Assembly: GCA_036391015.1 (NCBI GenBank)
Contig: DASWAR010000161.1
Location: 1-41,288 of the forward strand
Direction: 5' to 3'
DNA length: 41,288 bases
Source of the DNA: Terriglobales bacterium
GTDB taxonomy: Bacteria > Acidobacteriota > Terriglobia > Terriglobales > Acidobacteriaceae
Below are positions 1 through 41,288 of the stretch, one piece after another (positions within the stretch are counted from its first letter, which is position 1; the number at the start of each line of letters is the position of its first letter). The position numbers and the translations under genes are program-made. The notes beneath the pieces were generated by a model. That model saw nothing but the letters and a program-made list of their open reading frames with translations. It was not told the DNA's origin and did no database searches.

Positions 1-11
1 TCAGGGAAAGA

Positions 12-37
12 CCCACATTTGCCAAGGCAAATGTGGG
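12..37 (-). terminator. Perfect 12-bp inverted-repeat hairpin downstream of the cytochrome operon (candidate terminator or REP-like hairpin)
   Basis: Sequence is cccacatttgcc-aa-ggcaaatgtggg. It lies about 40 nt past the stop at 76-78 on the minus strand. The following sequence there (tctttccc) is only moderately T-rich. Confidence 0.4.
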
Positions 38-75
38 CCACAGTCGAAACTAGAAATTAGAAACTCGGAACTGGT

Positions 76-1617
76 TTACGGCCCGACGCCGCCGGTGTGA
101 CAGTCGGCGCAATTGACGGCGGTCATGTCGCCCAGGTCAACCGGGTGCTTGAACTTCATGCCCTGCGTGCTGCCGTAGACGGGTTGCCCGCTCTCCAGTT
201 CGGCGAGGACGGTATGGCAGGTATCGCAATCCTTGGTCAGCGCCTTGCCGTCGGGGCTGACGTGATTGCCGTCGTGACAGCGGAAACAGCCGGCGAACAT
301 GAAATGCCCGATGTTGTTCGGGTGCACGCGCCAGTCCACCTTCATCTCGGGGAACATGGTGGTCTTGAAAATCCGCTGCACCTCGGCTATGGCGCCGCGA
401 ATTTCCAGCTCCTTGCTCTTGGCTAACGCGGGATATCTCTCGCCATAGAATTTTTCCAGGTTGGTGGCGATGGCCTGGGTTGCTTCCGGCGTGGAATTGT
501 AGCCGGCGCTGAGAACCGCGACTGCCTGCTGCTTGATGAAGGGCAAGGTCGAATCGATCCGTCTGGCAACCAGCGCCTCGTCCACCGAGTGATCGGGCGG
601 GGGATAGATGTGCGAAGGACGGTTGTGGCAGTCGACGCAATCCATGCGCCGCTTGGGCATGCCGGCAAGCTCCTCCGGCTTGACCGGGTTGTCCTTCGAT
701 TGGTAGACGGTGACGCGCCCGCTCTGGTCTTTCACCTGCACCCACGGGATCACCTGGCGCTGCTTGTCGCTGGTGGCATAGGTGATCTCGTTGGCGATGT
801 TCATGTGCCAGTGAATGCCGGTGGGCGCACCGGTGGTGGGATCGCCGCCGCCGGTGTTGATCAGCATGCGGATCTGCCGGGGCGTATTTTTTTCGTCGCT
901 GCCGTAGTGATAGAAGACCTTCAATTGCGCGCCATAGAACTTGCGCGGCCAATGGCACTGCTCGCAGGTTTCCTGCGCCGGGCGCAGGTTCGCGACCGGA
1001 GTGGGAATGGGCTTGGGATACTTGTGGAAGGTGACGGAGTACACCTGGTAGGCGCCGGAGAGCTTGGAGCGGACGTAAAATCCGGCGCCGGGGCCGACGT
1101 GGCAATCCACGCAGCGCACGCGCGCGTGCGGCGACTGGCTGTAGGCGACGAACTCGGGGTTCATGACCGAGTGACAAAGCTGGCCGCAGAACTGGATGGA
1201 GTCGGTGAACTCGTAGGCGCGGTAGCTGCCGGCCGCGCTGAGGGCGACAAAGACGATGGCGAAGCAGACGAAAAACGCGAAGGCGCCGCGCTGCTGCGGA
1301 TCATTGAGATCGATGCGCGGGTAGCGCGCCATGGACGGCGCCTGAGTGCGCCGGCGCGAGCGCTCCGCCCACATGCCCACCGGGATCAGCAGCAGTCCCA
1401 GGATCATAAACGCGGGCAGGATCATGTACGCGAAGATGCCGATGTAAGGACTGGGCCGGGCGGAAATGTAATCAATAAAAATGAGGAATGCGATGTTGGC
1501 CGCGCTGATGACGGCCAACGCCACGCCGACCAGGCTGATCGGGTTCCGGAACAGGCCCGGCGGCGGGTCCTGCGGGGAGGCGGGCGAGGCTACTTCATCG
1601 GGGGGCTGGTCGGCCAT
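76..1617 (-). CDS. Membrane-anchored NapC/NirT-type heptahaem cytochrome c (ImcH-like quinol dehydrogenase candidate)
   Basis: Tracked ORF is 76..1683. AGGAGG sits 8 nt upstream of the ATG at 1617, which favours that start. Three N-terminal hydrophobic helices are followed by CGQLCH (Cx3CH) directly after TM3. Then come six CxxCH motifs: CVDCH, CEQCH, CVDCH, CFRCH, CDTCH, CADCH. The architecture (3 TM plus 7 haem motifs, about 510 aa) matches the published description of Geobacter ImcH. No alignment was run. Confidence 0.8.
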
Positions 1618-1727
1618 CCAAAATCCTCCTGGATTTCCTGTGGCATGCTGCACCGGCTGCGGCTGCGCCGGTGCAAAAAGCAACCGCGCAGCTTACGTCA
1701 AATGTAATCCGCCGACAAACAACGGCC

Positions 1728-1765
1728 TGTGGCGCAAGTCACAATCGCGTGTGACCTGGACCACA
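1728..1765. promoter_or_regulatory. Two CRP-type half-degenerate palindromes forming one composite palindrome upstream of the ImcH-like gene
   Basis: TGTGG-cgcaag-TCACA at 1728-1743 and TGTGA-cctgga-CCACA at 1750-1765. Each is one mismatch from TGTGA-N6-TCACA. Their centres are 22 bp apart. They lie in the 183-nt gap between the CbcL-like stop (1801) and the ATG at 1617. Confidence 0.5.
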
Positions 1766-1800
1766 GGCCATACCTGCCCGCCGGTTTGCATTCCGGTCCC

Positions 1801-3825
1801 TCAAGGGCGCGGGCCGACCGGTTGCTTGTCCTCCGACTCTTCCGGCGCCGGCAGCGGCTCGGGCGCGCCGCTCTCCGCCGCCGCGGCATCCACGGCCCGG
1901 CGGACGGTCTCGCTGTCGAGGCCGTGCTCCTCCTGGTAATGCTCCACCGACATCTTCCCGTCGTACCAGGCCCAGTTCATCGGATAGACGTCGGCGTCGT
2001 ACATGACCTGGTAGAAGTGCCAGAACAGAATGGCGAGCGTCGCCAGGATGGCCTCGTAGAAGTGGATGGCGGTGGCGACGTCCAGCCACCACCGGGGAAA
2101 CAAGTGTCCGACCTGCACCTTGAACCACAGCGCCAGGCCGGTGCTGGCCATCACGATGGTTCCCCACAGCAGAGCCCAGTACTCCACCTTCTCGCCGTAG
2201 TTGAAGCGCTTGAACTGCGGTTTGGCCACATTGAGGCCGAGGTAGTGGCGCATGGTGTCGCGCGCATCGAGAGCGTCCTTCGGCTCCGGCAGCATGGCGG
2301 CAAACAGGCGCCGTCCCTCGACGCTGACCATCAGGTACCCGAGATGATACAGGCCCACGGCGATGAGCACGCCTCCGGCGGTACGGTGCAGGATGCCGCG
2401 CAGCGTCTCGTTCAGGTTCAGCATCTCGGCGAACCAGGAGTCCGGATACTTCAGCGCGAAGCCGGTGATCACCAGCACGAAGAAGCTGATCAGCAGCGCC
2501 AGGTGCTGCAGGCGCTGGTTGGTATCCATGCGGCGGACGATGCGGCGATGCGCGTCGCGGCGCAGCACCGCCTTGCGGCGCCAGATAATCAGGTTGTGCA
2601 GCAGCATGGCACCGATGGTGAAGAAAATCAGCGTCAGGTACATGCGGCGGATCCAGCGCACCGCGACGCTGCCGATATCGGCGGAGAGTGGCGCGTCCAC
2701 GTGCACTTTGCCCTGGATAAATTTTTCGGTGACGCCGGGATGGCACTGGCCGCAGGTCTTGATCAGGTTGGCGTGGTTGACGGTTGACTTGGGATCGGAG
2801 GACGGCAGGATGTTGTGCGCGCCGTGGCAGCTGGCGCAATTGGCGACCACCTTGGATCCCGCCTTCGACGCCAGCCCGTGATAGCTCGCCAGGTAGGTGC
2901 TGCCGCGACGGCCCTCGACACCGAACTCGCCCGCCAGGCGCACGCTCTCATGGCAACGCGCGCAGGTGCTGCGCGCCAGGTTGTAGGCGCTCACCGACGA
3001 TGCGGGATCGCTGGGCGCCTTGATGGTGTGAATGCCGTGACAATCGGTGCACACCGGCGCCTGCCAGTTGCCGCGTGTCACCGCCTGCCCGTGAACGCTG
3101 GTGATGTATTCCTGCTCGACCTTTTCATGGCACTTGGCGCAGGTAAAGGGAACGTTGGCCTTGGCAATCGAGGACTTCGGATTGCCGCCGTTCAGGATCT
3201 CGTGCGCGCCGTGGCAATCGGTGCAGACCGCGGCCTTGCTCTTGTCGCCTTCCTTGGTGACCGATTTTCCGTGCACGCTCTCTTCGTAGTTGATGAACGG
3301 CTGCGCGCTGTGGCCGCTGGCCTCCATGACGAACTTCTGGCCGTGGCAGGCGCCGCAGGTGACGGGAATGTTGGAGCGGTGCACCTTCGCCTTCGGATCG
3401 GTGGCGGGCAGGATCTGGTGCACGTTGCCGTGGCAGTCCTGGCAGGAGGCGGCGAGTTTGTCGCCGCTCTTCACTGCTTGCGCGTGGAAGCCGCGGTTGT
3501 AGGCGGCATCCTGGTCGGCATGGCAGGTGGCACACTTGGGCTTGGCGGGCGGCGTGTCGTGCGGCGCCGACTTGATGTCGGTGTGGCAGTCGGTACAGGC
3601 GAACATTCCGTGCACCGAGCCCTTGAACTTCGCCTCCTCCACCGCAAGCGAGACCTGCTTCCCGCCCACTTCCTTGGTCATGCTCGCGTCGGCGTGGCAA
3701 GCGAGGCATTCGGCGCCGGTGATTTTCGGCTGTTTCGGCTGCTTCGCGGCCCACGAAATCGCGCTGAATAAAACGAGCATGAATGCCAGCGCGATCGCAA
3801 TCCGTGTACGGCTCGGTTTCAACAT
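1801..3825 (-). CDS. Undecahaem cytochrome c fused to a C-terminal FdnI/HydC-type cytochrome b membrane domain (CbcL-like)
   Basis: Signal peptide, then 11 CxxCH motifs (CLACH, CTDCH, CATCH, CQDCH, CGACH, CTDCH, CAKCH, CTDCH, CARCH, CASCH, CGQCH), many in the doubled-CxxCH arrangement. The C-terminal ~270 aa contain several TM helices with conserved His residues (HRTAGG, HLGY, IHFYEA). This c::b fusion architecture is what is described for Geobacter CbcL. Confidence 0.85.
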   Translation of the reverse strand: MLKPSRTRIAIALAFMLVLFSAISWAAKQPKQPKITGAECLACHADASMTKEVGGKQVSLAVEEAKFKGSVHGMFACTDCHTDIKSAPHDTPPAKPKCATCHADQDAAYNRGFHAQAVKSGDKLAASCQDCHGNVHQILPATDPKAKVHRSNIPVTCGACHGQKFVMEASGHSAQPFINYEESVHGKSVTKEGDKSKAAVCTDCHGAHEILNGGNPKSSIAKANVPFTCAKCHEKVEQEYITSVHGQAVTRGNWQAPVCTDCHGIHTIKAPSDPASSVSAYNLARSTCARCHESVRLAGEFGVEGRRGSTYLASYHGLASKAGSKVVANCASCHGAHNILPSSDPKSTVNHANLIKTCGQCHPGVTEKFIQGKVHVDAPLSADIGSVAVRWIRRMYLTLIFFTIGAMLLHNLIIWRRKAVLRRDAHRRIVRRMDTNQRLQHLALLISFFVLVITGFALKYPDSWFAEMLNLNETLRGILHRTAGGVLIAVGLYHLGYLMVSVEGRRLFAAMLPEPKDALDARDTMRHYLGLNVAKPQFKRFNYGEKVEYWALLWGTIVMASTGLALWFKVQVGHLFPRWWLDVATAIHFYEAILATLAILFWHFYQVMYDADVYPMNWAWYDGKMSVEHYQEEHGLDSETVRRAVDAAAAESGAPEPLPAPEESEDKQPVGPRP

Positions 3826-3853
3826 GCCAGGACCCTTCTCTCTGCGCGCCGGG

Positions 3854-4807
3854 CTACCGGTACGCGAACAGCATGGCGTAGATGATCCACACCACGATGC
3901 TGAAGCCGATGGACAACGCCACCCACGCGAACACGCGAATGGTCTTCACCACGATGGCCGGTTGCGGATCCGCCAAATGCTGCTCCAGGCGGCCGCTGGC
4001 GACCAGCGCCTGGTACTCACGCGGCTTGTCCCGCTTTAATTCCGCCAGCGGCATGTGCCCGGTGAACACGGTGGTGTCCATGGGAAATTTTTCCGGCCGC
4101 AGGTGGGTGTTGAAGAAATGGACGGTGAAGATGAACCCGGTGGCGAGCAGCGCCTCGTCGCTGTGAATAATGGTGGCGACATTGATGAACGACCCGGGAA
4201 TCACCTGCGTGAAAAACACCGGGAACCACAGCGTCAACCCGGTGGAGCCGATGATGAACACGCCCCAGAACACGGCGAAGTAATCGAATTTTTCCCAGTA
4301 CGTCCAGCGCCCGTACTGCGGCCGCTCGCCCTGCCCCACGAACCACTTCATGGTGCCGACAAACTCCAGCAGGTCCTGCTTCATCGGCAACATCGAGTTC
4401 GGGCCCAGGAGCAACGCCTTCCAAGATCCGTACTCGCGCTTCTTGAGCTTGAATAGGTCAACGATGTGAGTGATAAACGTGGCAAACATGATCACCGCGG
4501 CGGTGCGGTGAATGAAGCCGGCGGTCTGAAATCCGCCCAGCATGCGCGACATAGACCGCGCCCACCCGGTGTAGGAAAACTTCAGCGACAATCCGGTCAG
4601 CGCCAGGGTGATGAAGCTGACGATCATGCAGACATGCAGCGTCCGGTGCAGGTAAGTGAAGCGGACGAACTCGCGACGGTCGGGCGGTGCCTCCGGCCCC
4701 CATTCATCGCTGGCGATGACCAAGGCATGATCGGCGGCGGCGGCCTTCGGCGCCGCGGGATTCGCTTCCGCAACGACGGTGTCGATCGGCTCTTTAACGG
4801 TCGCCAT
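3854..4807 (-). CDS. Stand-alone FdnI/HydC-type cytochrome b membrane subunit
   Basis: 317 aa with multiple TM helices and conserved His residues (HRTLHV, HRTAAV, IHSDEA, HFFNTH). By eye it aligns colinearly with the C-terminal domain of the 674-aa fusion protein. Its start overlaps the stop of the upstream 19-haem gene by 14 nt. Confidence 0.8.
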
Positions 4808-6821
4808 CGTGCTTCTCCTCCCCCGGTTTTTGTTCGGCAGCTTTGCGGGCCGCTTCCTCAGCGCGCAGTTCGCGGCGCATCTGGAAGGCGCGCGGCAACC
4901 ACAACAACGTGTGCACGCCGCCGACGACGAACGTCCCCAGCAGCAGCGAAGTCATGCCCCAGAACGTCCAGAACAGGAACGGGTACTTCTTGGGATCGTG
5001 GTGGGTGGCGTGCGTCAGGTATCCGGCGAAGCGCCGCGTCGCGCTGGCGTGGCATTTCTGGCAGGTCTGCACGACGTTGGCGCGGCTGAGGTGGGAGCGC
5101 GGATCGGTGACCTTCAGGATGTCGTGCGCGCCGTGGCAGTCGTAGCACTTGGCGGTCTTGGTGTAGCCGAGCCGCGAAACTTTGCCGTGATACGTATCGA
5201 AGTAAGTCTTCGCAATCTCGACGTGGCAGCGGCCGCACTTGGCCATGATGTCGAGCTTGAAGCCGTCCTCGTCGGCGCGCCGGATCTGGTGCGCAGTGTG
5301 GCAGTCGTTGCACACCGGCAGCTCTTCCTTGGTGCTGGAAACGGTCCGCGAGTGAATGCTGTTGACGAACTGCTCCTGAATGCCGTGGTGGCACTGGCCG
5401 CAGGTCGCCGGGAGGTTTTTGGGATTCACTGTGGATTCCGGATCCGACTTGGGCAGTTCGCGGTGCGCGCTGTGGCAGTTGGTGCAGGTCGCCGTCACCG
5501 TCAGGCCGCTCTTCAGCAGGCCCTTGCCGTGAATGCTCTCCTGGTAGTGCTGGATGATCTCGTGCTGCGTGCCGGTGTAGCGCATCGCAGCCTTCTTGCC
5601 TTCGCGGTGGCAGCGCGCGCACAGCGTGGGGATATTGGTGGCGAAGGTCACCGATTGTGGGTCGTGCTTGCCGAGCACGCGATGCGTGCCGTGACACTCC
5701 TTGCAGACGGGCGCGTTGGGGTCCTTCTTGGCGAAGAGCTGGCCGTGCTTGCTGCGCTGGTAGTCCTGCCCGATCTGCTCGTGGCACTTGGAGCAGTCCA
5801 CCGCCGTGACGATGGTCTCGCAGGGGCGCACACGCGAGGCGTTCACTTCCGAGTGGCACTGGCTGCAGGCCACCTTGGCATGACGGGACGACGCCACCTC
5901 CTCAACGTGCACTCCCAACGGCCGCCCATCGCGCGCTTTCAGGTTCTCGTCGGCGTGGCAACGCATGCAGTCCGCGTCGGCCATGCCCTGGGTGTAGAAG
6001 ACCTTCCGCACCTTGTGCGGCTGGTGGCAATCGACGCACGCCGGCAGCACGTGCGCCTCTTTCTCCCAAAGCGCGCCTTTGATCGTTTTGCGGTGGACAT
6101 CCTCGATGCGCGCATGGCACTTGGTGCAGGTCTTGGCGATGTTGGCCCGCGCGATCGAGGAGCCTGGATCGGTGTGCGGCAGGATGTTATGCGCCGTGTG
6201 GCAGGAGGCGCAGTTTGCCGTCACCGTCAGGCCTTTCTTCAGCAGGGCCTCGCCATGCATGCTCTCGGCATAATTCTCGATGATGTTGTGCTGCTCGATC
6301 TTCCGCTGCGTCTGTACCGGCGTGCCTTCACGATGGCATTTGCCGCAGGTGAACGGCACGTTCATCGGCGACACGGGAGAGCGCGGGTCCTTGACGGGCA
6401 GGATGTCGTGATTGCCGTGGCAACTGGTGCAGCGCGGCGCCAGAGGGTCACCGTGGGCGACGGCGCGGCCGTGCAGCGACTTGGCGTGCTGCTTGGCCTC
6501 CTCGCCGTGGCAGGTGCCGCAGTCCACTCTCTTCAGCGGCGTTTCGTGCGGCAGGTCCTTGCCCTCGAGATCGGCGTGGCAGTTAGTGCAGGACAGCGAT
6601 CCGTGGATGGATGACGAGAACTTCTTCGCCTCGACAAACAGCGAAACCGTGCGCCCGGCGCGCTTGGTGGTGAGCGTCCTGTCGGCGTGGCAAGCCAGGC
6701 AGGTGTCGTTGGGTTTGTCCTCGGCCCGGGCGGCGCCGCCGGCGAGCAGCAGGAACGCGGTGAACAGCAGCAGCGCTAACAGGATTTGCGTCCGGGCCGT
6801 GGTGCGTCGGGATACGGTCAT
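4794..6821 (-). CDS. 19-haem cytochrome c with signal peptide and C-terminal TM anchor
   Basis: 19 CxxCH motifs counted in the translation. Repeated doubled-CxxCH modules of the form C..CH..H.I...DP.S....N....C..CH. A C-terminal hydrophobic helix (FLFWTFWGMTSLLLGTFVVGGV). The ATG at 6821 begins a typical signal peptide (MTVSRRTTARTQILLALLLFTAFLLLAGGAARA). The tracked ORF extends to 6869. Confidence 0.88.
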   Translation of the reverse strand: MTVSRRTTARTQILLALLLFTAFLLLAGGAARAEDKPNDTCLACHADRTLTTKRAGRTVSLFVEAKKFSSSIHGSLSCTNCHADLEGKDLPHETPLKRVDCGTCHGEEAKQHAKSLHGRAVAHGDPLAPRCTSCHGNHDILPVKDPRSPVSPMNVPFTCGKCHREGTPVQTQRKIEQHNIIENYAESMHGEALLKKGLTVTANCASCHTAHNILPHTDPGSSIARANIAKTCTKCHARIEDVHRKTIKGALWEKEAHVLPACVDCHQPHKVRKVFYTQGMADADCMRCHADENLKARDGRPLGVHVEEVASSRHAKVACSQCHSEVNASRVRPCETIVTAVDCSKCHEQIGQDYQRSKHGQLFAKKDPNAPVCKECHGTHRVLGKHDPQSVTFATNIPTLCARCHREGKKAAMRYTGTQHEIIQHYQESIHGKGLLKSGLTVTATCTNCHSAHRELPKSDPESTVNPKNLPATCGQCHHGIQEQFVNSIHSRTVSSTKEELPVCNDCHTAHQIRRADEDGFKLDIMAKCGRCHVEIAKTYFDTYHGKVSRLGYTKTAKCYDCHGAHDILKVTDPRSHLSRANVVQTCQKCHASATRRFAGYLTHATHHDPKKYPFLFWTFWGMTSLLLGTFVVGGVHTLLWLPRAFQMRRELRAEEAARKAAEQKPGEEKHDGDR

Positions 6822-6860
6822 CCAGTACCTGCTCAGCGTGCCGTGGTAACCCCAGTACTG

Positions 6861-6874
6861 GTGACACACGTCAC
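6861..6874. promoter_or_regulatory. CRP/FNR-type palindrome GTGA-N6-TCAC (site 1)
   Basis: gtgaCACACGtcac. Its centre is about 46 nt upstream of the ATG at 6821. Confidence 0.6.
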
Positions 6875-6920
6875 GCAGGCGGGGTCATTCCTACGTTCTC
6901 AGATCGGCGACCAACCGGCT

Positions 6921-6934
6921 GTGAGTCGCCTCAC
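6921..6934. promoter_or_regulatory. CRP/FNR-type palindrome GTGA-N6-TCAC (site 2)
   Basis: t-gtgaGTCGCCtcac-g, i.e. TGTGA-N6-TCACg. Confidence 0.6.
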
Positions 6935-6942
6935 GTCTGAAG

Positions 6943-6956
6943 GTGACTGTAATCAC
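6943..6956. promoter_or_regulatory. CRP/FNR-type palindrome GTGA-N6-TCAC (site 3)
   Basis: g-gtgaCTGTAAtcac-c. Its centre is 22 bp from site 2. Confidence 0.6.
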
Positions 6957-6982
6957 CCCGGCTGTGGTTATCACCTGACGAC

Positions 6983-6996
6983 GTGAGCTCCATCAC
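6983..6996. promoter_or_regulatory. CRP/FNR-type palindrome GTGA-N6-TCAC (site 4)
   Basis: c-gtgaGCTCCAtcac-c. Its centre is 40 bp from site 3. Confidence 0.6.
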
Positions 6997-7104
6997 CTGG
7001 GCAAGCGGCCCCCGCCGCGATCGGACGCGTCATGATGAATCGGCTCAAGGATGGGCCATGCGGGGCAAAAAATGAGGGCGGCACAATTCGCCACGCTCCC
7101 CTCG

Positions 7105-7134
7105 GGCAAACAAAACGCCCGCCGAAGCGGGCGT
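7105..7134 (-). terminator. Rho-independent terminator after the truncated Crp/Fnr paralogue
   Basis: Minus strand reads aacgcccgc-uucg-gcgggcguu followed by UUUGUUUG. It starts about 20 nt after the stop at 7157. Confidence 0.8.
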
Positions 7135-7156
7135 TGTTAGGACGGCGATGATCTCC

Positions 7157-7675
7157 TCAGTTGCTGTGCGCGGCAGCGTGCGAGGCAGGGTGCACCAGGT
7201 GGGGCCGGCGCGCGCGCGCTAGTCCGATCGACCGCACTCGGTCATAGGCCTGATGCAGGTCCTGGCTGAGCAAGTGAACCACCTGCAGGCAGGCCACGCG
7301 GTGTTCGCGCAGGAAGTGCAGAAGGTCCTTGCGGCGGACGAAAGCCACCTGCGAAGTGTCCAGCATTTCCGCGGTCACTTCGTAGGGCCGGCCCGCCATG
7401 CTGGCGCTCAGGCCCAGCACCTCGCCCGGCCCGGCAACGCGCAGCATCAGGCGCTTGCGCACGTCGGAACAGACCGAGAGCTTGGCGCGCCCTTCGCACA
7501 AGACATAAATTCCCCGCGGCTGTTTGCCTTCGGCGAACAATGTCGCTCCGCGCGGCACGCTCGTGGTGGTCTTAATGGCGTCGAATGCCTGTAGCGCTTC
7601 GGCCGGCAAATCACAGAAAACCCGGTCCGGCCGCAGCTCGCAGGTAAAGCAGCTCTGGTGCTTGGCGCTTTCCAT
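7157..7675 (-). CDS. Crp/Fnr-family paralogue with cNMP-binding (effector) domain and dimerisation helix but no helix-turn-helix
   Basis: Aligns by eye with the neighbouring 253-aa regulator from SCFTCELR... to ...RVRSIGL. It then diverges and stops about 20 aa later. The ATG at 7675 (MESAKHQSCFTC) is preferred by homology. The tracked ORF starts at a GTG at 7726, inside a palindrome. Confidence 0.7.
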   Translation of the reverse strand: MESAKHQSCFTCELRPDRVFCDLPAEALQAFDAIKTTTSVPRGATLFAEGKQPRGIYVLCEGRAKLSVCSDVRKRLMLRVAGPGEVLGLSASMAGRPYEVTAEMLDTSQVAFVRRKDLLHFLREHRVACLQVVHLLSQDLHQAYDRVRSIGLARARRPHLVHPASHAAAHSN

Positions 7676-7710
7676 GACACTGGAATGATGCTTGCCGCGG
7701 GGAACCAAGA

Positions 7711-7728
7711 CAGTGACTGCTATCACTG
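7711..7728. promoter_or_regulatory. CRP/FNR-type palindrome CAGTGA-N6-TCACTG (site 5)
   Basis: cagtgaCTGCTAtcactg with perfect 6-bp arms. Its centre is about 44 nt upstream of the ATG at 7675, the same geometry as site 1. Confidence 0.6.
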
Positions 7729-7850
7729 TTTGTAGTGATGCATAACCGAAAAATCAAAGCTCGGAGCGGGCTTCGGCAGGAAATACAAGGAGCTTTCTCC
7801 GCCGCACCCGTCATGGCGCAGCGAAGTTCCGGCGAAGACTTGAGACGTCC

Positions 7851-8612
7851 CTAGACGCTGGCCAGGGCTTTCAACGCCGCCTTGTTGCGGATCAGCAACG
7901 TCGAACCCTTGGCGTGCACGATCTGCCGCTTCTTCAATTCGGCGAACAGACGCGTGACCGTCTCGCGCGAGGTCCCGATCATCTGCGCGATCTCCTCGTG
8001 GGTGAGCGCCATCTTCACGCGCGGCTCCTGCTTGTTGGCTTCCCCGTTCCTCGAGCTCCACTCCAGCAGCAGCTTGGCGAGCTTTTCCGCCGCCGAGTGT
8101 GAAAGCCCCAGCGAGCGGATCTCGTGGCAAGCGGTGTTGTACTTCTCGCTCAATTGCTCGGCCACGCGGAAGCAGGCCTCGCTGTGCTCGCGCAGGAAAC
8201 GCAGAAAATCTTCGCGCTTGACGAAGTTGACCTGGCAGGGATCGATCGTCTCCGCCGTGAGTTCGTACGGTTTGCCGGAAACGGTGGCGCTGAGCCCGAG
8301 CACTTCGCCGGGTTCGGCGATTTTCAGGATCAAGGTTTTTCCGTCGGTGGAACAGATGGAGAGCTTCACCCGCCCTTTGCAGAGGACAAAAATTCCGCGG
8401 GGCGCCTGGCCTTCCACGAACAACACTGCGCCCTTGGGATAAGCACTGGCGTACTTAATAGCTTCGAATGATTGCAGGGCGGCAGTGGGCAAATCGCAGA
8501 ATATCCGGTCGGCCCGGAGCTTACAGGTGAAGCAGCTTTCTATGATATCGAGTCCATAAGGTGATAACACGACACAACCCCCTGTGACATTCCATCTTAC
8601 CCTTCCGGTCAA
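7851..8612 (-). CDS. Crp/Fnr-family transcriptional regulator (full length, with N-terminal Cys triad)
   Basis: cNMP-binding beta-roll (FVEGQAPRGIFVLCKGRVKL...GEVLGL). C-terminal HTH reads THEEIAQMIGTSRETVTRLF; its RETVxR matches the E. coli CRP recognition helix RETVGR. N-terminal motif is C-x2-C-x8-C (CFTCKLRADRIFC). The tracked start at 8612 is TTG. A GTG at 8570 preceded by GGGGG is a plausible alternative. Confidence 0.88.
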   Translation of the reverse strand: MTGRVRWNVTGGCVVLSPYGLDIIESCFTCKLRADRIFCDLPTAALQSFEAIKYASAYPKGAVLFVEGQAPRGIFVLCKGRVKLSICSTDGKTLILKIAEPGEVLGLSATVSGKPYELTAETIDPCQVNFVKREDFLRFLREHSEACFRVAEQLSEKYNTACHEIRSLGLSHSAAEKLAKLLLEWSSRNGEANKQEPRVKMALTHEEIAQMIGTSRETVTRLFAELKKRQIVHAKGSTLLIRNKAALKALASV

Positions 8613-8623
8613 GAAAAAACTTT

Positions 8624-8657
8624 CGAACGGTCGTTAGGCGCTCCGAACGGACGTTCG
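8624..8657. promoter_or_regulatory. Two copies of an AACG-N2-CGTT palindrome in the divergent crp-like/PEBP promoter region
   Basis: cgAACGgtCGTT at 8624-8635 and cgAACGgaCGTTcg at 8644-8657. The second has perfect 6-bp arms. Spacing is 20 bp. Confidence 0.3.
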
Positions 8658-8764
8658 TGCGCGCCCGCGGAAACCAGCATGGACACGGGGTTTCCGCCGT
8701 TTCCCGTGGCGCCCTCCGCACCCACTTGGCAACCCGCTCCGGCTTCTGATGAAATGGCAGGGGT

Positions 8765-9376
8765 ATGTGGCGAATGTCGCTCCTGATTGTGACCTTGCTC
8801 ACCGCATCGGTGTACATGCAGACCGCGGCAGAAGCGCATGGAATCTGGGGTTCCGGCGGTTTCGCTCATCTCAGGGCCGGTCTTTACGCGACAAATTACG
8901 CCGCGCATACGGAGGGAGCCATGCAGGTCAACAGTAAATTGATTTCCCCCGGCGGCGAATTCCCGAAACGGGAAACATGCGACGGCCAGAATACTTCCCC
9001 GCAACTGGCCTGGAGCGGCGCCCCGCCGACTACGAAGTCTTTTGCCTTGATCCTCGACGATCCTGACGCTCCGGGCGGTACCTTTACTCATTGGATGGTG
9101 TGGAACATTCCCGCCGGCACGCATGAGTTGCCGGAGAACCTGCCGAAGACCGCGGAATGGGCGGACGGCGCCCGCCAGGGCCGCAACGATTTCGGCAAGG
9201 TCGGTTACGGCGGACCGTGCCCTCCGCCGGGAAGACCGCACCGCTATTACTTCCGTTTATATGCGCTCGACAACGCACCCGCCGTCAAACCAGGCGCGGG
9301 CCGCGAGGAACTCGAGCGCGCCCTGCAAGGGCATATTCTTGCCCGCGGCGAACTGATGGGGCGCTACGCCCGTTGA
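8765..9376 (+). CDS. YbhB/YbcL-family phosphatidylethanolamine-binding protein (PEBP/Raf kinase inhibitor-like)
   Basis: Family-typical motifs: NTSPQLAWSGAPPTTKSFALILDDPDAP, THWMVWNIP, GRNDFGKVGYGGPCPPPGRPHRYYFRLYALD. The N-terminus is hydrophobic and signal-like. Confidence 0.88.
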   Translation: MWRMSLLIVTLLTASVYMQTAAEAHGIWGSGGFAHLRAGLYATNYAAHTEGAMQVNSKLISPGGEFPKRETCDGQNTSPQLAWSGAPPTTKSFALILDDPDAPGGTFTHWMVWNIPAGTHELPENLPKTAEWADGARQGRNDFGKVGYGGPCPPPGRPHRYYFRLYALDNAPAVKPGAGREELERALQGHILARGELMGRYAR

Positions 9377-9613
9377 CCGGTTTCGCGCTCCCACCAGCAC
9401 GTCCCGCGGATCTTCAACCCCTGAATGCGCAGGCCGAATCACGGAGGTAACCTCCCCCGATTACGCCCGCTATCTTCCCCCCTTTATCGTATCGCGATAG
9501 GTTATGCGGCAGTTGGGTCACATCGTCGCTCAAGGGCCAAATGGGCGCGGTCCGGCAAACCTGCCGGGCCCGCCCGTCCAAAACGGCTTGCGACGCTTCG
9601 GGGGAGTACGGTT

Positions 9614-9721
9614 ATGTGGCGTGCGATTTATTTCTGGGTGGGGCTTCTGATGGCGCGGTACCTGTTCCGGCGGCGCACCGTGCACATTGACCTTGATCGC
9701 CTGCGCAGCGCCGGAATGTAG
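9614..9721 (+). CDS. Possible 35-aa single-TM small protein
   Basis: GGGGAG sits 7-8 nt upstream of the ATG. Sequence is MWRAIYFWVGLLMARYLFRRRTVHIDLDRLRSAGM. There is no homology evidence. Confidence 0.25.
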   Translation: MWRAIYFWVGLLMARYLFRRRTVHIDLDRLRSAGM

Positions 9722-9797
9722 CTCGAGCCGGTGGAGCCTCGAGGCAAAAGGCGCCTGGCTGGCCGCGCTCTCACGACCGGCAACTAACACCTCGGGA

Positions 9798-10664
9798 CTA
9801 TTTTTTCCGGTACCTCGAAAACTGGTGGTCCGCCACTCTCCGGCAACTCATCCACCGCCACCACGGCGCATTCTCGAAGGTAAATCCCGGCGCATGGAAG
9901 GTCGTCGGCCGGTACGGCGACGGGTTGCGCACGTCCGCCGCTGATTTCTCCTGCTCCGGCGGCGCCAGTTGTCCGACCTCGACCGGCGACATGGTCACGA
10001 ACTTTTCATCCACCAGGCCGGCGCGCGACAAATGTCCATACAGCGTCGGGCCGCCCTCGCACAGCAAGTACTCGACGCCAAGTTCGCGCCGCAGCAGCCC
10101 GGCGGCGGCGGCCAAGTCCACGAACTTGTCTTCGCCCGCCGCGATCACCCGCACGTGCGGATGGGTTTGCTTCTCCGCCAGCCGCTTGGCCCCGTTTTTT
10201 GTGGTGACCACCACCGCGTCCACCAGTTCACCGTCGAACACCCGGAAGGCCGACAAGTCCAAGGTTGCCGAGCCGGTCACGAAAATGTTCATTTCCCGCC
10301 GCTTTCCCAGCCTCTGCCGCAAACGCCGCAGTTCCGCGTCCATGATGCGGAACACCGGCCCGCGCGGCCGGTCGCCGAGCTCGGTCTCGCCGAGCAGCGT
10401 ATTCGCCCCGACCAGCACTGCGTCGGCATGCGTCCGCAGCAGGTCCATCAGCCAGCGGTCCGGTTGCGAGCGCGCAATGTCCGACCCGGCTGCGTGTTTG
10501 CCCTTGAACGACACGATCCCGTCCAGCGACTGGACGAAATTCGAGTAGATCCACGGCCTGCCCGCCGGCGCCACGGGAAATCCCAAGCGACCGTACGGCT
10601 CGTAGGCCGCGTCCTCCACCGCCGCCGGCTCACCCTCGTCAAACAAGACTTCGAACGTTTGCAT
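9798..10664 (-). CDS. RibD C-terminal domain / dihydrofolate reductase-like family protein
   Basis: SNFVQSLDGIVS...ADAVLVGANTL...IFVTGSA...YLLCEGGPTLYGHL..GLVDEKFVTMSPV matches the deaminase-reductase C-terminal fold pattern. Confidence 0.75.
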   Translation of the reverse strand: MQTFEVLFDEGEPAAVEDAAYEPYGRLGFPVAPAGRPWIYSNFVQSLDGIVSFKGKHAAGSDIARSQPDRWLMDLLRTHADAVLVGANTLLGETELGDRPRGPVFRIMDAELRRLRQRLGKRREMNIFVTGSATLDLSAFRVFDGELVDAVVVTTKNGAKRLAEKQTHPHVRVIAAGEDKFVDLAAAAGLLRRELGVEYLLCEGGPTLYGHLSRAGLVDEKFVTMSPVEVGQLAPPEQEKSAADVRNPSPYRPTTFHAPGFTFENAPWWRWMSCRRVADHQFSRYRKK

Positions 10665-10728
10665 GACGGAATTGTACGTTGCGAGTTATGAATCCTGAGT
10701 TGTGAGTAGAGAAGCGGATGCTGTGAAC

Positions 10729-11337
10729 TCAGAGCGCCAGCTTCTGGCGAACGAACGCGACCACTTCCTCGCTCACGTAGCGCGGCGGCCGCACCCGGAA
10801 CACCGGCTTGCCCTGGATCAGCTTGAGCGACACTCCGCTCCACGCCGGCAGCGCATCGGGCGGCGCGTCGTGCAAAATTACCGCCGACGCAAAGTCCAGA
10901 AACTCGCGCGCCGTGGGCTTGAAATCCGCCGTGCCGTAGTCCAGCACGGTCAAATACAAGTCCGGCCGCAAAAACTTCATCACGCTATTCGACTCGACGA
11001 TCACGTTCTCGGCGCCCGCGATCTGTTTGCGCAACGCCGGCATCGCTTCCGCCAAATTGCCCTGGCGCGTCCGCACCCACAGCGAACGCTCCGCCCCCGA
11101 CACCAGGAACCGCGACGTGTCGCTCTCTCCCGAGCGGTCGCGCTCTTCGATGATGGCCCAGGAATCATCGGCGGTGGCGCAGTCGCATAGTTCTGAGCTT
11201 GCCGAGCAAACCCCGTGCCCAAATTGCGTGATCTTGACGGCGGTCCAGCGGCGCTCCGGCATGGCGGCAATCAGCCCCGCCACCACGCTGGTTTTTCCCA
11301 CGCTCCGCGAATGTCCGCCGATAACAACTAGGGCCAT
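10729..11337 (-). CDS. P-loop NTPase, MobB-like (function uncertain)
   Basis: Walker A motif GGHSRSVGKTS at the N-terminus. VKITQFGHG and VIVESNS segments resemble the MobB layout. This is a weak call. Confidence 0.4.
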   Translation of the reverse strand: MALVVIGGHSRSVGKTSVVAGLIAAMPERRWTAVKITQFGHGVCSASSELCDCATADDSWAIIEERDRSGESDTSRFLVSGAERSLWVRTRQGNLAEAMPALRKQIAGAENVIVESNSVMKFLRPDLYLTVLDYGTADFKPTAREFLDFASAVILHDAPPDALPAWSGVSLKLIQGKPVFRVRPPRYVSEEVVAFVRQKLAL

Positions 11338-11353
11338 TTGTACCGTTTCAAAA

Positions 11354-11408
11354 GGTAGTCCGTAGCCGGTAGTCCGGTCCGGACTACGGACTAGCGACTA
11401 CCGACTAC
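11354..11408. repeat. Quasi-palindromic low-complexity repeat (gtagtcc/ggactac words) overlapping the lpxD stop codon
   Basis: gtagtccgg-t-ccggactac is a perfect 9-bp inverted repeat at 11369-11387. It is flanked by further gtagtcc / gactac words. The lpxD TAG (11405-11407) lies inside the last word. Confidence 0.6.
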
Positions 11409-12400
11409 GATTTTTTCGCCAGTCTCGCCAGCACGGCCAGCTCTTTCAAATACTGTCTGATGGGCCTCGCCGGCGTTCCCCAAAACAGAATGCCCTTGCC
11501 GCGGATCACTTTTCCGGTCGGCACGCCGCACTGCGCGCCCAAGATCGCGCCACTCTCGACGGTGACGTGGTCCGCGATCCCCACCTGCCCGGCGACCACC
11601 ACGCCATCTTCGATCACAGAGCTGCCCGAAATCCCTGTCTGCGCCGCGATCACTACATTTTCGCCGATGCGCACGTTATGCCCGACATGCACCATGTTGT
11701 CCAGCTTCGTGCCTCGCCCGATCACGGTCGCGTCGAGCGCGCCCCGGTCCACGGTGCTGTTGGCGCCGATCTCCACATCGTCACCAATCTCCAGCCTGCC
11801 GATCTGCGGAAATTTCGTGTACCGGCCGCTCTGCTCATCGCGCACGAATCCGAAACCGTCGCTGCCCAGCACCGCCCCGGCATGCACGATCACGCGGTCG
11901 CCCACGGTCGTGGCCGGATAAATACTGACATTCGATTTGATGTCGCAACCTGCCCCAAGGCGCACGCCCGCGCCGATAAACGCGCCGACGCCAATCGCAG
12001 TGTGGTCACCGATGGTGACTTTTTCCGAAACCACCGCATGCGCTCCGACGGCAACTCCCTTGCCCAGCCGCGCGCTCTCATGCACAACCGCACTCTCGTC
12101 GATTCCTGGACCTGGCCGTCGCACCGGACACAACAACTCCGACGCCTTGGCGAACGCCAGCCTCGGCTGCCTGGCGATGACCAGCGACTTGTCTGGCACG
12201 GGTCTCTGACCTGTGTCCGCAAACTCACCCGCAATCACCGCCGCTGCTTTCGACGCAAGCGCCGCCGCCAGATGTCTTTCGTTGTCGACGAACACGAGAC
12301 CCCGCGCCGTTGCCGACTCGATGCTCGCCACCGAGCCGACCTCAACGTCTGCGCCCACCACCCTGCCGCCGATGTGTTTTGCAATCTCGCTGAGCTTCAT
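11405..12400 (-). CDS. lpxD: UDP-3-O-(3-hydroxyacyl)glucosamine N-acyltransferase
   Basis: The N-terminus MKLSEIAKHIGG... is LpxD-like. It is followed by a long run of hexapeptide repeats (left-handed beta-helix) and PQIGRLEIGDDVEIGANSTVDRGAL. The ATG at 12400 is preferred over the tracked 12436. Confidence 0.88.
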   Translation of the reverse strand: MKLSEIAKHIGGRVVGADVEVGSVASIESATARGLVFVDNERHLAAALASKAAAVIAGEFADTGQRPVPDKSLVIARQPRLAFAKASELLCPVRRPGPGIDESAVVHESARLGKGVAVGAHAVVSEKVTIGDHTAIGVGAFIGAGVRLGAGCDIKSNVSIYPATTVGDRVIVHAGAVLGSDGFGFVRDEQSGRYTKFPQIGRLEIGDDVEIGANSTVDRGALDATVIGRGTKLDNMVHVGHNVRIGENVVIAAQTGISGSSVIEDGVVVAGQVGIADHVTVESGAILGAQCGVPTGKVIRGKGILFWGTPARPIRQYLKELAVLARLAKKS

Positions 12401-12437
12401 GGTTTGCCACTCGCAATCACAACTCGGACCTCGCAAT

Positions 12438-12573
12438 TAGAACTGGTTTCAAAAATACATTTTCGCCTCAGGAAAAATGTCCCTCAGGGGCTAAAGCCCA
12501 CTATTTTTGCGGCCTCGATCGGCACGGCTAAAGCCGTGCCCTACCCAAAGACTGATGTTTGAAACCAGTTCTA
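12438..12573. mobile_element. 136-bp MITE-like element with perfect 16-bp terminal inverted repeats
   Basis: Left end tagaactggtttcaaa (12438-12453) is the exact reverse complement of right end tttgaaaccagttcta (12558-12573). The interior carries hairpins ggcacggc-taaa-gccgtgcc and gggc-taaa-gccc. It sits between the lpxL-like gene and lpxD. The final cta is the TAG stop of the lpxL-like gene. Confidence 0.6.
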
Positions 12574-13470
12574 GTACAACGGCTGCTCTCCCTCCGGCCT
12601 TGTCTTCCATCTCCGATGCACCCACAACCACTGGTCAGGAAATTTCCGCACGTACTCCTCGATCACGCTGGTGAACAACTGGGTGGCGCTGACCACGTCG
12701 CGCTCGTCATCGCCGGATTTCGGCAGCGCCAGCCGCGGCGCAAACGTAATGAGGTATTTTCGCCGCACATCGTCCCAGATGGTGAACGCCGGCACCACCG
12801 ACGCATCGGTGCGCAACGCCACCCGCGCGATGCCGCTGGCGGCGCAGGCCGGCACGCCAAAAAAATCTACGAACACGCCCGCCGGCGGGGTCATGTTCTG
12901 GTCCATGAGCAGCCCGACCGTCTCGCCCGCGCGCATCGCCGCAATCAGCCCGCGCGCGAAGTCCTGCTTTTCGAAAGTCGAGTTGCCGTGCAACGTCCGA
13001 TAGCGTTCCACCAAGCGGTCGAGATACGGATTGTCCAGCGCGCGAACCACGATCCGCAACCTGTGTCCGTGGATCGAATGTACGAACGACCCGACCTCCC
13101 ATCCTCCCAGGTGCGCGGTCAGGAACAGCACGCCCTTGCCGCGACGTTGCGCCGCGTCGAAATTCTCGAAGCCCTCATACACCGCGACCTGCGAAACGTT
13201 GTCCCGCGTGTAGCGCGGGAACCGGCAGAATTCCGCCAGTTGCCGGCCCAGCGATACAAACACGCCGCGCACGATCCTCCTGCGCTCGGCAGCCGCCATT
13301 TCCGGATAGGCAATCTCCAGGTTGCGCAGCCCCACCTTTCGCAATCGCCGGTGCAGGCGATACACCGCGCCCGCCAGCAGAATGCCGAGCGTCCGCGCCA
13401 ACGGGCGCGGCAAGGCGCCCAGGATCTTCACGACCGGCCAGACCAGCGCATACTCGAGACGATGGCGCAT
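12571..13470 (-). CDS. Lipid A biosynthesis (Kdo)2-lipid IVA acyltransferase family protein (LpxL/HtrB-like lysophospholipid acyltransferase)
   Basis: The N-terminal TM segment, NLEIAYPE, GKGVLFLTAHLGGWE, and the overall length and layout are typical of the family. It is adjacent to lpxD. Confidence 0.78.
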   Translation of the reverse strand: MRHRLEYALVWPVVKILGALPRPLARTLGILLAGAVYRLHRRLRKVGLRNLEIAYPEMAAAERRRIVRGVFVSLGRQLAEFCRFPRYTRDNVSQVAVYEGFENFDAAQRRGKGVLFLTAHLGGWEVGSFVHSIHGHRLRIVVRALDNPYLDRLVERYRTLHGNSTFEKQDFARGLIAAMRAGETVGLLMDQNMTPPAGVFVDFFGVPACAASGIARVALRTDASVVPAFTIWDDVRRKYLITFAPRLALPKSGDDERDVVSATQLFTSVIEEYVRKFPDQWLWVHRRWKTRPEGEQPLY

Positions 13471-13579
13471 TTGACGGGTGACCGGACGCTAGCACCCGAC
13501 CATTTCACTGTCAATCCGAGCAAGGCCCCGGTTCTCGTAACCTTGTGCCCCAACCATTTATCATCTCTTTGCTCAAAGG

Positions 13580-14146
13580 ATGGCATGCATGGTTGATTGC
13601 AGGCATTCGTGGAAGATAGTGGTCGCTGCCAGCGCCATCGCGCTCCTGATTTCCTGCCGCGCCGGCGCCCCGGGCGGCGCCGAGGCCGCGCTGGTCAAGA
13701 AAATCAAGCAGCAGACCATCGGCGGGAAGGATTGGAAAAATCCCTTGCCCGACACGCCGGAAAACCAGAAAACCGGCGCCGAGCACTTCCGGCATCATTG
13801 CCAGATTTGTCACGGCCTCGATGGCCACAACACCGGGGTGCCGTTCGCCGACGCCATGTCGCCCCCGGTCGCCGATCTCGGCGACAAAAGCGTGCAGGCC
13901 TACAACGACGGCCAATTGAAATGGATCATCCAGAACGGGATCCGGTTCACCGGCATGCCCGGCTGGAGAGGCGTCCTCGACGACAACGAGCAGTGGGCCA
14001 TCATTCGCTACATCCGCCACCTGCCCGCGAAAGGCTCCCTCGGCCCGCCGCCCGTCTACCAGGAGGCGGAAGAGGAACACAAGCATGACGGGGAAGGCCA
14101 GGGTTCACAGCCGCACCAGCACTCGCACGGCGACCGCAAGCACTGA
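13580..14146 (+). CDS. Monohaem class I c-type cytochrome, probable lipoprotein, with His-rich C-terminal tail
   Basis: Single CQICH motif with a distal TGMPGW Met. Lipobox-like LISC. The tail is EEEHKHDGEGQGSQPHQHSHGDRKH. The start may instead be the ATG at 13589. Confidence 0.8.
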   Translation: MACMVDCRHSWKIVVAASAIALLISCRAGAPGGAEAALVKKIKQQTIGGKDWKNPLPDTPENQKTGAEHFRHHCQICHGLDGHNTGVPFADAMSPPVADLGDKSVQAYNDGQLKWIIQNGIRFTGMPGWRGVLDDNEQWAIIRYIRHLPAKGSLGPPPVYQEAEEEHKHDGEGQGSQPHQHSHGDRKH

Positions 14147-14151
14147 AGAGG

Positions 14152-14178
14152 AGTTGGGAGTTAGTAGTTGGGAGTTAG
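14152..14178. repeat. Tandem 14-nt period repeat (agttgggagttag x2)
   Basis: agttgggagttag-t-agttgggagttag, immediately after the cytochrome c stop codon. Confidence 0.6.
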
Positions 14179-14230
14179 CGGGACGGCATTCAGGTTATGA
14201 ACCAACGCCGGCTTGAGCTGAGAATGGAAT

Positions 14231-14320
14231 CCCTCTGGGGCTAAAGCCCAGTATTCTTGCGGGCTCGGCGGCATGGCTGAAGCCGTGCCCTTCCCAAAAG
14301 CGACTCTAAACCAGTTCTAG
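14231..14320. repeat. Partial second copy of the 12438-12573 element (right part only)
   Basis: Colinear with 12481-12574, same orientation: ccctc[a/t]ggggctaaagccca...ggca[c/t]ggct[a/g]aagccgtgccc...aaaccagttctag. The hairpin is kept through a U-G wobble. The left terminal repeat is absent. It ends 4 nt before the SYLF gene stop. Confidence 0.6.
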
Positions 14321-14323
14321 CAG

Positions 14324-15079
14324 CTACTGCTTGTCCGGCTGTTTTTCCGCCGCCGGCTTGGGCGCTTCCGCCGCTTTCACCGGAGCGTAGCGCCGCAGTG
14401 TCTCCAGGAAAGGATTGGCATCCGCCGGCGCCGGGTGCACGCCGGTCAGCAGCGCCCGATACCCTACCATGCGCCCGTAGAATGCGCGCGTGTCGTCGCG
14501 GTCCTGCTTGATCACCACGCCGTTCAGCGATATCCCGGCAAACACGCCGCGCGCCCGCGAATAGGTCAACACCTGGGCCCGCATCTTCCAGTCGGTGGCG
14601 CCTTCGGCGTGACGTCCCACCGGCCCCGCCGCTACCGACGCATCCGCGCCCAGCTTGAACTTGCTCGACAGCAGCGCCCGCATGCCGCGCTCGTTCATGA
14701 TCACCATCACCAGGTCCACCGCCTGCCCGCCGATCTGGAACCCGACGCTGCCGCCTTCCACCCGGAAAAACGCGGGCGCGCTCCAGCCGTTCGATGTCTT
14801 GCAGCTCGCCAGGCCCTTGCCGTACGACGCGCCGACAATGAATCCGCCCTTCAGCATGGAGGGCACCACGGCGACACACTGCGCCGACCCGAGTATCTCA
14901 TCCGGTATCCCACTGTCGGGCGCAGCCATGATTTCGTTCATCACCGTGCCCGCTTCCGTCACGCGGTCCAGCACCTTGTCGCGATCGCCTTGCGCCCAGC
15001 TCAGGGTTGTGAACACACTTAGCAGCATACAAATCAGAATTTTTTTCATGGGAATTGGTTCTCCGTGGCGCGCATTCAA
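14324..15079 (-). CDS. SYLF (Ysc84-like, DUF500) lipid-binding domain protein, secreted
   Basis: AQCVAVVPSMLKGGFIVGASYGKG...WSAPAFF..EGGSVGFQIGGQAVDLVMV...KLGADASVAAGPVGR matches the SYLF pattern. There is a signal peptide. The ATG at 15049 (MKKILICMLL) is an alternative start. Confidence 0.82.
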   Translation of the reverse strand: MNARHGEPIPMKKILICMLLSVFTTLSWAQGDRDKVLDRVTEAGTVMNEIMAAPDSGIPDEILGSAQCVAVVPSMLKGGFIVGASYGKGLASCKTSNGWSAPAFFRVEGGSVGFQIGGQAVDLVMVIMNERGMRALLSSKFKLGADASVAAGPVGRHAEGATDWKMRAQVLTYSRARGVFAGISLNGVVIKQDRDDTRAFYGRMVGYRALLTGVHPAPADANPFLETLRRYAPVKAAEAPKPAAEKQPDKQ

Positions 15080-15130
15080 AATACTACAGCTTAGATGCTG
15101 CCGGTGGCGGTGGCGTCGAAGGTGCGGGAA

Positions 15131-15168
15131 AAGAAAAAAAGCCGGGAGCGAGGCCCAGTTCGCTCCCG
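15131..15168 (-). terminator. Rho-independent terminator
   Basis: Minus strand reads cgggagcga-acugggcc-ucgcucccg followed by GCUUUUUUUCUUUU. Confidence 0.8.
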
Positions 15169-15428
15169 ACTTCCGTTCGAGACCCGGTTCGCGGTTTTAG
15201 TGTCCGCGACCCGGGGAATTAACTCCCAGGGTTCTGTGGTAGGTGAGCGCAGTATGCGTCGGGTGTCAGAAGCGCGCAAATCTCGCTGGTTCCTGACCCA
15301 AAGTAATGTGCGATTGCCGAAGCCCTGCCGCCCCAAAAAACGGCCCCGGATTACCACGGATATTCACGAATCAGATGCAGGTTGCTTGCGATTCGCGTTC
15401 ATCCGTGGAAATCCGTGGCTAAGCTTAG
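15169..15428 (-). other. Unassigned, highly structured ~260-nt transcript segment between the response-regulator stop and its terminator (3' UTR or candidate sRNA)
   Basis: No credible ORF. Minus-strand hairpins: ccacggat...atccgtgg enclosing acgcgaatc/gattcgtg; gggtcag...ctgac(a)ccc; cccgggtcgcgg-acactaaaa-ccgcgaaccggg (11 of 12 bp). Confidence 0.3.
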
Positions 15429-16082
15429 CTACTTGGTCACCAGCGAATGCGTGATGGCATGCACCGAGAGCGCGATCCGGTTCTGCACCCCGACCTTGCG
15501 CATCAGCTTGGCGACGTGCGCCTTCACGGTGCGCTCTTCGATGCCCAGCGCCGCTCCAATTTCCTTGTTCGCTCGTCCGGCGACCAGCATCTCCAGCACT
15601 TCTTTTTCGCGGTCGGTAAAAGTGACGCGTCCCGCCGGGAAAATACGCCCCGGCGAGGTCGTAACCCGCTCGATAAAAATGGAGAGCACGCGCCGCGGCG
15701 CCCACACGGATCCCTGGTGCACGATGCGGATGGCCATCGCGAACTCCTCCGGCGTCGCCGCTTCCTCCACGTATCCCTTGGCGCCGGCGGCCACCGCCTT
15801 GAGGATGGTCTCGTCGTCCGCGCCCGAACCGCACACCAGCAAGCGCAAGTCGGGACGCGACGCCTTCAGCCCCGCCATCAGGTCGAACAAGTTCTGCGAC
15901 CCGTGGCTGCCGACCATCACCATGTCCAGATCGGGCTCGGTCGCCACCTTCTCCAACGGGACCGACACGATCTCAAATTCGGGTTCGGACTCGAACAGCG
16001 CGCGAAAACCGATCAGCCGCAGCGGATCGGGCTCAATGACAGCAACGCGAATCTTGGGTTTTTTGGGCGCGGCCGCTTTCAT
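15429..16082 (-). CDS. NarL/LuxR-family response regulator with degenerate (pseudo-)receiver domain
   Basis: C-terminal LuxR HTH (REKEVLEMLVAGRANKEIGAALGIEERTVKAHVAKLMRKVGV). In the receiver-like N-terminus, the phospho-acceptor position reads MVMVG rather than hhhhD. The conserved Lys position reads GYVEE rather than GYLxK. The ATG at 16082 is preferred; the tracked ORF runs to 16112. Confidence 0.8.
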   Translation of the reverse strand: MKAAAPKKPKIRVAVIEPDPLRLIGFRALFESEPEFEIVSVPLEKVATEPDLDMVMVGSHGSQNLFDLMAGLKASRPDLRLLVCGSGADDETILKAVAAGAKGYVEEAATPEEFAMAIRIVHQGSVWAPRRVLSIFIERVTTSPGRIFPAGRVTFTDREKEVLEMLVAGRANKEIGAALGIEERTVKAHVAKLMRKVGVQNRIALSVHAITHSLVTK

Positions 16083-16261
16083 ATGTTCATCCTTATGCCT
16101 GGCGCGTAGCATACCCTAAATCGGCGAAAGGCCACTGTCCGTCTGGCCATGTCCGCTAGTCACAATCTTGGGTCTCTCGGTCGATCAGTCTATCGGTCGA
16201 TCGGTTCATGACCAAGACGGACCGACGGATCGACAAACGATAGACGCCTTTCGGAGGAACG

Positions 16262-16708
16262 ATGAGAAACTTTCTGCTCGCTATCCTGCTCTCCGCGTCC
16301 ACTGCCTTCGCCCAGGGCGCTCCCCCGCAAGCCGCCGCCGACCAGCCCTATACCATGGAGTACTACTACAAAGTTCAATGGGGACACCAGCAGGAATTCC
16401 TGCAACTTTTCCTCAAGAACCACTACCCGGTGCTGAAAAAGGGCGTGGAGAGCGGCCGCATCCTTGGCGTCAAGATCGAAACGCCCGCGAACCACATGAC
16501 GGAAGACTCCCGCTGGGACTACCGCGTCACGCTCAAATTCAAGAACTCCACCGCCGCCACCACCGCCAATCCGGGCGAGGAAGCGCTCACCAAGCAACTC
16601 TATCCCGACCAGGAGACCTTCAAGCGCGAGGAACAACGCCGCTTCGAGATTCTTTTGGCCCACTGGGATCTTCCGGTAACGGAAATATCCCCCACCAACC
16701 CACGTTAG
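16262..16708 (+). CDS. Secreted hypothetical protein (small alpha+beta protein)
   Basis: GGAGGA Shine-Dalgarno sequence, signal peptide MRNFLLAILLSASTAFAQG, and GC3-rich codons. No family was recognised. Confidence 0.6.
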   Translation: MRNFLLAILLSASTAFAQGAPPQAAADQPYTMEYYYKVQWGHQQEFLQLFLKNHYPVLKKGVESGRILGVKIETPANHMTEDSRWDYRVTLKFKNSTAATTANPGEEALTKQLYPDQETFKREEQRRFEILLAHWDLPVTEISPTNPR

Positions 16709-16743
16709 CGATCGCCCTGAAGCCTGCAGCCGGGAGCCTGCTC

Positions 16744-17766
16744 ATGAAACTCGACATCGGCCTGCGCGACTACGACCTGCGTACCGTCGCCGACTACGCG
16801 CGCCAGATGGAATCCGCCGGCTGCGACTGCCTCTGGTCCTCCGAGACCCAGCACGATCCCTTCCTCCCGCTTGCCGTCGCCGCCGCCGCCACGTCAAGAA
16901 TCAAGCTCGGCACCTCCATCGCGGTCGCCTTCCCGCGCAGCCCGATGGTCCTTGCTTACACTGCCTGGGACCTGCAGAAAGCCTCGGCGGGGCGCTTCAT
17001 CCTGGGACTTGGCTCGCAGGTAAAGGCGCACAACCAGCGCCGCTTCTCGGTGAAATTCGAAGCCCCCGGCCCCAAGCTGCGCGAGGTGGTGCTGGCCATG
17101 CGCGCCATCTGGGATTGCTGGCAAAACGGCACGCCGCTCAAGTTCCACGGCCAGTTCTACCAGTTCGATCTGATGACGCCTTTCTTCAATCCCGGCCCCA
17201 TCGCGCACCCCAAGATCCCGGTCTTCATCGCCGGCGTGAACCATTACATGTGCCGCATCGCGGGCGCGGTCTGCGACGGCCTCCACGTCCACCCCTTCCA
17301 TACTCCCCAATACCTGCGCGATTACGTTCACCCTGCGGTCAGCGAAGGATTGCGCTCCTCGGGCCGCTCGCGCCCGGACTTCACTTACGCCACGGCCGCG
17401 TTTGTCATCGTGGGTGACACGGAGCAGGAGCGCGCCCGCAACGCGGAAGCCGTCCGCCAGCAGATAGCGTTCTACGCCTCCACCCGCACCTACGAACCGG
17501 TGCTGGCCTCGCATGGTTGGGAAGGAATCGCTCCGGAGCTGCACCACAAGTCCCTGCAGGGAGATTGGCAAGGCATGGCTGCGCTGATCACCGACGAGAT
17601 GCTCGACGTGATTGCGGTCACCGGCGACTGGGAGACGATCGGCCCCAAACTGCGTGAGCGCTACGCCGGCCTGCTCGACCGCATCGCGCTCTACCAGCCG
17701 TACGAAGTTGCCGTGGACGACTCCCGCCTCGCCCGCCTGGCGCAACAATTGAATTACACTCAGTAA
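16744..17766 (+). CDS. LLM-class (luciferase-like) F420/flavin-dependent oxidoreductase
   Basis: MKLDIGL...AESAGCDCLWSSETQHDPFLPLA...IKLGTSIAVAFPRSPM...LGLGSQVKAHNQRRF is a typical LLM pattern, about 340 aa. The tracked ORF (from 16168) has a spurious N-terminal extension that overlaps the previous gene. Confidence 0.82.
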   Translation: MKLDIGLRDYDLRTVADYARQMESAGCDCLWSSETQHDPFLPLAVAAAATSRIKLGTSIAVAFPRSPMVLAYTAWDLQKASAGRFILGLGSQVKAHNQRRFSVKFEAPGPKLREVVLAMRAIWDCWQNGTPLKFHGQFYQFDLMTPFFNPGPIAHPKIPVFIAGVNHYMCRIAGAVCDGLHVHPFHTPQYLRDYVHPAVSEGLRSSGRSRPDFTYATAAFVIVGDTEQERARNAEAVRQQIAFYASTRTYEPVLASHGWEGIAPELHHKSLQGDWQGMAALITDEMLDVIAVTGDWETIGPKLRERYAGLLDRIALYQPYEVAVDDSRLARLAQQLNYTQ

Positions 17767-17776
17767 GGATTCCGAC

Positions 17777-18208
17777 ATGCTCAACCACGCCCGCCCGCTC
17801 GCCGCCGCCGTACTCGCCCTATCGCTGCTCGCCGCCGCGCAAACCAACTACACACCGCAATTCAAGGGTGACCCGGCGCACTCCACCGCCGAGGCCGCCG
17901 CGCTCGGCTACATGCGCACCGTCATCTACGCACAGCGCGTCTATTACAAAAAGCACGCCGCCTACGCCACCTCGCTGGCCGAGTTGGTCGGTTCCAGCTC
18001 TTTCACCCGGCGCATGATTAATACCGAGCGCGGCGACTACACCGTCCGCTTCACCTCTACCAACGCCGGCAAGAATTTTTCGCTATCCCTGGTGCCCAAG
18101 CAGTTCGACCCCGCCCACCGCGCCTTTTTCGCCGACGACACCGGCACCATCCGCGTGGAAAACGACCAGCCCGCCACCCACTCGTCACCGAAAATCAAAG
18201 CGGACTGA
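17777..18208 (+). CDS. Secreted hypothetical protein with pilin-like core sequence but Sec-type signal peptide
   Basis: Signal peptide ...LSLLAAAQT. The segment AAALGYMRTVIYAQRVYYKKHAAYATSLAELV resembles the post-helix region of type IV pilin-like proteins. No prepilin G/FTLIE motif is present. Confidence 0.55.
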   Translation: MLNHARPLAAAVLALSLLAAAQTNYTPQFKGDPAHSTAEAAALGYMRTVIYAQRVYYKKHAAYATSLAELVGSSSFTRRMINTERGDYTVRFTSTNAGKNFSLSLVPKQFDPAHRAFFADDTGTIRVENDQPATHSSPKIKAD

Positions 18209-18317
18209 ACCCCGATCTCTTTTGTCATCCCGAGGAGGGACCCCTAAGGCAACAGCCATCTTGACGTGCGCTGGAAGTCGCGCAAAACTTTCTAAACGCC
18301 AGGGGGGGAGGCCAGCC

Positions 18318-18611
18318 GTGAAGCTCTTCGCCACCAAGGAGTCCTATCGCGCCGGCGACCGCATTTTCGCCATCCTGCAGCGCCCGGACGTCGCGCTCCT
18401 GCTTACCTGCGAGGCGCCCGCGAGTTGGACCGCCATGCTGTTCGATATGGGCAAGAAACAGGCCGTCGCCGTGGCCAACAATCACCCCTCGGTTACCGAG
18501 GCCCAGAAGTACGTAATCGCGCAGGTGCAGGCGCACTACAAGGTCACAGTGCCGGAGGTCGAGATCCAATGGCGACAGGCGCTCAACCGGCCCGACATTC
18601 TGCAAACCTGA
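18318..18611 (+). CDS. Hypothetical protein (97 aa)
   Basis: GTG start preceded by a GGGGGGGAGG Shine-Dalgarno sequence at 7-nt spacing. Strong GC3 bias. No recognised family. The tracked ORF starts at 18222. Confidence 0.5.
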   Translation: MKLFATKESYRAGDRIFAILQRPDVALLLTCEAPASWTAMLFDMGKKQAVAVANNHPSVTEAQKYVIAQVQAHYKVTVPEVEIQWRQALNRPDILQT

Positions 18612-18621
18612 GTTGGAGAGG

Positions 18622-19098
18622 TTAGTTGACGGCCCAGCAGGTCAAGGAATTGCTGTAACGGCGGCAGCGCCAGTTCCAGGTGTGCATGCCCGGATCGAGG
18701 TGGACGTATTCGTACATGTCGGGGCGTTGCGTCTGGCCCCAGTAGGTCACCGGCCATACCTCGGGCGAAAGTTCCGGCTTCCCCCCGGCCACGCAGCCAA
18801 GGAAGATAATGGCGCCATCGCTCTCCGGCAGCGCGATGCAGTTGCGCTGTTCGCCGACAGCCCAGTCGGCCCGGCCGAAATATACCGTCGTATCCTCGCG
18901 GTGCGGCACCCAGCCGGCGCGGCTGGCGGCGCGCGCCACCCCCAGGCTGAGCCCGACCATGACGAGAACCGCAACCACCACGAGCTTCGCCCTGGCGGGA
19001 GTAGTCAACTTCTGGGTCGCGTCGGTATCCGTGGAGCCTGGATTCGAGATCGCGCCAGTATCCACGGAGCTTGGATTAGTGATCGCGCCTGTATCCAT
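18622..19098 (-). CDS. Single-pass membrane hypothetical protein with Cys-containing extracytoplasmic domain
   Basis: MDTGAITNPSSVDTGAISNPGS is an imperfect 10-aa tandem repeat. It is followed by TM helix LVVVAVLVMVGLSLGV and a C-terminal domain with 4 Cys. Only the C-terminal 158 aa of the 300-aa tracked ORF look coding. Confidence 0.5.
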   Translation of the reverse strand: MDTGAITNPSSVDTGAISNPGSTDTDATQKLTTPARAKLVVVAVLVMVGLSLGVARAASRAGWVPHREDTTVYFGRADWAVGEQRNCIALPESDGAIIFLGCVAGGKPELSPEVWPVTYWGQTQRPDMYEYVHLDPGMHTWNWRCRRYSNSLTCWAVN

Positions 19099-19197
19099 GG
19101 CCGCAATCTTAGCGGGGTTGCGGCAAAAAAAAGAGATTACGTGGGTGCCTGAACCACGGTGCTTATCGCCCCCGGCGCGTGGTACAACAAAGTCGCC

Positions 19198-19347
19198 ATG
19201 GGCCACTTGCCCGTAGCGCGCGCGGCGCGGCTGGATCCGGCGAGCTTTGAAGCGCACGCCTACCTGGCGGAATGCTAGCGGAAACAGGGAAAGTCCGAAC
19301 AAGCATTCGGGGAATATCAAAAAGCCATTGCGTTGCGGGGGAGATAG
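19198..19347 (+). pseudogene. Relic of a TPR-repeat gene (fragment with in-frame TAG)
   Basis: The frame reads MGHLPVARAARLDPASFEAHAYLAEC*RKQGKSEQAFGEYQKAIALRGR*. This is a TPR-like consensus with TAG (19276-19278) at the position where Tyr is expected. Confidence 0.4.
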
Positions 19348-19368
19348 TCCCGAGTCCCGAGTCCCGAG
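19346..19368. repeat. Heptanucleotide tandem repeat (agtcccg x3)
   Basis: agtcccgagtcccgagtcccgag, directly adjacent to the cytochrome c3 terminator. Confidence 0.7.
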
Positions 19369-19370
19369 CA

Positions 19371-19404
19371 AGAAAAACTGCGCCGGCGGGTAAGGCCGGC
19401 GCAG
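19371..19404 (-). terminator. Rho-independent terminator of the cytochrome c3 gene
   Basis: Perfect 10-bp stem ctgcgccggc/gccggcgcag with a 7-nt loop, followed on the minus strand by UUUUUCU. Confidence 0.8.
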
Positions 19405-19445
19405 AACAGTGGTGCTGAAGAATTCAAGGCAATGCGGTAGTGCGA

Positions 19446-19856
19446 TCAGACATTGGCTTTCTGATGGCACTCGGTGCACTTGGTCGGAGCTTTCTTGCCC
19501 TTGGCGTTTTCCGCCGTGTGGCAATCGATGCAGGTGCCCTTCTTAGCCGTGGCATCGTGGAATGCCAGTTTGAAAGTGGTCTTCATCGGGGCCGCGGCCG
19601 CCTTAACGTGGCACTCGCTGCAAGCCTGCGTCTTGCCGGTGGCAGCTTTCTCCGGTTTGGACGCATGGTGGCAGGTCTCGCACTTGATGTTGCGGTCCTT
19701 GACGTGAGCCGAATGCATGAACTTCACGCCGCCCATGGGATTGCCCTTGAGGATGACCGTATCAGGCGCTGGCTTGTCTGCGGCAAAAGCGGGACCGCAC
19801 ATGACAAATAGCAGGGCGAGGCCCAACAGAACAGCAAACAGTTTGGAAATCTTCAC
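19446..19856 (-). CDS. Periplasmic tetrahaem cytochrome c3 (class III)
   Basis: Signal peptide plus four CxxCH motifs (CETCH, CSECH, CIDCH, CTECH) in about 110 mature residues. GTG start preceded by GAGGAGG. Confidence 0.88.
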   Translation of the reverse strand: MKISKLFAVLLGLALLFVMCGPAFAADKPAPDTVILKGNPMGGVKFMHSAHVKDRNIKCETCHHASKPEKAATGKTQACSECHVKAAAAPMKTTFKLAFHDATAKKGTCIDCHTAENAKGKKAPTKCTECHQKANV

Positions 19857-19960
19857 GTCGCCTCCTCGCGAGATGAACGACAGAACAATTACTGCGGGGC
19901 GGATTATAAATGCGGGAGGAAGGCAATTTCAGTAAGGAAAGCAGGGCGTCACGCGCATGC

Positions 19961-19974
19961 GTGATGTGCGTCAC
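19961..19974. promoter_or_regulatory. CRP/FNR-type palindrome GTGA-N6-TCAC (site 6) upstream of cytochrome c3
   Basis: c-gtgaTGTGCGtcac-g with perfect 5-bp arms. Its centre is about 111 nt upstream of the start. An extra everted half-site TCACGC-gcat-GCGTGA lies immediately upstream (19949-19964). Confidence 0.55.
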
Positions 19975-19982
19975 GGGGAGGG

Positions 19983-20075
19983 AGTACAGTGGCCAGGAGC
20001 AAGAGGCCAGTGGCCAGGGCTAGTCATCCGAGCGCGGATGCTCATTACTAGACGCCAGCCGCTAGCCACTGTACT
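19983..20075. repeat. 93-bp palindromic element downstream of the RRM gene
   Basis: Outer perfect 11-bp inverted repeat agtacagtggc / gccactgtact. Nested inverted repeats ctagt-catccg-agcg-cggatg-...-actag. Contains ggccagtggccag, whose reverse complement recurs at 29828-29840. Confidence 0.6.
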
Positions 20076-20102
20076 TGGACTGATAGACCGAGAGAACTTT
20101 TC

Positions 20103-20459
20103 TTAGTAGCCGCGGCCGTAGCCACCGCCGCCGCCGCCGCGTCCGCCGCTGCCGCCACCGCGTCCACCACGACCGCCGCCGCCACCACCACCAGCACCAC
20201 CAGCGCCGCGTTCCGGCTTGGGACGGGCTTCGCTGACGTTCAAGTTGCGTCCGCCGACGCTGCTGCCGTTAATACCGGCGACGGCTTTCTCGGCTTCGGC
20301 GTCATTGGTCATCTCGACGAAGGCGAAGCCGCGGGGCTGTCCGGTGTCGCGGTCGCGAATCATGTTGACGCGCTCGACCGTACCGTAGCCCTCGAAGAGC
20401 GTGCGCAGCTCTTCCTCGCTGGTCCTGAAATCAAGGTTGCCCACGTAAATGTTCTTCAT
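20103..20459 (-). CDS. RRM-type RNA-binding protein with Gly/Arg-rich C-terminal tail
   Basis: RNP2 motif IYVGNL, RNP1 motif RGFAFVEM, then GGAGGGGGGGRGGRGGGSGGRGGGGGGYGRGY. The ATG at 20459 is preferred; the tracked ORF extends spuriously to 20870. Confidence 0.88.
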   Translation of the reverse strand: MKNIYVGNLDFRTSEEELRTLFEGYGTVERVNMIRDRDTGQPRGFAFVEMTNDAEAEKAVAGINGSSVGGRNLNVSEARPKPERGAGGAGGGGGGGRGGRGGGSGGRGGGGGGYGRGY

Positions 20460-20697
20460 ATTGTCCTCGCGGTTGAGGTCTGTTGATTGGGGGCTTGCTC
20501 GGAAGCAGCGAAGGCAGTGCCGAGTGCGGCTCGCGATCTCTAGACCGAAATAGCGGTACTTCGCCCTCTGCGGGCGGAACAAGACTACCATTTCAACGGC
20601 TTCCGCGCCGGTTCGGGCAAAACTTTTTCGCGAGCCGGCAGTGCCATTTTGGTTATTAGAACGTTCGCCATACGCGCCCTGTGCTAGCCTCGACCTG

Positions 20698-21432
20698 ATG
20701 GACGTTTCCACAACTACACGCGCCAACGGAGCGGCTGCTGTCGCTGCACCGCGGATGGTGCGCGTGCCCGAGGGCTGGTTCTGGATGGGCAGCGACGCGG
20801 GCCTGGACTGCGAGCGTCCGCGGCATCGGGTGTGGGTTGATGGATTCGAAATGGCGGCCACGCAGGTCACCCATTGTGACTACTCGCGGTATCTACGCGC
20901 AACCGGAGCGGCGCCGCCGCCGTATTTCGAACATCCGGAATTCAACCAGGCCGAACAGCCGGTGGTGGCGGTGTCATGGTTCGAGGCGGTGGCGTATTGC
21001 GAGTGGCTGAGCGCGGCGGCGGGACAGCAATATCGTTTGCCGACCGAGGCGGAGTGGGAACGGGCAGCGCGCGGAGGCGTGGACGACACGCCCTATCCGT
21101 GGGGTGATGAGCCGCCGCAGGCACGTCCGGGATATGCCAACCGGTGGAAGACGGGGCCGGAGCGGGTGGGGCAGAGCGAGCCGAATGGATTCGGCCTGCA
21201 CGAGATGTGCGAGAACGTACACGAGTGGTGCAGCGACTGGTTTGACCCGTCCTACTACTGCAGTTCGGCGGAACGTAATCCATGCGGGCCGGAAAGCGGG
21301 ACGCGGCGGGCATCGCGCGGCGGATCGTGGAGGCACCACGTCAAGAATTCCAGGTGCTACACACGGTCGAGCATTCCGCCTGAGTTTCAGTATGCGGATT
21401 ACGGGTTTCGGGTAGTGCGGAGAAGCGATTAG
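20698..21432 (+). CDS. Formylglycine-generating enzyme (SUMF1/EgtB/PvdO) family protein
   Basis: MVRVPEGWFWMGS, PVVAVSWFEAVAYCEWLS, YRLPTEAEWERAARGG, GLHEMCENVHEWCSDW, RGGSW and YGFRVVR are all family hallmarks. Confidence 0.85.
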   Translation: MDVSTTTRANGAAAVAAPRMVRVPEGWFWMGSDAGLDCERPRHRVWVDGFEMAATQVTHCDYSRYLRATGAAPPPYFEHPEFNQAEQPVVAVSWFEAVAYCEWLSAAAGQQYRLPTEAEWERAARGGVDDTPYPWGDEPPQARPGYANRWKTGPERVGQSEPNGFGLHEMCENVHEWCSDWFDPSYYCSSAERNPCGPESGTRRASRGGSWRHHVKNSRCYTRSSIPPEFQYADYGFRVVRRSD

Positions 21433-21452
21433 CAGTTAGCAAGCAGTTAGCA
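21431..21452. repeat. Tandem 11-mer (agcagttagca x2) filling the gap between two convergent stop codons
   Basis: It overlaps the TAG of the FGE-family gene (21430-21432). It ends 2 nt before the ccmD stop (21454-21456). Confidence 0.65.
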
Positions 21453-21453
21453 A

Positions 21454-21573
21454 TTAGCTGCGGTTGAGATCGTCGATGTCGTCGCGCAGGCGCTGGTAGC
21501 CGCGGGTGAGGATTACCAGGTAAACGATGTGAATCGCCCAAGCGGCGCCGTAGGCGGCGTAAACCCACTTCAT
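21454..21573 (-). CDS. ccmD: Haem exporter protein CcmD
   Basis: 39-aa single-TM peptide MKWVYAAYGAAWAIHIVYLVILTRGYQRL.... ATGA start/stop overlap with ccmC. Confidence 0.75.
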   Translation of the reverse strand: MKWVYAAYGAAWAIHIVYLVILTRGYQRLRDDIDDLNRS

Positions 21574-22268
21574 CGCGATGCCCCTTTCGCGCCGGCAATG
21601 GCCTTCATGGCGTGCGCTTCTTCCACCTGCTGGCGCAGGCGTTCGAGGCGGTACCGAAGCCAGATCACCAGAAATGCGAGCGCCAGGAATCCGCACCAGT
21701 TGATCAGCAGGGCGTGCATCATGCGGGGATCAATGCCGGAGCCTTGGCCGCCGCCGATGACCGGCTGCGGATGCTGTGTGCGGAACCAACGGATCGCCAT
21801 ATAAACGAACGCCACGTCCACGGCGCCGAAGACGGCGAGCACGGAGGCCAGCATCGGATTCTGGCCGGCGGTGGAGTAGCGCCGCAGCAGCAGATAGCTG
21901 ACGTAGATGAGCCAGAGGACGAGCGTGGAGGTGAGGCGCGCGTCCCAGGTCCACCAGATACCCCAGATCGGCTTCGCCCAAATCGGCCCGGTAACCAGCA
22001 CGACGGTGCAAAAGACGACGCCGACTTCGGCGGTGGTGAGCGCGACGGCATCGGCCTTCGAGTCACCCGAGGCGAGATACCAGATGGAAGCGACCAGGTT
22101 GGCGAAGAAGCACAGGAACGCCGTCCAGGCCGAGGGCACGTGGTAGTAGAAAATCCGCTGCGCGTCGCCCATGGTCATTTCCCTGGGAGCGACGATGATC
22201 GCCTGGTAAAGGCCGTAGGAGAGCAGCGCGAGCGTGATGAGGGCGAGGATGGAGAAGGTCGATTTCAT
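21570..22268 (-). CDS. ccmC: Haem exporter/lyase subunit CcmC
   Basis: WWD motif (WGIWWTWDARLTS), multiple TM helices, about 232 aa. ATGA overlap with ccmB. The tracked ORF extends to 22514. Confidence 0.88.
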   Translation of the reverse strand: MKSTFSILALITLALLSYGLYQAIIVAPREMTMGDAQRIFYYHVPSAWTAFLCFFANLVASIWYLASGDSKADAVALTTAEVGVVFCTVVLVTGPIWAKPIWGIWWTWDARLTSTLVLWLIYVSYLLLRRYSTAGQNPMLASVLAVFGAVDVAFVYMAIRWFRTQHPQPVIGGGQGSGIDPRMMHALLINWCGFLALAFLVIWLRYRLERLRQQVEEAHAMKAIAGAKGASR

Positions 22269-22978
22269 TCCGCGTGCAAGACCGTGTCGAAGAGAAGATA
22301 TCCGATGATGGTGAACACTATATCGTACACGGCGAGAAAGACGAGCGGGAGATAGGGAGAGTTGTCGCCGGTAAGGATGGCGGTGGTTCCCGCAACCATG
22401 GCCAGCAGCGCGGGAATCGAGATGGGGAACAGCAGCAGCGGGAGCATGACTTCGCGGCTGCGGGTGCGGATGGACATGGCGGCGAAAAACGTGCCGTTGA
22501 CCACCAGGGCCCATGTGCCCAGGATAGAGGCGATGGCGAGTTGATAGGCGGGACCAACGCTGCGCAGGTTGTAGAAGACGACGAACAGCGGCGTCATCAG
22601 GGCTTCCAGGATGATGACGAAGAGGAAATTACCGATGGCTTTGGCAAGAAAAAGCGATTCGGCGGGCGCTGGCGAGACGCGGTAGGCATCGAGCGCCTGA
22701 TTGCGCAGCTCGCGCGCCCAGGTCTGATTAAGGGCAACCACCGCGGCGAACAGCAGCGCCACCCACACCAGACCGCCGGCAATGCGGCGCGATTCTTCGG
22801 CGGTGAGGTCGAAGGAGAAGCTGAAGATCACCACCACCAGCAGAGCGAAAAACAGCATGGAGTTGATGGCGTCCTTGGAGCGCCACTCCAGGCGCATGTC
22901 TTTGGCGAGGGTGACGCGCAAAATATCCAAGAACGCGGGAGGCTGCGCGCGGATGGGCGCGACGGCAGAGGCGCTCAT
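22265..22978 (-). CDS. ccmB: Haem exporter permease CcmB
   Basis: 237-aa polytopic membrane protein in the ccmB position. LEWRSKD and FSF..DL segments are typical of the family. Confidence 0.8.
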   Translation of the reverse strand: MSASAVAPIRAQPPAFLDILRVTLAKDMRLEWRSKDAINSMLFFALLVVVIFSFSFDLTAEESRRIAGGLVWVALLFAAVVALNQTWARELRNQALDAYRVSPAPAESLFLAKAIGNFLFVIILEALMTPLFVVFYNLRSVGPAYQLAIASILGTWALVVNGTFFAAMSIRTRSREVMLPLLLFPISIPALLAMVAGTTAILTGDNSPYLPLVFLAVYDIVFTIIGYLLFDTVLHAE

Positions 22979-23502
22979 CGCGGCACCGCCGAATTTGTAT
23001 TCGCCGGCTCGCCTCGCGAACTGAAGCGCGGTATCCAGCGAGGCACGGTGCGGCAGTATTCCTCGTAGGAGGCGCCGAATTTGCGGCGGAGGTCAGGCTC
23101 CTCCAGGTACACGACGCCGAGGTGGACAACCACGATCCACGCCCCGGCGAAGACGAGGACCGACGGGGAGCGCAAATACAGCGCGAACGCCGCCAGCAGG
23201 GCGAGACCACCGATGTACATGGGATTGCGTACGAACCGGTACGGCCCGACGGCGACCACCCGGCGGGGAGCGTCGAAAGGCGCCGGAGTCCCGCTTCCGC
23301 GAACCACGAAAAAGCCGATGCAGACCAACTCGACCGCCAGCGCGGGGACAGCGATGCTCCACCCGAGGGTGGGGCACCACGCGGGTAGTGATCGCCCGGC
23401 GCGCACGTCCATCCGGCTCACGTAGAGCGCCAGCCAGCCCCACAGCAGGACGAAGGAGGAGGCAAAAAACAGCGCGCGCAACGCAGTGAAGATGGTACTC
23501 AT
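22975..23502 (-). CDS. ICMT/PEMT-family integral-membrane carboxyl methyltransferase-like protein (copy 2)
   Basis: Four to five TM helices. C-terminal signature VRNPMYIGG...YLEEPDLRRKFGASYEEYCRTVPRWIP follows the RHPxYxG...EE..L...FG..Y..Y...V pattern of isoprenylcysteine carboxyl methyltransferase-like enzymes. ATGA overlaps at both ends. Confidence 0.8.
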   Translation of the reverse strand: MSTIFTALRALFFASSFVLLWGWLALYVSRMDVRAGRSLPAWCPTLGWSIAVPALAVELVCIGFFVVRGSGTPAPFDAPRRVVAVGPYRFVRNPMYIGGLALLAAFALYLRSPSVLVFAGAWIVVVHLGVVYLEEPDLRRKFGASYEEYCRTVPRWIPRFSSRGEPANTNSAVPR

Positions 23503-24026
23503 CGCGGCACCGCCGAATTCGTTTCCGCGGGTTTCCGGCGCGAACTGAAGCGCGGTATCCAGCGAGGCACGGTGCGGCAGTAAGTTTCATACGCTGCGCC
23601 GAATTTTGTCCGCAGAGTGGGTTCCTCGTAGACGAGGACGAAAACGTGGGCCAACAGCAGCCACGGCAGACAGAAGATAAACGCCGCACCGGAGCGGAGG
23701 TAGAGCGCGAATCCGGCGAGCAGGAGCGCGCCGCCGATATACATCGGATTGCGGACGCAACGGTAGGGCCCGACGGCGACGAATTGGCGGGGCGGATCAA
23801 ACGGCGCGGGCGTGCCGCGGCCGATGACAACGAACGTGGCAATGCAGGCCACGCAGATGACCGAGCCAGCGAGCATCACGGGGATGGCCAGGATGCCCGT
23901 CCACTCCGGTAGTTGCAGGTTGTACAGGCTGTCGTAGCGCCGCAGGCCCAGCGCGACCCACGCCCAGAGCCACAGGAAAGCGACCATCACAATCAGCGCA
24001 CGGACGGCGATGAAGGCTGTCTTCAC
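23499..24026 (-). CDS. ICMT/PEMT-family integral-membrane carboxyl methyltransferase-like protein (copy 1)
   Basis: Paralogue of 22975-23502, also 175 aa, with VRNPMYIGG...VYEEPTLRTKFGAAYETYCRTVPRWIP. ATGA overlaps with ccmA and with copy 2. Confidence 0.8.
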   Translation of the reverse strand: MKTAFIAVRALIVMVAFLWLWAWVALGLRRYDSLYNLQLPEWTGILAIPVMLAGSVICVACIATFVVIGRGTPAPFDPPRQFVAVGPYRCVRNPMYIGGALLLAGFALYLRSGAAFIFCLPWLLLAHVFVLVYEEPTLRTKFGAAYETYCRTVPRWIPRFSSRRKPAETNSAVPR

Positions 24027-24730
24027 GACGCCCCCCGAGGCTGAAGTTCGCGGCGTGCGCGGTCGCGGGCAACAATCTGGCCGGCGTTCATGGTGACCGA
24101 CTCGTCGGCGACGCCGTCCAGCAGCGCCGGCTGGTGCGTGACGACGAAGACAGTCTTGCCCGCGTCACGCATTTCGCCGAGGAGGCGGACCATCTCGCGC
24201 GCGGAAGCGATGTCCACGTTGGAAAAAGGCTCGTCGAGAAGAACAATGGCCGGGTCGTTGAGAATGGCGCGGGCGAGCGAAAGGCGCTGCCGCATGCCCT
24301 GGGAATACTGCCCGACGCGGCGCGGGAGATCGGGATCGAGACCGACGGCGCGCATCACCTCGGAGCAATGCTGGCCGCCGCGGATGCCGTAGAGACGGGC
24401 GAAATAGCGGAGGTTTTCCATGCCGTCCATTTCGTCGTAGAGCAGCGGCGCGTGCGCCATGTAACCGATTTCGGCGGCGACGGAACGCAGGTCCGGCGAA
24501 CCCAGCACGGTGACCGCGCCGCGGGAGGGACGCATCAGCCCGGCAATGGCGCGCAGCAGCGTGGACTTCCCTGCTCCGTTGTCGCCGAGCACGAGATAGA
24601 GGCGGCCGGGGGCGAACTCGGCGGTCACGCCGCGCAGGGCGGCGAAGCGGCCGAACAGTTTCGTGACCTCGGTGAGGACGATGGCGGGCGCGGGTTGGGG
24701 ATCGGTGGACGTTTGTTGCGAAAGACTCAC
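24023..24730 (-). CDS. ccmA: Haem exporter ABC ATPase CcmA
   Basis: Walker A GDNGAGKST, signature YSQGMRQRLSLA, Walker B IVLLDEPF. A GTG at 24730 forms a GTGA overlap with the ccmE stop. The tracked ORF start at 24856 lies inside ccmE. Confidence 0.85.
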   Translation of the reverse strand: MSLSQQTSTDPQPAPAIVLTEVTKLFGRFAALRGVTAEFAPGRLYLVLGDNGAGKSTLLRAIAGLMRPSRGAVTVLGSPDLRSVAAEIGYMAHAPLLYDEMDGMENLRYFARLYGIRGGQHCSEVMRAVGLDPDLPRRVGQYSQGMRQRLSLARAILNDPAIVLLDEPFSNVDIASAREMVRLLGEMRDAGKTVFVVTHQPALLDGVADESVTMNAGQIVARDRARRELQPRGAS

Positions 24731-25233
24731 TGCGCAAGACCGGCGGTGGTGGCGGTTCCGGCCTGGGCTTTCTGCAGCGGCTTGGCCGGCGCGCTGGTAG
24801 GCTGCGACCCGGGCGTGCCGGGTTGATCGGGCGCGGGCGCGTACTTGGAAGCGCACTTGGCCTGGAGCTGGTTGGCGTGGAAGACGCCGTCGCGGCCAAA
24901 GCGGCCCTCGGCCATGGCCTGCGAGTCGTCCCTAAAAGTATCCGGCGGGGCCTCGGTCCCGGTGTAAACCACGGGAAGGGTGAGTTCGTTTTCCTTGAGC
25001 GCGAATTCGACGCGCGAGCCCTGGCGCCTGATGGAGCCGGGCACGACGTTGCCGGCGACGCGCAGCCGCTTGGCATAGCGGCTGTCGTTCATGTCGCGCA
25101 GTTCCTTGATGGTGACGTAGTAGCTCTTGCTCTGCTGCACGCCGGTAAAGGCCAGGTAACCCAGGGAGACGATGACAACGGCGATGGCAACGCCGAAACG
25201 GATATACGTCAACCGACTTTTCATCTCAAGCAT
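24727..25233 (-). CDS. ccmE: Haem chaperone CcmE, CxxxY variant
   Basis: N-terminal TM anchor and an OB-fold region (RLRVAGNVVPGSI...VVYTGTEAPPDTFRDDSQAMAEGRF). The haem-binding segment reads LQAKCASKY where canonical CcmE has LAKHDENY. Start is 25233 or 25224. Confidence 0.85.
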   Translation of the reverse strand: MLEMKSRLTYIRFGVAIAVVIVSLGYLAFTGVQQSKSYYVTIKELRDMNDSRYAKRLRVAGNVVPGSIRRQGSRVEFALKENELTLPVVYTGTEAPPDTFRDDSQAMAEGRFGRDGVFHANQLQAKCASKYAPAPDQPGTPGSQPTSAPAKPLQKAQAGTATTAGLAQ

Positions 25234-25310
25234 AGGCCCCCACTGTGCCAACTCTACCCGTACCCGAATTCCCGGTCAACATTACAAGATGCCATGACCG
25301 GGGTGGCGGC

Positions 25311-26833
<1,523 letters not shown>

Positions 26834-26861
26834 TCTTCAGTCGTCAGTCTTCAGTCGTCAG
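26834..26861. repeat. Tandem 14-mer (tcttcagtcgtcag x2) directly after the thiC stop
   Basis: Exact duplication. A degenerate inverted copy (ccgacgacggaaga, 12 of 14) lies at 26920-26933 on the far side of the terminator. Confidence 0.7.
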
Positions 26862-26868
26862 GAAACGC

Positions 26869-26901
26869 CGAAGCCGCGGAATCTACGCGGCTTTCGTTTT
26901 T
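26869..26901 (+). terminator. Rho-independent terminator of thiC
   Basis: cgaagccgcg-gaatcta-cgcggctttcg followed by TTTTT. Confidence 0.75.
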
Positions 26902-26957
26902 CAGAAGGAAGACAGTGGACCGACGACGGAAGACTGCTTTCGTTGCCGTCTGAGTAG

Positions 26958-27182
26958 TTAGTTTGCCGACAGGTATGCGCTGACGCTGCGACGGCGCCGA
27001 TCAATGCGTCTCCACTTGGCGTGCAGCCAGATGAGGATGCCGATGGCGCAAGTCTCCATCGGGCCGACCGTTAACTCCGTCGCGTATGCCGGGAGCATGC
27101 TGGTGGCGGAAACCCTGACCGCCCAGATCACACCAGCCGCCGCGATCAGGCTGGCGATCCGCACTTCATCTTGAATAGCCAT
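26958..27182 (-). CDS. Possible small two-TM membrane protein (74 aa)
   Basis: Two hydrophobic segments and moderate GC3 bias. No family was recognised. Confidence 0.3.
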   Translation of the reverse strand: MAIQDEVRIASLIAAAGVIWAVRVSATSMLPAYATELTVGPMETCAIGILIWLHAKWRRIDRRRRSVSAYLSAN

Positions 27183-27244
27183 CCCACGAACCTAGCAGCC
27201 GGGTTCCGGGAAGGCTACGTCACGGTTGCGCGATGGACTTTGGT

Positions 27245-28210
27245 TTATTTGCGCTTCAGGACGCGCATCACGGCAGCGACGATGTACGGTGCGGTAAGCC
27301 CGTACTTCTCCATCAACTGGTCGGGTGTGCCGGATTCGGCGTAGGTGTTCTGGATGCCGACGAACTCCATGGGCACGGGATGCGAAGCGGCGACGGATTT
27401 CGCCACCTGTGCGCCCAGGCCGCCGTCGAGCAGGTGCTCCTCGGCGGTGACAATGGCGCCACACTCGCGGGCCGCGCCGGCGACAGCCTCGTCGTCGAGC
27501 GGCTTGATGGTGTGCATGTCGAGGACGCGCGCCGAGACGCCTTCGGCTTCCAGTTGCGCCTGCGCCTGCAAGGCGTAGCTGACTTCAAGGCCGCAGGCAA
27601 TGATGGCGACGTCGCGGCCGTCGCCGTGCTGCTTCGCCTTGCCGATTTCGAATTGGTCATCGGCGGTGTAGATGATGGGCGTCTTCGGCCGCCCGGTGCG
27701 CATGTAGCAGGGGCCGCTCCATTCGGCCATGCGATGCACCAGGGCGCGGGCGCAGAATTCGTCGGAAGGAATCAGCACCACAAAACCGGCCAGGCCGCAG
27801 GCCAGCGCGAGGTCTTCGACGGCCATCTGGCTGGGGCCATCCTCGCCAATGGAAATGCCGCCGTGCGAGCCGACGAACTTGGCGTTGACGCGCGGATAGG
27901 CCACCGACATGCGCAACTGGTCGTAGCCCTTGTCCAAGAGGAATACGGCGAACGACGAGGCAAAGGGAATTTTTCCGTTGAGCGCCAGGCCGCCCGCCAT
28001 GCCGACCATGTTGGCCTCGGCGATGCCGACGGTGAAGAAGCGGTCGGGAAATTCCTTGCCGAATTTGGCGCTGTAGGTGGATTTGGCGAGGTCGGCGTCG
28101 AGGGCAACCACGTTGGGATTGGCGCGGCCCAACTCCACCAGCGCCTGTCCGTAGGCCTCGCGCGTGGCGACGCCCATCTTAAGCCCGAAGTTGCTGCTGG
28201 TGGTCTTCAC
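27245..28210 (-). CDS. Transketolase, C-terminal (pyrimidine-binding) subunit of a split enzyme
   Basis: ATREAYGQALVELG..NPNVVALDADL..ST, FFTVGIAEANMVGMAGGLA, FASSFAVF. A GTG at 28210 gives a GTGA overlap with the N-terminal subunit. The ATG at 28177 is an alternative start. Confidence 0.88.
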   Translation of the reverse strand: MKTTSSNFGLKMGVATREAYGQALVELGRANPNVVALDADLAKSTYSAKFGKEFPDRFFTVGIAEANMVGMAGGLALNGKIPFASSFAVFLLDKGYDQLRMSVAYPRVNAKFVGSHGGISIGEDGPSQMAVEDLALACGLAGFVVLIPSDEFCARALVHRMAEWSGPCYMRTGRPKTPIIYTADDQFEIGKAKQHGDGRDVAIIACGLEVSYALQAQAQLEAEGVSARVLDMHTIKPLDDEAVAGAARECGAIVTAEEHLLDGGLGAQVAKSVAASHPVPMEFVGIQNTYAESGTPDQLMEKYGLTAPYIVAAVMRVLKRK

Positions 28211-29046
28211 CGCGCGTTGGCCTCCAATTCCTTCAATGCCGCCTCGACCTGCTCTTTTTTCGGCGCGACGCCGTGCCACTCGGGATTGTTTTCCATGAAC
28301 GAGACGCCTTTGCCCTTGATGGTTTTGGCGATCACCGCCGTGGGCCGCGAGGTCAGGCCGGCGCGCGCCTGCTGGAGCGCGTCTATGCACTGCTCCAGGT
28401 CGTGTCCGTCAATTTCGATCACATTCCAGTTAAACGAGCGGAACTTGCCGCCGACGGGCGCGGGATCGAGGATGTCGACCAGGAAGCCATCGAGTTGCTG
28501 CTGGTTGTAGTCCACGATGACGGTCAGGTTCGACAGGCGATGAAAACCGGCGTACATGGCGGCTTCCCAGATCTGCCCTTCCTGAATTTCGCCGTCGCCG
28601 ACCATGACGAAAGTGTGCCAGTCGCGCTTGTCCAGGCGCGCCGCCAGCGCCATCCCGATGCCGATGGAAATTCCCTGCCCCAGCGATCCGGTCGAGGCCT
28701 CCAGGACGGGCAGCATGCGCTTGTCGGGGTGGCCTTGCAGCGGCGAACCCAGTTTGCGCAGCGTGGGCAGCAGCACGGGGTCGAGATAGCCGGCCTCGGC
28801 CAGCGTGGCGTAGAGCACCGGAACGCCGTGGCCCTTGGAGAGCACGAAGCGGTCGCGGTCTGGCCAGGCGGGACGATTGCGGTCGTGCCGCAGCACACGG
28901 AAATAGAGCGCGACCAGCAATTCCACCGCGGAGAGCGATCCGCCCGGGTGCCCGCTGCCGGCGGCGCCGATCATCTTGACGATGTCAATGCGAATGCGGT
29001 TGGCGATCTGCTTCAGGTCGGTGAGCGGCGCCACCTGGGTGCTCAT
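28207..29046 (-). CDS. Transketolase, N-terminal (TPP-binding) subunit of a split enzyme
   Basis: GSGHPGGSLS, DRFVLSKGHG, GSLGQGISIGIGMA, VMVGDGEIQEGQIWEA. Confidence 0.9.
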   Translation of the reverse strand: MSTQVAPLTDLKQIANRIRIDIVKMIGAAGSGHPGGSLSAVELLVALYFRVLRHDRNRPAWPDRDRFVLSKGHGVPVLYATLAEAGYLDPVLLPTLRKLGSPLQGHPDKRMLPVLEASTGSLGQGISIGIGMALAARLDKRDWHTFVMVGDGEIQEGQIWEAAMYAGFHRLSNLTVIVDYNQQQLDGFLVDILDPAPVGGKFRSFNWNVIEIDGHDLEQCIDALQQARAGLTSRPTAVIAKTIKGKGVSFMENNPEWHGVAPKKEQVEAALKELEANAR

Positions 29047-29729
29047 GAACGGGCTTTCTCCCCGGCGGCAGCACGTAACCGCTCCTGAGGTTCCGCTTCC
29101 ACCCCAGCACGCGCAACACCGGCGCGCGCAGGGGACCCCGGAGCTTGCGGCTGCTTGGGCAAAACCGCCGGGATGGCGTACGCCGCCTCGCGTGCTTTCA
29201 TAACCAGGTACTTTCCATGGGTCGCGAGGAAACGCGCGAGCACGGTCGCGATCTTGTGAAGGAGCACGCGGTCTTGAAAGGAAAAGGCGTTCAATCGATC
29301 GCTCTCGACGTCAATGACGCCACTGACATGGGCGCTGATCTTGATGGGCATGACCAGCTCGGAGCGGGTCTCCGCAAAAACAGCGACGTACTGCGGATCG
29401 TGGGAGACGTCCGGCACCACCTTGGGCGTGCCGGTTTTTGCCGCCTGGCCGACGTTGCCTTCCCCCAGCCGCATGGCAGCGCAGCGCGGCGCAGGGCCCG
29501 CCGACGCGACACGCAACAGGCGGCCGCCGGCGTCAAGGAAGATAGTGACGGCGAAATACTGCCGCCCTTTTTGCAGCAGCCGGGCGACCTGCACCAGCGG
29601 CGACTCCTGAAACTGTGCGCCGCGAATTTCACGCAGCGGCAGCCGGCCGCGCGAGGCAAGCCGCGGCTTGGCCGCCAGCACCTGCTCGACGGCCCCGAGC
29701 ACTTCACGCGCAGAACGATAAGTTTTCAC
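29043..29729 (-). CDS. GAF domain protein
   Basis: Single GAF-like domain (GEGNVGQAAKTGTPKVVPDVSHDPQY......SELVMPI......GVIDVESD..NAF). GTG start. ATGA overlap with the transketolase N-terminal subunit gene. Confidence 0.7.
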   Translation of the reverse strand: MKTYRSAREVLGAVEQVLAAKPRLASRGRLPLREIRGAQFQESPLVQVARLLQKGRQYFAVTIFLDAGGRLLRVASAGPAPRCAAMRLGEGNVGQAAKTGTPKVVPDVSHDPQYVAVFAETRSELVMPIKISAHVSGVIDVESDRLNAFSFQDRVLLHKIATVLARFLATHGKYLVMKAREAAYAIPAVLPKQPQAPGSPARAGVARAGVEAEPQERLRAAAGEKARS

Positions 29730-29849
29730 GGCAGTTCCTGGACGAGGGGAATGGGGTAAGTTTATCTGCGCAGAAAAGCGGGGTCAACCGAGGGAAGAGT
29801 TGTTGGTGGTCAGGCGAGTAACTCTTGCTGGCCACTGGCCACTTTTGTT

Positions 29850-30755
29850 CTACGCCGGCGAAGGCGCCTTCACCTGGGTCGCGAGGGCCGCCGTTTCCGG
29901 CCGTGCAAACCACTGCCGGATCGCCGGCAGCGCGGCGCGGGCCGCCTGTTCTCCGGCGCGAATCAGTTCCGGCGCGCGGTCGAAGCCGTCGTAGCTGAAG
30001 CCGCGCACGTCGGGCTGGAGAATGGCGTCGGCAGCGGCTTCCCACAAACCGCACATCTTCGATTGCGCGATGGAGAAGCACTGCCCGATGACGTCGAAGA
30101 TGTGGCGCGGACCGTCCGGGCTTACCCAGTGCGCGCTCAGGTAAACGGCGATCACGCGCTGTGCGCCCATTTCGCGCAAAGGGACGGTGGGGACGGCGTG
30201 GGCGAGCATCCCATCCACCAGCAGGCGCCCGTTAATGTTGACCGGCAGGAACATGCCCGGATATGCGCAACTGGCGCGAACCGCGTCCACCAGCGGGCCG
30301 GAGCGGAAGACCACGGGTTCGCCGCTGGTGAAGTCGGTGGCCGCCACCGCCAGCGGGATTTTCAGGTCCTCAAAGGTGCGGCACCTGAGCATCTTGTTGA
30401 GGAACCGTGCCATGCGGTCGTTGCTCGCAAAGCCGTAGCGCGAAAGCGTCCAGCGCGCGAAATCCTTGAAGCGCACCAGGGAGGCAATCTCCTCCAGTTC
30501 CCGGGCGGAGATGCCGCTGCAATAGGCCGCGCCGATCACCGAGCCGACGCTGGTACCGGCGATGAAATTGACGGGAATTCCTTCTTCTTCGAGGACCTTG
30601 AGGATGCCGATATGCGCCAGGCCGCGGGCGAAGCCGCCCCCGAGCGCAAGTCCGACGGTCGGTGTTTCCGGCGCTGCCGGGGCGAGCGGCACATCTGAAA
30701 TGCGTTGCAGCCCACGAGCAAACGCGCGAACCGAACGCGCTATTTTGTTTAGCAT
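29850..30755 (-). CDS. Patatin-like phospholipase
   Basis: Oxyanion motif GLALGGGFARG, nucleophile elbow GTSVGS, and a downstream DG(M) Asp motif. Confidence 0.88.
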   Translation of the reverse strand: MLNKIARSVRAFARGLQRISDVPLAPAAPETPTVGLALGGGFARGLAHIGILKVLEEEGIPVNFIAGTSVGSVIGAAYCSGISARELEEIASLVRFKDFARWTLSRYGFASNDRMARFLNKMLRCRTFEDLKIPLAVAATDFTSGEPVVFRSGPLVDAVRASCAYPGMFLPVNINGRLLVDGMLAHAVPTVPLREMGAQRVIAVYLSAHWVSPDGPRHIFDVIGQCFSIAQSKMCGLWEAAADAILQPDVRGFSYDGFDRAPELIRAGEQAARAALPAIRQWFARPETAALATQVKAPSPA

Positions 30756-30907
30756 ACCGTGCCTGATTCCACATCCGGCCCCACGCGGAGATTACATTCG
30801 GTATGATGCCCGGTTCTGCACTGATAATGCAGCATCGGCCCTGGCCACGCTAGGTTACGGTGGTCACGACGAACGCATTTCCAAGTAACTAAAGGCGATC
30901 TTTCCGC

Positions 30908-31387
30908 ATGGAGCGCGAATATTCGGCTGGAGGCGTGGTCCTCCGCCGCAGGCAGCAGCGGTGGTGGGTGGCGGTCATCGAGCCGCAGGGCAGGCGGAAG
31001 CCGGGCACCCCGGCCGGCGCTCCCGCCACCGTGCTCGCGCTTCCCAAGGGCAACGTGGACAAAGGCGAAAAGCCGGAGGAAACGGCGGTGCGCGAAGTGC
31101 GCGAAGAAACCGGCGTCGAAGCCGCCCTGGTTGCCAAGCTCAGCGACATCAAGTACATCTACGTGCGCTCCTGGGGCGACCGCCAGCGCGTATTCAAAGT
31201 CGTAAGCTTTTTTCTGCTGCGCTATCGCAGCGGGCGCATCGGGCAGATTACGCCGGCCATGCGCCGCGAAGTGCGGCAAGCCATGTGGCTGCCGCTGGAC
31301 GAGGCCGCGCAAAAACTCAGCTACCGCGGCGAGCGCGACGTGGTGAAGCTGGCGCAGGAATACGTCAAGGCGCATCCGGAACTTTAG
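30908..31387 (+). CDS. NUDIX hydrolase
   Basis: Nudix box GNVDKGEKPEETAVREVREETGV. Confidence 0.88.
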   Translation: MEREYSAGGVVLRRRQQRWWVAVIEPQGRRKPGTPAGAPATVLALPKGNVDKGEKPEETAVREVREETGVEAALVAKLSDIKYIYVRSWGDRQRVFKVVSFFLLRYRSGRIGQITPAMRREVRQAMWLPLDEAAQKLSYRGERDVVKLAQEYVKAHPEL

Positions 31388-31399
31388 AGCGAGGCAACT

Positions 31400-32095
<696 letters not shown>

Positions 32096-32167
32096 GTGAC
32101 GGGCAGGTAAGGATTTATCTTGACGCCGGGAGGGCTCTTCGCTACCCTGAACTCAACTAATAGAAAC

Positions 32168-32224
32168 GGGCGCGCCGCTGCCATCCTCACCCCACATCTA
32201 CGCGGCGCGCCCGAAATTTTTTAT
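32168..32224 (+). terminator. Candidate terminator after the VIT1-family gene
   Basis: Perfect 11-bp stem gggcgcgccgc/gcggcgcgccc with a large 23-nt loop, followed by gaaaTTTTTTa. Confidence 0.5.
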
Positions 32225-32352
32225 GGGGTGAATTCCCGCGAAAATCGTGCCCCGGAAGGGCAGAATTTCTTTCGCTTGAAGGCCGGCCTCGTCACAGTCT
32301 GGCGGCGATTCAAGCTGCTATATTGTCGCGGGAAGTTTCAGGTATTTCTGTC

Positions 32353-34770
32353 ATGGTCAAACGAATTGATAAAGTTGCTGTCCTCGGCGCCGGGACCATG
32401 GGCGCGCGCATTGCGGCGCACCTGGCCAACGCCGGCGTTCCCTCGTTCCTGCTGGATATCGTGGTGCCCGATGGCGACGCGCGGAACCATGTCGCCGCCG
32501 CCGGGCTGCAGGCGGCGCGCAAGTCCAAGCCCGCGGCATTCTTCGAACCATCGCTGGCGCACCTGATCACCATCGGCAACTTCGACGACAACATGAAATT
32601 TGTCGCCGAATGCGACTGGGTGATCGAGGCGGTGGTGGAAAACCTCGAGATCAAGCGCACGCTGCTGAAGAAGGTGGAAGCCGCCCGCCGGCCGGGCACG
32701 ATCGTCACGACTAATACGAGCGGGCTGCCGGTCGGCAAAATCGCCGAGGGCTTCAGCGACGACTTCCGCCGCCACTGGTTTGGCACACACTTTTTCAACC
32801 CGCCGCGCTACATGCGCCTGCTGGAAATCATTCCCACGCCCGACAGCGATCCCGCGGCGGTGGAAGCGATCGCGCATTTCTGCGACGCGCGGCTCGGCAA
32901 AGGGATTGTGACCGCCAAAGACACGCCCAACTTCATCGCCAACCGCATCGGCACATTCTCCGCGCTCAACGTGATGCGCCTGATGCAGGAGATGGACCTC
33001 ACCATCGAGGAAGTGGACGCGCTCACCGGCAGCGCCGTCGGCTGGCCGAAGATGGGCACCTTCCGCCTGGCCGACATGGTGGGGCTCGACATCCTGGGTC
33101 ACGTCGTTTCCAACATGACCACCAACATGAAGGACGAGCGCAGCGATCTCCAGCTTCCCGACTTCTTCAAGTCCATGCTGGAGCGCAAATGGCTCGGCGA
33201 CAAGACCAAGGGCGGTTTTTACAAGAAGGCAACAGGCGCTGACGGCAAAGACGACGAACGGCTCGGGTTGGATTGGAAGACGCTGGAGTACCGGCCGCGA
33301 CAGAAGGCGAAATTCCCGGCCCTGGAAATGGCCAAGCAAATCGAGGATACGCCGCAGCGCCTGCGCACCTTGCTCGGTCTGGACGGCGGCGGTCCGCAGA
33401 AGGGCGACCGTGCCGGGCAGTTCCTGTGGTCGGTGCTTTCGGATCTGTGGACGTATTCGGCCAACCGCATTGGCGAAATCTGCAACTCGCTGGTGGAGAT
33501 CGATCGTGCCATGAGCATGGGCTTCAACTGGGAGATGGGACCATTCGCGCTGTGGGACGCCGCCGGCGTCGAAGCCACGGTGGCGCGCATGAAGAAGGAA
33601 GGCCGCCCGGTGGCGGAGAACGTGGAGCGCCTGCTCGCCTCCGGCAAGAAGACGTGGTACAGCGACGCCATCGGCGCACCGTCGGGCGTTGCCTACTTTG
33701 ACGTCGCTGCCGCCGGCTACAAGGACCAGCAGGTCTCGCCGGGAATCTGGTCGGTGCAGGTGGCAAAAAAATCCGGCGGCGTGGTCAAGAAGAACCCGGG
33801 CGCGACGCTGGTGGATTTGGGCGATGGCGTGGGCTGCATCGAATTCCACACCAAGATGAACGCCATCGGCGGCGACATTCTCCAGCTTGTCACGCAATCG
33901 TTAAAGCCGGGCGGGCCCGGCGACAACTTCGACGCCTTCGTCATCACCAACGACGGCCAGCATTTCTCCGCCGGCGCCAACATCATGCTGCTGCTTATGG
34001 CCATCCAGGAAGAGGAGTGGGACGAGATTGACTTGATCATCCGCCAGTTCCAGGGGATGACGCAGGCGATCAAGTTCTCGCCGAAACCCGTGGTAGTCGC
34101 GCCTTTCGGCATAACCCTGGGCGGCGGCTGCGAAGTTTCGCTGCACGGCGCGGCGCGGCATCCGCACGCCGAACTCTACATGGGGCTGGTGGAAGTTGGA
34201 GTCGGCCTGCTGCCCGGCGGCGGCGGCTGCAAGGAGATGACGCTGCGCGCGGTGGACGCGGCGGCATCCATCCGCCCCGAGGGCCGCGGCGAGTCGGTGG
34301 AATTCATGGAGGCGATGAAGAAGGCATTCGAAACGGTCGCGATGGCGAAGATCTCGACATCGGCGGCCGAGGCACGCGCCTTCGGGATCCTCTCCAGCGG
34401 CGACCAGGTGACTATGAACCGCGAGCGCGTGCTCGCCGACGCCAAGTCGCACGTGGTAGAACTCCTGCGCTCTTATAAGCCGCCGCGCCCGCGCACCGAC
34501 ATTCCTGCGCCGGGCGAAAGCATTTTGGCGACGTTAAAGCTCGGCGTGCATCTGATGAGGCAAGCCGAATACATCAGCGATCACGACGTGAAAATTGGAA
34601 ACAAGGTAGCCGAAGTGCTCTGCGGAGGCTCAGTGACACCGGGGACGCCGGTCAGCGAGCAATATCTGCTGGACTGCGAGCGCGAGGCCTTCAAATCGCT
34701 CTGCGGGGAAAAGAAGACGCAGGAGCGGATTGCGTTCACGCTGAAGACGGGCAAGCCGTTGAGGAATTAA
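32353..34770 (+). CDS. fadN: Bifunctional 3-hydroxyacyl-CoA dehydrogenase / enoyl-CoA hydratase (FadN-type domain order)
   Basis: N-terminal Rossmann motif VAVLGAGTMGARIA with a 3HCDH domain. C-terminal crotonase fold (FSAGANI...GGGCE). About 805 aa with the dehydrogenase first, as in Bacillus FadN. The ATG at 32353 is preferred. Confidence 0.85.
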   Translation: MVKRIDKVAVLGAGTMGARIAAHLANAGVPSFLLDIVVPDGDARNHVAAAGLQAARKSKPAAFFEPSLAHLITIGNFDDNMKFVAECDWVIEAVVENLEIKRTLLKKVEAARRPGTIVTTNTSGLPVGKIAEGFSDDFRRHWFGTHFFNPPRYMRLLEIIPTPDSDPAAVEAIAHFCDARLGKGIVTAKDTPNFIANRIGTFSALNVMRLMQEMDLTIEEVDALTGSAVGWPKMGTFRLADMVGLDILGHVVSNMTTNMKDERSDLQLPDFFKSMLERKWLGDKTKGGFYKKATGADGKDDERLGLDWKTLEYRPRQKAKFPALEMAKQIEDTPQRLRTLLGLDGGGPQKGDRAGQFLWSVLSDLWTYSANRIGEICNSLVEIDRAMSMGFNWEMGPFALWDAAGVEATVARMKKEGRPVAENVERLLASGKKTWYSDAIGAPSGVAYFDVAAAGYKDQQVSPGIWSVQVAKKSGGVVKKNPGATLVDLGDGVGCIEFHTKMNAIGGDILQLVTQSLKPGGPGDNFDAFVITNDGQHFSAGANIMLLLMAIQEEEWDEIDLIIRQFQGMTQAIKFSPKPVVVAPFGITLGGGCEVSLHGAARHPHAELYMGLVEVGVGLLPGGGGCKEMTLRAVDAAASIRPEGRGESVEFMEAMKKAFETVAMAKISTSAAEARAFGILSSGDQVTMNRERVLADAKSHVVELLRSYKPPRPRTDIPAPGESILATLKLGVHLMRQAEYISDHDVKIGNKVAEVLCGGSVTPGTPVSEQYLLDCEREAFKSLCGEKKTQERIAFTLKTGKPLRN

Positions 34771-34784
34771 AGCGTCGATGGTCG

Positions 34785-35219
34785 ATGGTCGGCGGCCAAT
34801 GGCCGCGCGGAACCAGCCCCGCAGGGGCGGCAGTTCACAGCCTGGGGCGTAAGCCCCGGGTAGATCGCAAGAAAACGAACAGGGTCCCGCAGGGACGACA
34901 CGAACAAAGATTGTTCCTGACCAGAAAAATAATTCGCGCGCTCAACAACCGGCTTCTCGGCGGCCCGGATGAATTCCGCCGCGAAGCTCAACACGCGCGC
35001 AAGCAGATCGCTAAGTGGCGTCACCGCCGTCCGAAGCGCCGGCTAACGGCGCGTGTGGTGCAGGACGCGCTGATTGAAACCTGGAACCAGTTACACGGGT
35101 TCAAGGAATGGCGCAAGGTGGAGGTTGATCTCGCCGTCGTAGCTGATCGCATCACGCGCCGCTCGCACCGCATGCGCTCGCGAAAATCGCAAGCGAGGCC
35201 CCGCTTTGGGTGGTTTTGA
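34785..35219 (+). CDS. Doubtful ORF in the fadN-fadA spacer (basic hypothetical protein)
   Basis: The 3' two-thirds have GC3-rich codons. The 5' third is a REP-like hairpin cluster. There is no homology evidence and no clear Shine-Dalgarno sequence. Confidence 0.2.
   Translation: MVGGQWPRGTSPAGAAVHSLGRKPRVDRKKTNRVPQGRHEQRLFLTRKIIRALNNRLLGGPDEFRREAQHARKQIAKWRHRRPKRRLTARVVQDALIETWNQLHGFKEWRKVEVDLAVVADRITRRSHRMRSRKSQARPRFGWF
34816..34896. repeat. REP-like cluster of three short hairpins
   Basis: gcccc-gca-ggggc (34816-34828), cctggggc-gtaa-gccccggg (34841-34860) and gtccc-gca-gggac (34884-34896). Confidence 0.5.
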
Positions 35220-35223
35220 TTTT

Positions 35224-35250
35224 GAGCTAAGAGCTAAAAGCTAAGAGCTA
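35224..35250. repeat. Short tandem repeat (gagctaa/gctaaga units) directly upstream of fadA
   Basis: gagctaagagctaaaagctaagagcta, rich in TAA/TAG. Confidence 0.65.
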
Positions 35251-35253
35251 TTT

Positions 35254-36432
35254 ATGAGAGAAGTCGTAATCGCATCTTCCGTCCGCACTCCTGTTGGCAA
35301 GGCCTACAAGGGCACGCTGCGCGCCACGCGTCCCGACGAACTCGGCGCCATCGCCATTCGCGGCGCGCTCGATCGCCTGCCGCAACTCGATCCCAAAGAG
35401 ATCGAAGACGTCATCATGGGCTGCGCGATGCCCGAAGCCGAGCAGGGCATGAACGTCGCGCGCATCGCGTCGTTGCGCGCCGGCCTGCCGGTGGAATGTT
35501 CGGCGATGACGGTCAACCGCTTCTGCTCCTCCGGCCTACAGGCGATTGCCATGGCGGCGGAGCGCATCATGGCCGGTGGCGCCGAGGTGATTGTCGCCGG
35601 CGGGCTGGAATCCATGACCATGATTCCCATGGGCGGGCACAAAGTCTCGGCCAATCCGTGGCTGGTGGCGAATTATCCCGACGCCTACCTCTCCATGGGC
35701 TTGACCGCCGAGCGCCTGGCCAAGCGCTTCGGCGTGACCCGCGAAATGTCGGACGAGTTCTCGCTCAACTCGCACAAGAAAGCGCTGGCCGCAATCGAGG
35801 CGGGGCGCTTTGAGGAAGAAATCGTTCCCGTGCCGGTCAGCTTCACCACGCCAAGCGGATCGAAGCCGAAACGGCAGGAAATAGTTTTCAAAGTTGATGA
35901 AGGCCCGCGCGCCGACACCTCGATGGAAGTGCTGGGTTCGCTGAAAGCCGCGTTCCACGCGCATGGCATCGTTACCGCCGGAAATTCGTCGCAGATGTCC
36001 GACGGCGCCGCGGCCGCGGTGGTGATGTCCGCGGAACGGGCAAAGCAGCTCGGCATCAAGCCTCTGGCGCGCTTTGTTGCGTTCGCCACTGCCGGTTACA
36101 AGCCGGAGGAGATGGGCGTCGGGCCGGTTTACGCCATTCCCAAGGCACTGAAAATCGCAGGGGGCAAACTGTCGGATATCGACGTTGTTGAATTGAACGA
36201 AGCCTTTGCCGCGCAGGCGCTCTGTGTCATCCAGGAAACAGGGCTGGATCCTGCGCGGGTGAATCCCAACGGAGGCGCGGTGGCGCTCGGGCATCCCCTG
36301 GGTTGCACCGGCGCAAAATTGACGGCTACCATCATCCGCGAACTCAAACGCCGCAACGGACGCTACGGCATTGTGACCATGTGCGTCGGCGGCGGCATGG
36401 GCGCGGCAGGAATCTTCGAAAACATCACCTAG
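35254..36432 (+). CDS. fadA: Acetyl-CoA C-acyltransferase (thiolase)
   Basis: Active-site contexts NRFCSSGLQA, GNSSQMSDGAAA, NEAFAAQ, NPNGGAVALGHPLGCTGA and CVGGGMG. Confidence 0.93.
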   Translation: MREVVIASSVRTPVGKAYKGTLRATRPDELGAIAIRGALDRLPQLDPKEIEDVIMGCAMPEAEQGMNVARIASLRAGLPVECSAMTVNRFCSSGLQAIAMAAERIMAGGAEVIVAGGLESMTMIPMGGHKVSANPWLVANYPDAYLSMGLTAERLAKRFGVTREMSDEFSLNSHKKALAAIEAGRFEEEIVPVPVSFTTPSGSKPKRQEIVFKVDEGPRADTSMEVLGSLKAAFHAHGIVTAGNSSQMSDGAAAAVVMSAERAKQLGIKPLARFVAFATAGYKPEEMGVGPVYAIPKALKIAGGKLSDIDVVELNEAFAAQALCVIQETGLDPARVNPNGGAVALGHPLGCTGAKLTATIIRELKRRNGRYGIVTMCVGGGMGAAGIFENIT

Positions 36433-36886
36433 CCACGGAGGACACAGAGGAAAGACAATGCAGGTGAACGAGGTCACTAGGGCCGTAATTACCGCAGCAA
36501 TGAAGGTGCACACAGCGCTGGGGCCGGGGCTGTTGGAAAATGCCTACAAAGTCTGCCTCGCCCATGAGCTCCGGAAGTCCGGCCTAAACGTCCGCACTGA
36601 AGTAGATCTCCCGGTAACGTATGACGGCGTACGCGTCGAACTGGGATACCGAATTGATATGCTCGTGGAAGAATTGGTTGTGGTTGAGTTGAAGTGCGTG
36701 GACTCATTCAGTTCTCTACATGAAGCTCAGTTGCTCTCCTATCTCAAGCTCCGCAACAAGAATGTCGGGCTCCTCATCAATTTCCAGACGGCTCATTTGA
36801 AGGACGGTATTAAGCGGCTTGTCTACGGACGTGGTTGGGACAAGCCTGCCTATTCTTCCTCTGTGCCCTCTGTGGCTAAGATCTAG
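36430..36886 (+). mobile_element. GxxExxY gene cassette bounded by 23-bp imperfect inverted repeats
   Basis: Left end tagccacggaggacacagaggaa (36430-36452) matches the reverse complement of the right end ttcctctgtgccctctgtggcta (36856-36878) at 21 of 23 positions. The left repeat starts on the fadA stop codon. The right repeat encodes the C-terminal tail of the cassette protein. Confidence 0.55.
36458..36886 (+). CDS. GxxExxY family protein (PD-(D/E)XK nuclease fold)
   Basis: GPGLLENAYKVCL (GxxExxY), then YRIDMLVEELVVVELKCV (D...ExK-like) and LLSYLKLRNKNVGLLINF. Confidence 0.85.
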   Translation: MQVNEVTRAVITAAMKVHTALGPGLLENAYKVCLAHELRKSGLNVRTEVDLPVTYDGVRVELGYRIDMLVEELVVVELKCVDSFSSLHEAQLLSYLKLRNKNVGLLINFQTAHLKDGIKRLVYGRGWDKPAYSSSVPSVAKI

Positions 36887-36898
36887 GAAGGTCTAATT

Positions 36899-38686
<1,788 letters not shown>

Positions 38687-38698
38687 CAGCTAACTAAA

Positions 38699-38759
38699 CA
38701 CGGAGGCACGGAGGCTTGAATTTCTTCAATTCAATTCTCCGTGGCTCCGTGCCTCTGTG
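38699..38759. repeat. Gene-less palindromic element built from the same cacggagg words as the GxxExxY cassette ends
   Basis: cacggaggcacggag (38699-38713) pairs with ctccgtgcctctgtg (38745-38759): 15 bp with one G-T pair. It lies between the convergent fadE and NmrA-like stops. Confidence 0.6.
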
Positions 38760-38767
38760 GTAAACGT

Positions 38768-39685
38768 TCAACTTGCTGCCGCGCTCCTGAGCAGCGGCTC
38801 AAACATCGCCCGGTTCGAGTTCAGCCAGGTTTCGAAATCCTGCATCGCCGGATACAGCTTGCGGCACTGCTCCAGGTCCGCCTTGCGATTCGGAATATGC
38901 AGGCGGTTGAACTCAAACATGTCCGCCAGTTCCTCGGCGCCGGGGAAGGCAAACTTGGCATAAACATCGCGCGGGATGTATTGGTATGCGGCTTTGCGGC
39001 CGAGCACGCGCGTCATGACTTCGGCGTAATGCGAGCACGGCGCGTCCTCGCCCACCACGCCCACAACCTTGCCGGCTACTTCATCGAAGCGTTCCAGCAG
39101 TGGAACCACCACCCCACCGAGGTCTTCCACGCTCAGCGCCGCCAACGGCGTATCGCCCTGCGGAAAGCCAAATGCCAGTGTTCCATCCGGCTGCCGCTGC
39201 AGCATCTGAAAGTTGATGAAGTTCTCATAGTAGAACGCGACGTTGACGTACACGGCGTTGAGCCCGCGCTGGCGCGCGTACTGCTCGATCTCCGCCTTGA
39301 TGTCGAGGTGCGGAACCGCAATTTTGCCACCGGTGATGTTCTTCGCGCTCGGCAAAGTGCTGAAGACGAATCGCGGGACCTTCGCTTCCGCGACCGCGTC
39401 CACCAGGTTGGCGCCGTGTTGGCGCTCGCCCTCGAAGTGCTCCCAGAAATTCGTGACTCCGAACACGACGTCGCACCCGCGCATGGCAGCCTTCAGACTC
39501 GCGCGGTCACCCAGGTCGCCCGCGACCAGTTCGCCGCCCGCCTGCCGGAGCGCGCGCGCCTTGCCGCTCGTTGTGTTTCGGCTCAGGCAGCGCACATTGT
39601 ACTTGCCGCTGCGCAGCAGATGGCGCGCCACCGATCCTCCCTGCAATCCGGTCGCGCCGGTAACCAGCACAGTTTTTCTACTCAT
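38768..39685 (-). CDS. NmrA-family NAD(P)-binding protein
   Basis: MSRKTVLVTGATGLQGGSVARHLL Rossmann motif and an NmrA-like layout. The ATG at 39685 is preferred; the tracked ORF runs to 39829. Confidence 0.82.
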   Translation of the reverse strand: MSRKTVLVTGATGLQGGSVARHLLRSGKYNVRCLSRNTTSGKARALRQAGGELVAGDLGDRASLKAAMRGCDVVFGVTNFWEHFEGERQHGANLVDAVAEAKVPRFVFSTLPSAKNITGGKIAVPHLDIKAEIEQYARQRGLNAVYVNVAFYYENFINFQMLQRQPDGTLAFGFPQGDTPLAALSVEDLGGVVVPLLERFDEVAGKVVGVVGEDAPCSHYAEVMTRVLGRKAAYQYIPRDVYAKFAFPGAEELADMFEFNRLHIPNRKADLEQCRKLYPAMQDFETWLNSNRAMFEPLLRSAAAS

Positions 39686-39696
39686 CGTCTCACCCC

Positions 39697-39963
39697 TTAT
39701 TTCTGTGATGCACGTTGCGCTTGCAGTTCCTGCATGACGCTCTGCACCAGTTGTTTCGCGTCCGCCAGTTGCTTCATGACGATCTGGATGTCCATCACCG
39801 GCTTGCCCGGCCAGCGCTGGCTCTGGCAATACACGCCATGTTGCCCGACGAACGCCATCGCGTCGGTGATCAGGTCCATGGTCACCGCCAGCCGCCCGCG
39901 CGGAATGCCCATCATGAATTCGTACTTTTCCAGCTCTTCCCGCTTCTCTTCGAAAACCGACAT
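39697..39963 (-). CDS. Hypothetical protein (88 aa)
   Basis: The ATG at 39963 gives MSVFEEKREELEKYEFMMGIPRG.... It lies 11 nt upstream of the NmrA-like gene. No family was recognised. Confidence 0.45.
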   Translation of the reverse strand: MSVFEEKREELEKYEFMMGIPRGRLAVTMDLITDAMAFVGQHGVYCQSQRWPGKPVMDIQIVMKQLADAKQLVQSVMQELQAQRASQK

Positions 39964-40058
39964 CCGGTGATTGTACGGGAAGCCGGCAGATTCAGTGTCA
40001 CCGCACAACCCGCCGGCGCATCTATGGAACAGCACCGACATCGAACTTTGGAGGAAGC

Positions 40059-40622
40059 ATGAAGCGTCCCACCCTGTATGGAATTGCGGCCTGCGCGCTG
40101 GCGCTGGCGGTTGTTCTTCCGGCGGCGCAGAGCAGCGCGCAGCAAGACAAGTCCAAGCGTCCCAGCCCGCCGGGCACCGCGGCCTTCACCCTGGCTGACG
40201 GCAAGACGATCACTATTAATTACAGCCGCCCGAAAATGCGCGACCGGAAAATCTACGGCGGCCTGGTTCCCTACGGCGAGGTCTGGCGCGCCGGCGCAAA
40301 CGAAGCCACGTCGTTTGTCACGCAGTCGAATCTGCTGGTCGGCGGAACGACGGTGCCCGCGGGCAGTTACACGCTGTTCATTCTCCCGCAGGAGAACGGG
40401 CCGTGGAAGCTGATCGTCAGCAAGAAAACCGGCGAGTGGGGAATTCCCTACCCCGGCGAGCAGAATGACCTGGCGCGCATCAACATGAAGACTGCCAAGA
40501 CGCCTGCCGCCGTGGAGGATTTCACGATTTCATTCGACAAGAGCGGCCCCAACACGGGCGTGATCAAGTTCGATTGGGAGAACACCAGCGCGTCGGTGGA
40601 TTTTAGTGAGGCAAGTAAGTAG
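40059..40622 (+). CDS. DUF2911 domain protein, secreted
   Basis: Signal peptide, then YGEVWRAGANEATSF....GGTTVPAGSYTLFILP..GPWKLIVSK, typical of DUF2911. GGAGGA Shine-Dalgarno sequence. Confidence 0.8.
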   Translation: MKRPTLYGIAACALALAVVLPAAQSSAQQDKSKRPSPPGTAAFTLADGKTITINYSRPKMRDRKIYGGLVPYGEVWRAGANEATSFVTQSNLLVGGTTVPAGSYTLFILPQENGPWKLIVSKKTGEWGIPYPGEQNDLARINMKTAKTPAAVEDFTISFDKSGPNTGVIKFDWENTSASVDFSEASK

Positions 40623-40654
40623 GTTTTCGGTTCTCGGTTATCGGTTTTCGGTGG
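40622..40654. repeat. Short 8-nt-period repeat (cggtt-n-t words) directly after the DUF2911 stop
   Basis: ggttttcggttctcggttatcggttttcggtgg. Confidence 0.6.
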
Positions 40655-40702
40655 TCCGTAGTAGATTTTTCGGGTTCTGCTGATTACCTCAACCGCCGTC
40701 AT

Positions 40703-40733
40703 CCTGAGCTCGCGCGAGTTCCGCGAGCTCAGG
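40703..40733. repeat. Perfect 12-bp-stem hairpin (REP-like)
   Basis: cctgagctcgcg-cgagttc-cgcgagctcagg, preceded by gtcat. No T tract follows. Confidence 0.5.
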
Positions 40734-40877
40734 GTCCATGCTATTCCTTGTGGCACTCGCCCGCAGGTACTGGAAACCCGCTTTCCCATTTCTGCCTTCA
40801 CGACGAAGTTTGGCGTCCATGGCAGTTGCGTCCAGTCCAGCCCCTTACTAGAATTTCCTCTACACCCGGAGGTGCCC

Positions 40878-41042
40878 ATGCCCCGGTACGAATTCTTCTG
40901 CGAGGACTGCCAAAAAGAGTTCGAGACAATCCTTACCCTTGCCGAATACGAAAAGGGCGAGGTGAAATGTCCGCAATGCGGCGGCAAACACGTCCACCAG
41001 GAAGCCGCGGCGTTTTTCGCCGTGACATCGAAGAAAAGCTAA
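40878..41042 (+). CDS. FmdB-family zinc-ribbon protein (54 aa; below the ORF-track size cut-off)
   Basis: MPRYEFFCEDCQKEFE...KCPQCGG is the CxxC...CxxC pattern of the FmdB/CxxC_CxxC_SSSS family. GGAGG lies upstream. Confidence 0.75.
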   Translation: MPRYEFFCEDCQKEFETILTLAEYEKGEVKCPQCGGKHVHQEAAAFFAVTSKKS

Positions 41043-41288
41043 GACCCGCTGGGATTTGTCGCAGAGGACACGGAGGACGCAGAGGTGGCGGGAACGGGTG
41101 CGCGCCGCCTGTTGATGACGCGGCGTATGCCATGGCGCAGATGCGTCGTATTGAAGTTGATCAGCAGGCCAACGCGTTTATCGCTCAGTTTCAGGTACGA
41201 ATAGAGCTGAGCCGAGTAGAGAGGAATTAGAGACTAGGCCGCTTTCACCTCCACTATCACAACATCCTCGACCAGGATGTCGATGCGA
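41039..41288 (-). pseudogene. Second GxxExxY family gene, interrupted by an in-frame TAG and truncated by the window edge
   Basis: Minus-strand frame reads ...RIDILVEDVVIVEVKAA*SLIPLYSAQLYSYLKLSDKRVGLLINFNTTHLRHGIRRVIN...SASSVSSATNPSGS*. It is colinear with 36458-36886. The TAG is at 41234-41236. The tail is encoded by cacggagg-type repeat words. Confidence 0.6.

Follow-up and report, generated by a model that had tools for sequence, protein, structure and literature searches.

In Geobacter, ImcH and CbcL are described as products of genes at separate loci. ImcH (GSU3259) of G. sulfurreducens is a heptahaem, NapC/NirT-like menaquinol oxidase of the inner membrane with 507 aa, and ImcH proteins are defined by three transmembrane (TM) helices, an atypical CX3CH motif beside the TM domain and six CX2CH motifs; Geobacter and non-Geobacter homologues share 31.5-49% identity, and homologues from Acidobacteria have already been published (Zhong & Shi 2018, PMC6295460). 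CbcL (GSU0274), with nine haems and six TM helices, belongs with MtoC and MtrH to a family of multihaem-c::dihaem-b fusions, in which a periplasmic multihaem domain at the N-terminus precedes a cytochrome b of the HydC/FdnI kind whose TM histidines are conserved, and Mto/Pio Fe(II)-oxidising systems also use CbcL-like MtoC. In CbcBA (GSU0593-0594) of G. sulfurreducens, a separate b subunit and a multihaem c subunit are encoded by adjacent genes. CbcA carries seven haems.

The window analysed here comprises 41,288 nucleotides of contig DASWAR010000161.1 (assembly GCA_036391015.1), from a soil or peat acidobacterium of the order Terriglobales. Four cytochrome genes lie at its left end.

12..37, minus strand: terminator-like 12-bp inverted repeat (CCCACATTTGCC..GGCAAATGTGGG), directly 3' of the D stop codon, read from the bases
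76..1617, minus strand: gene D, 513 aa, ImcH-like, with a NapC/NirT/NrfH-type quinol-site region (motifs, domains, TMs)
1801..3825, minus strand: gene C, 674 aa, 11-haem cytochrome c fused to an FdnI-type cytochrome b (motifs, domains, TMs)
3854..4807, minus strand: gene B, 317 aa, stand-alone FdnI/HydC-type cytochrome b (Pfam and NCBIfam matches)
4794..6821, minus strand: gene A, 675 aa from its ATG, 19-haem cytochrome c (ORF, motifs, domains, TM scan)

The four ORFs are co-directional in the order A, B, C, D, with a 14-nt overlap between A and B and gaps of 28 nt (B-C) and 183 nt (C-D). Together they hold 37 haem-c motifs (A 19, B 0, C 11, D 7), all of the CxxCH form except one CxxxCH (CGQLCH) beside the six CxxCH of D; so many motifs in about 2,200 residues rule out a chance origin, and full-length homologues exist for all four proteins. 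A motif scan of the four proteins revealed no CxxCK haem or other catalytic signature, and neither beside the block in the window nor 3' of D in relatives is there a gene for a molybdopterin, Fe-S or sirohaem protein. The first-pass annotation, which had reported four co-directional genes with these spacings and 37 motifs but no catalytic subunit, was confirmed in each checkable detail, and a check of the flanks found no reductase genes adjoining the block in the window or in relatives. Judged from sequence, the operon appears to combine three different membrane cytochrome modules of the Geobacter electron-export kind in one regulated unit.

Gene D, whose ATG and GGAGGA ribosome-binding site are kept in six relatives, encodes three N-terminal TM helices (hydropathy scan) and matches the NapC/NirT N-terminal region with 44 bits (cut-off 24.1), NrfH, and the NrfH structure 2j7a_C (E 2.9e-5). 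Its haem motifs, at 144, 169, 218, 327, 444, 464 and 503, are spaced like those of GSU3259 (132, 156, 205, 311, 428, 448 and 486), and the conserved D139, K185 and Y200 are acidic, Lys and Tyr counterparts, at an offset of +12, of the protonatable ImcH residues E127, K173 and Y188 named in the ImcH paper. This likeness was assessed through published motif and TM coordinates together with Pfam and PDB matches. As first proposed, D fits the published ImcH definition, agreeing with GSU3259 in TM number, in its CX3CH plus six CX2CH and closely in motif spacing; the two are of similar length, their three TM helices are N-terminal, and in each the likeness to NapC/NirT/NrfH lies around TM3 and the first haems. 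The genetic setting differs: imcH lies at a separate locus in Geobacter and is described as constitutive there, whereas D directly follows CbcL-like genes in one operon and falls under a Crp/Fnr-type regulon. Homologues of D number more than 7,900, and among the matches listed the best and the named ones all belong to Terriglobales or Acidobacteriota.

Gene C encodes a signal peptide, multihaem domains, five TM helices (hydropathy scan) and a Ni_hydr_CYTB domain (47 bits); the FdnI structure 1kqf_C matches residues 432-609, and 81 homologues retain the TM histidines 410, 441, 480, 494, 588 and 603. The family comprises 6344 representative clusters, and its commonest form has 11 haems. The last four haem motifs of C are spaced as in CbcL and lie equally far from TM1, a likeness that rests on published motif and TM coordinates and on Pfam and PDB matches. 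C is a c::b fusion of the CbcL/MtoC type, and the earlier label "CbcL-like" holds for the c::FdnI-type-b design, but C departs from CbcL proper in having 11 haems rather than nine and five TM helices rather than six.

The product of gene A, present with the same 675 aa in collection record P0396, begins with a signal peptide and has one TM helix, at its C-terminus (hydropathy scan), on which His H637 is invariant in sets of 8 and 44 homologues; domain searches returned multihaem c3/c7/doubled-CxxCH families and nothing else, and the protein consists of two tandem copies of the haem domain of C. Gene B, preceded by a ribosome-binding site of its own (GGAGGAG), matches Ni_hydr_CYTB with 31.7 bits (cut-off 30.1) as well as formate dehydrogenase gamma, and shares 31% identity with the b domain of C (E 1e-28). 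The hydropathy scan gave four clear TM helices in B; a fifth, at about residues 207-235, carries invariant His yet falls under the threshold of the scan, the invariant histidines of B being 54, 58, 100, 114, 215, 230 and 235.

In the fused 957-aa protein P0174, residues 57-682 correspond collinearly to A (54% identity) and residues 688-957 to B (57%). Because single-chain 19-haem c::b fusions of other phyla can be aligned with the pair from one end to the other, A and B are a true split gene, as the first-pass annotation had suggested, and the split is also kept in other loci. By this alignment A is the haem-domain-plus-TM1 half and B the TM2-TM6 half of a CbcL-type protein, and since the split falls after the first TM helix, the helix bundle that binds the b haems must be made up by both polypeptides together. 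The six-TM layout of CbcL is restored by A and B together; they differ from CbcL in having 19 haems and two polypeptides parted after TM1. A published member of the CbcL/MtoC/MtrH family, SbA3 WP_105502606.1 (931 aa), shares with A both the number of 19 haems and their spacing. CbcBA resembles A and B in its adjacent genes for separate b and multihaem c subunits, and the His on the C-terminal TM helix of its c subunit has been proposed in print to complete b-haem ligation, as would that of A. However, A has 19 haems and CbcA fewer, CbcB is published as lacking sequence homology to the b domain of CbcL whereas B is clearly homologous to the CbcL-type domain of C, and CbcBA is regulated by sigma-54/BccR in Geobacter whereas A and B are placed under Crp/Fnr-type proteins.

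Upstream of the operon lie the two Crp/Fnr-type genes of the dedicated regulator pair noted in the first-pass annotation, and with them a series of palindromes.

1729..1742, no strand: palindrome with one mismatch in the C-D gap, in a block conserved among the closest relatives
6861..6874, no strand: perfect palindrome GTGAC-N4-GTCAC, candidate Crp/Fnr operator, 40 nt upstream of the A start codon
6943..6956, no strand: second palindrome, one mismatch, 82 nt upstream of the preceding box
7114..7135, minus strand: intrinsic-terminator-like hairpin of 9 pairs (7 G-C) followed by a T run, 3' of R1
7157..7726, minus strand: R1, Crp/Fnr-like, a cNMP-binding domain without HTH (domain search shows cNMP_binding only)
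7851..8612, minus strand: R2, full-length Crp/Fnr-family regulator, cNMP-binding plus HTH_Crp_2 (domain searches)
8789-8802: box upstream of R2 (palindrome scan)
19446..19856, minus strand: secreted tetrahaem cytochrome c3, 136 aa (Cytochrom_CIII, E 3.8e-16)
19961-19974: palindrome preceding the tetrahaem c3 gene

R1 probably starts at the ATG at 7675, giving 172 aa; it is found in 53 loci, with six Cys, including a C-x2-C-x8-C motif, conserved at 96-100%. The same motif is conserved at the N-terminus of R2. The hairpin at 7114..7135 sets the regulators apart from the cytochrome operon. Matches to GTGAC-N4-GTCAC in the window number 11 against 1.25 expected (about 9-fold), and the pair of boxes upstream of A recurs with identical 82-nt spacing in the related loci L003-L005 and L007. 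With a box counted when it lay within -300..+30 nt of a gene, boxes were found at R1 in 96% of loci, at the AhbD-like gene in 91%, ScdA 89%, A 78%, R2 74% and C 71%; random positions gave 7%. The palindrome marks a conserved regulon of the operon, both regulators, the AhbD-like anaerobic haem synthase, ScdA and the tetrahaem c3, which is a candidate periplasmic carrier; the pairing of regulators with boxes is presumed from this pattern. NorB is sometimes part of the regulon as well, with the same boxes in the same island. The box at 1729..1742 may mark an internal promoter for D; it is kept in 5 of 64 loci and is not family-wide.

The C-D pair and the Cys-rich Crp/Fnr regulator pair occur together in most of 80 species-level Terriglobales genomes. 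C and D are adjacent in 64 of about 80 related loci, stably so without A and B in most genomes surveyed, and at least 10 further contigs carry the complete A-B-C-D block, several of them with MtrA/MtrB-like outer-membrane conduit genes in the same cluster. The position of the A-B cassette varies (C-A-B-D in L029). The earlier view that such a triple gate would be unusual in an acidobacterial genome does not hold for this lineage. No outer-membrane conduit or extracellular cytochrome is encoded in the 41-kb window, and MtrAB is absent from this locus in the closest relative, L007. In other relatives, an MtrA-like decahaem protein (262 and 268 bits against a DmsE-family cut-off of 192) is present, an MtrB/PioB-type porin gene lies between the regulators and A (L001, L003-L006), and in L008 the two genes of the pair diverge; comparable pairings of an MtrA-like gene with a porin gene are present in L085 and in about 21 of 80 loci. 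No MtrC-type surface cytochrome adjoins the MtrAB-like pairs in these relatives, which is the layout of Mto/Pio Fe(II)-oxidising systems and a counterpoint to an export reading.

Building on the directly observed gene anatomy, family architecture, split, conserved ligand residues, synteny and palindrome enrichment and conservation, we think it rather likely that this is a low-oxygen- or redox-induced operon whose three inner-membrane modules connect the menaquinone pool with haem-c chains in the periplasm and serve extracellular electron transfer. The Cys-rich regulator R2 would bind the GTGAC-N4-GTCAC boxes and turn the operon on; in relatives the same boxes precede the gene for an oxygen-independent haem synthase. 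Menaquinol would be oxidised by each module: D, an ImcH-type NapC/NirT-like heptahaem protein, with a quinol site near haem 1 at the periplasmic face; C, in which an FdnI-type dihaem cytochrome b is joined to a chain of 11 haems; and A with B, of the same design as C with a duplicated 19-haem chain. Electrons would then pass outward through the haem chains to periplasmic carriers, one candidate being the boxed tetrahaem c3 at 19.4 kb, and through an MtrA/MtrB-type outer-membrane conduit, encoded in the same cluster in relatives and not in the window, to a final extracellular acceptor that may be Fe(III), humic substances or peat organic matter. By analogy with Geobacter, the three gates may be tuned to different potentials, with a corresponding division of labour. 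The first-pass notion of a pure electron-export conduit is upheld as to the lack of a terminal reductase and gains from the MtrA/MtrB-like genes clustered in relatives, but outward flow is a presumption, since Mto/Pio-type Fe(II) oxidisers are built from these components too. ScdA and sometimes NorB in the regulon also count against export, as they point to nitrosative stress over metal respiration.

Reversed flow, a direction already suggested for MtoC of Fe(II) oxidisers, would bring electrons from extracellular Fe(II) or reduced humics in through an Mto/Pio-type MtrAB-like porin-cytochrome, and the modules would hand them on to the quinone pool or to an acceptor in the periplasm or membrane. 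CbcL/MtoC/MtrH homologues do occur in metal reducers and oxidisers alike, clustered with mtoAB, the MtrA/MtrB-like pairs of the relatives lack an adjacent MtrC-like gene, and NorB and ScdA with the same boxes in the same island make a nitrogen-oxide sink conceivable. Nevertheless, we regard this direction as unlikely: the oxygen-independent haem synthase in the regulon fits anaerobic respiration in general, and the three stacked quinol-linked modules mirror the repertoire of Geobacter reducers. We know of no report of Fe(II)-oxidising physiology in Terriglobales. ImcH, moreover, has so far been implicated solely in quinol oxidation (Zhong & Shi, PMC6295460).

It is similarly doubtful that the modules are general quinol dehydrogenases that, like NapC, NrfH and CymA, serve soluble periplasmic reductases or detoxifying enzymes encoded elsewhere (nitrite, NO, hydroxylamine, peroxide) within an anaerobic or nitrosative-stress regulon rather than an extracellular pathway. 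The membership of D in the NapC/NirT/NrfH superfamily, which typically serves periplasmic enzymes, the presence of ScdA and NorB in the palindrome regulon and the lack of an adjacent outer-membrane conduit in the window and in L007 agree with such a role; against it, no partner reductase lies beside the block in about 85 loci inspected, the extra genes inserted in relatives are porin-cytochrome pairs or further cytochromes and not enzymes, and the four proteins bear no CxxCK haem or other catalytic signature. That the modules are parts of one assembly, or redundant paralogues from recent duplication with no redox-potential division of labour, is quite improbable, for although A, B and C are paralogues, the A-B cassette moves (C-A-B-D in L029) and a single boxed promoter serves all, so that no differential expression is visible at that level, C-D is kept without A-B in most genomes, making A-B an add-on and not an obligatory partner, and the 19 and 11 haems of A and C and their identity of about 33% mark an old, maintained duplication.

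Mtr/Mto/Pio clusters such as cymA-cymA-mtrH-mtrABC of Rhodoferax ferrireducens and mtoAB-mtoC of Dechloromonas/Gallionella include a gene for an inner-membrane quinol oxidoreductase, and R. ferrireducens stacks several per cluster, as do relatives of the window; the outer-membrane part is absent from the window itself, and in L001, L003-L006, L013 and L085 MtrA-like and porin genes share cluster and regulatory motif with the inner-membrane modules. No mtrAB or mtoAB was reported beside any imcH (Zhong & Shi, PMC6295460), whereas imcH-like genes share clusters with mtrAB-like genes in the Terriglobales relatives. The EET1/EET2 clusters of peat Acidobacteriota come from the same lineage, Terriglobales including SPRUCE peat MAGs, with the same proposed physiology of extracellular electron transfer to peat organic matter (bioRxiv 10.64898/2026.05.27.727921). 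That study covers outer-membrane porin/multihaem conduits, and its text names neither ImcH nor CbcL nor any inner-membrane quinol oxidase; the A-D operon would supply the inner-membrane step missing from its account.

The cytochrome genes A to D follow one another in the same direction on the minus strand, and two genes encoding Crp/Fnr-type proteins, R1 and R2, are located close by. Their positions are:

4794-6821, minus strand: gene A, multihaem cytochrome c, 675 aa from its ATG, the same length as the protein record P0396
3854-4807, minus strand: gene B, cytochrome b, 317 aa
1801-3825, minus strand: gene C, multihaem c and b-type domains in one protein, 674 aa
76-1617, minus strand: gene D, NapC/NirT-type multihaem protein, 513 aa
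7157-7726, minus strand: gene R1, Crp/Fnr-type
7851-8612, minus strand: gene R2, Crp/Fnr-type

Counted by haem-binding motif, A has 19 CxxCH and B has none; C has 11, and D combines six CxxCH with a single CxxxCH (CGQLCH). The total is 37, and CxxCK occurs in none of the four proteins. A and B overlap by 14 nt, and gaps of 28 nt and 183 nt separate B from C and C from D, so the gene count, the 37 motifs and the spacings of the first-pass annotation were accurate. Searches of Pfam and NCBIfam identified only multihaem c3/c7/doubled-CxxCH domains in A, a protein of the prokaryotic cytochrome b561 or formate dehydrogenase gamma type in B, multihaem c and b-type domains together in C, and a NapC/NirT N-terminal region with an NrfH-like stretch in D; the NapC/NirT (D), doubled-CxxCH (A) and Ni_hydr_CYTB (C) models that had been proposed for a check were all matched. 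A hydropathy scan predicted Sec-type signal peptides in A and C, one C-terminal transmembrane (TM) helix in A, three N-terminal helices in D, five in C, and four clear helices in B, where a fifth, His-bearing helix fell under the threshold. This agrees with the anchored A, the three-helix D and the c::b fusion C proposed earlier. The start of D, an ATG with a GGAGGA ribosome-binding site, is kept in six relatives, and since the window ends 75 nt beyond D, genes downstream of it are known from relatives only.

D was compared with ImcH of Geobacter sulfurreducens (GSU3259) through the motif and TM coordinates in Table S3 of Zhong & Shi (PMC6295460) and through Pfam and PDB matches, using family criteria from Levar 2014 and Zhong & Shi 2018. 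The defining features of ImcH homologues are three TM helices at the N-terminus, an atypical CX3CH beside the membrane domain, and six CX2CH motifs, or five to nine outside Geobacter (Zhong & Shi 2018, PMC6295460). The functional criterion of the family is a need for ImcH when acceptors above about -0.1 V are reduced. D has three N-terminal TM helices and a periplasmic haem domain; the helices were placed at about residues 22-40, 59-77 and 111-129 by the hydropathy scan and at 26-51, 57-91 and 107-138 in an AF2 model in which only the TM helices are usable (mean pLDDT 53.5, pTM 0.34). Its haem motifs, invariant across 68 homologues, comprise the CX3CH (CGQLCH) at position 144 and six CX2CH at 169, 218, 327, 444, 464 and 503 in the 513-aa numbering, while GSU3259 (507 aa) has TM helices at 13-35, 45-67 and 100-122 and motifs at 132, 156, 205, 311, 428, 448 and 486 (PMC6295460). 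The intervals between motifs are 25, 49, 109, 117, 20 and 39 in D, 24, 49, 106, 117, 20 and 38 in GSU3259, and 24, 49, 108, 117, 20 and 39 in Koribacter Acid345_2712, an acidobacterial ImcH homologue on the list of Zhong & Shi (PMC6295460), and D thus agrees with both within three residues. The region over TM3 and the first haems is NapC/NirT/NrfH-like, with matches to PF03264 (residues 135-222, E 2.1e-11, 44.3 bits, cut-off 24.1), to the NrfH model TIGR03153 (E 2.8e-12), and to the NrfH structure PDB 2j7a_C (residues 134-232, E 2.9e-5). Three residues close to haem 1 that are singled out in the ImcH study, E127, K173 and Y188, have as counterparts at an offset of +12 the residues D139, K185 and Y200 of D, and in the 68 homologues these positions hold D/E, an invariant K, and Y/F. 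As far as its predicted features go, D fits the published definition of the ImcH family. Among the matches listed in a homologue search with D, all were from Terriglobales.

C was compared with CbcL (GSU0274) through published motif and TM tables. Its periplasmic multihaem c domain is fused to a C-terminal HydC/FdnI-like dihaem b domain, which matches Ni_hydr_CYTB (E 3.1e-12), formate dehydrogenase gamma (E 1.2e-11), and the FdnI structure PDB 1kqf_C; A and B show the same architecture only as a split over two polypeptides. All 81 homologues keep the TM histidines of C (H410, H441, H480, H494, H588 and H603), their counterparts H637 of A and H58, H100, H114, H215 and H230 of B are invariant, and both sets are consistent with b-haem ligands. 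By sequence, C belongs to the c::b fusions of the CbcL/MtoC/MtrH type. It differs from CbcL proper, which has nine CX2CH motifs and six TM helices, in having 11 motifs and five helices, and five helices were also predicted in 76 of the 81 homologues. The published CbcL family list also has members that differ in haem number, one of them with 19 haems (PMC6295460). The family of C is very large and modular, comprising 6344 representative clusters, with 11 haems as the commonest form and fused forms ranging from 13 to 22 haems. Two candidate CbcL references were discarded: P0227, a nine-haem protein with motif positions like those of GSU0274, was assigned by cluster look-up and homologue search to Marinimicrobia/Ignavibacteria-type lineages and not to Geobacter, and PDB 28pb_A ("Cytochrome c", 278 aa), which matched the first haems of C with E 1e-6, has a different motif spacing.

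A consists of two tandem copies of the haem domain of C, each about 33% identical to it, and between B and the b domain of C the identity is 31%. A fused counterpart exists in Hydrogenedentota, where the 957-aa, 19-haem, six-helix protein P0174 aligns with A over residues 57-682 (54%) and with B over 688-957 (57%), and A shares its motif spacing with the 19-haem protein of SbA3 on the published CbcL list (PMC6295460). The break between A and B falls in the cytoplasmic loop past TM1, and the helix kept on A bears the invariant H637, equivalent to H410 of C, so that A and B should need to assemble for a complete b-haem site; the same logic of a shared b-haem site has been described for CbcA/CbcB of Geobacter. 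A frameshift artefact was rejected because B has its own ribosome-binding site and the split recurs in at least ten contigs; the split form is also seen in about 120 protein clusters of about 675 aa that have no b domain. The pair reads as a true split gene. Set against CbcL proper, the module has 19 motifs and an inferred one plus five TM helices, given that the scan resolved one plus four and the fused P0174 has six; as with D, only the TM helices of the AF2 model of A are usable (mean pLDDT 61, pTM 0.36). Membership in the CbcBA group (GSU0593-0594) was also rejected: CbcB is a b subunit with no sequence relation to the CbcL b domain and the sigma-54 regulator BccR is encoded nearby, whereas B shares 31% identity with the b domain of C, which is of the CbcL type, and the neighbouring regulators are of the Crp/Fnr type. 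The likeness of A and B to CbcBA is one of architecture only.

The gap between C and D (window 1618-1800) measures about 200 nt in most of the 64 loci in which the two genes are adjacent. In the close relatives (equivalents of L003-L008) it contains the conserved blocks TCACACGCGATTGTGA, then GTTTGTCAGCGGATTACATTTGACGTAAGCTGCGCGGTTGC, and in the window a weak terminator-like hairpin lies at 1709-1725. The gap may hold an internal promoter, or it may act as an attenuator or as a site of processing. Strong terminator-like hairpins were located 3' of R1 and 3' of D.

C was scanned against species-representative genomes, which yielded relatives in 229 genomes, and the best 80 loci were analysed by tblastn. 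The best matches were Terriglobales MAGs, the closest being the locus L007 from a SPRUCE peat MAG with 91-94% identity; an Acido-Lenti-1 small RNA in the window (34815-34860, minus strand; Rfam RF01687, 50.2 bits, gathering score 37) fits an acidobacterial origin. The conserved core comprises R2 (a full Crp/Fnr protein), R1 (the same fold without the helix-turn-helix, HTH), the cytochrome genes C and D, and a gene for a radical-SAM/SPASM protein. Of the best 80 loci, 64 have C next to D, and the regulator pair is found in 53, R1 always standing beside a full-length R2. No ImcH-like gene adjoins the CbcL-like genes of Melioribacter or of a Marinimicrobia-like genome, and the C-D pairing therefore looks typical of this lineage. 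The A-B-C-D block also recurs in relatives: A-B lies upstream of C in the window and in L001/L006, L003-L005, L007, L008 and L071, and two contigs that are more distant, L085 and L086 (Ca. Sulfotelmatobacter), again have the order A-B-C-D. In L029 (588-7610) the order is C-A-B-D, so that A-B behaves as a two-gene cassette inserted at different points, and it is an add-on to the C-D core. The first-pass annotation had considered such a cluster unusual for an acidobacterial genome, a view at odds with the frequency of C-D adjacency and with the recurrence of A-B in at least ten contigs.

In most loci, including L007 (13174-15397) and L001 (11730-14007), the imcH-like gene is directly followed by the radical-SAM gene and a gene for a YwiC-like membrane protein, and the YwiC-like gene, a further Crp gene, ScdA and NorB often come next after the core. 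The radical-SAM protein is AhbD-like (TIGR04545, 466 bits, under the cut-off of 500). AhbD is described as the oxygen-independent enzyme converting Fe-coproporphyrin III to haem (PMC10452713), and the position of the gene suggests an oxygen-independent haem supply for the cytochromes. In the window, a gene with the Pfam domain 'Cytochrome C assembly protein' (PF01578; 21570-22514, minus strand), about 15 kb from the operon, probably encodes a CcsA/ResC-like protein of System II.

A porin-cytochrome conduit is absent from the window and present in relatives. tblastn with MtrA and MtrB of L001 gave only weak haem-motif matches in the 41-kb window, and outer-membrane genes are absent at this locus in both the window and L007. 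An MtrA-like decahaem protein and an MtrB/PioB-type porin are encoded between the regulators and A in L001 and L003-L006, and in L008 this pair is divergently oriented. The MtrA-like proteins of the relatives score 262 and 268 bits against a DmsE-family cut-off of 192, the porin scores 192.7 bits with TIGR03509 (MtrB_PioB), below its cut-off of 240, with a Pfam MtrB_PioB match on record, and an MtrA-like gene occurs in about 21 of the 80 loci. In L013 the MtrA-like gene is followed by a 789-aa ORF without Pfam match, which we took as a candidate porin. L085 (1-16528 of the 4.2-Mb Terriglobales contig ERZ25039602 contig_13514) starts with Crp, HTH-less Crp, MtrA-like and an 899-aa ORF, again without Pfam match and a porin candidate, and continues with a monohaem cytochrome c, Rieske and cytochrome b proteins (bc-type), a 443-aa multihaem protein, and A-B-C-D; it has four quinol-linked modules within one cluster and perfect copies of the palindrome described below at 2498 and 6457.

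R2 has a cNMP-type sensor and a C-terminal HTH and reached the cut-off of none of the NCBIfam equivalog models; R1, a conserved paralogue, retains the sensor domain and every one of the Cys residues but lacks the DNA-binding HTH. Both have conserved Cys residues including an N-terminal C-x2-C-x8-C, which in R2, together with further Cys residues, is 100% conserved in 53 homologues. From this pattern we infer a possible likeness to FNR sensors, in which an N-terminal Cys cluster binds [4Fe-4S], although the Cys spacing of R2 differs from that of E. coli FNR. R1 may influence the activity of R2 or form heterodimers with it. Upstream of A, two copies of the palindrome GTGAC-N4-GTCAC, with the CRP-type core GTGA-N6-TCAC, lie 82 nt apart, and allowing up to one mismatch the window holds 11 such boxes against 1.25 expected:

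6861-6874 and 6943-6956: the pair upstream of A
7713-7726: before R1
8789-8802: before R2
1729-1742: in the C-D gap
19961-19974: before a gene for a tetrahaem cytochrome c3
17608, 30854, 36464, 5638 and 5806: further boxes

The classical FNR box TTGAT-N4-ATCAA was not enriched in the window (13 against 7.7 expected) and none was found upstream of the operon; a sigma-70 promoter scan of window 1-9000 found nothing. The cytochrome c3 gene (19446-19856, minus strand), whose start lies about 100 nt downstream of its box, encodes a secreted protein of 136 aa that would belong to the same regulon and is a candidate electron carrier of the periplasm. Elsewhere in the window, a fatty-acid beta-oxidation set (32323-38686, plus strand; a FadB-like 3-hydroxyacyl-CoA dehydrogenase/enoyl-CoA hydratase fusion, a thiolase and an acyl-CoA dehydrogenase) is unrelated to the cytochrome operon.

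The 82-nt pair also precedes A in L003-L005 and L007. When box conservation was scored within -300 to +30 nt of gene starts across all loci, a box was found near the start of R1 in 96% of loci, of the AhbD-like gene in 91%, of ScdA in 89%, of A in 78%, of R2 in 74%, of C in 71%, and of D in 10%, with 7% near random positions. The AhbD-like gene is preceded by a pair 22 nt apart, and in the relatives a box is positionally conserved before YwiC as well. A separate conserved Crp/Fnr box for D was present in only 5 of 64 loci and was rejected family-wide. The palindrome defines a candidate Crp/Fnr regulon, with R2 as the putative cognate regulator. We conclude that the operon is a member of a conserved regulon together with oxygen-independent haem synthesis and nitrosative-stress functions, the signal being most likely low oxygen or redox/NO.

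The reading that we favour, with moderate confidence, is that the operon encodes three menaquinol:haem-c oxidoreductase modules that serve extracellular electron transfer (EET). All three would be made together under anoxia, each would transfer electrons from menaquinol to haem c, and the electrons would pass through periplasmic carriers and an MtrAB-type conduit to the cell exterior. On the model of NrfH and ImcH, D would oxidize quinol on the periplasmic side of the membrane in an electroneutral reaction. The FdnI-type modules would carry electrons across the membrane via two b haems, so their energetic cost or yield could differ, and the gate idea in Geobacter rests on a difference of this kind. 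Electrons might also flow in reverse, entering from Fe(II) or reduced humics; this is in keeping with the CbcL-like MtoC serving Fe(II) oxidizers and with MtrAB-like pairs that occur in relatives without MtrC, and we regard it as unlikely. To the same degree we doubt that the modules are general quinol dehydrogenases for soluble periplasmic reductases in a nitrosative-stress regulon; across about 85 loci no partner enzyme appears, which speaks against this reading. That the modules are redundant paralogues, or form one assembly in place of separate gates, seems very unlikely.

Electron export by three modules can be linked to a recent preprint in which peat Acidobacteriota/Terriglobales were proposed to express outer-membrane cytochrome conduits for EET, with no mention of inner-membrane oxidases or of a route out of the quinone pool (bioRxiv 10.64898/2026.05.27.727921). 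In a speculative extension that we consider quite unlikely as a whole, A, anchored to B by the shared haem-ligating helix, would form a haem wire bridging much of the periplasm and docking onto the MtrA-like outer-membrane cytochrome whose gene is its neighbour in relatives, which would give a continuous quinol-to-surface path without soluble carriers. Diffusible carriers would then be left to C and D, which are shorter, and the operon would be the missing inner-membrane entry point of EET in peat Acidobacteriota.

Terriglobales are among the most abundant bacteria of acidic soils and peat, and their anaerobic respiration is little understood. The operon and its conserved C-D core are a concrete candidate for the exit of electrons from the quinone pool, and a regulator and an operator are predicted for them. 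Should this function be confirmed, the palindrome and the C-D pair could together be used as a genomic marker of anaerobic respiration in soil metagenomes. A and B also show cleanly how a b-haem-binding helix bundle can be divided over two polypeptides.

The Geobacter view that each redox window has its own quinol oxidase meets a natural experiment here, because homologues encoded at separate loci in Geobacter would be co-transcribed in this operon. An earlier survey listed 19 ImcH homologues in Acidobacteria against only 2 of CbcL, and it found no mtrAB beside any imcH (Zhong & Shi 2018, PMC6295460). Our literature search found no description of a cbcL-like/imcH-like operon, of a split 19-haem module, or of the R1/R2 regulator pair with its palindrome. 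The parts belong to known families, and their arrangement is new and conserved in an ecologically dominant, little-studied lineage.

Follow-up and report, generated by a model that had tools for sequence, protein, structure and literature searches.

Conserved tandem GTGA-N6-TCAC palindromes beside a CRP/FNR-family regulator of Terriglobales and their predicted role at respiratory cytochrome promoters

Terriglobales rank with the most abundant bacteria in soil, and gene regulation has been studied in few of them. Multihaem cytochromes of the CbcL and ImcH types are used by Geobacter in mineral respiration, and in Shewanella oneidensis the multihaem cytochromes for anaerobic and extracellular electron transfer are governed by CRP, not by an FNR that reads TTGAT boxes. 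In Escherichia coli the fnr gene is autorepressed. In cyanobacterial NtcA promoters about 22 nt separate the palindrome from the TAN3T -10 box that follows it, and there is no -35 element; the cluster cysteines of Bacillus Fnr are C-terminal. The oxygen-responsive Fnr of Bacillus and Paenibacillus uses a CRP-type TGTGA-N6-TCACA box (bioRxiv 10.1101/2020.01.03.894683). Within the LuxR family, the HTH-less homologue CerN was shown to act through inactive heterodimers (PMC11655674), and homologues of ImcH and CbcL were earlier reported in Acidobacteria (PMC6295460). In the literature, nothing was found on the motif, regulator or regulon described below in Acidobacteria, nor was any published regulation of Acidobacterial ImcH/CbcL homologues, nor any precedent for an HTH-less antagonist within the CRP/FNR family.

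The window analysed here is the whole 41,288-bp stretch of Terriglobales DNA (GCA_036391015.1 DASWAR010000161.1:1-41288), which carries an array of palindromes at 6861-6996 in front of a cytochrome operon. We consider it likely (probability roughly 0.8) that the palindromes are operators of the adjacent CRP/FNR-family regulator (7851-8570), which would act from them as a class II activator and as an anaerobic switch of respiratory electron-transfer genes.

Palindromes, tandem pairs and controls

Pattern search of the window gave nine exact matches to GTGA-N6-TCAC, at 6861, 6921, 6943, 6983, 7713, 8789, 17608, 19961 and 36464. An earlier note, made from the sequence by itself, had listed six of these, and its array of 6861, 6921, 6943 and 6983 (spacings 60, 22 and 40 bp) and its further matches at 7713 and 19961 were all reproduced; those at 8789, 17608 and 36464 had been overlooked. 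A one-mismatch pair placed by the note at 1728/1750 was recovered one base away, at 1729/1751, and the suggestion that the spacings lie near whole helical turns holds for 22 bp (2.1 turns) but not for 40 bp (3.8) or 60 bp (5.7). As a null model, 100 dinucleotide-preserving shuffles of the window were searched in the same manner; they held 0.50 +/- 0.70 exact matches and none of the 100 reached nine, which bears out the view that the four-site cluster is not chance.

For comparison across genomes, 80 Terriglobales (Acidobacteriota) loci around regulator orthologues (1.47 Mb) were used, with genes called by a simple GC3-based ORF picker. Together with the window (about 1.5 Mb) they contained 493 exact sites, or 0.33 per kb. 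Overall, control palindromes were 25-50 times rarer than the motif in the 80 related genomes. Against these 493, the spacer variants N4, N5, N7 and N8 of the same half-sites gave 10-22 matches, permuted palindromes 10-48, and TTGA-N6-TCAA 10, which is background level. Site density was 1.51 per kb in intergenic DNA vs 0.038 per kb deep within long ORFs (about 40-fold), so that the objection foreseen by the earlier note, namely a motif equally dense whatever the gene context, fails. Over all called ORFs of the related loci the density was 0.12 per kb, and in 80 unrelated metagenome loci it was 0.02 per kb. The consensus core was GTGAY-N4-RTCAC, with a preference for C/T at position 5 and a weak outer T/A (36%); the inverted GTGA/TCAC core, the 6-bp spacer and the enrichment at promoters are those of a CRP-type operator.

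Among neighbouring sites in the related loci plus the window, a spacing of exactly 22 bp prevailed (67 pairs). Of the exact sites, 53% had at least the inner half of another palindrome at a distance of exactly 22 bp, and at nearly all other offsets a partner half-site occurred at 1% or less, the exceptions being offset 23 and offsets of 40-49 bp. The partner signal at 40-49 bp reflects other site spacings. Composite pairs were defined by a distance of 22 bp between two palindromes and by no more than 3 mismatches over their 16 positions, and the window contained six (6921/6943, 6961/6983, 7713/7735, 8767/8789, 19939/19961 and 1729/1751), compared with 0.07 in shuffles. Since the conserved sites of the window have a partner at 22 bp, the working unit, as read from this spacing, is a 36-bp composite of two palindromes, and two dimers side by side are thereby implied.

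Two exact matches were rejected as regulon sites. Site 17608 falls within the gene of a luciferase-like monooxygenase and has disappeared from relatives L002, L003 and L007, and site 36464 lies on the start of a PD-(D/E)XK gene within a beta-oxidation operon. The composite-pair scan of the window found no 22-bp partner half-site for either, and because of this, and because 17608 is also lost in three close relatives, both are probably chance matches.

These two sites, together with a GC-rich genome, are what can be said for the view that the palindromes as a whole are not protein sites and stem from chance, base composition, a mobile repeat or RNA/DNA hairpins. The shuffle and spacer controls argue against chance. 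All compared loci share ancestry and their conservation in part reflects kinship, but the half-sites were exact across genomes while spacer and flanks varied freely, a pattern which counts against ancestry alone as the explanation and against chance as well. As to hairpins, four-base arms are too short for stable ones, and no Rfam family matched an RNA element in the long leader/intergenic region. We therefore regard an origin without a bound protein as extremely improbable; judged by this conservation, the four palindromes of the array are real, conserved sites and most probably operators.

The adjacent regulator and its HTH-less paralogue

The features of the regulator region are as follows.

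7851-8570, minus strand, full-length CRP/FNR-family regulator with cNMP-binding and HTH_Crp_2 domains and the helix SRETVTR
7157-7675, minus strand, regulator paralogue without a DNA-binding domain, 172 aa, Pfam cNMP_binding only
7713-7726, no strand assigned, operator GTGACTGCTATCAC, exact match, at about -41.5 of the paralogue promoter
8789-8802, no strand assigned, operator GTGACCTTGCTCAC, exact match, with a two-mismatch partner at 8767-8780

The regulator matched Pfam families PF00027, PF13545 and PF00325, all over their cut-offs. Hundreds of metagenome-assembled genomes of Terriglobales (Acidobacteriota) encode proteins with 87-99% identity to it, which marks the window as DNA of an uncultured member of this order. 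Its AlphaFold2 model (pLDDT 87.9; 65-75 over the N-terminal 30 residues) has the CRP fold of barrel, long dimerisation helix and winged HTH, with TM-scores of about 0.8 to GlxR, MtbCRP, Clr and Aliivibrio fischeri FNR. The CRP-like RETVxR recognition helix that had been ascribed to it was found as SRETVTR, the type of CRP, GlxR and MtbCRP, and its residues R202, E203 and R207 are 94-98% conserved among 100 family representatives (39-68% identity). An Arg takes the place of E. coli FNR Val208, which fits GTGA rather than TTGA, that is, a G as first base of the half-site.

The position of the phosphate-binding Arg-Ser/Thr of cAMP-dependent proteins (E. coli R82/S83) aligned to Tyr102-Glu103, and the family has Tyr/His and Glu there. 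None of the NCBIfam equivalogs for CRP, Fnr, FnrL, FtrB, FixK and NtcA reached its cut-off for the regulator. Assignment to CRP proper was rejected on the Tyr-Glu replacement and on an equivalog score of 72 vs a cut-off of 266; assignment to FNR proper (score 47.7 vs 228) was rejected by helix and box, RETVTR and 10 matches to TTGA-N6-TCAA vs 493; and a Bacillus-type Fnr was rejected on the C-terminus (...NKAALKALASV), which holds no cysteine. By these residues and scores the regulator belongs neither with the cAMP-CRPs nor with canonical FNR.

Its cysteines comprise an N-terminal CxxCx8C and C64. The dominant pattern in the family is C13, C16, C25 and C64, which are the sole cysteines in many members, and about 60 of 101 sequences have C64 alongside all three N-terminal ones. 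The residue that corresponds to FNR Cys122 is C112 (the Cys of IDPCQV), present here and kept in 48% of the family; family conservation points to C64 rather than this residue as the fourth cysteine. The regulator may thus be a Cys4 metal or iron-sulfur sensor, and its signal is probably oxygen or redox state, because it combines the loss of the cAMP-binding arginine with a conserved four-cysteine set and because of the nature of its putative target genes.

Reading of the sites by some other CRP-family protein, such as a cAMP-binding CRP, would leave the adjacent regulator with another specificity. The GTGA-N6-TCAC core is indeed common to many CRP-type proteins, Bacillus/Paenibacillus Fnr included, and the extra Crp/Fnr genes of some related loci (a second CRP/FNR paralogue is found in L012, L161 and L163) could share the motif. 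However, in essentially every locus the motif immediately precedes the regulator and its paralogue, the recognition helix of the family is almost invariant and of the GTGA-reading type, and the motif follows distant family members into different neighbourhoods: around members of 48-54% identity, whose neighbours are Usp, HSP20, GroEL and cytochrome genes, stretches of 12.7 kb and 10.7 kb contained seven and six sites respectively. A different reader is accordingly considered very unlikely.

The paralogue retains the sensor barrel, the long helix and four cysteines, which are the same four as in the regulator family and are 99-100% conserved. A terminator follows its gene at 7107-7135. Upstream, site 7713 has a half-site partner at 7735-7748, and a -10-like CATCAT lies at 7685-7690. 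In all 75 related loci from which the ORF was recovered, the same promoter reads exact site, 22 nt, TATCAA/TATCAC, about 6 nt, ATG; with a hexamer only some 6 nt from the ATG, the paralogue mRNA would be leaderless or nearly so in most lineages. This is the best conserved of all the promoters. The earlier note had called the gene a truncated regulator, but it is not a decayed remnant: in 76 of 78 loci it encodes a protein of 160-180 aa, with the motif upstream. As length, cysteines and the -41.5 site are all conserved, the paralogue is, on these grounds, a maintained gene, predicted to be under control of the regulator. The simplest hypothesis, speculative for the CRP/FNR family, is that it provides negative feedback by forming inactive heterodimers.

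Promoter layout and candidate target genes

The candidate target genes of the window and their sites, other than those given above, are listed here.

4794-6821, minus strand, secreted multihaem cytochrome c with 19 CxxCH motifs and a signal peptide, first gene of the operon
3854-4807, minus strand, membrane cytochrome b (Ni_hydr_CYTB / FdnI-like), from domain search
1801-3825, minus strand, CbcL-like protein, a periplasmic 11-haem cytochrome c fused to a cytochrome b561/FdnI-like membrane domain
76-1683, minus strand, ImcH-like multihaem cytochrome of the NapC/NirT family with 6 CxxCH motifs and 1 variant motif
19446-19856, minus strand, small secreted tetrahaem cytochrome c3/c7-like gene, putative regulon member
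6983-6996, no strand assigned, operator GTGAGCTCCATCAC, exact match, centre at about -103.5 from the predicted start of the cytochrome operon
6961-6974, no strand assigned, degenerate partner of the 6983 site with the inner half-site TCAC only, centre at about -81.5
6943-6956, no strand assigned, operator GTGACTGTAATCAC, exact match, distal member of the core 22-bp pair, at about -63.5
6921-6934, no strand assigned, operator GTGAGTCGCCTCAC, exact match, promoter-proximal member of the pair, at about -41.5 (class II position)
6893-6898, minus strand, -10-like hexamer GAACGT (nAnnnT), from anchored alignment and offset statistics, kept in L001-L007
6861-6874, no strand assigned, lone operator GTGACACACGTCAC in the 5' leader, exact match, centre at about +18.5
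1751-1764, no strand assigned, one-mismatch site GTGACCTGGACCAC, distal member of an internal pair before the ImcH-like gene, at about -63.5
1729-1742, no strand assigned, one-mismatch site GTGGCGCAAGTCAC, proximal member of the internal pair, at about -41.5
19961-19974, no strand assigned, operator GTGATGTGCGTCAC, exact match, about 105 bp upstream of the cytochrome c3 gene

The product of 4794-6821 matched Pfam Cytochrome_C7, Cytochrom_c3_2 and MtrC/MtrF-like domains. The CbcL and ImcH assignments are made at the level of domain architecture and haem counts, which agree with a multihaem c domain joined to an FdnI/HydC-type cytochrome b for CbcL and with a NapC/NirT-type region of about seven haems for ImcH.

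The four exact sites of the array occupy a 330-bp intergenic stretch between the paralogue and the cytochrome operon. A consensus scan of 6700-8900 found no canonical sigma-70 promoter, and promoter positions therefore rest on -10-like hexamers, of which both GAACGT (main promoter) and CATCAT (paralogue) are weak. Promoters of the related loci were anchored on the gene-nearest site and searched for the -10-like pattern nAnnnT, mostly TAnnnT. Its start peaked at offsets 23 (20%) and 24 (11%), against about 1-7% at most other offsets. By promoter class, the hexamer was at offset 23 in 78% of ahbD promoters (TATCGT), in 100% of hoxE (TAGTCT) and ferredoxin (TAGGGT) promoters and in 67% of malic enzyme promoters (hexamer varied), and at offset 24 in 80% of dmsE-like promoters (hexamer varied); an AACAAT was present in the cbcL-like promoter. 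With a hexamer 23 nt after it, the proximal palindrome would be centred at about -41.5, the class II position, and its partner would lie at -63.5. The gap from site to hexamer is constant, at 22-23 nt, in several independent promoter classes.

On this geometry, transcription of the cytochrome operon would start near 6886. The 6921/6943 pair is kept in L001-L007, and the 6983 site is kept at equal spacing in the closest relatives L001-L003. The TCAC-N8-GTGA junction between 6961 and 6983 also surfaces as inverted repeat I1. Site 6861, which has no 22-bp partner, keeps a distance of 60-61 bp to the -41.5 site throughout L001-L007; neither the window nor L006 has a -10-like hexamer for a second promoter at the appropriate offset 3' of it. 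This leader site is downstream of the predicted start, at +18.5, and likely has a damping or repressing role.

Within the operon, a -10-like TACATT at 1701-1706 follows the 1729/1751 pair, whose weakened outer half-sites are kept unchanged in L002, and the ImcH-like gene would accordingly have its own internal promoter of the same design as the main one. Site 19961 has a half-site partner at 19939-19952. Here a promoter was detected by scan, CTGAAA-18-TATAAT (19932-19903), and puts the site at about -71.5; the position is kept in eight closer orthologous loci (L081-L088), mostly as GTGA-N6-GCAC, and in more distant cytochrome c3 orthologues a site stands at the -41.5 offset before TATACT. That the motif marks the cytochrome c3 promoter, as earlier claimed, is thus upheld by its conserved position at orthologous loci.

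Site 8789 lies about 220-230 bp upstream of the regulator, overlaps the start of a divergent PEBP gene, and is kept in L001-L008 with varying spacer, even where PEBP is absent. By this conservation the extra match is a real conserved site, and no -10-like hexamer was found at offset 23 from the 8767/8789 composite in either direction. In 41 related loci the regulator's own promoter consists of an exact site, a one-mismatch site at +22, 22 nt, GACACT/CACACT, 6-7 nt and a third exact site, a layout which would therefore combine activation with an operator over the start. The regulator promoter in the clade of the window is without this autoregulatory layout and keeps the distal composite only.

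Several of these sites would suit a regulator that is mainly a repressor, acting by promoter occlusion or by looping between spaced sites: 6861 lies within a leader, the regulator's own promoter has its third site over the predicted start, 8789 overlaps the PEBP start codon, and the consensus scan gave no good -35 or -10. Yet the distance from the proximal site to a TAnnnT-like hexamer is fixed at 22-23 nt in several unrelated promoters, and the core promoters, in which the sigma-70 scan detected no promoter, have no -35-like element apart from the weak CTGAAA before the TATAAT of cytochrome c3. A fixed gap between site and -10 with no -35 is characteristic of class II promoters that depend on an activator, those of FNR and NtcA among them. 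Repression as the main mode of action is considered unlikely, and class II activation remains the preferred reading.

The motif accompanies the regulator in 80 of 80 related loci, at fixed positions before the same genes, and the order of regulator, HTH-less paralogue and multihaem cytochrome genes is conserved in them. Targets were collected by clustering the genes downstream of sites. The regulator or paralogue was found there in 76 loci, a CbcL-like or large multihaem cytochrome in 66, a TonB-like gene divergent from the regulator in 40 and an AhbD-type radical-SAM haem b synthase in 32. Less frequent were a DmsE-family decahaem cytochrome (10 loci), HoxE of a bidirectional hydrogenase (10), malic enzyme (7), ferredoxin (6), and HypC, HypD and HypF (2, 2 and 1 loci). 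ImcH-like multihaem cytochromes are also among the recurrent downstream targets. The proposal of the earlier note that the sites define a respiratory regulon of the adjacent regulator is supported by their intergenic location and by their recurrence before the same respiratory genes.

Predicted mechanism and comparison with known systems

Under class II activation by the adjacent regulator, one dimer would sit on each palindrome and contact it with the CRP-type recognition helix R-E-x-x-x-R, and palindromes exactly 22 bp apart would carry two dimers side by side. The proximal dimer, at -41.5, would be the class II activator, with the second dimer at -63.5. The main promoter would have a weaker second composite at -81.5/-103.5, and its lone leader site at +18.5 would probably limit expression. 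Predicted targets in the window are the operon for the 19-haem cytochrome, cytochrome b, CbcL-like and ImcH-like proteins, with its internal promoter, as well as the tetrahaem cytochrome c3 and the HTH-less paralogue; in most related genomes the regulator would also control itself. The signal would most likely be oxygen or redox state, perceived via a metal or iron-sulfur centre, and the system would serve as an anaerobic switch.

In widespread uncultured soil Acidobacteria, then, the regulator probably switches on respiratory cytochrome genes upon oxygen loss, and its occurrence suggests that a regulated mode of anaerobic or metal respiration exists in many Terriglobales of soil. The code, which comprises a 14-bp palindrome and two rules, the 22-bp tandem and the -41.5 position, is testable and ties a near-universally conserved regulator to CbcL-/ImcH-like cytochromes, oxygen-independent haem synthesis and hydrogenase. 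With it, the low-oxygen regulon of Terriglobales would be predictable from metagenomes alone, and the HTH-less partner is a possible new layer of control in the CRP/FNR family. A bolder and more doubtful model, offered tentatively, is that the 36-bp composite is read cooperatively by two dimers of a new Cys4 subclass (CxxCx8C plus C64) of CRP/FNR sensors. The output of the regulator would be capped by the co-regulated paralogue, which, made from a leaderless or nearly leaderless mRNA, would draw it into heterodimers dead for DNA binding. Throughout the dominant soil Terriglobales, the two proteins would then be the master anaerobic switch of hydrogenase, of haem synthesis independent of oxygen and of cytochromes of the extracellular-electron-transfer type.

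With E. coli FNR the regulator shares the protein fold, an N-terminal cysteine motif and, by prediction, anaerobic respiratory targets and a proximal site at -41.5 as in class II promoters; the operator over the regulator's own start in most relatives is likewise FNR-like. The two differ in box (TTGAT-N4-ATCAA in E. coli vs GTGA-N6-TCAC here), in recognition helix (V-E-T-I-S-R vs R-E-T-V-T-R), in cysteines (ligands Cys20, Cys23, Cys29 and Cys122 vs CxxCx8C and a conserved fourth, C64) and in the strict 22-bp tandem sites, which are a feature of the present system. The best sequence and structure matches were CRPs (E. coli CRP, Corynebacterium GlxR and Mycobacterium tuberculosis CRP), which have the same RETV recognition helix and GTGA-N6-TCAC core, but the regulator departs from them in Tyr-Glu for Arg-Ser/Thr, in the Cys4 set and in the weak outer T/A (36%) of TGTGA...TCACA. 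In contrast to Bacillus Fnr, its cysteines are N-terminal together with C64, and phylum, targets and the tandem operator differ as well. Shewanella CRP is cAMP-dependent, whereas the regulator here is without cAMP-binding residues.

NtcA, which was among the structural and sequence matches, has promoters of the same geometry, but it differs in its GTA-N8-TAC site, in 2-oxoglutarate sensing and in usually having single sites. The LuxR-family HTH-less antagonists (CerN/CerM and TrlR/TraR) offer the same arrangement of a sensor-only paralogue beside or with a full-length regulator, though they belong to another protein family and antagonism is hypothetical for the Acidobacterial paralogue. By analogy with these systems, we infer the mechanism to be that of an FNR/ANR/NtcA-style class II activator using a CRP-type box, and what makes it unusual within the CRP/FNR superfamily is its strict 22-bp tandem, together with the Cys4 set and a conserved partner that has no HTH.

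Upstream of the regulator gene and start of its paralogue

The relative of the CRP/FNR-family regulator that carries no DNA-binding domain (HTH-less paralogue; window 7157-7675, minus strand) is encoded just downstream of the regulator. Across the window and the related loci L001-L080, its ATG in most cases lies about 6 nt past a -10-like hexamer and is preceded by no Shine-Dalgarno sequence, and because of these two features its mRNA was judged from sequence to be probably leaderless in most loci. In a minority of loci the leader is longer and contains AGGAG. The distance that separates the paralogue from the cytochrome operon differs among genomes, in part because one close relative has a group II intron reverse transcriptase-like gene (L003, 15796-17103) between the two.

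Immediately upstream of the regulator gene, a GAACG-N2-CGTTC palindrome occurs twice, about 20 bp apart (window 8624-8657; GAACGGTCGTTa and GAACGGACGTTC). The pair is kept in L001-L012, where it adjoins a conserved TTGACC...TAAGAT stretch, and looks like an operator of a regulator other than the one encoded at 7851-8570.

Other features of the window

Further features of the window are as follows.
20103-20500, minus strand: bacterial protein with an RNA recognition motif (RRM) domain and a long, glycine-rich C-terminal tail; its gene borders the cytochrome c3 promoter region on the upstream side
21570-24856, minus strand: CcmA-, CcmB- and CcmC-like cytochrome c maturation genes, split by two tandem PEMT-like methyltransferase genes
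34785-35219, plus strand: 144-aa ORF
34815-34860, minus strand: Rfam match to Acido-Lenti-1 RNA (RF01687; score 50.2 bits, gathering threshold 37)
36458-36886, plus strand: PD-(D/E)XK nuclease-family (PDDEXK_3) gene within a beta-oxidation cluster, with the thiolase gene on one side and the acyl-CoA dehydrogenase gene on the other

GTGA-N6-TCAC, the predicted operator of the regulator, was not found upstream of the maturation and PEMT-like genes. An exact copy overlaps the start codon of the nuclease gene and is probably a chance match; the gene itself is possibly an insertion into the cluster. Since the 144-aa ORF contains the Acido-Lenti-1 match and has no Pfam match, it may be spurious.

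The motif in distant regulator-family members

GTGA-N6-TCAC sites at the loci of two more distant family members (48-54% identity).
L161: 2055, 7792, 7971, 9120, 10354
L163: 2157, 4597, 6667

At these loci, the motif lies upstream of universal stress protein, HSP20 and GroEL genes and of a second Crp/Fnr gene, a gene set that resembles the hypoxia or dormancy regulons of other bacteria.

Follow-up and report, generated by a model that had tools for sequence, protein, structure and literature searches.

Few bacterial regulators have been studied as well as the Crp/Fnr proteins. In FNR the N-terminal cysteines are spaced C-x2-C-x5-C, residue D154 of the E. coli protein makes dimerisation dependent on the cluster, and the textbook mode of action is class II activation from about -41.5; in CRP, the contacts to the cAMP phosphate are E72, R82 and S83. 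Paralogues without a DNA-binding domain have been described in another family: TrlR of Agrobacterium tumefaciens, a TraR paralogue that lacks this domain, forms inactive TrlR:TraR dimers and is itself subject to regulated expression (PMC3907764), and CerN of Cereibacter sphaeroides is a LuxR homologue without a helix-turn-helix (HTH) that antagonises a full-length family member (PMC11655674). Among full-length Crp/Fnr proteins, Fnr1 and Fnr3 of Herbaspirillum seropedicae form heterodimers via the dimerisation helix (PMC5934665). The literature that we searched, which covered few subscription journals, contained no natural, conserved, DNA-blind Crp/Fnr member beside its full-length parent, and no HTH-less partner of FNR; searches on HTH-less or truncated Crp/Fnr proteins, on cysteine spacing and on cytochrome regulation in Acidobacteria returned nothing on the gene pair described here, an absence that is not proof.

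The pair lies in a window of 41,288 nt from a soil acidobacterium (Terriglobales) and consists of two tandem paralogues on the minus strand, crp1 and, downstream of it, crp2 (Table 1). The open reading frames as called (7851..8612 for crp1 and 7157..7726 for crp2) begin further upstream than the likely true starts. crp1 has the domain order Cys triad, beta-roll, C-helix and HTH; it matches the Pfam families cNMP_binding (PF00027, E = 5e-18, residues 57-143 of the 253-aa open reading frame), HTH_Crp_2 (PF13545, E = 3e-18) and Crp (PF00325, E = 9e-8), and its sequence matches in the PDB, covering residues 35-232, are Crp/Fnr proteins. Since no NCBIfam equivalog cut-off was approached (the best model, FtrB, gave 87 bits against a cut-off of 211, the CRP model 72 against 266, and the Fnr model 47.7 against 228), crp1 can be named no further than "Crp/Fnr family". 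crp2 matches PF00027 only (E = 6.5e-15) and is 58% identical to crp1 across 147 aa (BLASTP, E = 2e-66), close to the half that an earlier, sequence-only reading had estimated by eye; as that reading also held, crp2 keeps the sensor domain and the dimerisation helix and has no HTH, ending 20 aa past the SIGL hinge. Its AF2 model, which is moderately confident (pLDDT 72), comprises a beta-roll, a C-helix of 27 residues (126-152) and a disordered tail, and the closest folds found by Foldseek are generic Crp/Fnr sensor domains. Public annotation gives these short proteins as "CRP/FNR family transcriptional regulator".

Table 1. Positions of the genes and regulatory elements of the crp1-crp2 region and of associated cytochrome genes in the window.
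Feature	Position	Strand	Remarks
crp1	7851..8570	-	full-length Crp/Fnr-family regulator, 239 aa; GTG at 8570; C13, C16, C25 = N-terminal Cys triad
GGGGG, Shine-Dalgarno-like	8578..8582	-	precedes crp1 GTG; SD-like motif kept in 29/29 orthologous loci
crp2	7157..7675	-	HTH-less paralogue, 172 aa; ATG at 7675; beta-roll and C-helix
-10-like hexamer ATCATT	7684..7689	-	6-9 nt before crp2 ATG, fixed place; putative
Palindrome CAGTGA-N6-TCACTG	7711..7728	.	core 7713-7726; proposed crp1 operator of crp2 promoter
Second degenerate box	7735..7748	.	centre 22 bp further upstream of crp2 box; from aligned intergenic sequences of 30 loci
Intrinsic terminator after crp2	7104..7135	-	AACGCCCGC-UUCG-GCGGGCGUU then UUUGUUUG
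Four GTGA-N6-TCAC boxes	6861-6874, 6921-6934, 6943-6956, 6983-6996	.	upstream of multihaem cytochrome gene
GTGA-N6-TCAC box	8789..8802	.	219-232 nt upstream of crp1 start, within 5' end of divergent PEBP-family gene
Multihaem c-type cytochrome	4794..6821	-	675 aa; ATG at 6821; C-terminal membrane anchor
Cytochrome b	3854-4807	-	Pfam, NCBIfam
Multihaem-c + cytochrome-b fusion	1801-3825	-	Pfam, NCBIfam
NapC/NirT-like multihaem cytochrome	76-1683	-	Pfam, NCBIfam
Small periplasmic tetrahaem cytochrome ORF	19446-19856	-	four CxxCH motifs

crp2 lies immediately downstream of crp1 in 77 of the 79 informative species genomes that hold crp1, and crp1 is directly upstream of crp2 in all 29 loci with enough upstream sequence. 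Identity among crp1 orthologues is 86-99% (29, later 80 species) and falls to 53% among those of crp2, whose evolutionary rate is three to four times that of crp1, with relaxed constraint in the tail; its core shows purifying selection (dN/dS about 0.03-0.2, against a median of 0.055 for crp1). Nearly all genomes of the 77-species set encode a crp2 of 161-172 aa, the HTH is absent from at least 74 orthologues, and the best 120 database clusters for crp2, mostly of 160-183 aa with three of 196-236, all carry PF00027 only. The crp2 start is an ATG at the aligned position in 31/31 loci of a first set and 64/77 of a second, and lies four codons later in a sub-clade of about 11 species. Past the crp2 stop, no trace of an HTH was seen in any frame in the window (three-frame translation), nor in 31 of 32 related loci when the crp1 C-terminal domain was compared by tblastn with the 600 nt after the stop; the sole weak match, in the remaining locus, is on the opposite strand. 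A decaying pseudogene or annotation artefact might be suspected where the domain that defines the family's function is missing, where two species have crp1 without crp2, and where three of the 77 copies look frameshifted; set against the constant length, a Cys quartet invariant in 75/75 orthologues, dN/dS of 0.03-0.19, the aligned start, the conserved promoter box, the transcription described below and the clean sequence past the stop, this is very improbable, and we regard it as practically ruled out at the level of sequence evidence. The sequence-only reading, which had found crp2 not obviously decaying, was sound on this point: length, start, cysteines and upstream box are conserved in at least 77 species-level genomes. 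Neither of the two sequence findings that it had named as refuting applies, since the orthologues are short as well and their cysteines are kept. The missing and frameshifted copies do indicate that the partner is dispensable in some lineages.

The N-termini of crp1 and crp2, CFTCKLRADRIFC and CFTCELRPDRVFC, both carry C-x2-C-x8-C, and the two proteins have further cysteines in common in the roll (LC[KE]GR and S[IV]CS), as previously described, and at the start of the C-helix. crp2 retains the whole quartet, the triad C9, C12 and C21 together with C60 of the LCxG motif, all four being invariant in the 75 orthologues noted above, and the same four positions hold the best-conserved cysteines of 83 full-length relatives (66-75 of 83). 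The fourth of them, the LCxG cysteine in the beta4-beta5 turn of the beta-roll, is the most conserved fourth cysteine family-wide (75/83), whereas the position corresponding to FNR C122 is Cys in just 42 of these 83 representatives; near it crp1 has C112, which is Cys in 28/29 orthologues and Ser in crp2. A HMMER alignment of crp1 with the Aliivibrio FNR chain begins at crp1 C16, paired with chain residue 32, and the first two cysteines of the triad align with N-terminal cluster ligands of FNR, in agreement with the earlier description of an FNR-like motif with another spacing. In place of the canonical FNR arrangement (C-x2-C-x5-C plus the C122 equivalent), the locus has x2/x8 spacing, LCxG as the fourth cysteine, and Ala at the FNR D154 position in both proteins.

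We consider crp1 most likely to be an FNR-like, Cys-ligated redox or oxygen sensor, the cofactor of which we infer to be Fe-S. The departures from FNR just listed (the spacing, the fourth cysteine away from C122, the Ala at D154) would also fit a structural Zn(Cys)4 site or a thiol-disulfide switch with no Fe-S cluster, and C-x2-C-x8-C occurred solely in zinc-finger contexts in the literature searched; the pair would then sense something besides oxygen, or nothing via this site. That alternative deserves some weight but is unlikely, in view of the alignment of the first two cysteines with FNR cluster ligands, a probable regulon of anaerobic-type multihaem cytochromes, and habitats (soil, wetland, peat, sediment) in which oxic and anoxic conditions alternate; being a question of the cofactor alone, it fits any partner model for crp2. 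A cyclic nucleotide is also an unlikely ligand, even for the ligand sink that the sequence-only reading had suggested: the phosphate-contact positions appear lost, with Y-E in crp1 at CRP R82/S83, in a MAFFT alignment with E. coli CRP that is a lead only.

The core GTGA-N6-TCAC occurs nine times in the window against 0.50 expected (0/100 shuffles reached nine), and 133 times against 3.6 expected across 292 kb of 32 related loci. These boxes are full palindromes, often perfect; they cluster upstream of multihaem cytochrome genes and are present upstream of crp1 and crp2 as well, and in the 32 related loci full boxes are paired at 22-bp spacing 16 times. The box family matches the CRP-like recognition helix of crp1 (RETVTR, of the form R-E-x3-R as in CRP, and invariant in 29 orthologues), and we propose it as the predicted crp1 operator. 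In the cluster at 6861..6996 two boxes lie 22 bp apart, a tandem layout repeated before cytochrome genes in many related loci, and the cytochrome gene behind it (Pfam Cytochrome_C7, Cytochrom_c3_2 and Paired_CXXCH_1; NCBIfam similarity to DmsE-type decahaem cytochromes below the cut-off) is a probable member of the crp1 regulon. Orthologues of the respiratory genes at 76..4807 directly follow crp2 in many loci, with tandem boxes before them, and a further box (19961-19974) lies 111 nt upstream of the small tetrahaem cytochrome frame. Most related loci have one or two boxes at a distance upstream of crp1 comparable to that of the box at 8789..8802, which makes autoregulation possible. The sequence-only reading had credited crp2 with its own site; the perfect box is there, but it is not private, as boxes of its type recur ahead of crp1 and the cytochrome genes. 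Because the crp2 box is of the full-length regulator's operator type and is repeated elsewhere, the pair is probably a feedback circuit.

Next to the crp2 box, the second, degenerate box keeps in the window only the GTGA half-site at 7735-7738, and reads GTG[CG]-N6-TCAC in other clades. This element is conserved, either as an isolated half-site or in degenerate form, 22 bp ahead of the crp2 box, and would suit a positive or specificity-changing partner of crp1, with heterodimers on single GTGA half-sites and the basic crp2 tail adding non-specific DNA contacts; in another form of this idea, crp2 would stabilise or tune the oxygen or redox sensitivity of crp1 and widen its response range. The tail is indeed Arg/His-rich and strongly basic (28% Arg), and for Herbaspirillum Fnr heterodimers a joint activation of promoters that combine different half-sites has been proposed (PMC5934665). 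The tail is, however, short (mean 14 aa), predicted to be disordered and under relaxed constraint, and the enriched sites are full palindromes. Single-headed DNA binding, moreover, is not known to us from any Crp/Fnr protein, and overall we judge a positive role rather improbable.

The feedback circuit would have its switch in the crp2 promoter. The CAGTGA-N6-TCACTG palindrome is perfect, as earlier noted, and its centre lies 44.5 nt upstream of the A of the ATG. In both sets of loci each crp2 has a box ahead of it (31/31 and 77/77). Box centre and ATG are 41.5-45.5 nt apart in all 31 loci of the first set (41.5 or 42.5 in 23) and in 71/77 of the second, where distance was measured to a start extrapolated from the window ATG and about 11 of the 71 loci actually begin four codons later. 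SD-like motifs, found before crp1 in 29/29 loci, are missing before crp2 in all 31. Closer to the start, the -10-like hexamer is A/T-rich and reads TATCAA, TATCAC or GATAAA in other clades; a generic scan gave no full sigma-70 promoter in 6700-9000, so this element is a reading of the aligned upstream sequences. The box geometry and the absence of an SD motif together suggest a class II, near-leaderless, crp1-dependent promoter, although with the later start in the sub-clade of about 11 species the leaderless reading is not valid everywhere.

Both genes are covered by contigs from soil and wetland metatranscriptomes, which leave out 7691-7777 and the flanks; those for crp2 span 7147-7690 and, being assemblies from related strains, show expression and cannot place a 5' end. 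One low-depth contig reaches 7690, 12 nt past the predicted start point of the crp2 transcript, which is an upper bound for the 5' end. Regulator transcripts were seen where cytochrome transcripts were scarce, a comparison that is confounded because the regulators are conserved enough for transcripts of other species to map to them. On the 3' side of crp2 the contigs terminate at 7147-7157, and the strong UUCG-loop terminator that had been proposed was found by a scan 22 nt past the stop: the hairpin (7135..7114) has a 9-bp stem with seven G-C pairs, a loop of four and a U-rich tail, and a comparable G+C hairpin with a T-tract follows crp2 in many, not all, related loci.

In the dimerisation helix, with the register taken from FNR, both paralogues have conserved hydrophobic residues at every one of the seven a/d positions of the core (C/C, A/V, L/L, Y/L, A/A, I-V/V and L/I). 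On the helix surface, crp2 differs from crp1 by an invariant charge reversal at positions 13, 19 and 20 (K/H-R/E vs D/D-E/R), which could favour heterodimers or, equally, a private homodimer or a surface for a new partner; an argument for heterodimers from g-e' salt bridges fails, positions 13 and 20 being g and their canonical e' partners uncharged. It is conceivable, if on balance improbable, that crp2 is a stand-alone homodimeric sensor with the same Cys-ligated cofactor that does not act via crp1 and signals through the diverged helix surface and the tail to RNA polymerase, a membrane or respiratory component or a protease, or that it buffers or stores the cofactor or a metal. A helix surface that is invariant within crp2 and unlike that of crp1, charge reversals included, is what such a sensor would show, as is its faster evolution, expected upon new function; the tail motif xRxR[RH]x[RH] is kept in character among orthologues, His-rich in several clades, and more distant HTH-less relatives share the basic tail, some of them without the Cys triad. 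Yet crp2 is linked to crp1 in 77/79 species, its promoter bears the crp1 operator type, its hydrophobic a/d core matches that of crp1, and no candidate gene for a third partner is conserved beside the pair, the downstream genes being variable.

As the best explanation, the feedback reading, we hypothesize that crp1 induces crp2 and that half-blind heterodimers then brake crp1, much as TrlR restrains TraR, a model that we put somewhat short of an even chance. crp1 would bind the GTGA-N6-TCAC boxes before multihaem cytochrome genes, before crp1 itself and before crp2. crp2 would be a duplicate of crp1 that lost the HTH but still has the beta-roll, the sensor site with its four cysteines and a dimerisation helix with a hydrophobic core; it would be transcribed as a unit of its own, from a class II-type promoter (box at about -41.5) to its own terminator, into an mRNA with almost no leader, so that active crp1 would switch it on. 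Its product would pair with crp1 monomers through the C-helix, and the crp1:crp2 heterodimer, with a single DNA-reading head, would be unable to hold a palindromic box. Such heterodimers would damp or time-limit the crp1 response, a negative feedback from a truncated paralogue. The conserved Arg/His-rich crp2 tail is left unaccounted for by a pure decoy model.

A fuller version of this model extends to an entire Terriglobales clade from soils and wetlands: an activator, crp1, Cys-ligated and FNR-like with CRP-type DNA specificity, together with a crp1-induced, DNA-blind crp2, would exert cofactor-gated negative feedback over anaerobic multihaem cytochromes. Here the obligately linked, sensor-competent crp2 would be induced by the activator from a leaderless class II promoter. 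Since crp2 has the cofactor site too, the signal would also govern whether the poisoned heterodimer forms; the invariant helix charge reversal would be a built-in preference for the mixed dimer. We consider the fuller version doubtful.

If the feedback model is true, it would add a protein-level brake to the FNR paradigm and offer a clean test case for how truncated paralogues shape bacterial regulatory dynamics. The module sits on the likeliest extracellular or anaerobic electron-transfer genes of abundant uncultured Acidobacteriota of soil, peat and wetland, and the box motif is therefore a handle for predicting a switch of respiratory mode. Whatever the mechanism, the operator motif and the four-Cys signature C-x2-C-x8-C...LCxG are usable as they stand, as is the recognition that short crp2-type proteins cannot be DNA-binding regulators.

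Compared with known systems, crp1 resembles FNR (E. coli and Aliivibrio fischeri) in its Cys cluster ahead of a cNMP-type beta-roll, in the length and a/d register of its dimerisation helix, shared by crp2, and in its predicted control of anaerobic respiratory genes; besides the cysteine spacing, the fourth cysteine and the D154 position, it differs in its recognition helix (E--SR in FNR) and in its predicted sites (TTGAT-N4-ATCAA for FNR). With CRP/CAP it shares the fold, the R-E-x3-R recognition helix and, by prediction, the core spacing of the operator (TGTGA-N6-TCACA); unlike CRP it has an N-terminal Cys cluster, and its scores fall far below the NCBIfam CRP and FNR equivalog cut-offs. In Herbaspirillum seropedicae, too, Fnr paralogues occur together in one cell, contact each other by way of the dimerisation helix and have promoters in common, but Fnr1 and Fnr3 are both full-length DNA binders whose heterodimer is proposed to activate (PMC5934665), whereas crp2 has no DNA-binding domain. 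CerN resembles crp2 in being a naturally HTH-less paralogue; its family, LuxR, and its setting, quorum sensing, are different (PMC11655674). The closest parallel is TrlR: both are duplicated regulators that lack the DNA-binding domain and keep the ligand or dimerisation part, and blocking TraR by inactive mixed dimers is the working principle that we propose for crp2. TrlR and TraR, however, are LuxR-family proteins unrelated to Crp/Fnr, and TrlR, found on some Ti plasmids only, is regarded as a defective copy of recent origin, whereas crp2 is chromosomal, old and strongly conserved in at least 77 species. A further difference from TrlR is that the regulator which crp2 would inhibit appears also to be its inducer, and in its cofactor-gated version the pair would be a bacterial counterpart of the eukaryotic "microprotein" or Id-type inhibitors.

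crp1 and crp2 are adjacent Crp/Fnr-family genes, both on the minus strand of the window. Pfam assigns to the product of crp1, the full-length regulator, a cNMP-binding-type beta-roll and a Crp-type helix-turn-helix (HTH); the product of crp2, the truncated paralogue directly downstream, ends 20 residues past its SIGL hinge, and nothing similar to the missing HTH domain was found in any frame downstream of the crp2 stop. An ungapped stretch of 147 residues is 58% identical between the two proteins; both begin with C-x2-C-x8-C and have further cysteines in common, one each in the LC[KE]GR strand, in S[IV]CS and where the long C-helix begins. The tandem paralogues, their Cys triad, the HTH-less copy, a palindrome ahead of it and a UUCG-loop terminator behind it had all been proposed in a sequence-only reading, and all were located where that reading placed them.

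Positions of the features discussed (window nucleotides; boxes are GTGA-N6-TCAC cores)
Feature	Position	Strand	Remarks
NapC/NirT-like multihaem cytochrome	76-1683	-	
Multihaem-c + cytochrome-b fusion	1801-3825	-	
Cytochrome b	3854-4807	-	
Multihaem c-type cytochrome	6821-4794	-	675 aa, membrane anchor
Boxes	6861, 6921, 6943, 6983		between crp2 terminator and cytochrome gene
crp2 terminator	7135-7114		UUCG loop, 9-bp stem, U-rich tail
crp2	7675-7157	-	starts with ATG; 172 aa; beta-roll domain only (Pfam)
crp2 tail past hinge	7157-7219	-	predicted disordered, fast-evolving
crp2 C-helix	~7220-7300		residues 126-152
Palindrome CAGTGA-N6-TCACTG	7711-7728		ahead of crp2
Box	7713 (core of the palindrome)		ahead of crp2
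crp1	8570-7851	-	GTG start at 8570 most likely; 239 aa
crp1 C-helix	~8100-8180		residues 131-157
PEBP-family protein gene	8765-9376	+	divergent from crp1
Box	8789		some 220 nt ahead of crp1
Box	17608		within luciferase-like monooxygenase gene
Small tetrahaem cytochrome ORF	19446-19856	-	unlisted
Box	19961-19974		111 nt upstream of tetrahaem cytochrome ORF
RRM-domain protein	20103-20870	-	
Beta-oxidation set	32323-39970	+	
Box	36464		between thiolase and acyl-CoA dehydrogenase genes

The HTH-less copy had been judged not obviously to be decaying, and its conserved length, low dN/dS, conserved linkage to crp1 and RNA all bear this out. Searched against 5.8 billion proteins at E <= 1e-10, crp2 gave 1692 matches, of which the best 120 clusters are 71-96% identical to it, have the beta-roll as their sole domain, and are mostly 160-183 aa long (three have 196-236 aa). 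The closest public sequences come from metagenome-assembled genomes labelled Terriglobia or Terriglobales (Acidobacteriota); their habitats are soil, peat, wetland and sediment. Among the 31 species-level genomes found through crp2, crp1 lies directly upstream in 29/29 with enough upstream sequence; in the reverse test, with crp1 as the query, 80 species have a crp1 at least 87% identical, and a crp2-like ORF follows directly in 77, one locus being cut by a contig end and two lacking it. Length conservation and dN/dS were both put forward earlier as checks and have been run: nearly all crp2 copies measure 161-172 aa, and the median dN/dS (Nei-Gojobori) is 0.055 in crp1, while in the crp2 core it is 0.19 (0.03-0.13 in closer pairs), the crp2 tail past the hinge evolving much more freely than the core. 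In wetland and soil metatranscriptomes, contigs that match the window at 90-99% identity cover crp1 (7778-8573) and crp2 (7147-7690) and neither the stretch between them (7691-7777) nor the flanks, which argues, within the limits of assembled contigs, for real RNA and two separate transcripts. A pseudogene, with full-length orthologues and a stop unique to this genome, is ruled out at the level of sequence evidence: the orthologues are likewise short, constrained and transcribed.

Exceptions to this pattern are few. Three crp2 copies look frameshifted (L108, L145, L157), which may be assembly (indel) error in long-read bins or real loss; two species (L098, L138) have a crp1 88-94% identical and, although the sequence runs on for over 2 kb downstream, no crp2, reflecting either real lineage-specific loss or, again, indel error in such bins. 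The Terriglobales pair, with crp1 87-89% identical, is also seen on contigs labelled Chlamydiota, Verrucomicrobiia and Blastocatellia (L011, L085 and L148, respectively), which are probably mis-binned. A distant HTH-less representative, used as the query, added five further species.

The palindrome ahead of crp2 had been read as that gene's own site; it is indeed there, but it is not private, being repeated at the cytochrome genes and at crp1. The GTGA-N6-TCAC core occurs nine times in the window against 0.50 expected (0/100 shuffles reached nine), and 133 times in 32 related loci (292.5 kb) against 3.6 expected from base composition; the crp2 palindrome is therefore one member of a regulon-wide operator set. 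Box pairs exactly 22 bp apart occur 16 times, typically ahead of cytochrome genes. In 29/29 orthologues the recognition helix of crp1 reads RETVTR, the R-E-x3-R pattern of CRP, and we infer that GTGA-N6-TCAC is the operator type of full-length crp1.

At crp2 itself, the distance from the box centre down to the A of the ATG is 41.5-45.5 nt in 31/31 loci of the first set, and 41.5 or 42.5 nt in 23 of them; in the second set, where the start was extrapolated from the ATG of the window, 71/77 centres fall within the same range. In textbook class II promoters the Crp/Fnr activator is centred at -41.5. No Shine-Dalgarno-like motif precedes crp2 in the first set (0/31 loci), whereas crp1 has one, GGGGG before its GTG, in 29/29 orthologous loci examined; the crp2 ATG is preceded, at 6-9 nt, by an A/T-rich hexamer, which is ATCATT in the window and TATCAA, TATCAC or GATAAA in other clades. 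The simplest reading of these sequences is that transcription would start at the ATG or 1-3 nt before it, yielding a leaderless or near-leaderless, crp1-dependent mRNA. One low-depth RNA contig extends 12 nt beyond the predicted start point, and about 11 species, forming a sub-clade, have their first crp2 ATG four codons further down. Most loci have a second, degenerate box 22 bp upstream of the crp2 box, of which the window keeps the GTGA half alone (7735-7738).

Four respiratory genes, also on the minus strand, lie downstream of crp2 (window 76-6821). The fusion and the NapC/NirT-like protein appear to resemble CbcL and ImcH, inner-membrane quinol oxidoreductases that serve extracellular electron transfer in Geobacter; the likeness, if real, would point to the same capacity in this lineage of Terriglobales. 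The small unlisted ORF, with a signal peptide and four CxxCH motifs, encodes a periplasmic tetrahaem cytochrome and, because of the box upstream, probably belongs to the crp1 regulon. Distant full-length relatives of crp1 in other Acidobacteriota (L087 and L088, 46-47% identical) also have a multihaem cytochrome gene directly after them, so the link between regulator and cytochrome is older than the crp2 duplication. Elsewhere in the window, the gene for a secreted PEBP-family (phosphatidylethanolamine-binding) protein, a neighbour conserved in many loci, has box 8789-8802 in its first codons; the RRM-domain RNA-binding protein has a long Gly/Arg-rich C-terminal tail, its listed ORF including a long N-terminal extension that is probably untranslated; and the beta-oxidation set comprises a 3-hydroxyacyl-CoA dehydrogenase/enoyl-CoA hydratase fusion, a thiolase and an acyl-CoA dehydrogenase.

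The sensor site is retained in both proteins. In crp2, C9, C12, C21 and C60 are each kept in 75/75 intact orthologues (C129 in 72/75, C69 in 67/75), so that the conserved Cys quartet is complete; crp1 has the Cys positions of crp2 and, in addition, C112 and C148. When full-length family members were clustered at 50% identity, the cysteines kept most often in the 83 representatives were the N-terminal three (66-70/83) and that of LCxG (75/83), the one nearest FNR C122 being present in 42/83 only. A HMMER alignment of crp1 with the Aliivibrio FNR chain starts at crp1 C16, opposite chain residue 32, which is FNR C23 if the deposited chain has nine extra N-terminal residues; a MAFFT alignment with E. 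coli FNR, to be taken as a lead only, agrees for the first two cysteines. The site is therefore FNR-like at its N-terminus with a different spacing (x8 against x5 in FNR), both as proposed earlier, and probably differs in its fourth ligand too. Homology to FNR and the respiratory regulon make an Fe-S cluster the most obvious candidate for the cofactor; the site may instead be Zn(Cys)4 or a thiol switch. Zinc fingers are the sole context of x2/x8 spacing in the literature searched. The cAMP-contact residues of CRP are apparently not retained in crp1 (MAFFT alignment).

The C-helices of both proteins follow the heptad register of the FNR dimerisation helix (M144, M147, I151, D154, I158). Since each of the seven core positions is occupied by a conserved hydrophobic residue in both proteins, crp2 appears equipped to dimerise, and the core should be no bar to pairing with crp1; the position of the dimer-opposing FNR D154 is Ala in each. 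We tentatively hypothesize, at somewhat less than even confidence, that crp2 exerts negative feedback on crp1: crp1 would switch on crp2, which would titrate crp1 into dimers with one DNA-reading head. This model is drawn from the obligate linkage to crp1, the crp1-type operator, the private terminator and the retained sensor site; it has precedents in TrlR/TraR (see below) and in Herbaspirillum, where Fnr paralogues interact via the dimerisation helix (PMC5934665).

Three features fit the feedback model imperfectly: a charge reversal on the helix, the conserved crp2 tail, and distant HTH-less relatives sharing that tail. At helix positions 13, 19 and 20, which face the solvent, the charges are reversed between the paralogues: K, H/R and E in crp1 (29/29), D, D/E and R in crp2 (73-74/75). 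These are g, f and g in the FNR register, with uncharged canonical partners, and the reversal may either favour mixed dimers or mark out a new surface. The short tail keeps an xRxR[RH]x[RH] pattern (28% Arg and 11% His across orthologues), and the more distant relatives have a tail of this type, some without the Cys triad. These same features keep two alternatives alive: that crp2 is a stand-alone sensor with another partner, which we consider unlikely, and that it is a positive or specificity-changing partner, which seems less probable still. In one sub-clade the tail is very His-rich (for example, RTRHSHGSDHGPHNSPGSNHSRSAHTH), and in some clades it ends in LAS, MAS, LVV or MVV, recalling protease-recognition tags; the tail may have a metal-binding or turnover role. 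What stands of the sequence-only interpretation is that crp2 is functional, conserved and sensor-competent; its dominant-negative action is a well-motivated hypothesis.

Both defining domains place crp1 in the Crp/Fnr superfamily, and no curated NCBIfam equivalog was approached. It is not a canonical FNR, from which it departs in Cys spacing, fourth Cys, recognition helix and operator; nor is it a CRP, since it lacks the cAMP contacts and carries a Cys cluster. At least one source calls crp2 a transcription factor, a label that is unsuitable because crp2 is without the family's defining DNA-binding feature. No description of an HTH-less Crp/Fnr partner was found in the literature searched, which took in a minority of subscription journals. 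The closest known system in working principle is TrlR/TraR, from a family unrelated to Crp/Fnr, in which TrlR, a TraR paralogue without the DNA-binding domain, forms inactive TrlR:TraR dimers (PMC3907764); TrlR is recent and plasmid-borne, whereas crp2 is chromosomal, old and widely conserved.

Follow-up and report, generated by a model that had tools for sequence, protein, structure and literature searches.

The window, as the whole 41,288-nucleotide stretch of DNA analyzed here is called, comes from a Terriglobales bacterium (contig DASWAR010000161.1) and contains a minus-strand ccm operon with the gene order ccmE-ccmA-X1-X2-ccmB-ccmC-ccmD. X1 and X2 are two genes of different type, type 1 (T1) and type 2 (T2), respectively, and the features of the region are collected in Table 1. 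A previous sequence-only reading had reported two ORFs of 175 amino acids between ccmA and ccmB, and both were found in this place. Identity of ccmA to the ccmA of related loci ranges between 84 and 96%. The ORF finder starts ccmE at a TTG (25251); since homologues are called at 168 amino acids, translation probably begins six codons further on, at an ATG. A gene for 39-41 amino acids is also called at the ccmD position in loci L001, L166, L171, L173, L174 and L176.

Table 1. Features of the ccm region in the window
Feature	Position	Strand	Evidence or remark
ccmE	24727..25251	-	PF03100, E 8.6e-26; Cys-type variant, CASKY replacing HxxxY
ccmA, ABC ATPase of the haem-handling CcmAB(CD) complex	24023..24730	-	PF00005, E 1.2e-27; TIGR01189, 112 bits; GTG start at 24730
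T1 (type 1), PEMT/ICMT-family membrane methyltransferase (predicted)	23499..24026	-	PF04191, 54.2 bits
T2 (type 2), PEMT/ICMT-family membrane methyltransferase (predicted)	22975..23502	-	PF04191, 50.1 bits
ccmB, permease	22265..22978	-	PF03379, E 3e-36
ccmC	21570..22268	-	TIGR01191 and PF01578; true start is the ATG at 22268
39-aa single-TM ORF at the ccmD position	21454..21573	-	sequence; no profile match
Junction motif J, copy 1 (GGCGGTGCCGCGATGAG)	23498..23514	-	T1 end/T2 start
Junction motif J, copy 2	22974..22990	-	T2 end/ccmB start
44-nt block in the T1 3' tail, inferred crossover site	23539..23582	-	identical to the T2 block
Same 44-nt block in the T2 3' tail	23015..23058	-	identical to the T1 block
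Sigma-70-like promoter match just upstream of ccmE	25251..25279	-	consensus match only

All six junctions of the operon are 4-nt overlaps of stop and start codons. The overlap is GTGA between ccmE and the GTG start of ccmA, and also between ccmA and T1, which likewise has a GTG start; it is ATGA at either end of T2 (with T1 and with ccmB), between ccmB and ccmC, and between ccmC and the 39-aa ORF. The sequence-only reading had described ATGA at every junction of the two genes, which holds for T1/T2 and T2/ccmB but not for ccmA/T1; its claim that both are co-translated with the Ccm proteins agrees with the overlaps at all junctions, and T1 and T2 are almost certainly translated from the ccm operon. 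Internal terminators or promoters that could split the operon were found in numbers at chance level, and the search of the ccm region for sigma-70-like promoters returned one site against 0.8 expected, which alone is not significant. Junction motif J (GGCGGTGCCGCGATGAG) is composed of the Shine-Dalgarno-like GGCGGTG followed by a start that overlaps the stop. A diverged form of this motif makes the junction between the end of ccmA and the start of ccmB in sister loci devoid of insert, and the single T2 inserts of L175, L167 and L169 show motif J at both ends.

The T1 and T2 proteins are 57% identical over their full length, with no gaps, and both score above the gathering cut-off (25 bits) of the Pfam PEMT family. 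Their assignment to the ICMT/PEMT superfamily with an intact C-terminal motif was borne out, as both contain VRNPMYIGG ... EEP.LR.KFG..Y..YC..VPRWIP. Residues R92, N93, P94, M95, Y96, E134, E135, P136, L138, F142, G143, Y146 and Y149 are invariant (n=32 sequences), and the C-terminal cofactor motifs align with those of Ma-ICMT (PDB: 4a2n) and AtTam46 (R-[HN]-P-x-Y; EE-x-x-L-x-x-x-F-G-x-x-Y-x-x-Y). Sequence profile matches were obtained with Ma-ICMT 4a2n, ICMT 5v7p and AtTam46. Furthermore, a conserved GTPAPFDPP loop is specific to the subfamily of T1 and T2, a very large group of stand-alone proteins of about 160-220 amino acids which is common in soil Acidobacteriota, Gemmatimonadota and Bacteroidota.

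Hydropathy analysis shows hydrophobic segments at residues ~1-30, 39-76 and 97-135, the last one a hairpin, and the AlphaFold2 model, of moderate quality (pLDDT 72, pTM 0.63), shows helices at residues 2-35, 43-68, 94-109, 113-142 and 144-152. Both are in line with the four to five transmembrane helices previously proposed, predicting about four transmembrane helices and a short C-terminal helix. The top Foldseek matches (PDB: 5v7p, 5vg9, 7c83 and 4a2n; E 0.055-0.57, TM 0.36-0.46), the best of which are ICMT and steroid reductase, are family-consistent but weak, owing to the moderate quality of the model. Neither protein is a member of the characterized equivalogs: scores were 31.1 and 30.2 bits against a cut-off of 160 for protein-S-isoprenylcysteine O-methyltransferase (NF040696), 41.9 and 44.4 bits against 325 for the lipid A Kdo2 1-phosphate O-methyltransferase LmtA (TIGR04571), and, for the methanethiol S-methyltransferase MddA (NF045656), 29.3 bits against 270 for T2 and no match for T1. 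In a search for fusions, all the top matches of both PEMT searches (137-219 amino acids) had no domain besides PF04191 or related reductase-fold domains, and none of the CcmB-search matches carries a PEMT domain.

A PEMT-family gene in the ccmA/ccmB slot was found in 13 distinct loci, the window and 12 relatives, all of which have one or two copies between ccmA and ccmB, with the stop/start overlaps directly read at most junctions. Orthologues of T1 (76-90% identical) occupy the slot in L001, L086, L087, L088, L176 and L177, and orthologues of T2 (69-97% identical) occur alone in it in L166, L167/L168, L169 and L175. Most of these loci were found using the insert as query, which biases ascertainment, and the locus contexts exclude P0040 and P0042-P0044 (60-70% identical). 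Four sister lineages of Terriglobales (L170, L171, L172/L173 and L174; five loci, two of them near-identical) show the same thiC-ccmE-ccmA-ccmB-ccmC synteny with no insert, ccmA overlapping ccmB directly. Their CcmB proteins are 82-88% identical and their CcmE contains the same CASKY motif; therefore, a link of the insert with the Cys-type (CxxxY) CcmE, about which the sequence-only reading had asked, was rejected, and a role specific to Cys-CcmE is disfavored. In a neighbor-joining tree of CcmB and CcmC the insert-bearing loci form one clade (152 of 200 bootstraps). The insertion is recent, fast-changing and confined to this one narrow and shallow clade of soil Terriglobales (Acidobacteria).

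Outside the clade, the family is free-standing. Loci embedded in ccm genes were one of the 80 best among GTDB species representatives and three of the 80 best in metagenomes, and all of the 159 other family members fetched from these two collections stand without Ccm neighbors. No conserved neighbor was found across these 159 loci, the largest cluster being six loci with a cdsA-like gene downstream, and none of the free-standing loci has an adjacent gene for an ABC ATPase or ABC transporter. A Ccm component might be expected to co-occur with ccm genes across lineages and to keep a stable, coupled operon position; co-occurrence was found in one shallow Terriglobales clade only, and the position is kept in all 13 distinct loci of the clade. 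Thus the proposed association with Ccm is sustained in part: 12 further distinct loci show that it is not unique to one genome, but the insert-less sisters and the free-standing family show that it is not general. As the sequence-only reading had supposed, we found no published description of a Ccm component of the ICMT family: literature searches for ccm with ICMT, PEMT or methyltransferases and for acidobacterial ccm returned nothing relevant, and the accessible parts of papers on CcmABCD structure and function list no PEMT/ICMT-type component.

Protein identity between the two slot types is 52-57%, and both occur, intermixed on the CcmB and CcmC tree, among strains whose Ccm proteins are 96-98% identical. 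The orthologues of T1 and those of T2 form separate clades (bootstrap 94 and 100) and the two are never sister groups (0 of 100 neighbor-joining bootstraps), although long-branch effects may contribute to this; if real, two independent captures into one slot would imply selection for the position. Synonymous divergence of the insert is up to 11-fold above that of the flanking genes: dS was 1.52 against L166 (flanks 0.11-0.17) and 0.55 against L087 (flanks 0.10-0.19). The dN of the insert is about 1.4-17 times that of individual Ccm genes, typically 2-9 times. Both types are under purifying selection, with omega values of 0.12-0.30 for T1 and 0.14-0.16 for T2, and chance ORFs were dismissed because both have close orthologues and a dN/dS of 0.12-0.30.

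Among the 13 distinct insert loci only the window carries both types. The variable tail that follows the 44-nt block of T1 is that of the T2-only relative L175, and the tail that follows the block of T2 is, with one mismatch, that of the T1-only relative L176; furthermore, the body of T2 is 98% identical at the DNA level to the T2-only locus L175. As the 3' tails are swapped, the tandem of the window is a recombinant, and one unequal or Campbell-type crossover within the shared 44-nt block would have produced it. A recent tandem duplication was discarded in view of the 57% protein identity, a dS of ~0.95, the separate orthologue clades and the single-type relatives. The two paralogues previously described are old divergent allelic types joined by recombination. 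In addition, P0041 is a T2/T1 chimera.

The explanation that we favor, with somewhat better than an even chance of being right as a whole, is that T1 and T2, as their sequences suggest, would code for functional methyltransferases of the ICMT/PEMT superfamily, SAM-dependent and integral to the membrane, and that a stand-alone enzyme of this kind was captured at the ccmA/ccmB overlap and is co-expressed with Ccm. A member of the subfamily would have inserted exactly at the stop-start overlap in one shallow Terriglobales clade, and copies of the coupling signal (Shine-Dalgarno-like GGCGGTG and ATGA) bracket it, so that it would be translated within the ccmEABCD message with ccmB still coupled. 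The slot is polymorphic, with recombination moving the old types T1 and T2 among strains. The link with haem export is most probably one of co-expression, the gene hitch-hiking on a reliably expressed membrane-protein operon, and the enzyme would not be integral to the maturation of cytochrome c. The catalytic side is predicted to be cytoplasmic, from positive-inside reasoning and by analogy with Ma-ICMT, and by analogy too the substrate is probably a lipophilic membrane compound methylated from that face on a lipid head group, carboxylate, phosphate or thiol. This predicted orientation makes it topologically unlikely that CcmE, whose modification the sequence-only reading had considered, is modified at its periplasmic haem-binding site. 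A search with PADLOC for anti-phage defence returned no match, and a role in such defence was rejected.

The strongest of the rival explanations, which we consider unlikely though deserving of weight, is that the insert is a lineage-specific accessory of CcmAB(CD), acting at the cytoplasmic face on haem (methyl-esterification of its propionates), on a Ccm subunit or on annular lipids, and kept in the operon since its dosage must track that of CcmA and CcmB. A real accessory function would also lead all 13 distinct loci of the clade to keep the slot gene with its exact 4-nt overlaps and under purifying selection, which counts against hitch-hiking, and the presence of two non-sister types in one slot points the same way. 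Methylation of a tetrapyrrole propionate carboxyl is known chemistry, carried out by another enzyme family (Mg-protoporphyrin IX methyltransferase), and favors this explanation too. A precedent for such a partnership is AtTam46, an ICMT-like subunit of the Ycf2-FtsHi ATPase motor (PMC13533914). However, the sister lineages, whose Ccm proteins are near-identical and whose CcmE motif is the same, do without the insert, the dN of the insert exceeds that of every individual Ccm gene, and alleles of 52-57% identity interchange in Ccm backgrounds of 96-98% identity, as would be unexpected had they been tightly co-adapted to a partner. Neither the free-standing loci, none of which is linked to Ccm or ABC genes, nor the literature found lends it support. 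Its strict form, a true CcmAB(CD) partner that methylates haem propionate or annular lipids and whose interchangeable types tune haem handling by soil niche, seems to us more doubtful still.

Improbable to a slightly greater degree, as we judge it, is a niche-adaptive polymorphic cassette that modifies a lipophilic compound of the environment or envelope, in detoxification or lipid remodelling, with the ccm operon supplying expression only; balancing or diversifying selection would maintain the divergent types. It falls within the favored explanation as a special case, and the two are not exclusive. Old alleles in young backgrounds (dS up to 11-fold that of the flanks), strains with T1 only, T2 only or both, the mosaic tails and the chimera P0041 would all fit it, as would the substrates of characterized relatives, which are lipids or small thiols: the models of LmtA and MddA match weakly, and OlsG is a relative of phospholipid N-methyltransferases (PMC12971839). 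However, a recombination barrier at the divergent insert together with homogenized conserved flanks would give the same pattern with no selection, and the negative PADLOC search also counts against it.

Two further explanations are very improbable. The insert could be an expression spacer, its extra coupling junctions shifting the ratio of CcmE and CcmA to CcmB, C and D, with the activity of the protein secondary; copy number does vary between one and two, and one study (PMC11868835) reports excess CcmB as harmful unless complexed with CcmACD, but the invariant catalytic motif residues and an omega well below 1 show that the protein itself is under selection, which a spacer would not need. Finally, the tandem could be artefactual, joined in assembly from two co-occurring strains, or its ORFs could be non-functional remnants; a tandem known from the window only and a polymorphic slot with shared repeats (44-nt block, 17-nt motif) prone to mis-joins by assemblers would suit this. 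However, the join of T1 tail and T2 start spans only the 17-nt motif, which is shorter than usual assembly k-mers so that reads should contain the junction, neither ORF is disrupted, their motifs are conserved and their omega is 0.12-0.30, and the single-copy arrangement was assembled independently in 12 loci.

If T1 and T2 are hitch-hikers, as in the favored explanation, the locus would be a clean natural example of a foreign gene spliced into a translationally coupled operon, with the coupling signal duplicated so that the downstream essential genes stay coupled, and with the slot turned into a polymorphic cassette that recombines while the rest of the operon is highly conserved. If instead they act with CcmAB, a pathway in which the chemistry of haem trafficking is still debated would gain an enzymatic step, the insert-less sisters with CcmB 82-88% identical giving a presence/absence contrast, and with a true CcmAB(CD) partner the System I haem-delivery module would have its first enzymatic accessory. 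In either case, the locus gives a handle on a very large bacterial ICMT/PEMT-like subfamily for which we found no assigned function.

Among known systems, T1 and T2 resemble Ste14/ICMT (Ma-ICMT, PDB: 4a2n; beetle ICMT, PDB: 5v7p) in belonging to a PF04191-related superfamily, in a predicted multi-TM helical build and in a cofactor region that aligns as R-x-P-M-Y and EE..L...FG..Y..Y; however, they are shorter (about four transmembrane helices), show Asn instead of the His of RHPxY and have the GTPAPFDPP loop of their subfamily. To our knowledge, these bacteria have no known pathway for prenylated proteins. The best PDB sequence match to their C-terminal domain (3e-9) is AtTam46 (At5g59500; PDB: 8xku), an ICMT-like membrane protein that in chloroplasts is part of the Ycf2-FtsHi import motor, an ATPase machine of the membrane (PMC13533914), although AtTam46 is a eukaryotic protein of 396 amino acids with seven transmembrane helices; the likeness is one of analogy only, between two putative activities. 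The operon itself resembles canonical System I ccmABCD(E) in having ccmE, ccmA, ccmB, ccmC and a ccmD-sized ORF translationally coupled, but one or two additional genes interrupt it at the ccmA/ccmB overlap and its first gene is a Cys (CxxxY) variant of ccmE, while in the sister Terriglobales ccmE-A-B-C-D runs uninterrupted. T1 and T2 also share PF04191 with the membrane lipid and small-molecule methyltransferases of the PEMT superfamily (eukaryotic PEMT/Opi3, Rhodobacter-type PmtA, OlsG, LmtA and MddA), none of which was found encoded in a ccm operon; T1 and T2 are far below the equivalog cut-offs of both LmtA and MddA. The enzymes of this group transfer methyl groups at the membrane to the head groups of lipids, to the phosphate of lipid A or to methanethiol, and by analogy such lipids and small molecules are the most plausible class of substrate for T1 and T2.

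Two 175-aa membrane methyltransferase-family ORFs, here named T1 and T2, lie between ccmA and ccmB in a seven-gene minus-strand operon (21454-25251), and their coordinates, PF04191 scores and flanking ccm genes confirm the placement proposed in the sequence-only reading. The operon starts with ccmE, before ccmA, and the sole promoter-like match of the region is found directly upstream of this gene. All six junctions are 4-nt stop/start overlaps which, from ccmE to the ccmD-like ORF, are GTGA, GTGA, ATGA, ATGA, ATGA and ATGA; the overlaps noticed earlier are real, but not every one is ATGA, since ccmA and T1 are joined through a GTG start. Terminator-like hairpins appear within the operon at chance frequency only, according to the operon scan.

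Features of the ccm operon and of other genes in the window
Feature	Position	Strand	Remarks
ccmE	24727-25251	minus	PF03100; haem-binding motif CASKY (Cys variant)
ccmA, ABC ATPase	24023-24730	minus	
T1, 175-aa ORF	23499-24026	minus	PF04191
T2, 175-aa ORF	22975-23502	minus	PF04191
ccmB	22265-22978	minus	PF03379
ccmC	21570-22268	minus	
ccmD-position ORF	21454-21573	minus	39 aa, single TM
Class III (c3-type) cytochrome and RRM-domain RNA-binding protein	19446-19856 and 20103-20870	minus	small cytochrome
Multihaem c-type cytochrome cluster	76-6869	minus	large proteins of 535, 674 and 691 aa
Two adjacent cNMP-binding proteins	7157-8612	minus	one full Crp/FNR-type regulator
Lipid A acyltransferase and lpxD-like genes	11405-13470		
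Sizeable high-third-position-GC ORF	10729-11337	minus	
Sizeable high-third-position-GC ORF	15382-16119	plus	
Sizeable high-third-position-GC ORF	18622-19524	minus	
Sizeable high-third-position-GC ORF	30749-31630	minus	
Sizeable high-third-position-GC ORF	38741-39970	plus	

T1 and T2 show 57% identity and score 54 and 50 bits against the PEMT profile (PF04191; Pfam threshold of 25). Judged by hydropathy and an AlphaFold model (pLDDT 72), the proteins have about four TM helices, which agrees with the multi-spanning proteins described earlier, and the C-terminal cofactor-type signature (R-N-P-M-Y; EEP-L-FG-Y-Y-V-RW-P) is likewise intact in both ORFs. This motif is invariant across 32 relatives and falls on the cofactor region when aligned with Ma-ICMT (4a2n), insect ICMT (5v7p) and AtTam46 (8xku). 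The best Foldseek matches were ICMT and the related steroid reductase fold, with weak scores. Both proteins are far under the NCBIfam cut-offs for isoprenylcysteine methyltransferase, LmtA and MddA, therefore they are placed at superfamily level, and no specific family assigns them a substrate. Among solved structures, the sequence that best matches the C-terminal domain is chain G of 8xku, AtTam46, an ICMT-like chloroplast-envelope protein of the Ycf2-FtsHi import motor with no demonstrated activity (PMC13533914).

The subfamily is very large, with more than 7,700 clusters at E ≤ 1e-5 among 8,000 candidates scored and at least 592 matches confirmed among the 599 pattern matches listed for GTDB species representatives; it is present in Acidobacteriota, Gemmatimonadota, Bacteroidota, Verrucomicrobiota and other phyla. 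A neighbourhood screen with the window's Ccm proteins found Ccm neighbours in one of the 80 best genome loci and three of the 80 best metagenome loci. These ccm-embedded loci are those most similar to the query (76-86% identity), and the remaining ones (62% identity or less) are all free-standing. Across 159 free-standing loci no neighbour is conserved, none has an adjacent ABC ATPase, and the biggest neighbour cluster, a cdsA-like gene, comprises six loci. In these six (L109, L091 and four more) the PEMT-family gene is upstream of the cdsA-like gene, directly in five, and five also show a dxr-like gene two genes downstream; this arrangement hints weakly at a lipid or isoprenoid context in some of the subfamily. 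We conclude from the sequences that T1 and T2 are predicted functional membrane methyltransferases of a context-independent subfamily.

The insertion is not unique to this genome. A PEMT gene between ccmA and ccmB was found in 12 distinct loci besides the window, targeted look-ups included and the same contig or near-identical records counted once. All loci are metagenomic or MAG-derived, and most insert-bearing ones were found with the insert itself as query. The 12 loci share a wider synteny: transketolase, thiC, ccmE-A-X-B-C-D (X being the PEMT gene), FGE-sulfatase, RRM protein and cytochrome c3. In a small sister sample, taken from CcmB homologues 82-88% identical on long contigs of Terriglobales MAGs, five loci from four lineages show the same synteny and no insert; their ccmA directly overlaps ccmB and their CcmE has the identical CASKY motif. 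The neighbourhood survey thus recovers the insert in relatives but confines it to a shallow clade with insert-less sisters, and the link to CxxxY-CcmE raised in the sequence-only reading fails. In a neighbor-joining tree of CcmB and CcmC (all trees were made by this method), 152 of 200 bootstraps group the insert-bearing loci as a clade, and L170 and L174, which have no insert, are its closest outgroups. Therefore, the insertion is real and inherited, but shallow, and is not tied to Cys-type CcmE. CASKY, with Cys for the haem-binding His, is present in all eight Terriglobales CcmE examined besides the window, with or without insert (L001, L166, L169, L170, L171, L173, L174 and L176). Downstream of the operon, too, gene content varies: between ccmD and the FGE-sulfatase gene some relatives have a DUF3592 gene, tatA or both (L001, 8086-8817; L170, 6608-6808), both absent from this interval in the window (21432-21454) and L166.

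The slot is occupied by two types. The T1 orthologue clade (bootstrap 94) contains about 40 clusters at least 69% identical to T1, and the T2 clade (bootstrap 100) about 10 clusters at least 64% identical to T2. L001, L086, L087, L088, L176 and L177 have only T1; L166, L167/L168, L169 and L175 only T2; the window alone has both. T1 and T2 loci are mixed together on the Ccm tree, and the CcmB proteins of backgrounds in which the types occur share 97-99% identity with that of the window. The two types are sister groups in 0 of 100 bootstraps, as free-standing homologues fall between them; this would fit two captures as well as one capture and later conversion from a paralogue, and is possibly a long-branch artefact. 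Purifying selection acts on both inserts and Ccm genes, with dN/dS of 0.12-0.30 and 0.05-0.25, respectively, and insert dN is about 1.4-17 times, typically 2-9 times, that of individual Ccm genes. Against the window, insert dS is 1.52 in L166 (flanks 0.11-0.17), 0.55 in L087 (0.10-0.19) and 0.29 in L086 (0.12-0.18). The cassette therefore has a history different from its flanks: either recombination moves old alleles, or the flanks were homogenised around a divergent insert.

Insert-less sisters show a Shine-Dalgarno-like GG(A/C)GGTG in the ccmA 3' end, located about 8 nt upstream of the ATGA shared with ccmB. The motif GGCGGTGCCGCGATGAG is found at both insert ends in T2-only loci, where ccmA and the PEMT gene both terminate in ...AVPR*; thus the coupling signal stands as a direct repeat on either side of the insert, and the C-terminus of the PEMT protein reproduces the CcmA one. 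In T1 loci the coupling motif is downstream of the insert, and the deepest one, L088, also shows a recognisable variant upstream. The protein P0042 (JGI contig, 3318 bp), which lies closest to the T1 clade in the tree and is 61% identical to T1, ends in ...M-AVGR, resembling the CcmA-derived tail, and may by its sequence represent a third ccm-embedded type. The final 85 nt or so of PEMT genes are common to both types, and a 44-nt block in this tail is identical in window T1, window T2, L175 and L086. Beyond it, the T1 tail of the window exactly matches the variable tail of T2-only L175, and its T2 tail that of T1-only L176 with one mismatch. The T2 body is 98% identical to L175 DNA. A reciprocal tail swap is the expected product of a single crossover in this block, in which a T2 cassette, circularised or misaligned, would have recombined with the resident T1 allele. 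There is good support for the tandem being a recombinant of two allelic types; an assembly chimera, with which its occurrence in the window alone would fit, is a smaller rival. In P0041 (ENA contig, 1397 bp), a T2-like N-terminal half is followed from about residue 109 by a part identical to the T1 protein P0005, which suggests either a further exchange or a short-contig assembly chimera.

We propose that one Terriglobales clade acquired a subfamily copy at the ccmA/ccmB overlap, where it is almost certainly translated together with the Ccm proteins and has come to behave as a polymorphic cassette. In the Ma-ICMT structure the C-terminal domain is on the cytoplasmic side; by analogy and the positive-inside rule, loop 69-94 and the C-terminal domain, both basic, are predicted to be cytoplasmic. 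With this placement the enzyme could have access to SAM, lipids of the inner leaflet or newly synthesised haem, and not to the periplasmic CcmE haem site. On balance we favour co-expression with Ccm and no core Ccm role, because close sisters do without the gene, alleles of 52-57% identity replace each other in near-identical Ccm backgrounds, sequence change is faster in this protein than in the neighbouring ones, and the family has no Ccm affinity anywhere else. A lineage-specific accessory role in Ccm appears rather doubtful on the same grounds; it would account for retention of the gene in 13 of 13 distinct clade loci, exact preservation of coupling and the occupation of one slot by two non-sister types, and AtTam46 sets a precedent, being an ICMT-like component of a membrane ATPase machine (PMC13533914). 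Adaptive polymorphism of the two types and an expression-spacer effect of the insert are smaller rivals. A fundamental Ccm function is unlikely because of the narrow distribution and the insert-less sisters.

The c3-type cytochrome and the RRM protein, which has a long Gly/Arg-rich C-terminal tail, adjoin the ccm operon and are conserved neighbours in several related loci. The multihaem cluster shows c7, c3, paired-CXXCH and NapC/NirT-type domains with cytochrome b561-type membrane parts, multihaem and b561 domains being fused in the 674-aa protein; this suggests a transmembrane electron conduit, and its cytochromes would be heavy Ccm clients. The cNMP-binding pair lies between this cluster and the lipid A acyltransferase and lpxD-like genes. 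The sizeable high-third-position-GC ORFs of the table have no Pfam match at E ≤ 1e-5.

A literature search found no paper on a PEMT/ICMT gene inside a ccm operon, which upholds the earlier view of the association as undescribed, and presence or absence of the insert among relatives offers a neat natural experiment. In structure and motif ICMT/Ste14 is nearest to T1 and T2; for the chemistry, the most plausible models are PEMT-superfamily methyltransferases of lipids and small molecules; for genomic context, the nearest known system is the canonical ccmABCD(E) operon. The window thus has an ordinary System I module with a lineage-restricted, recombining insert from a known superfamily.
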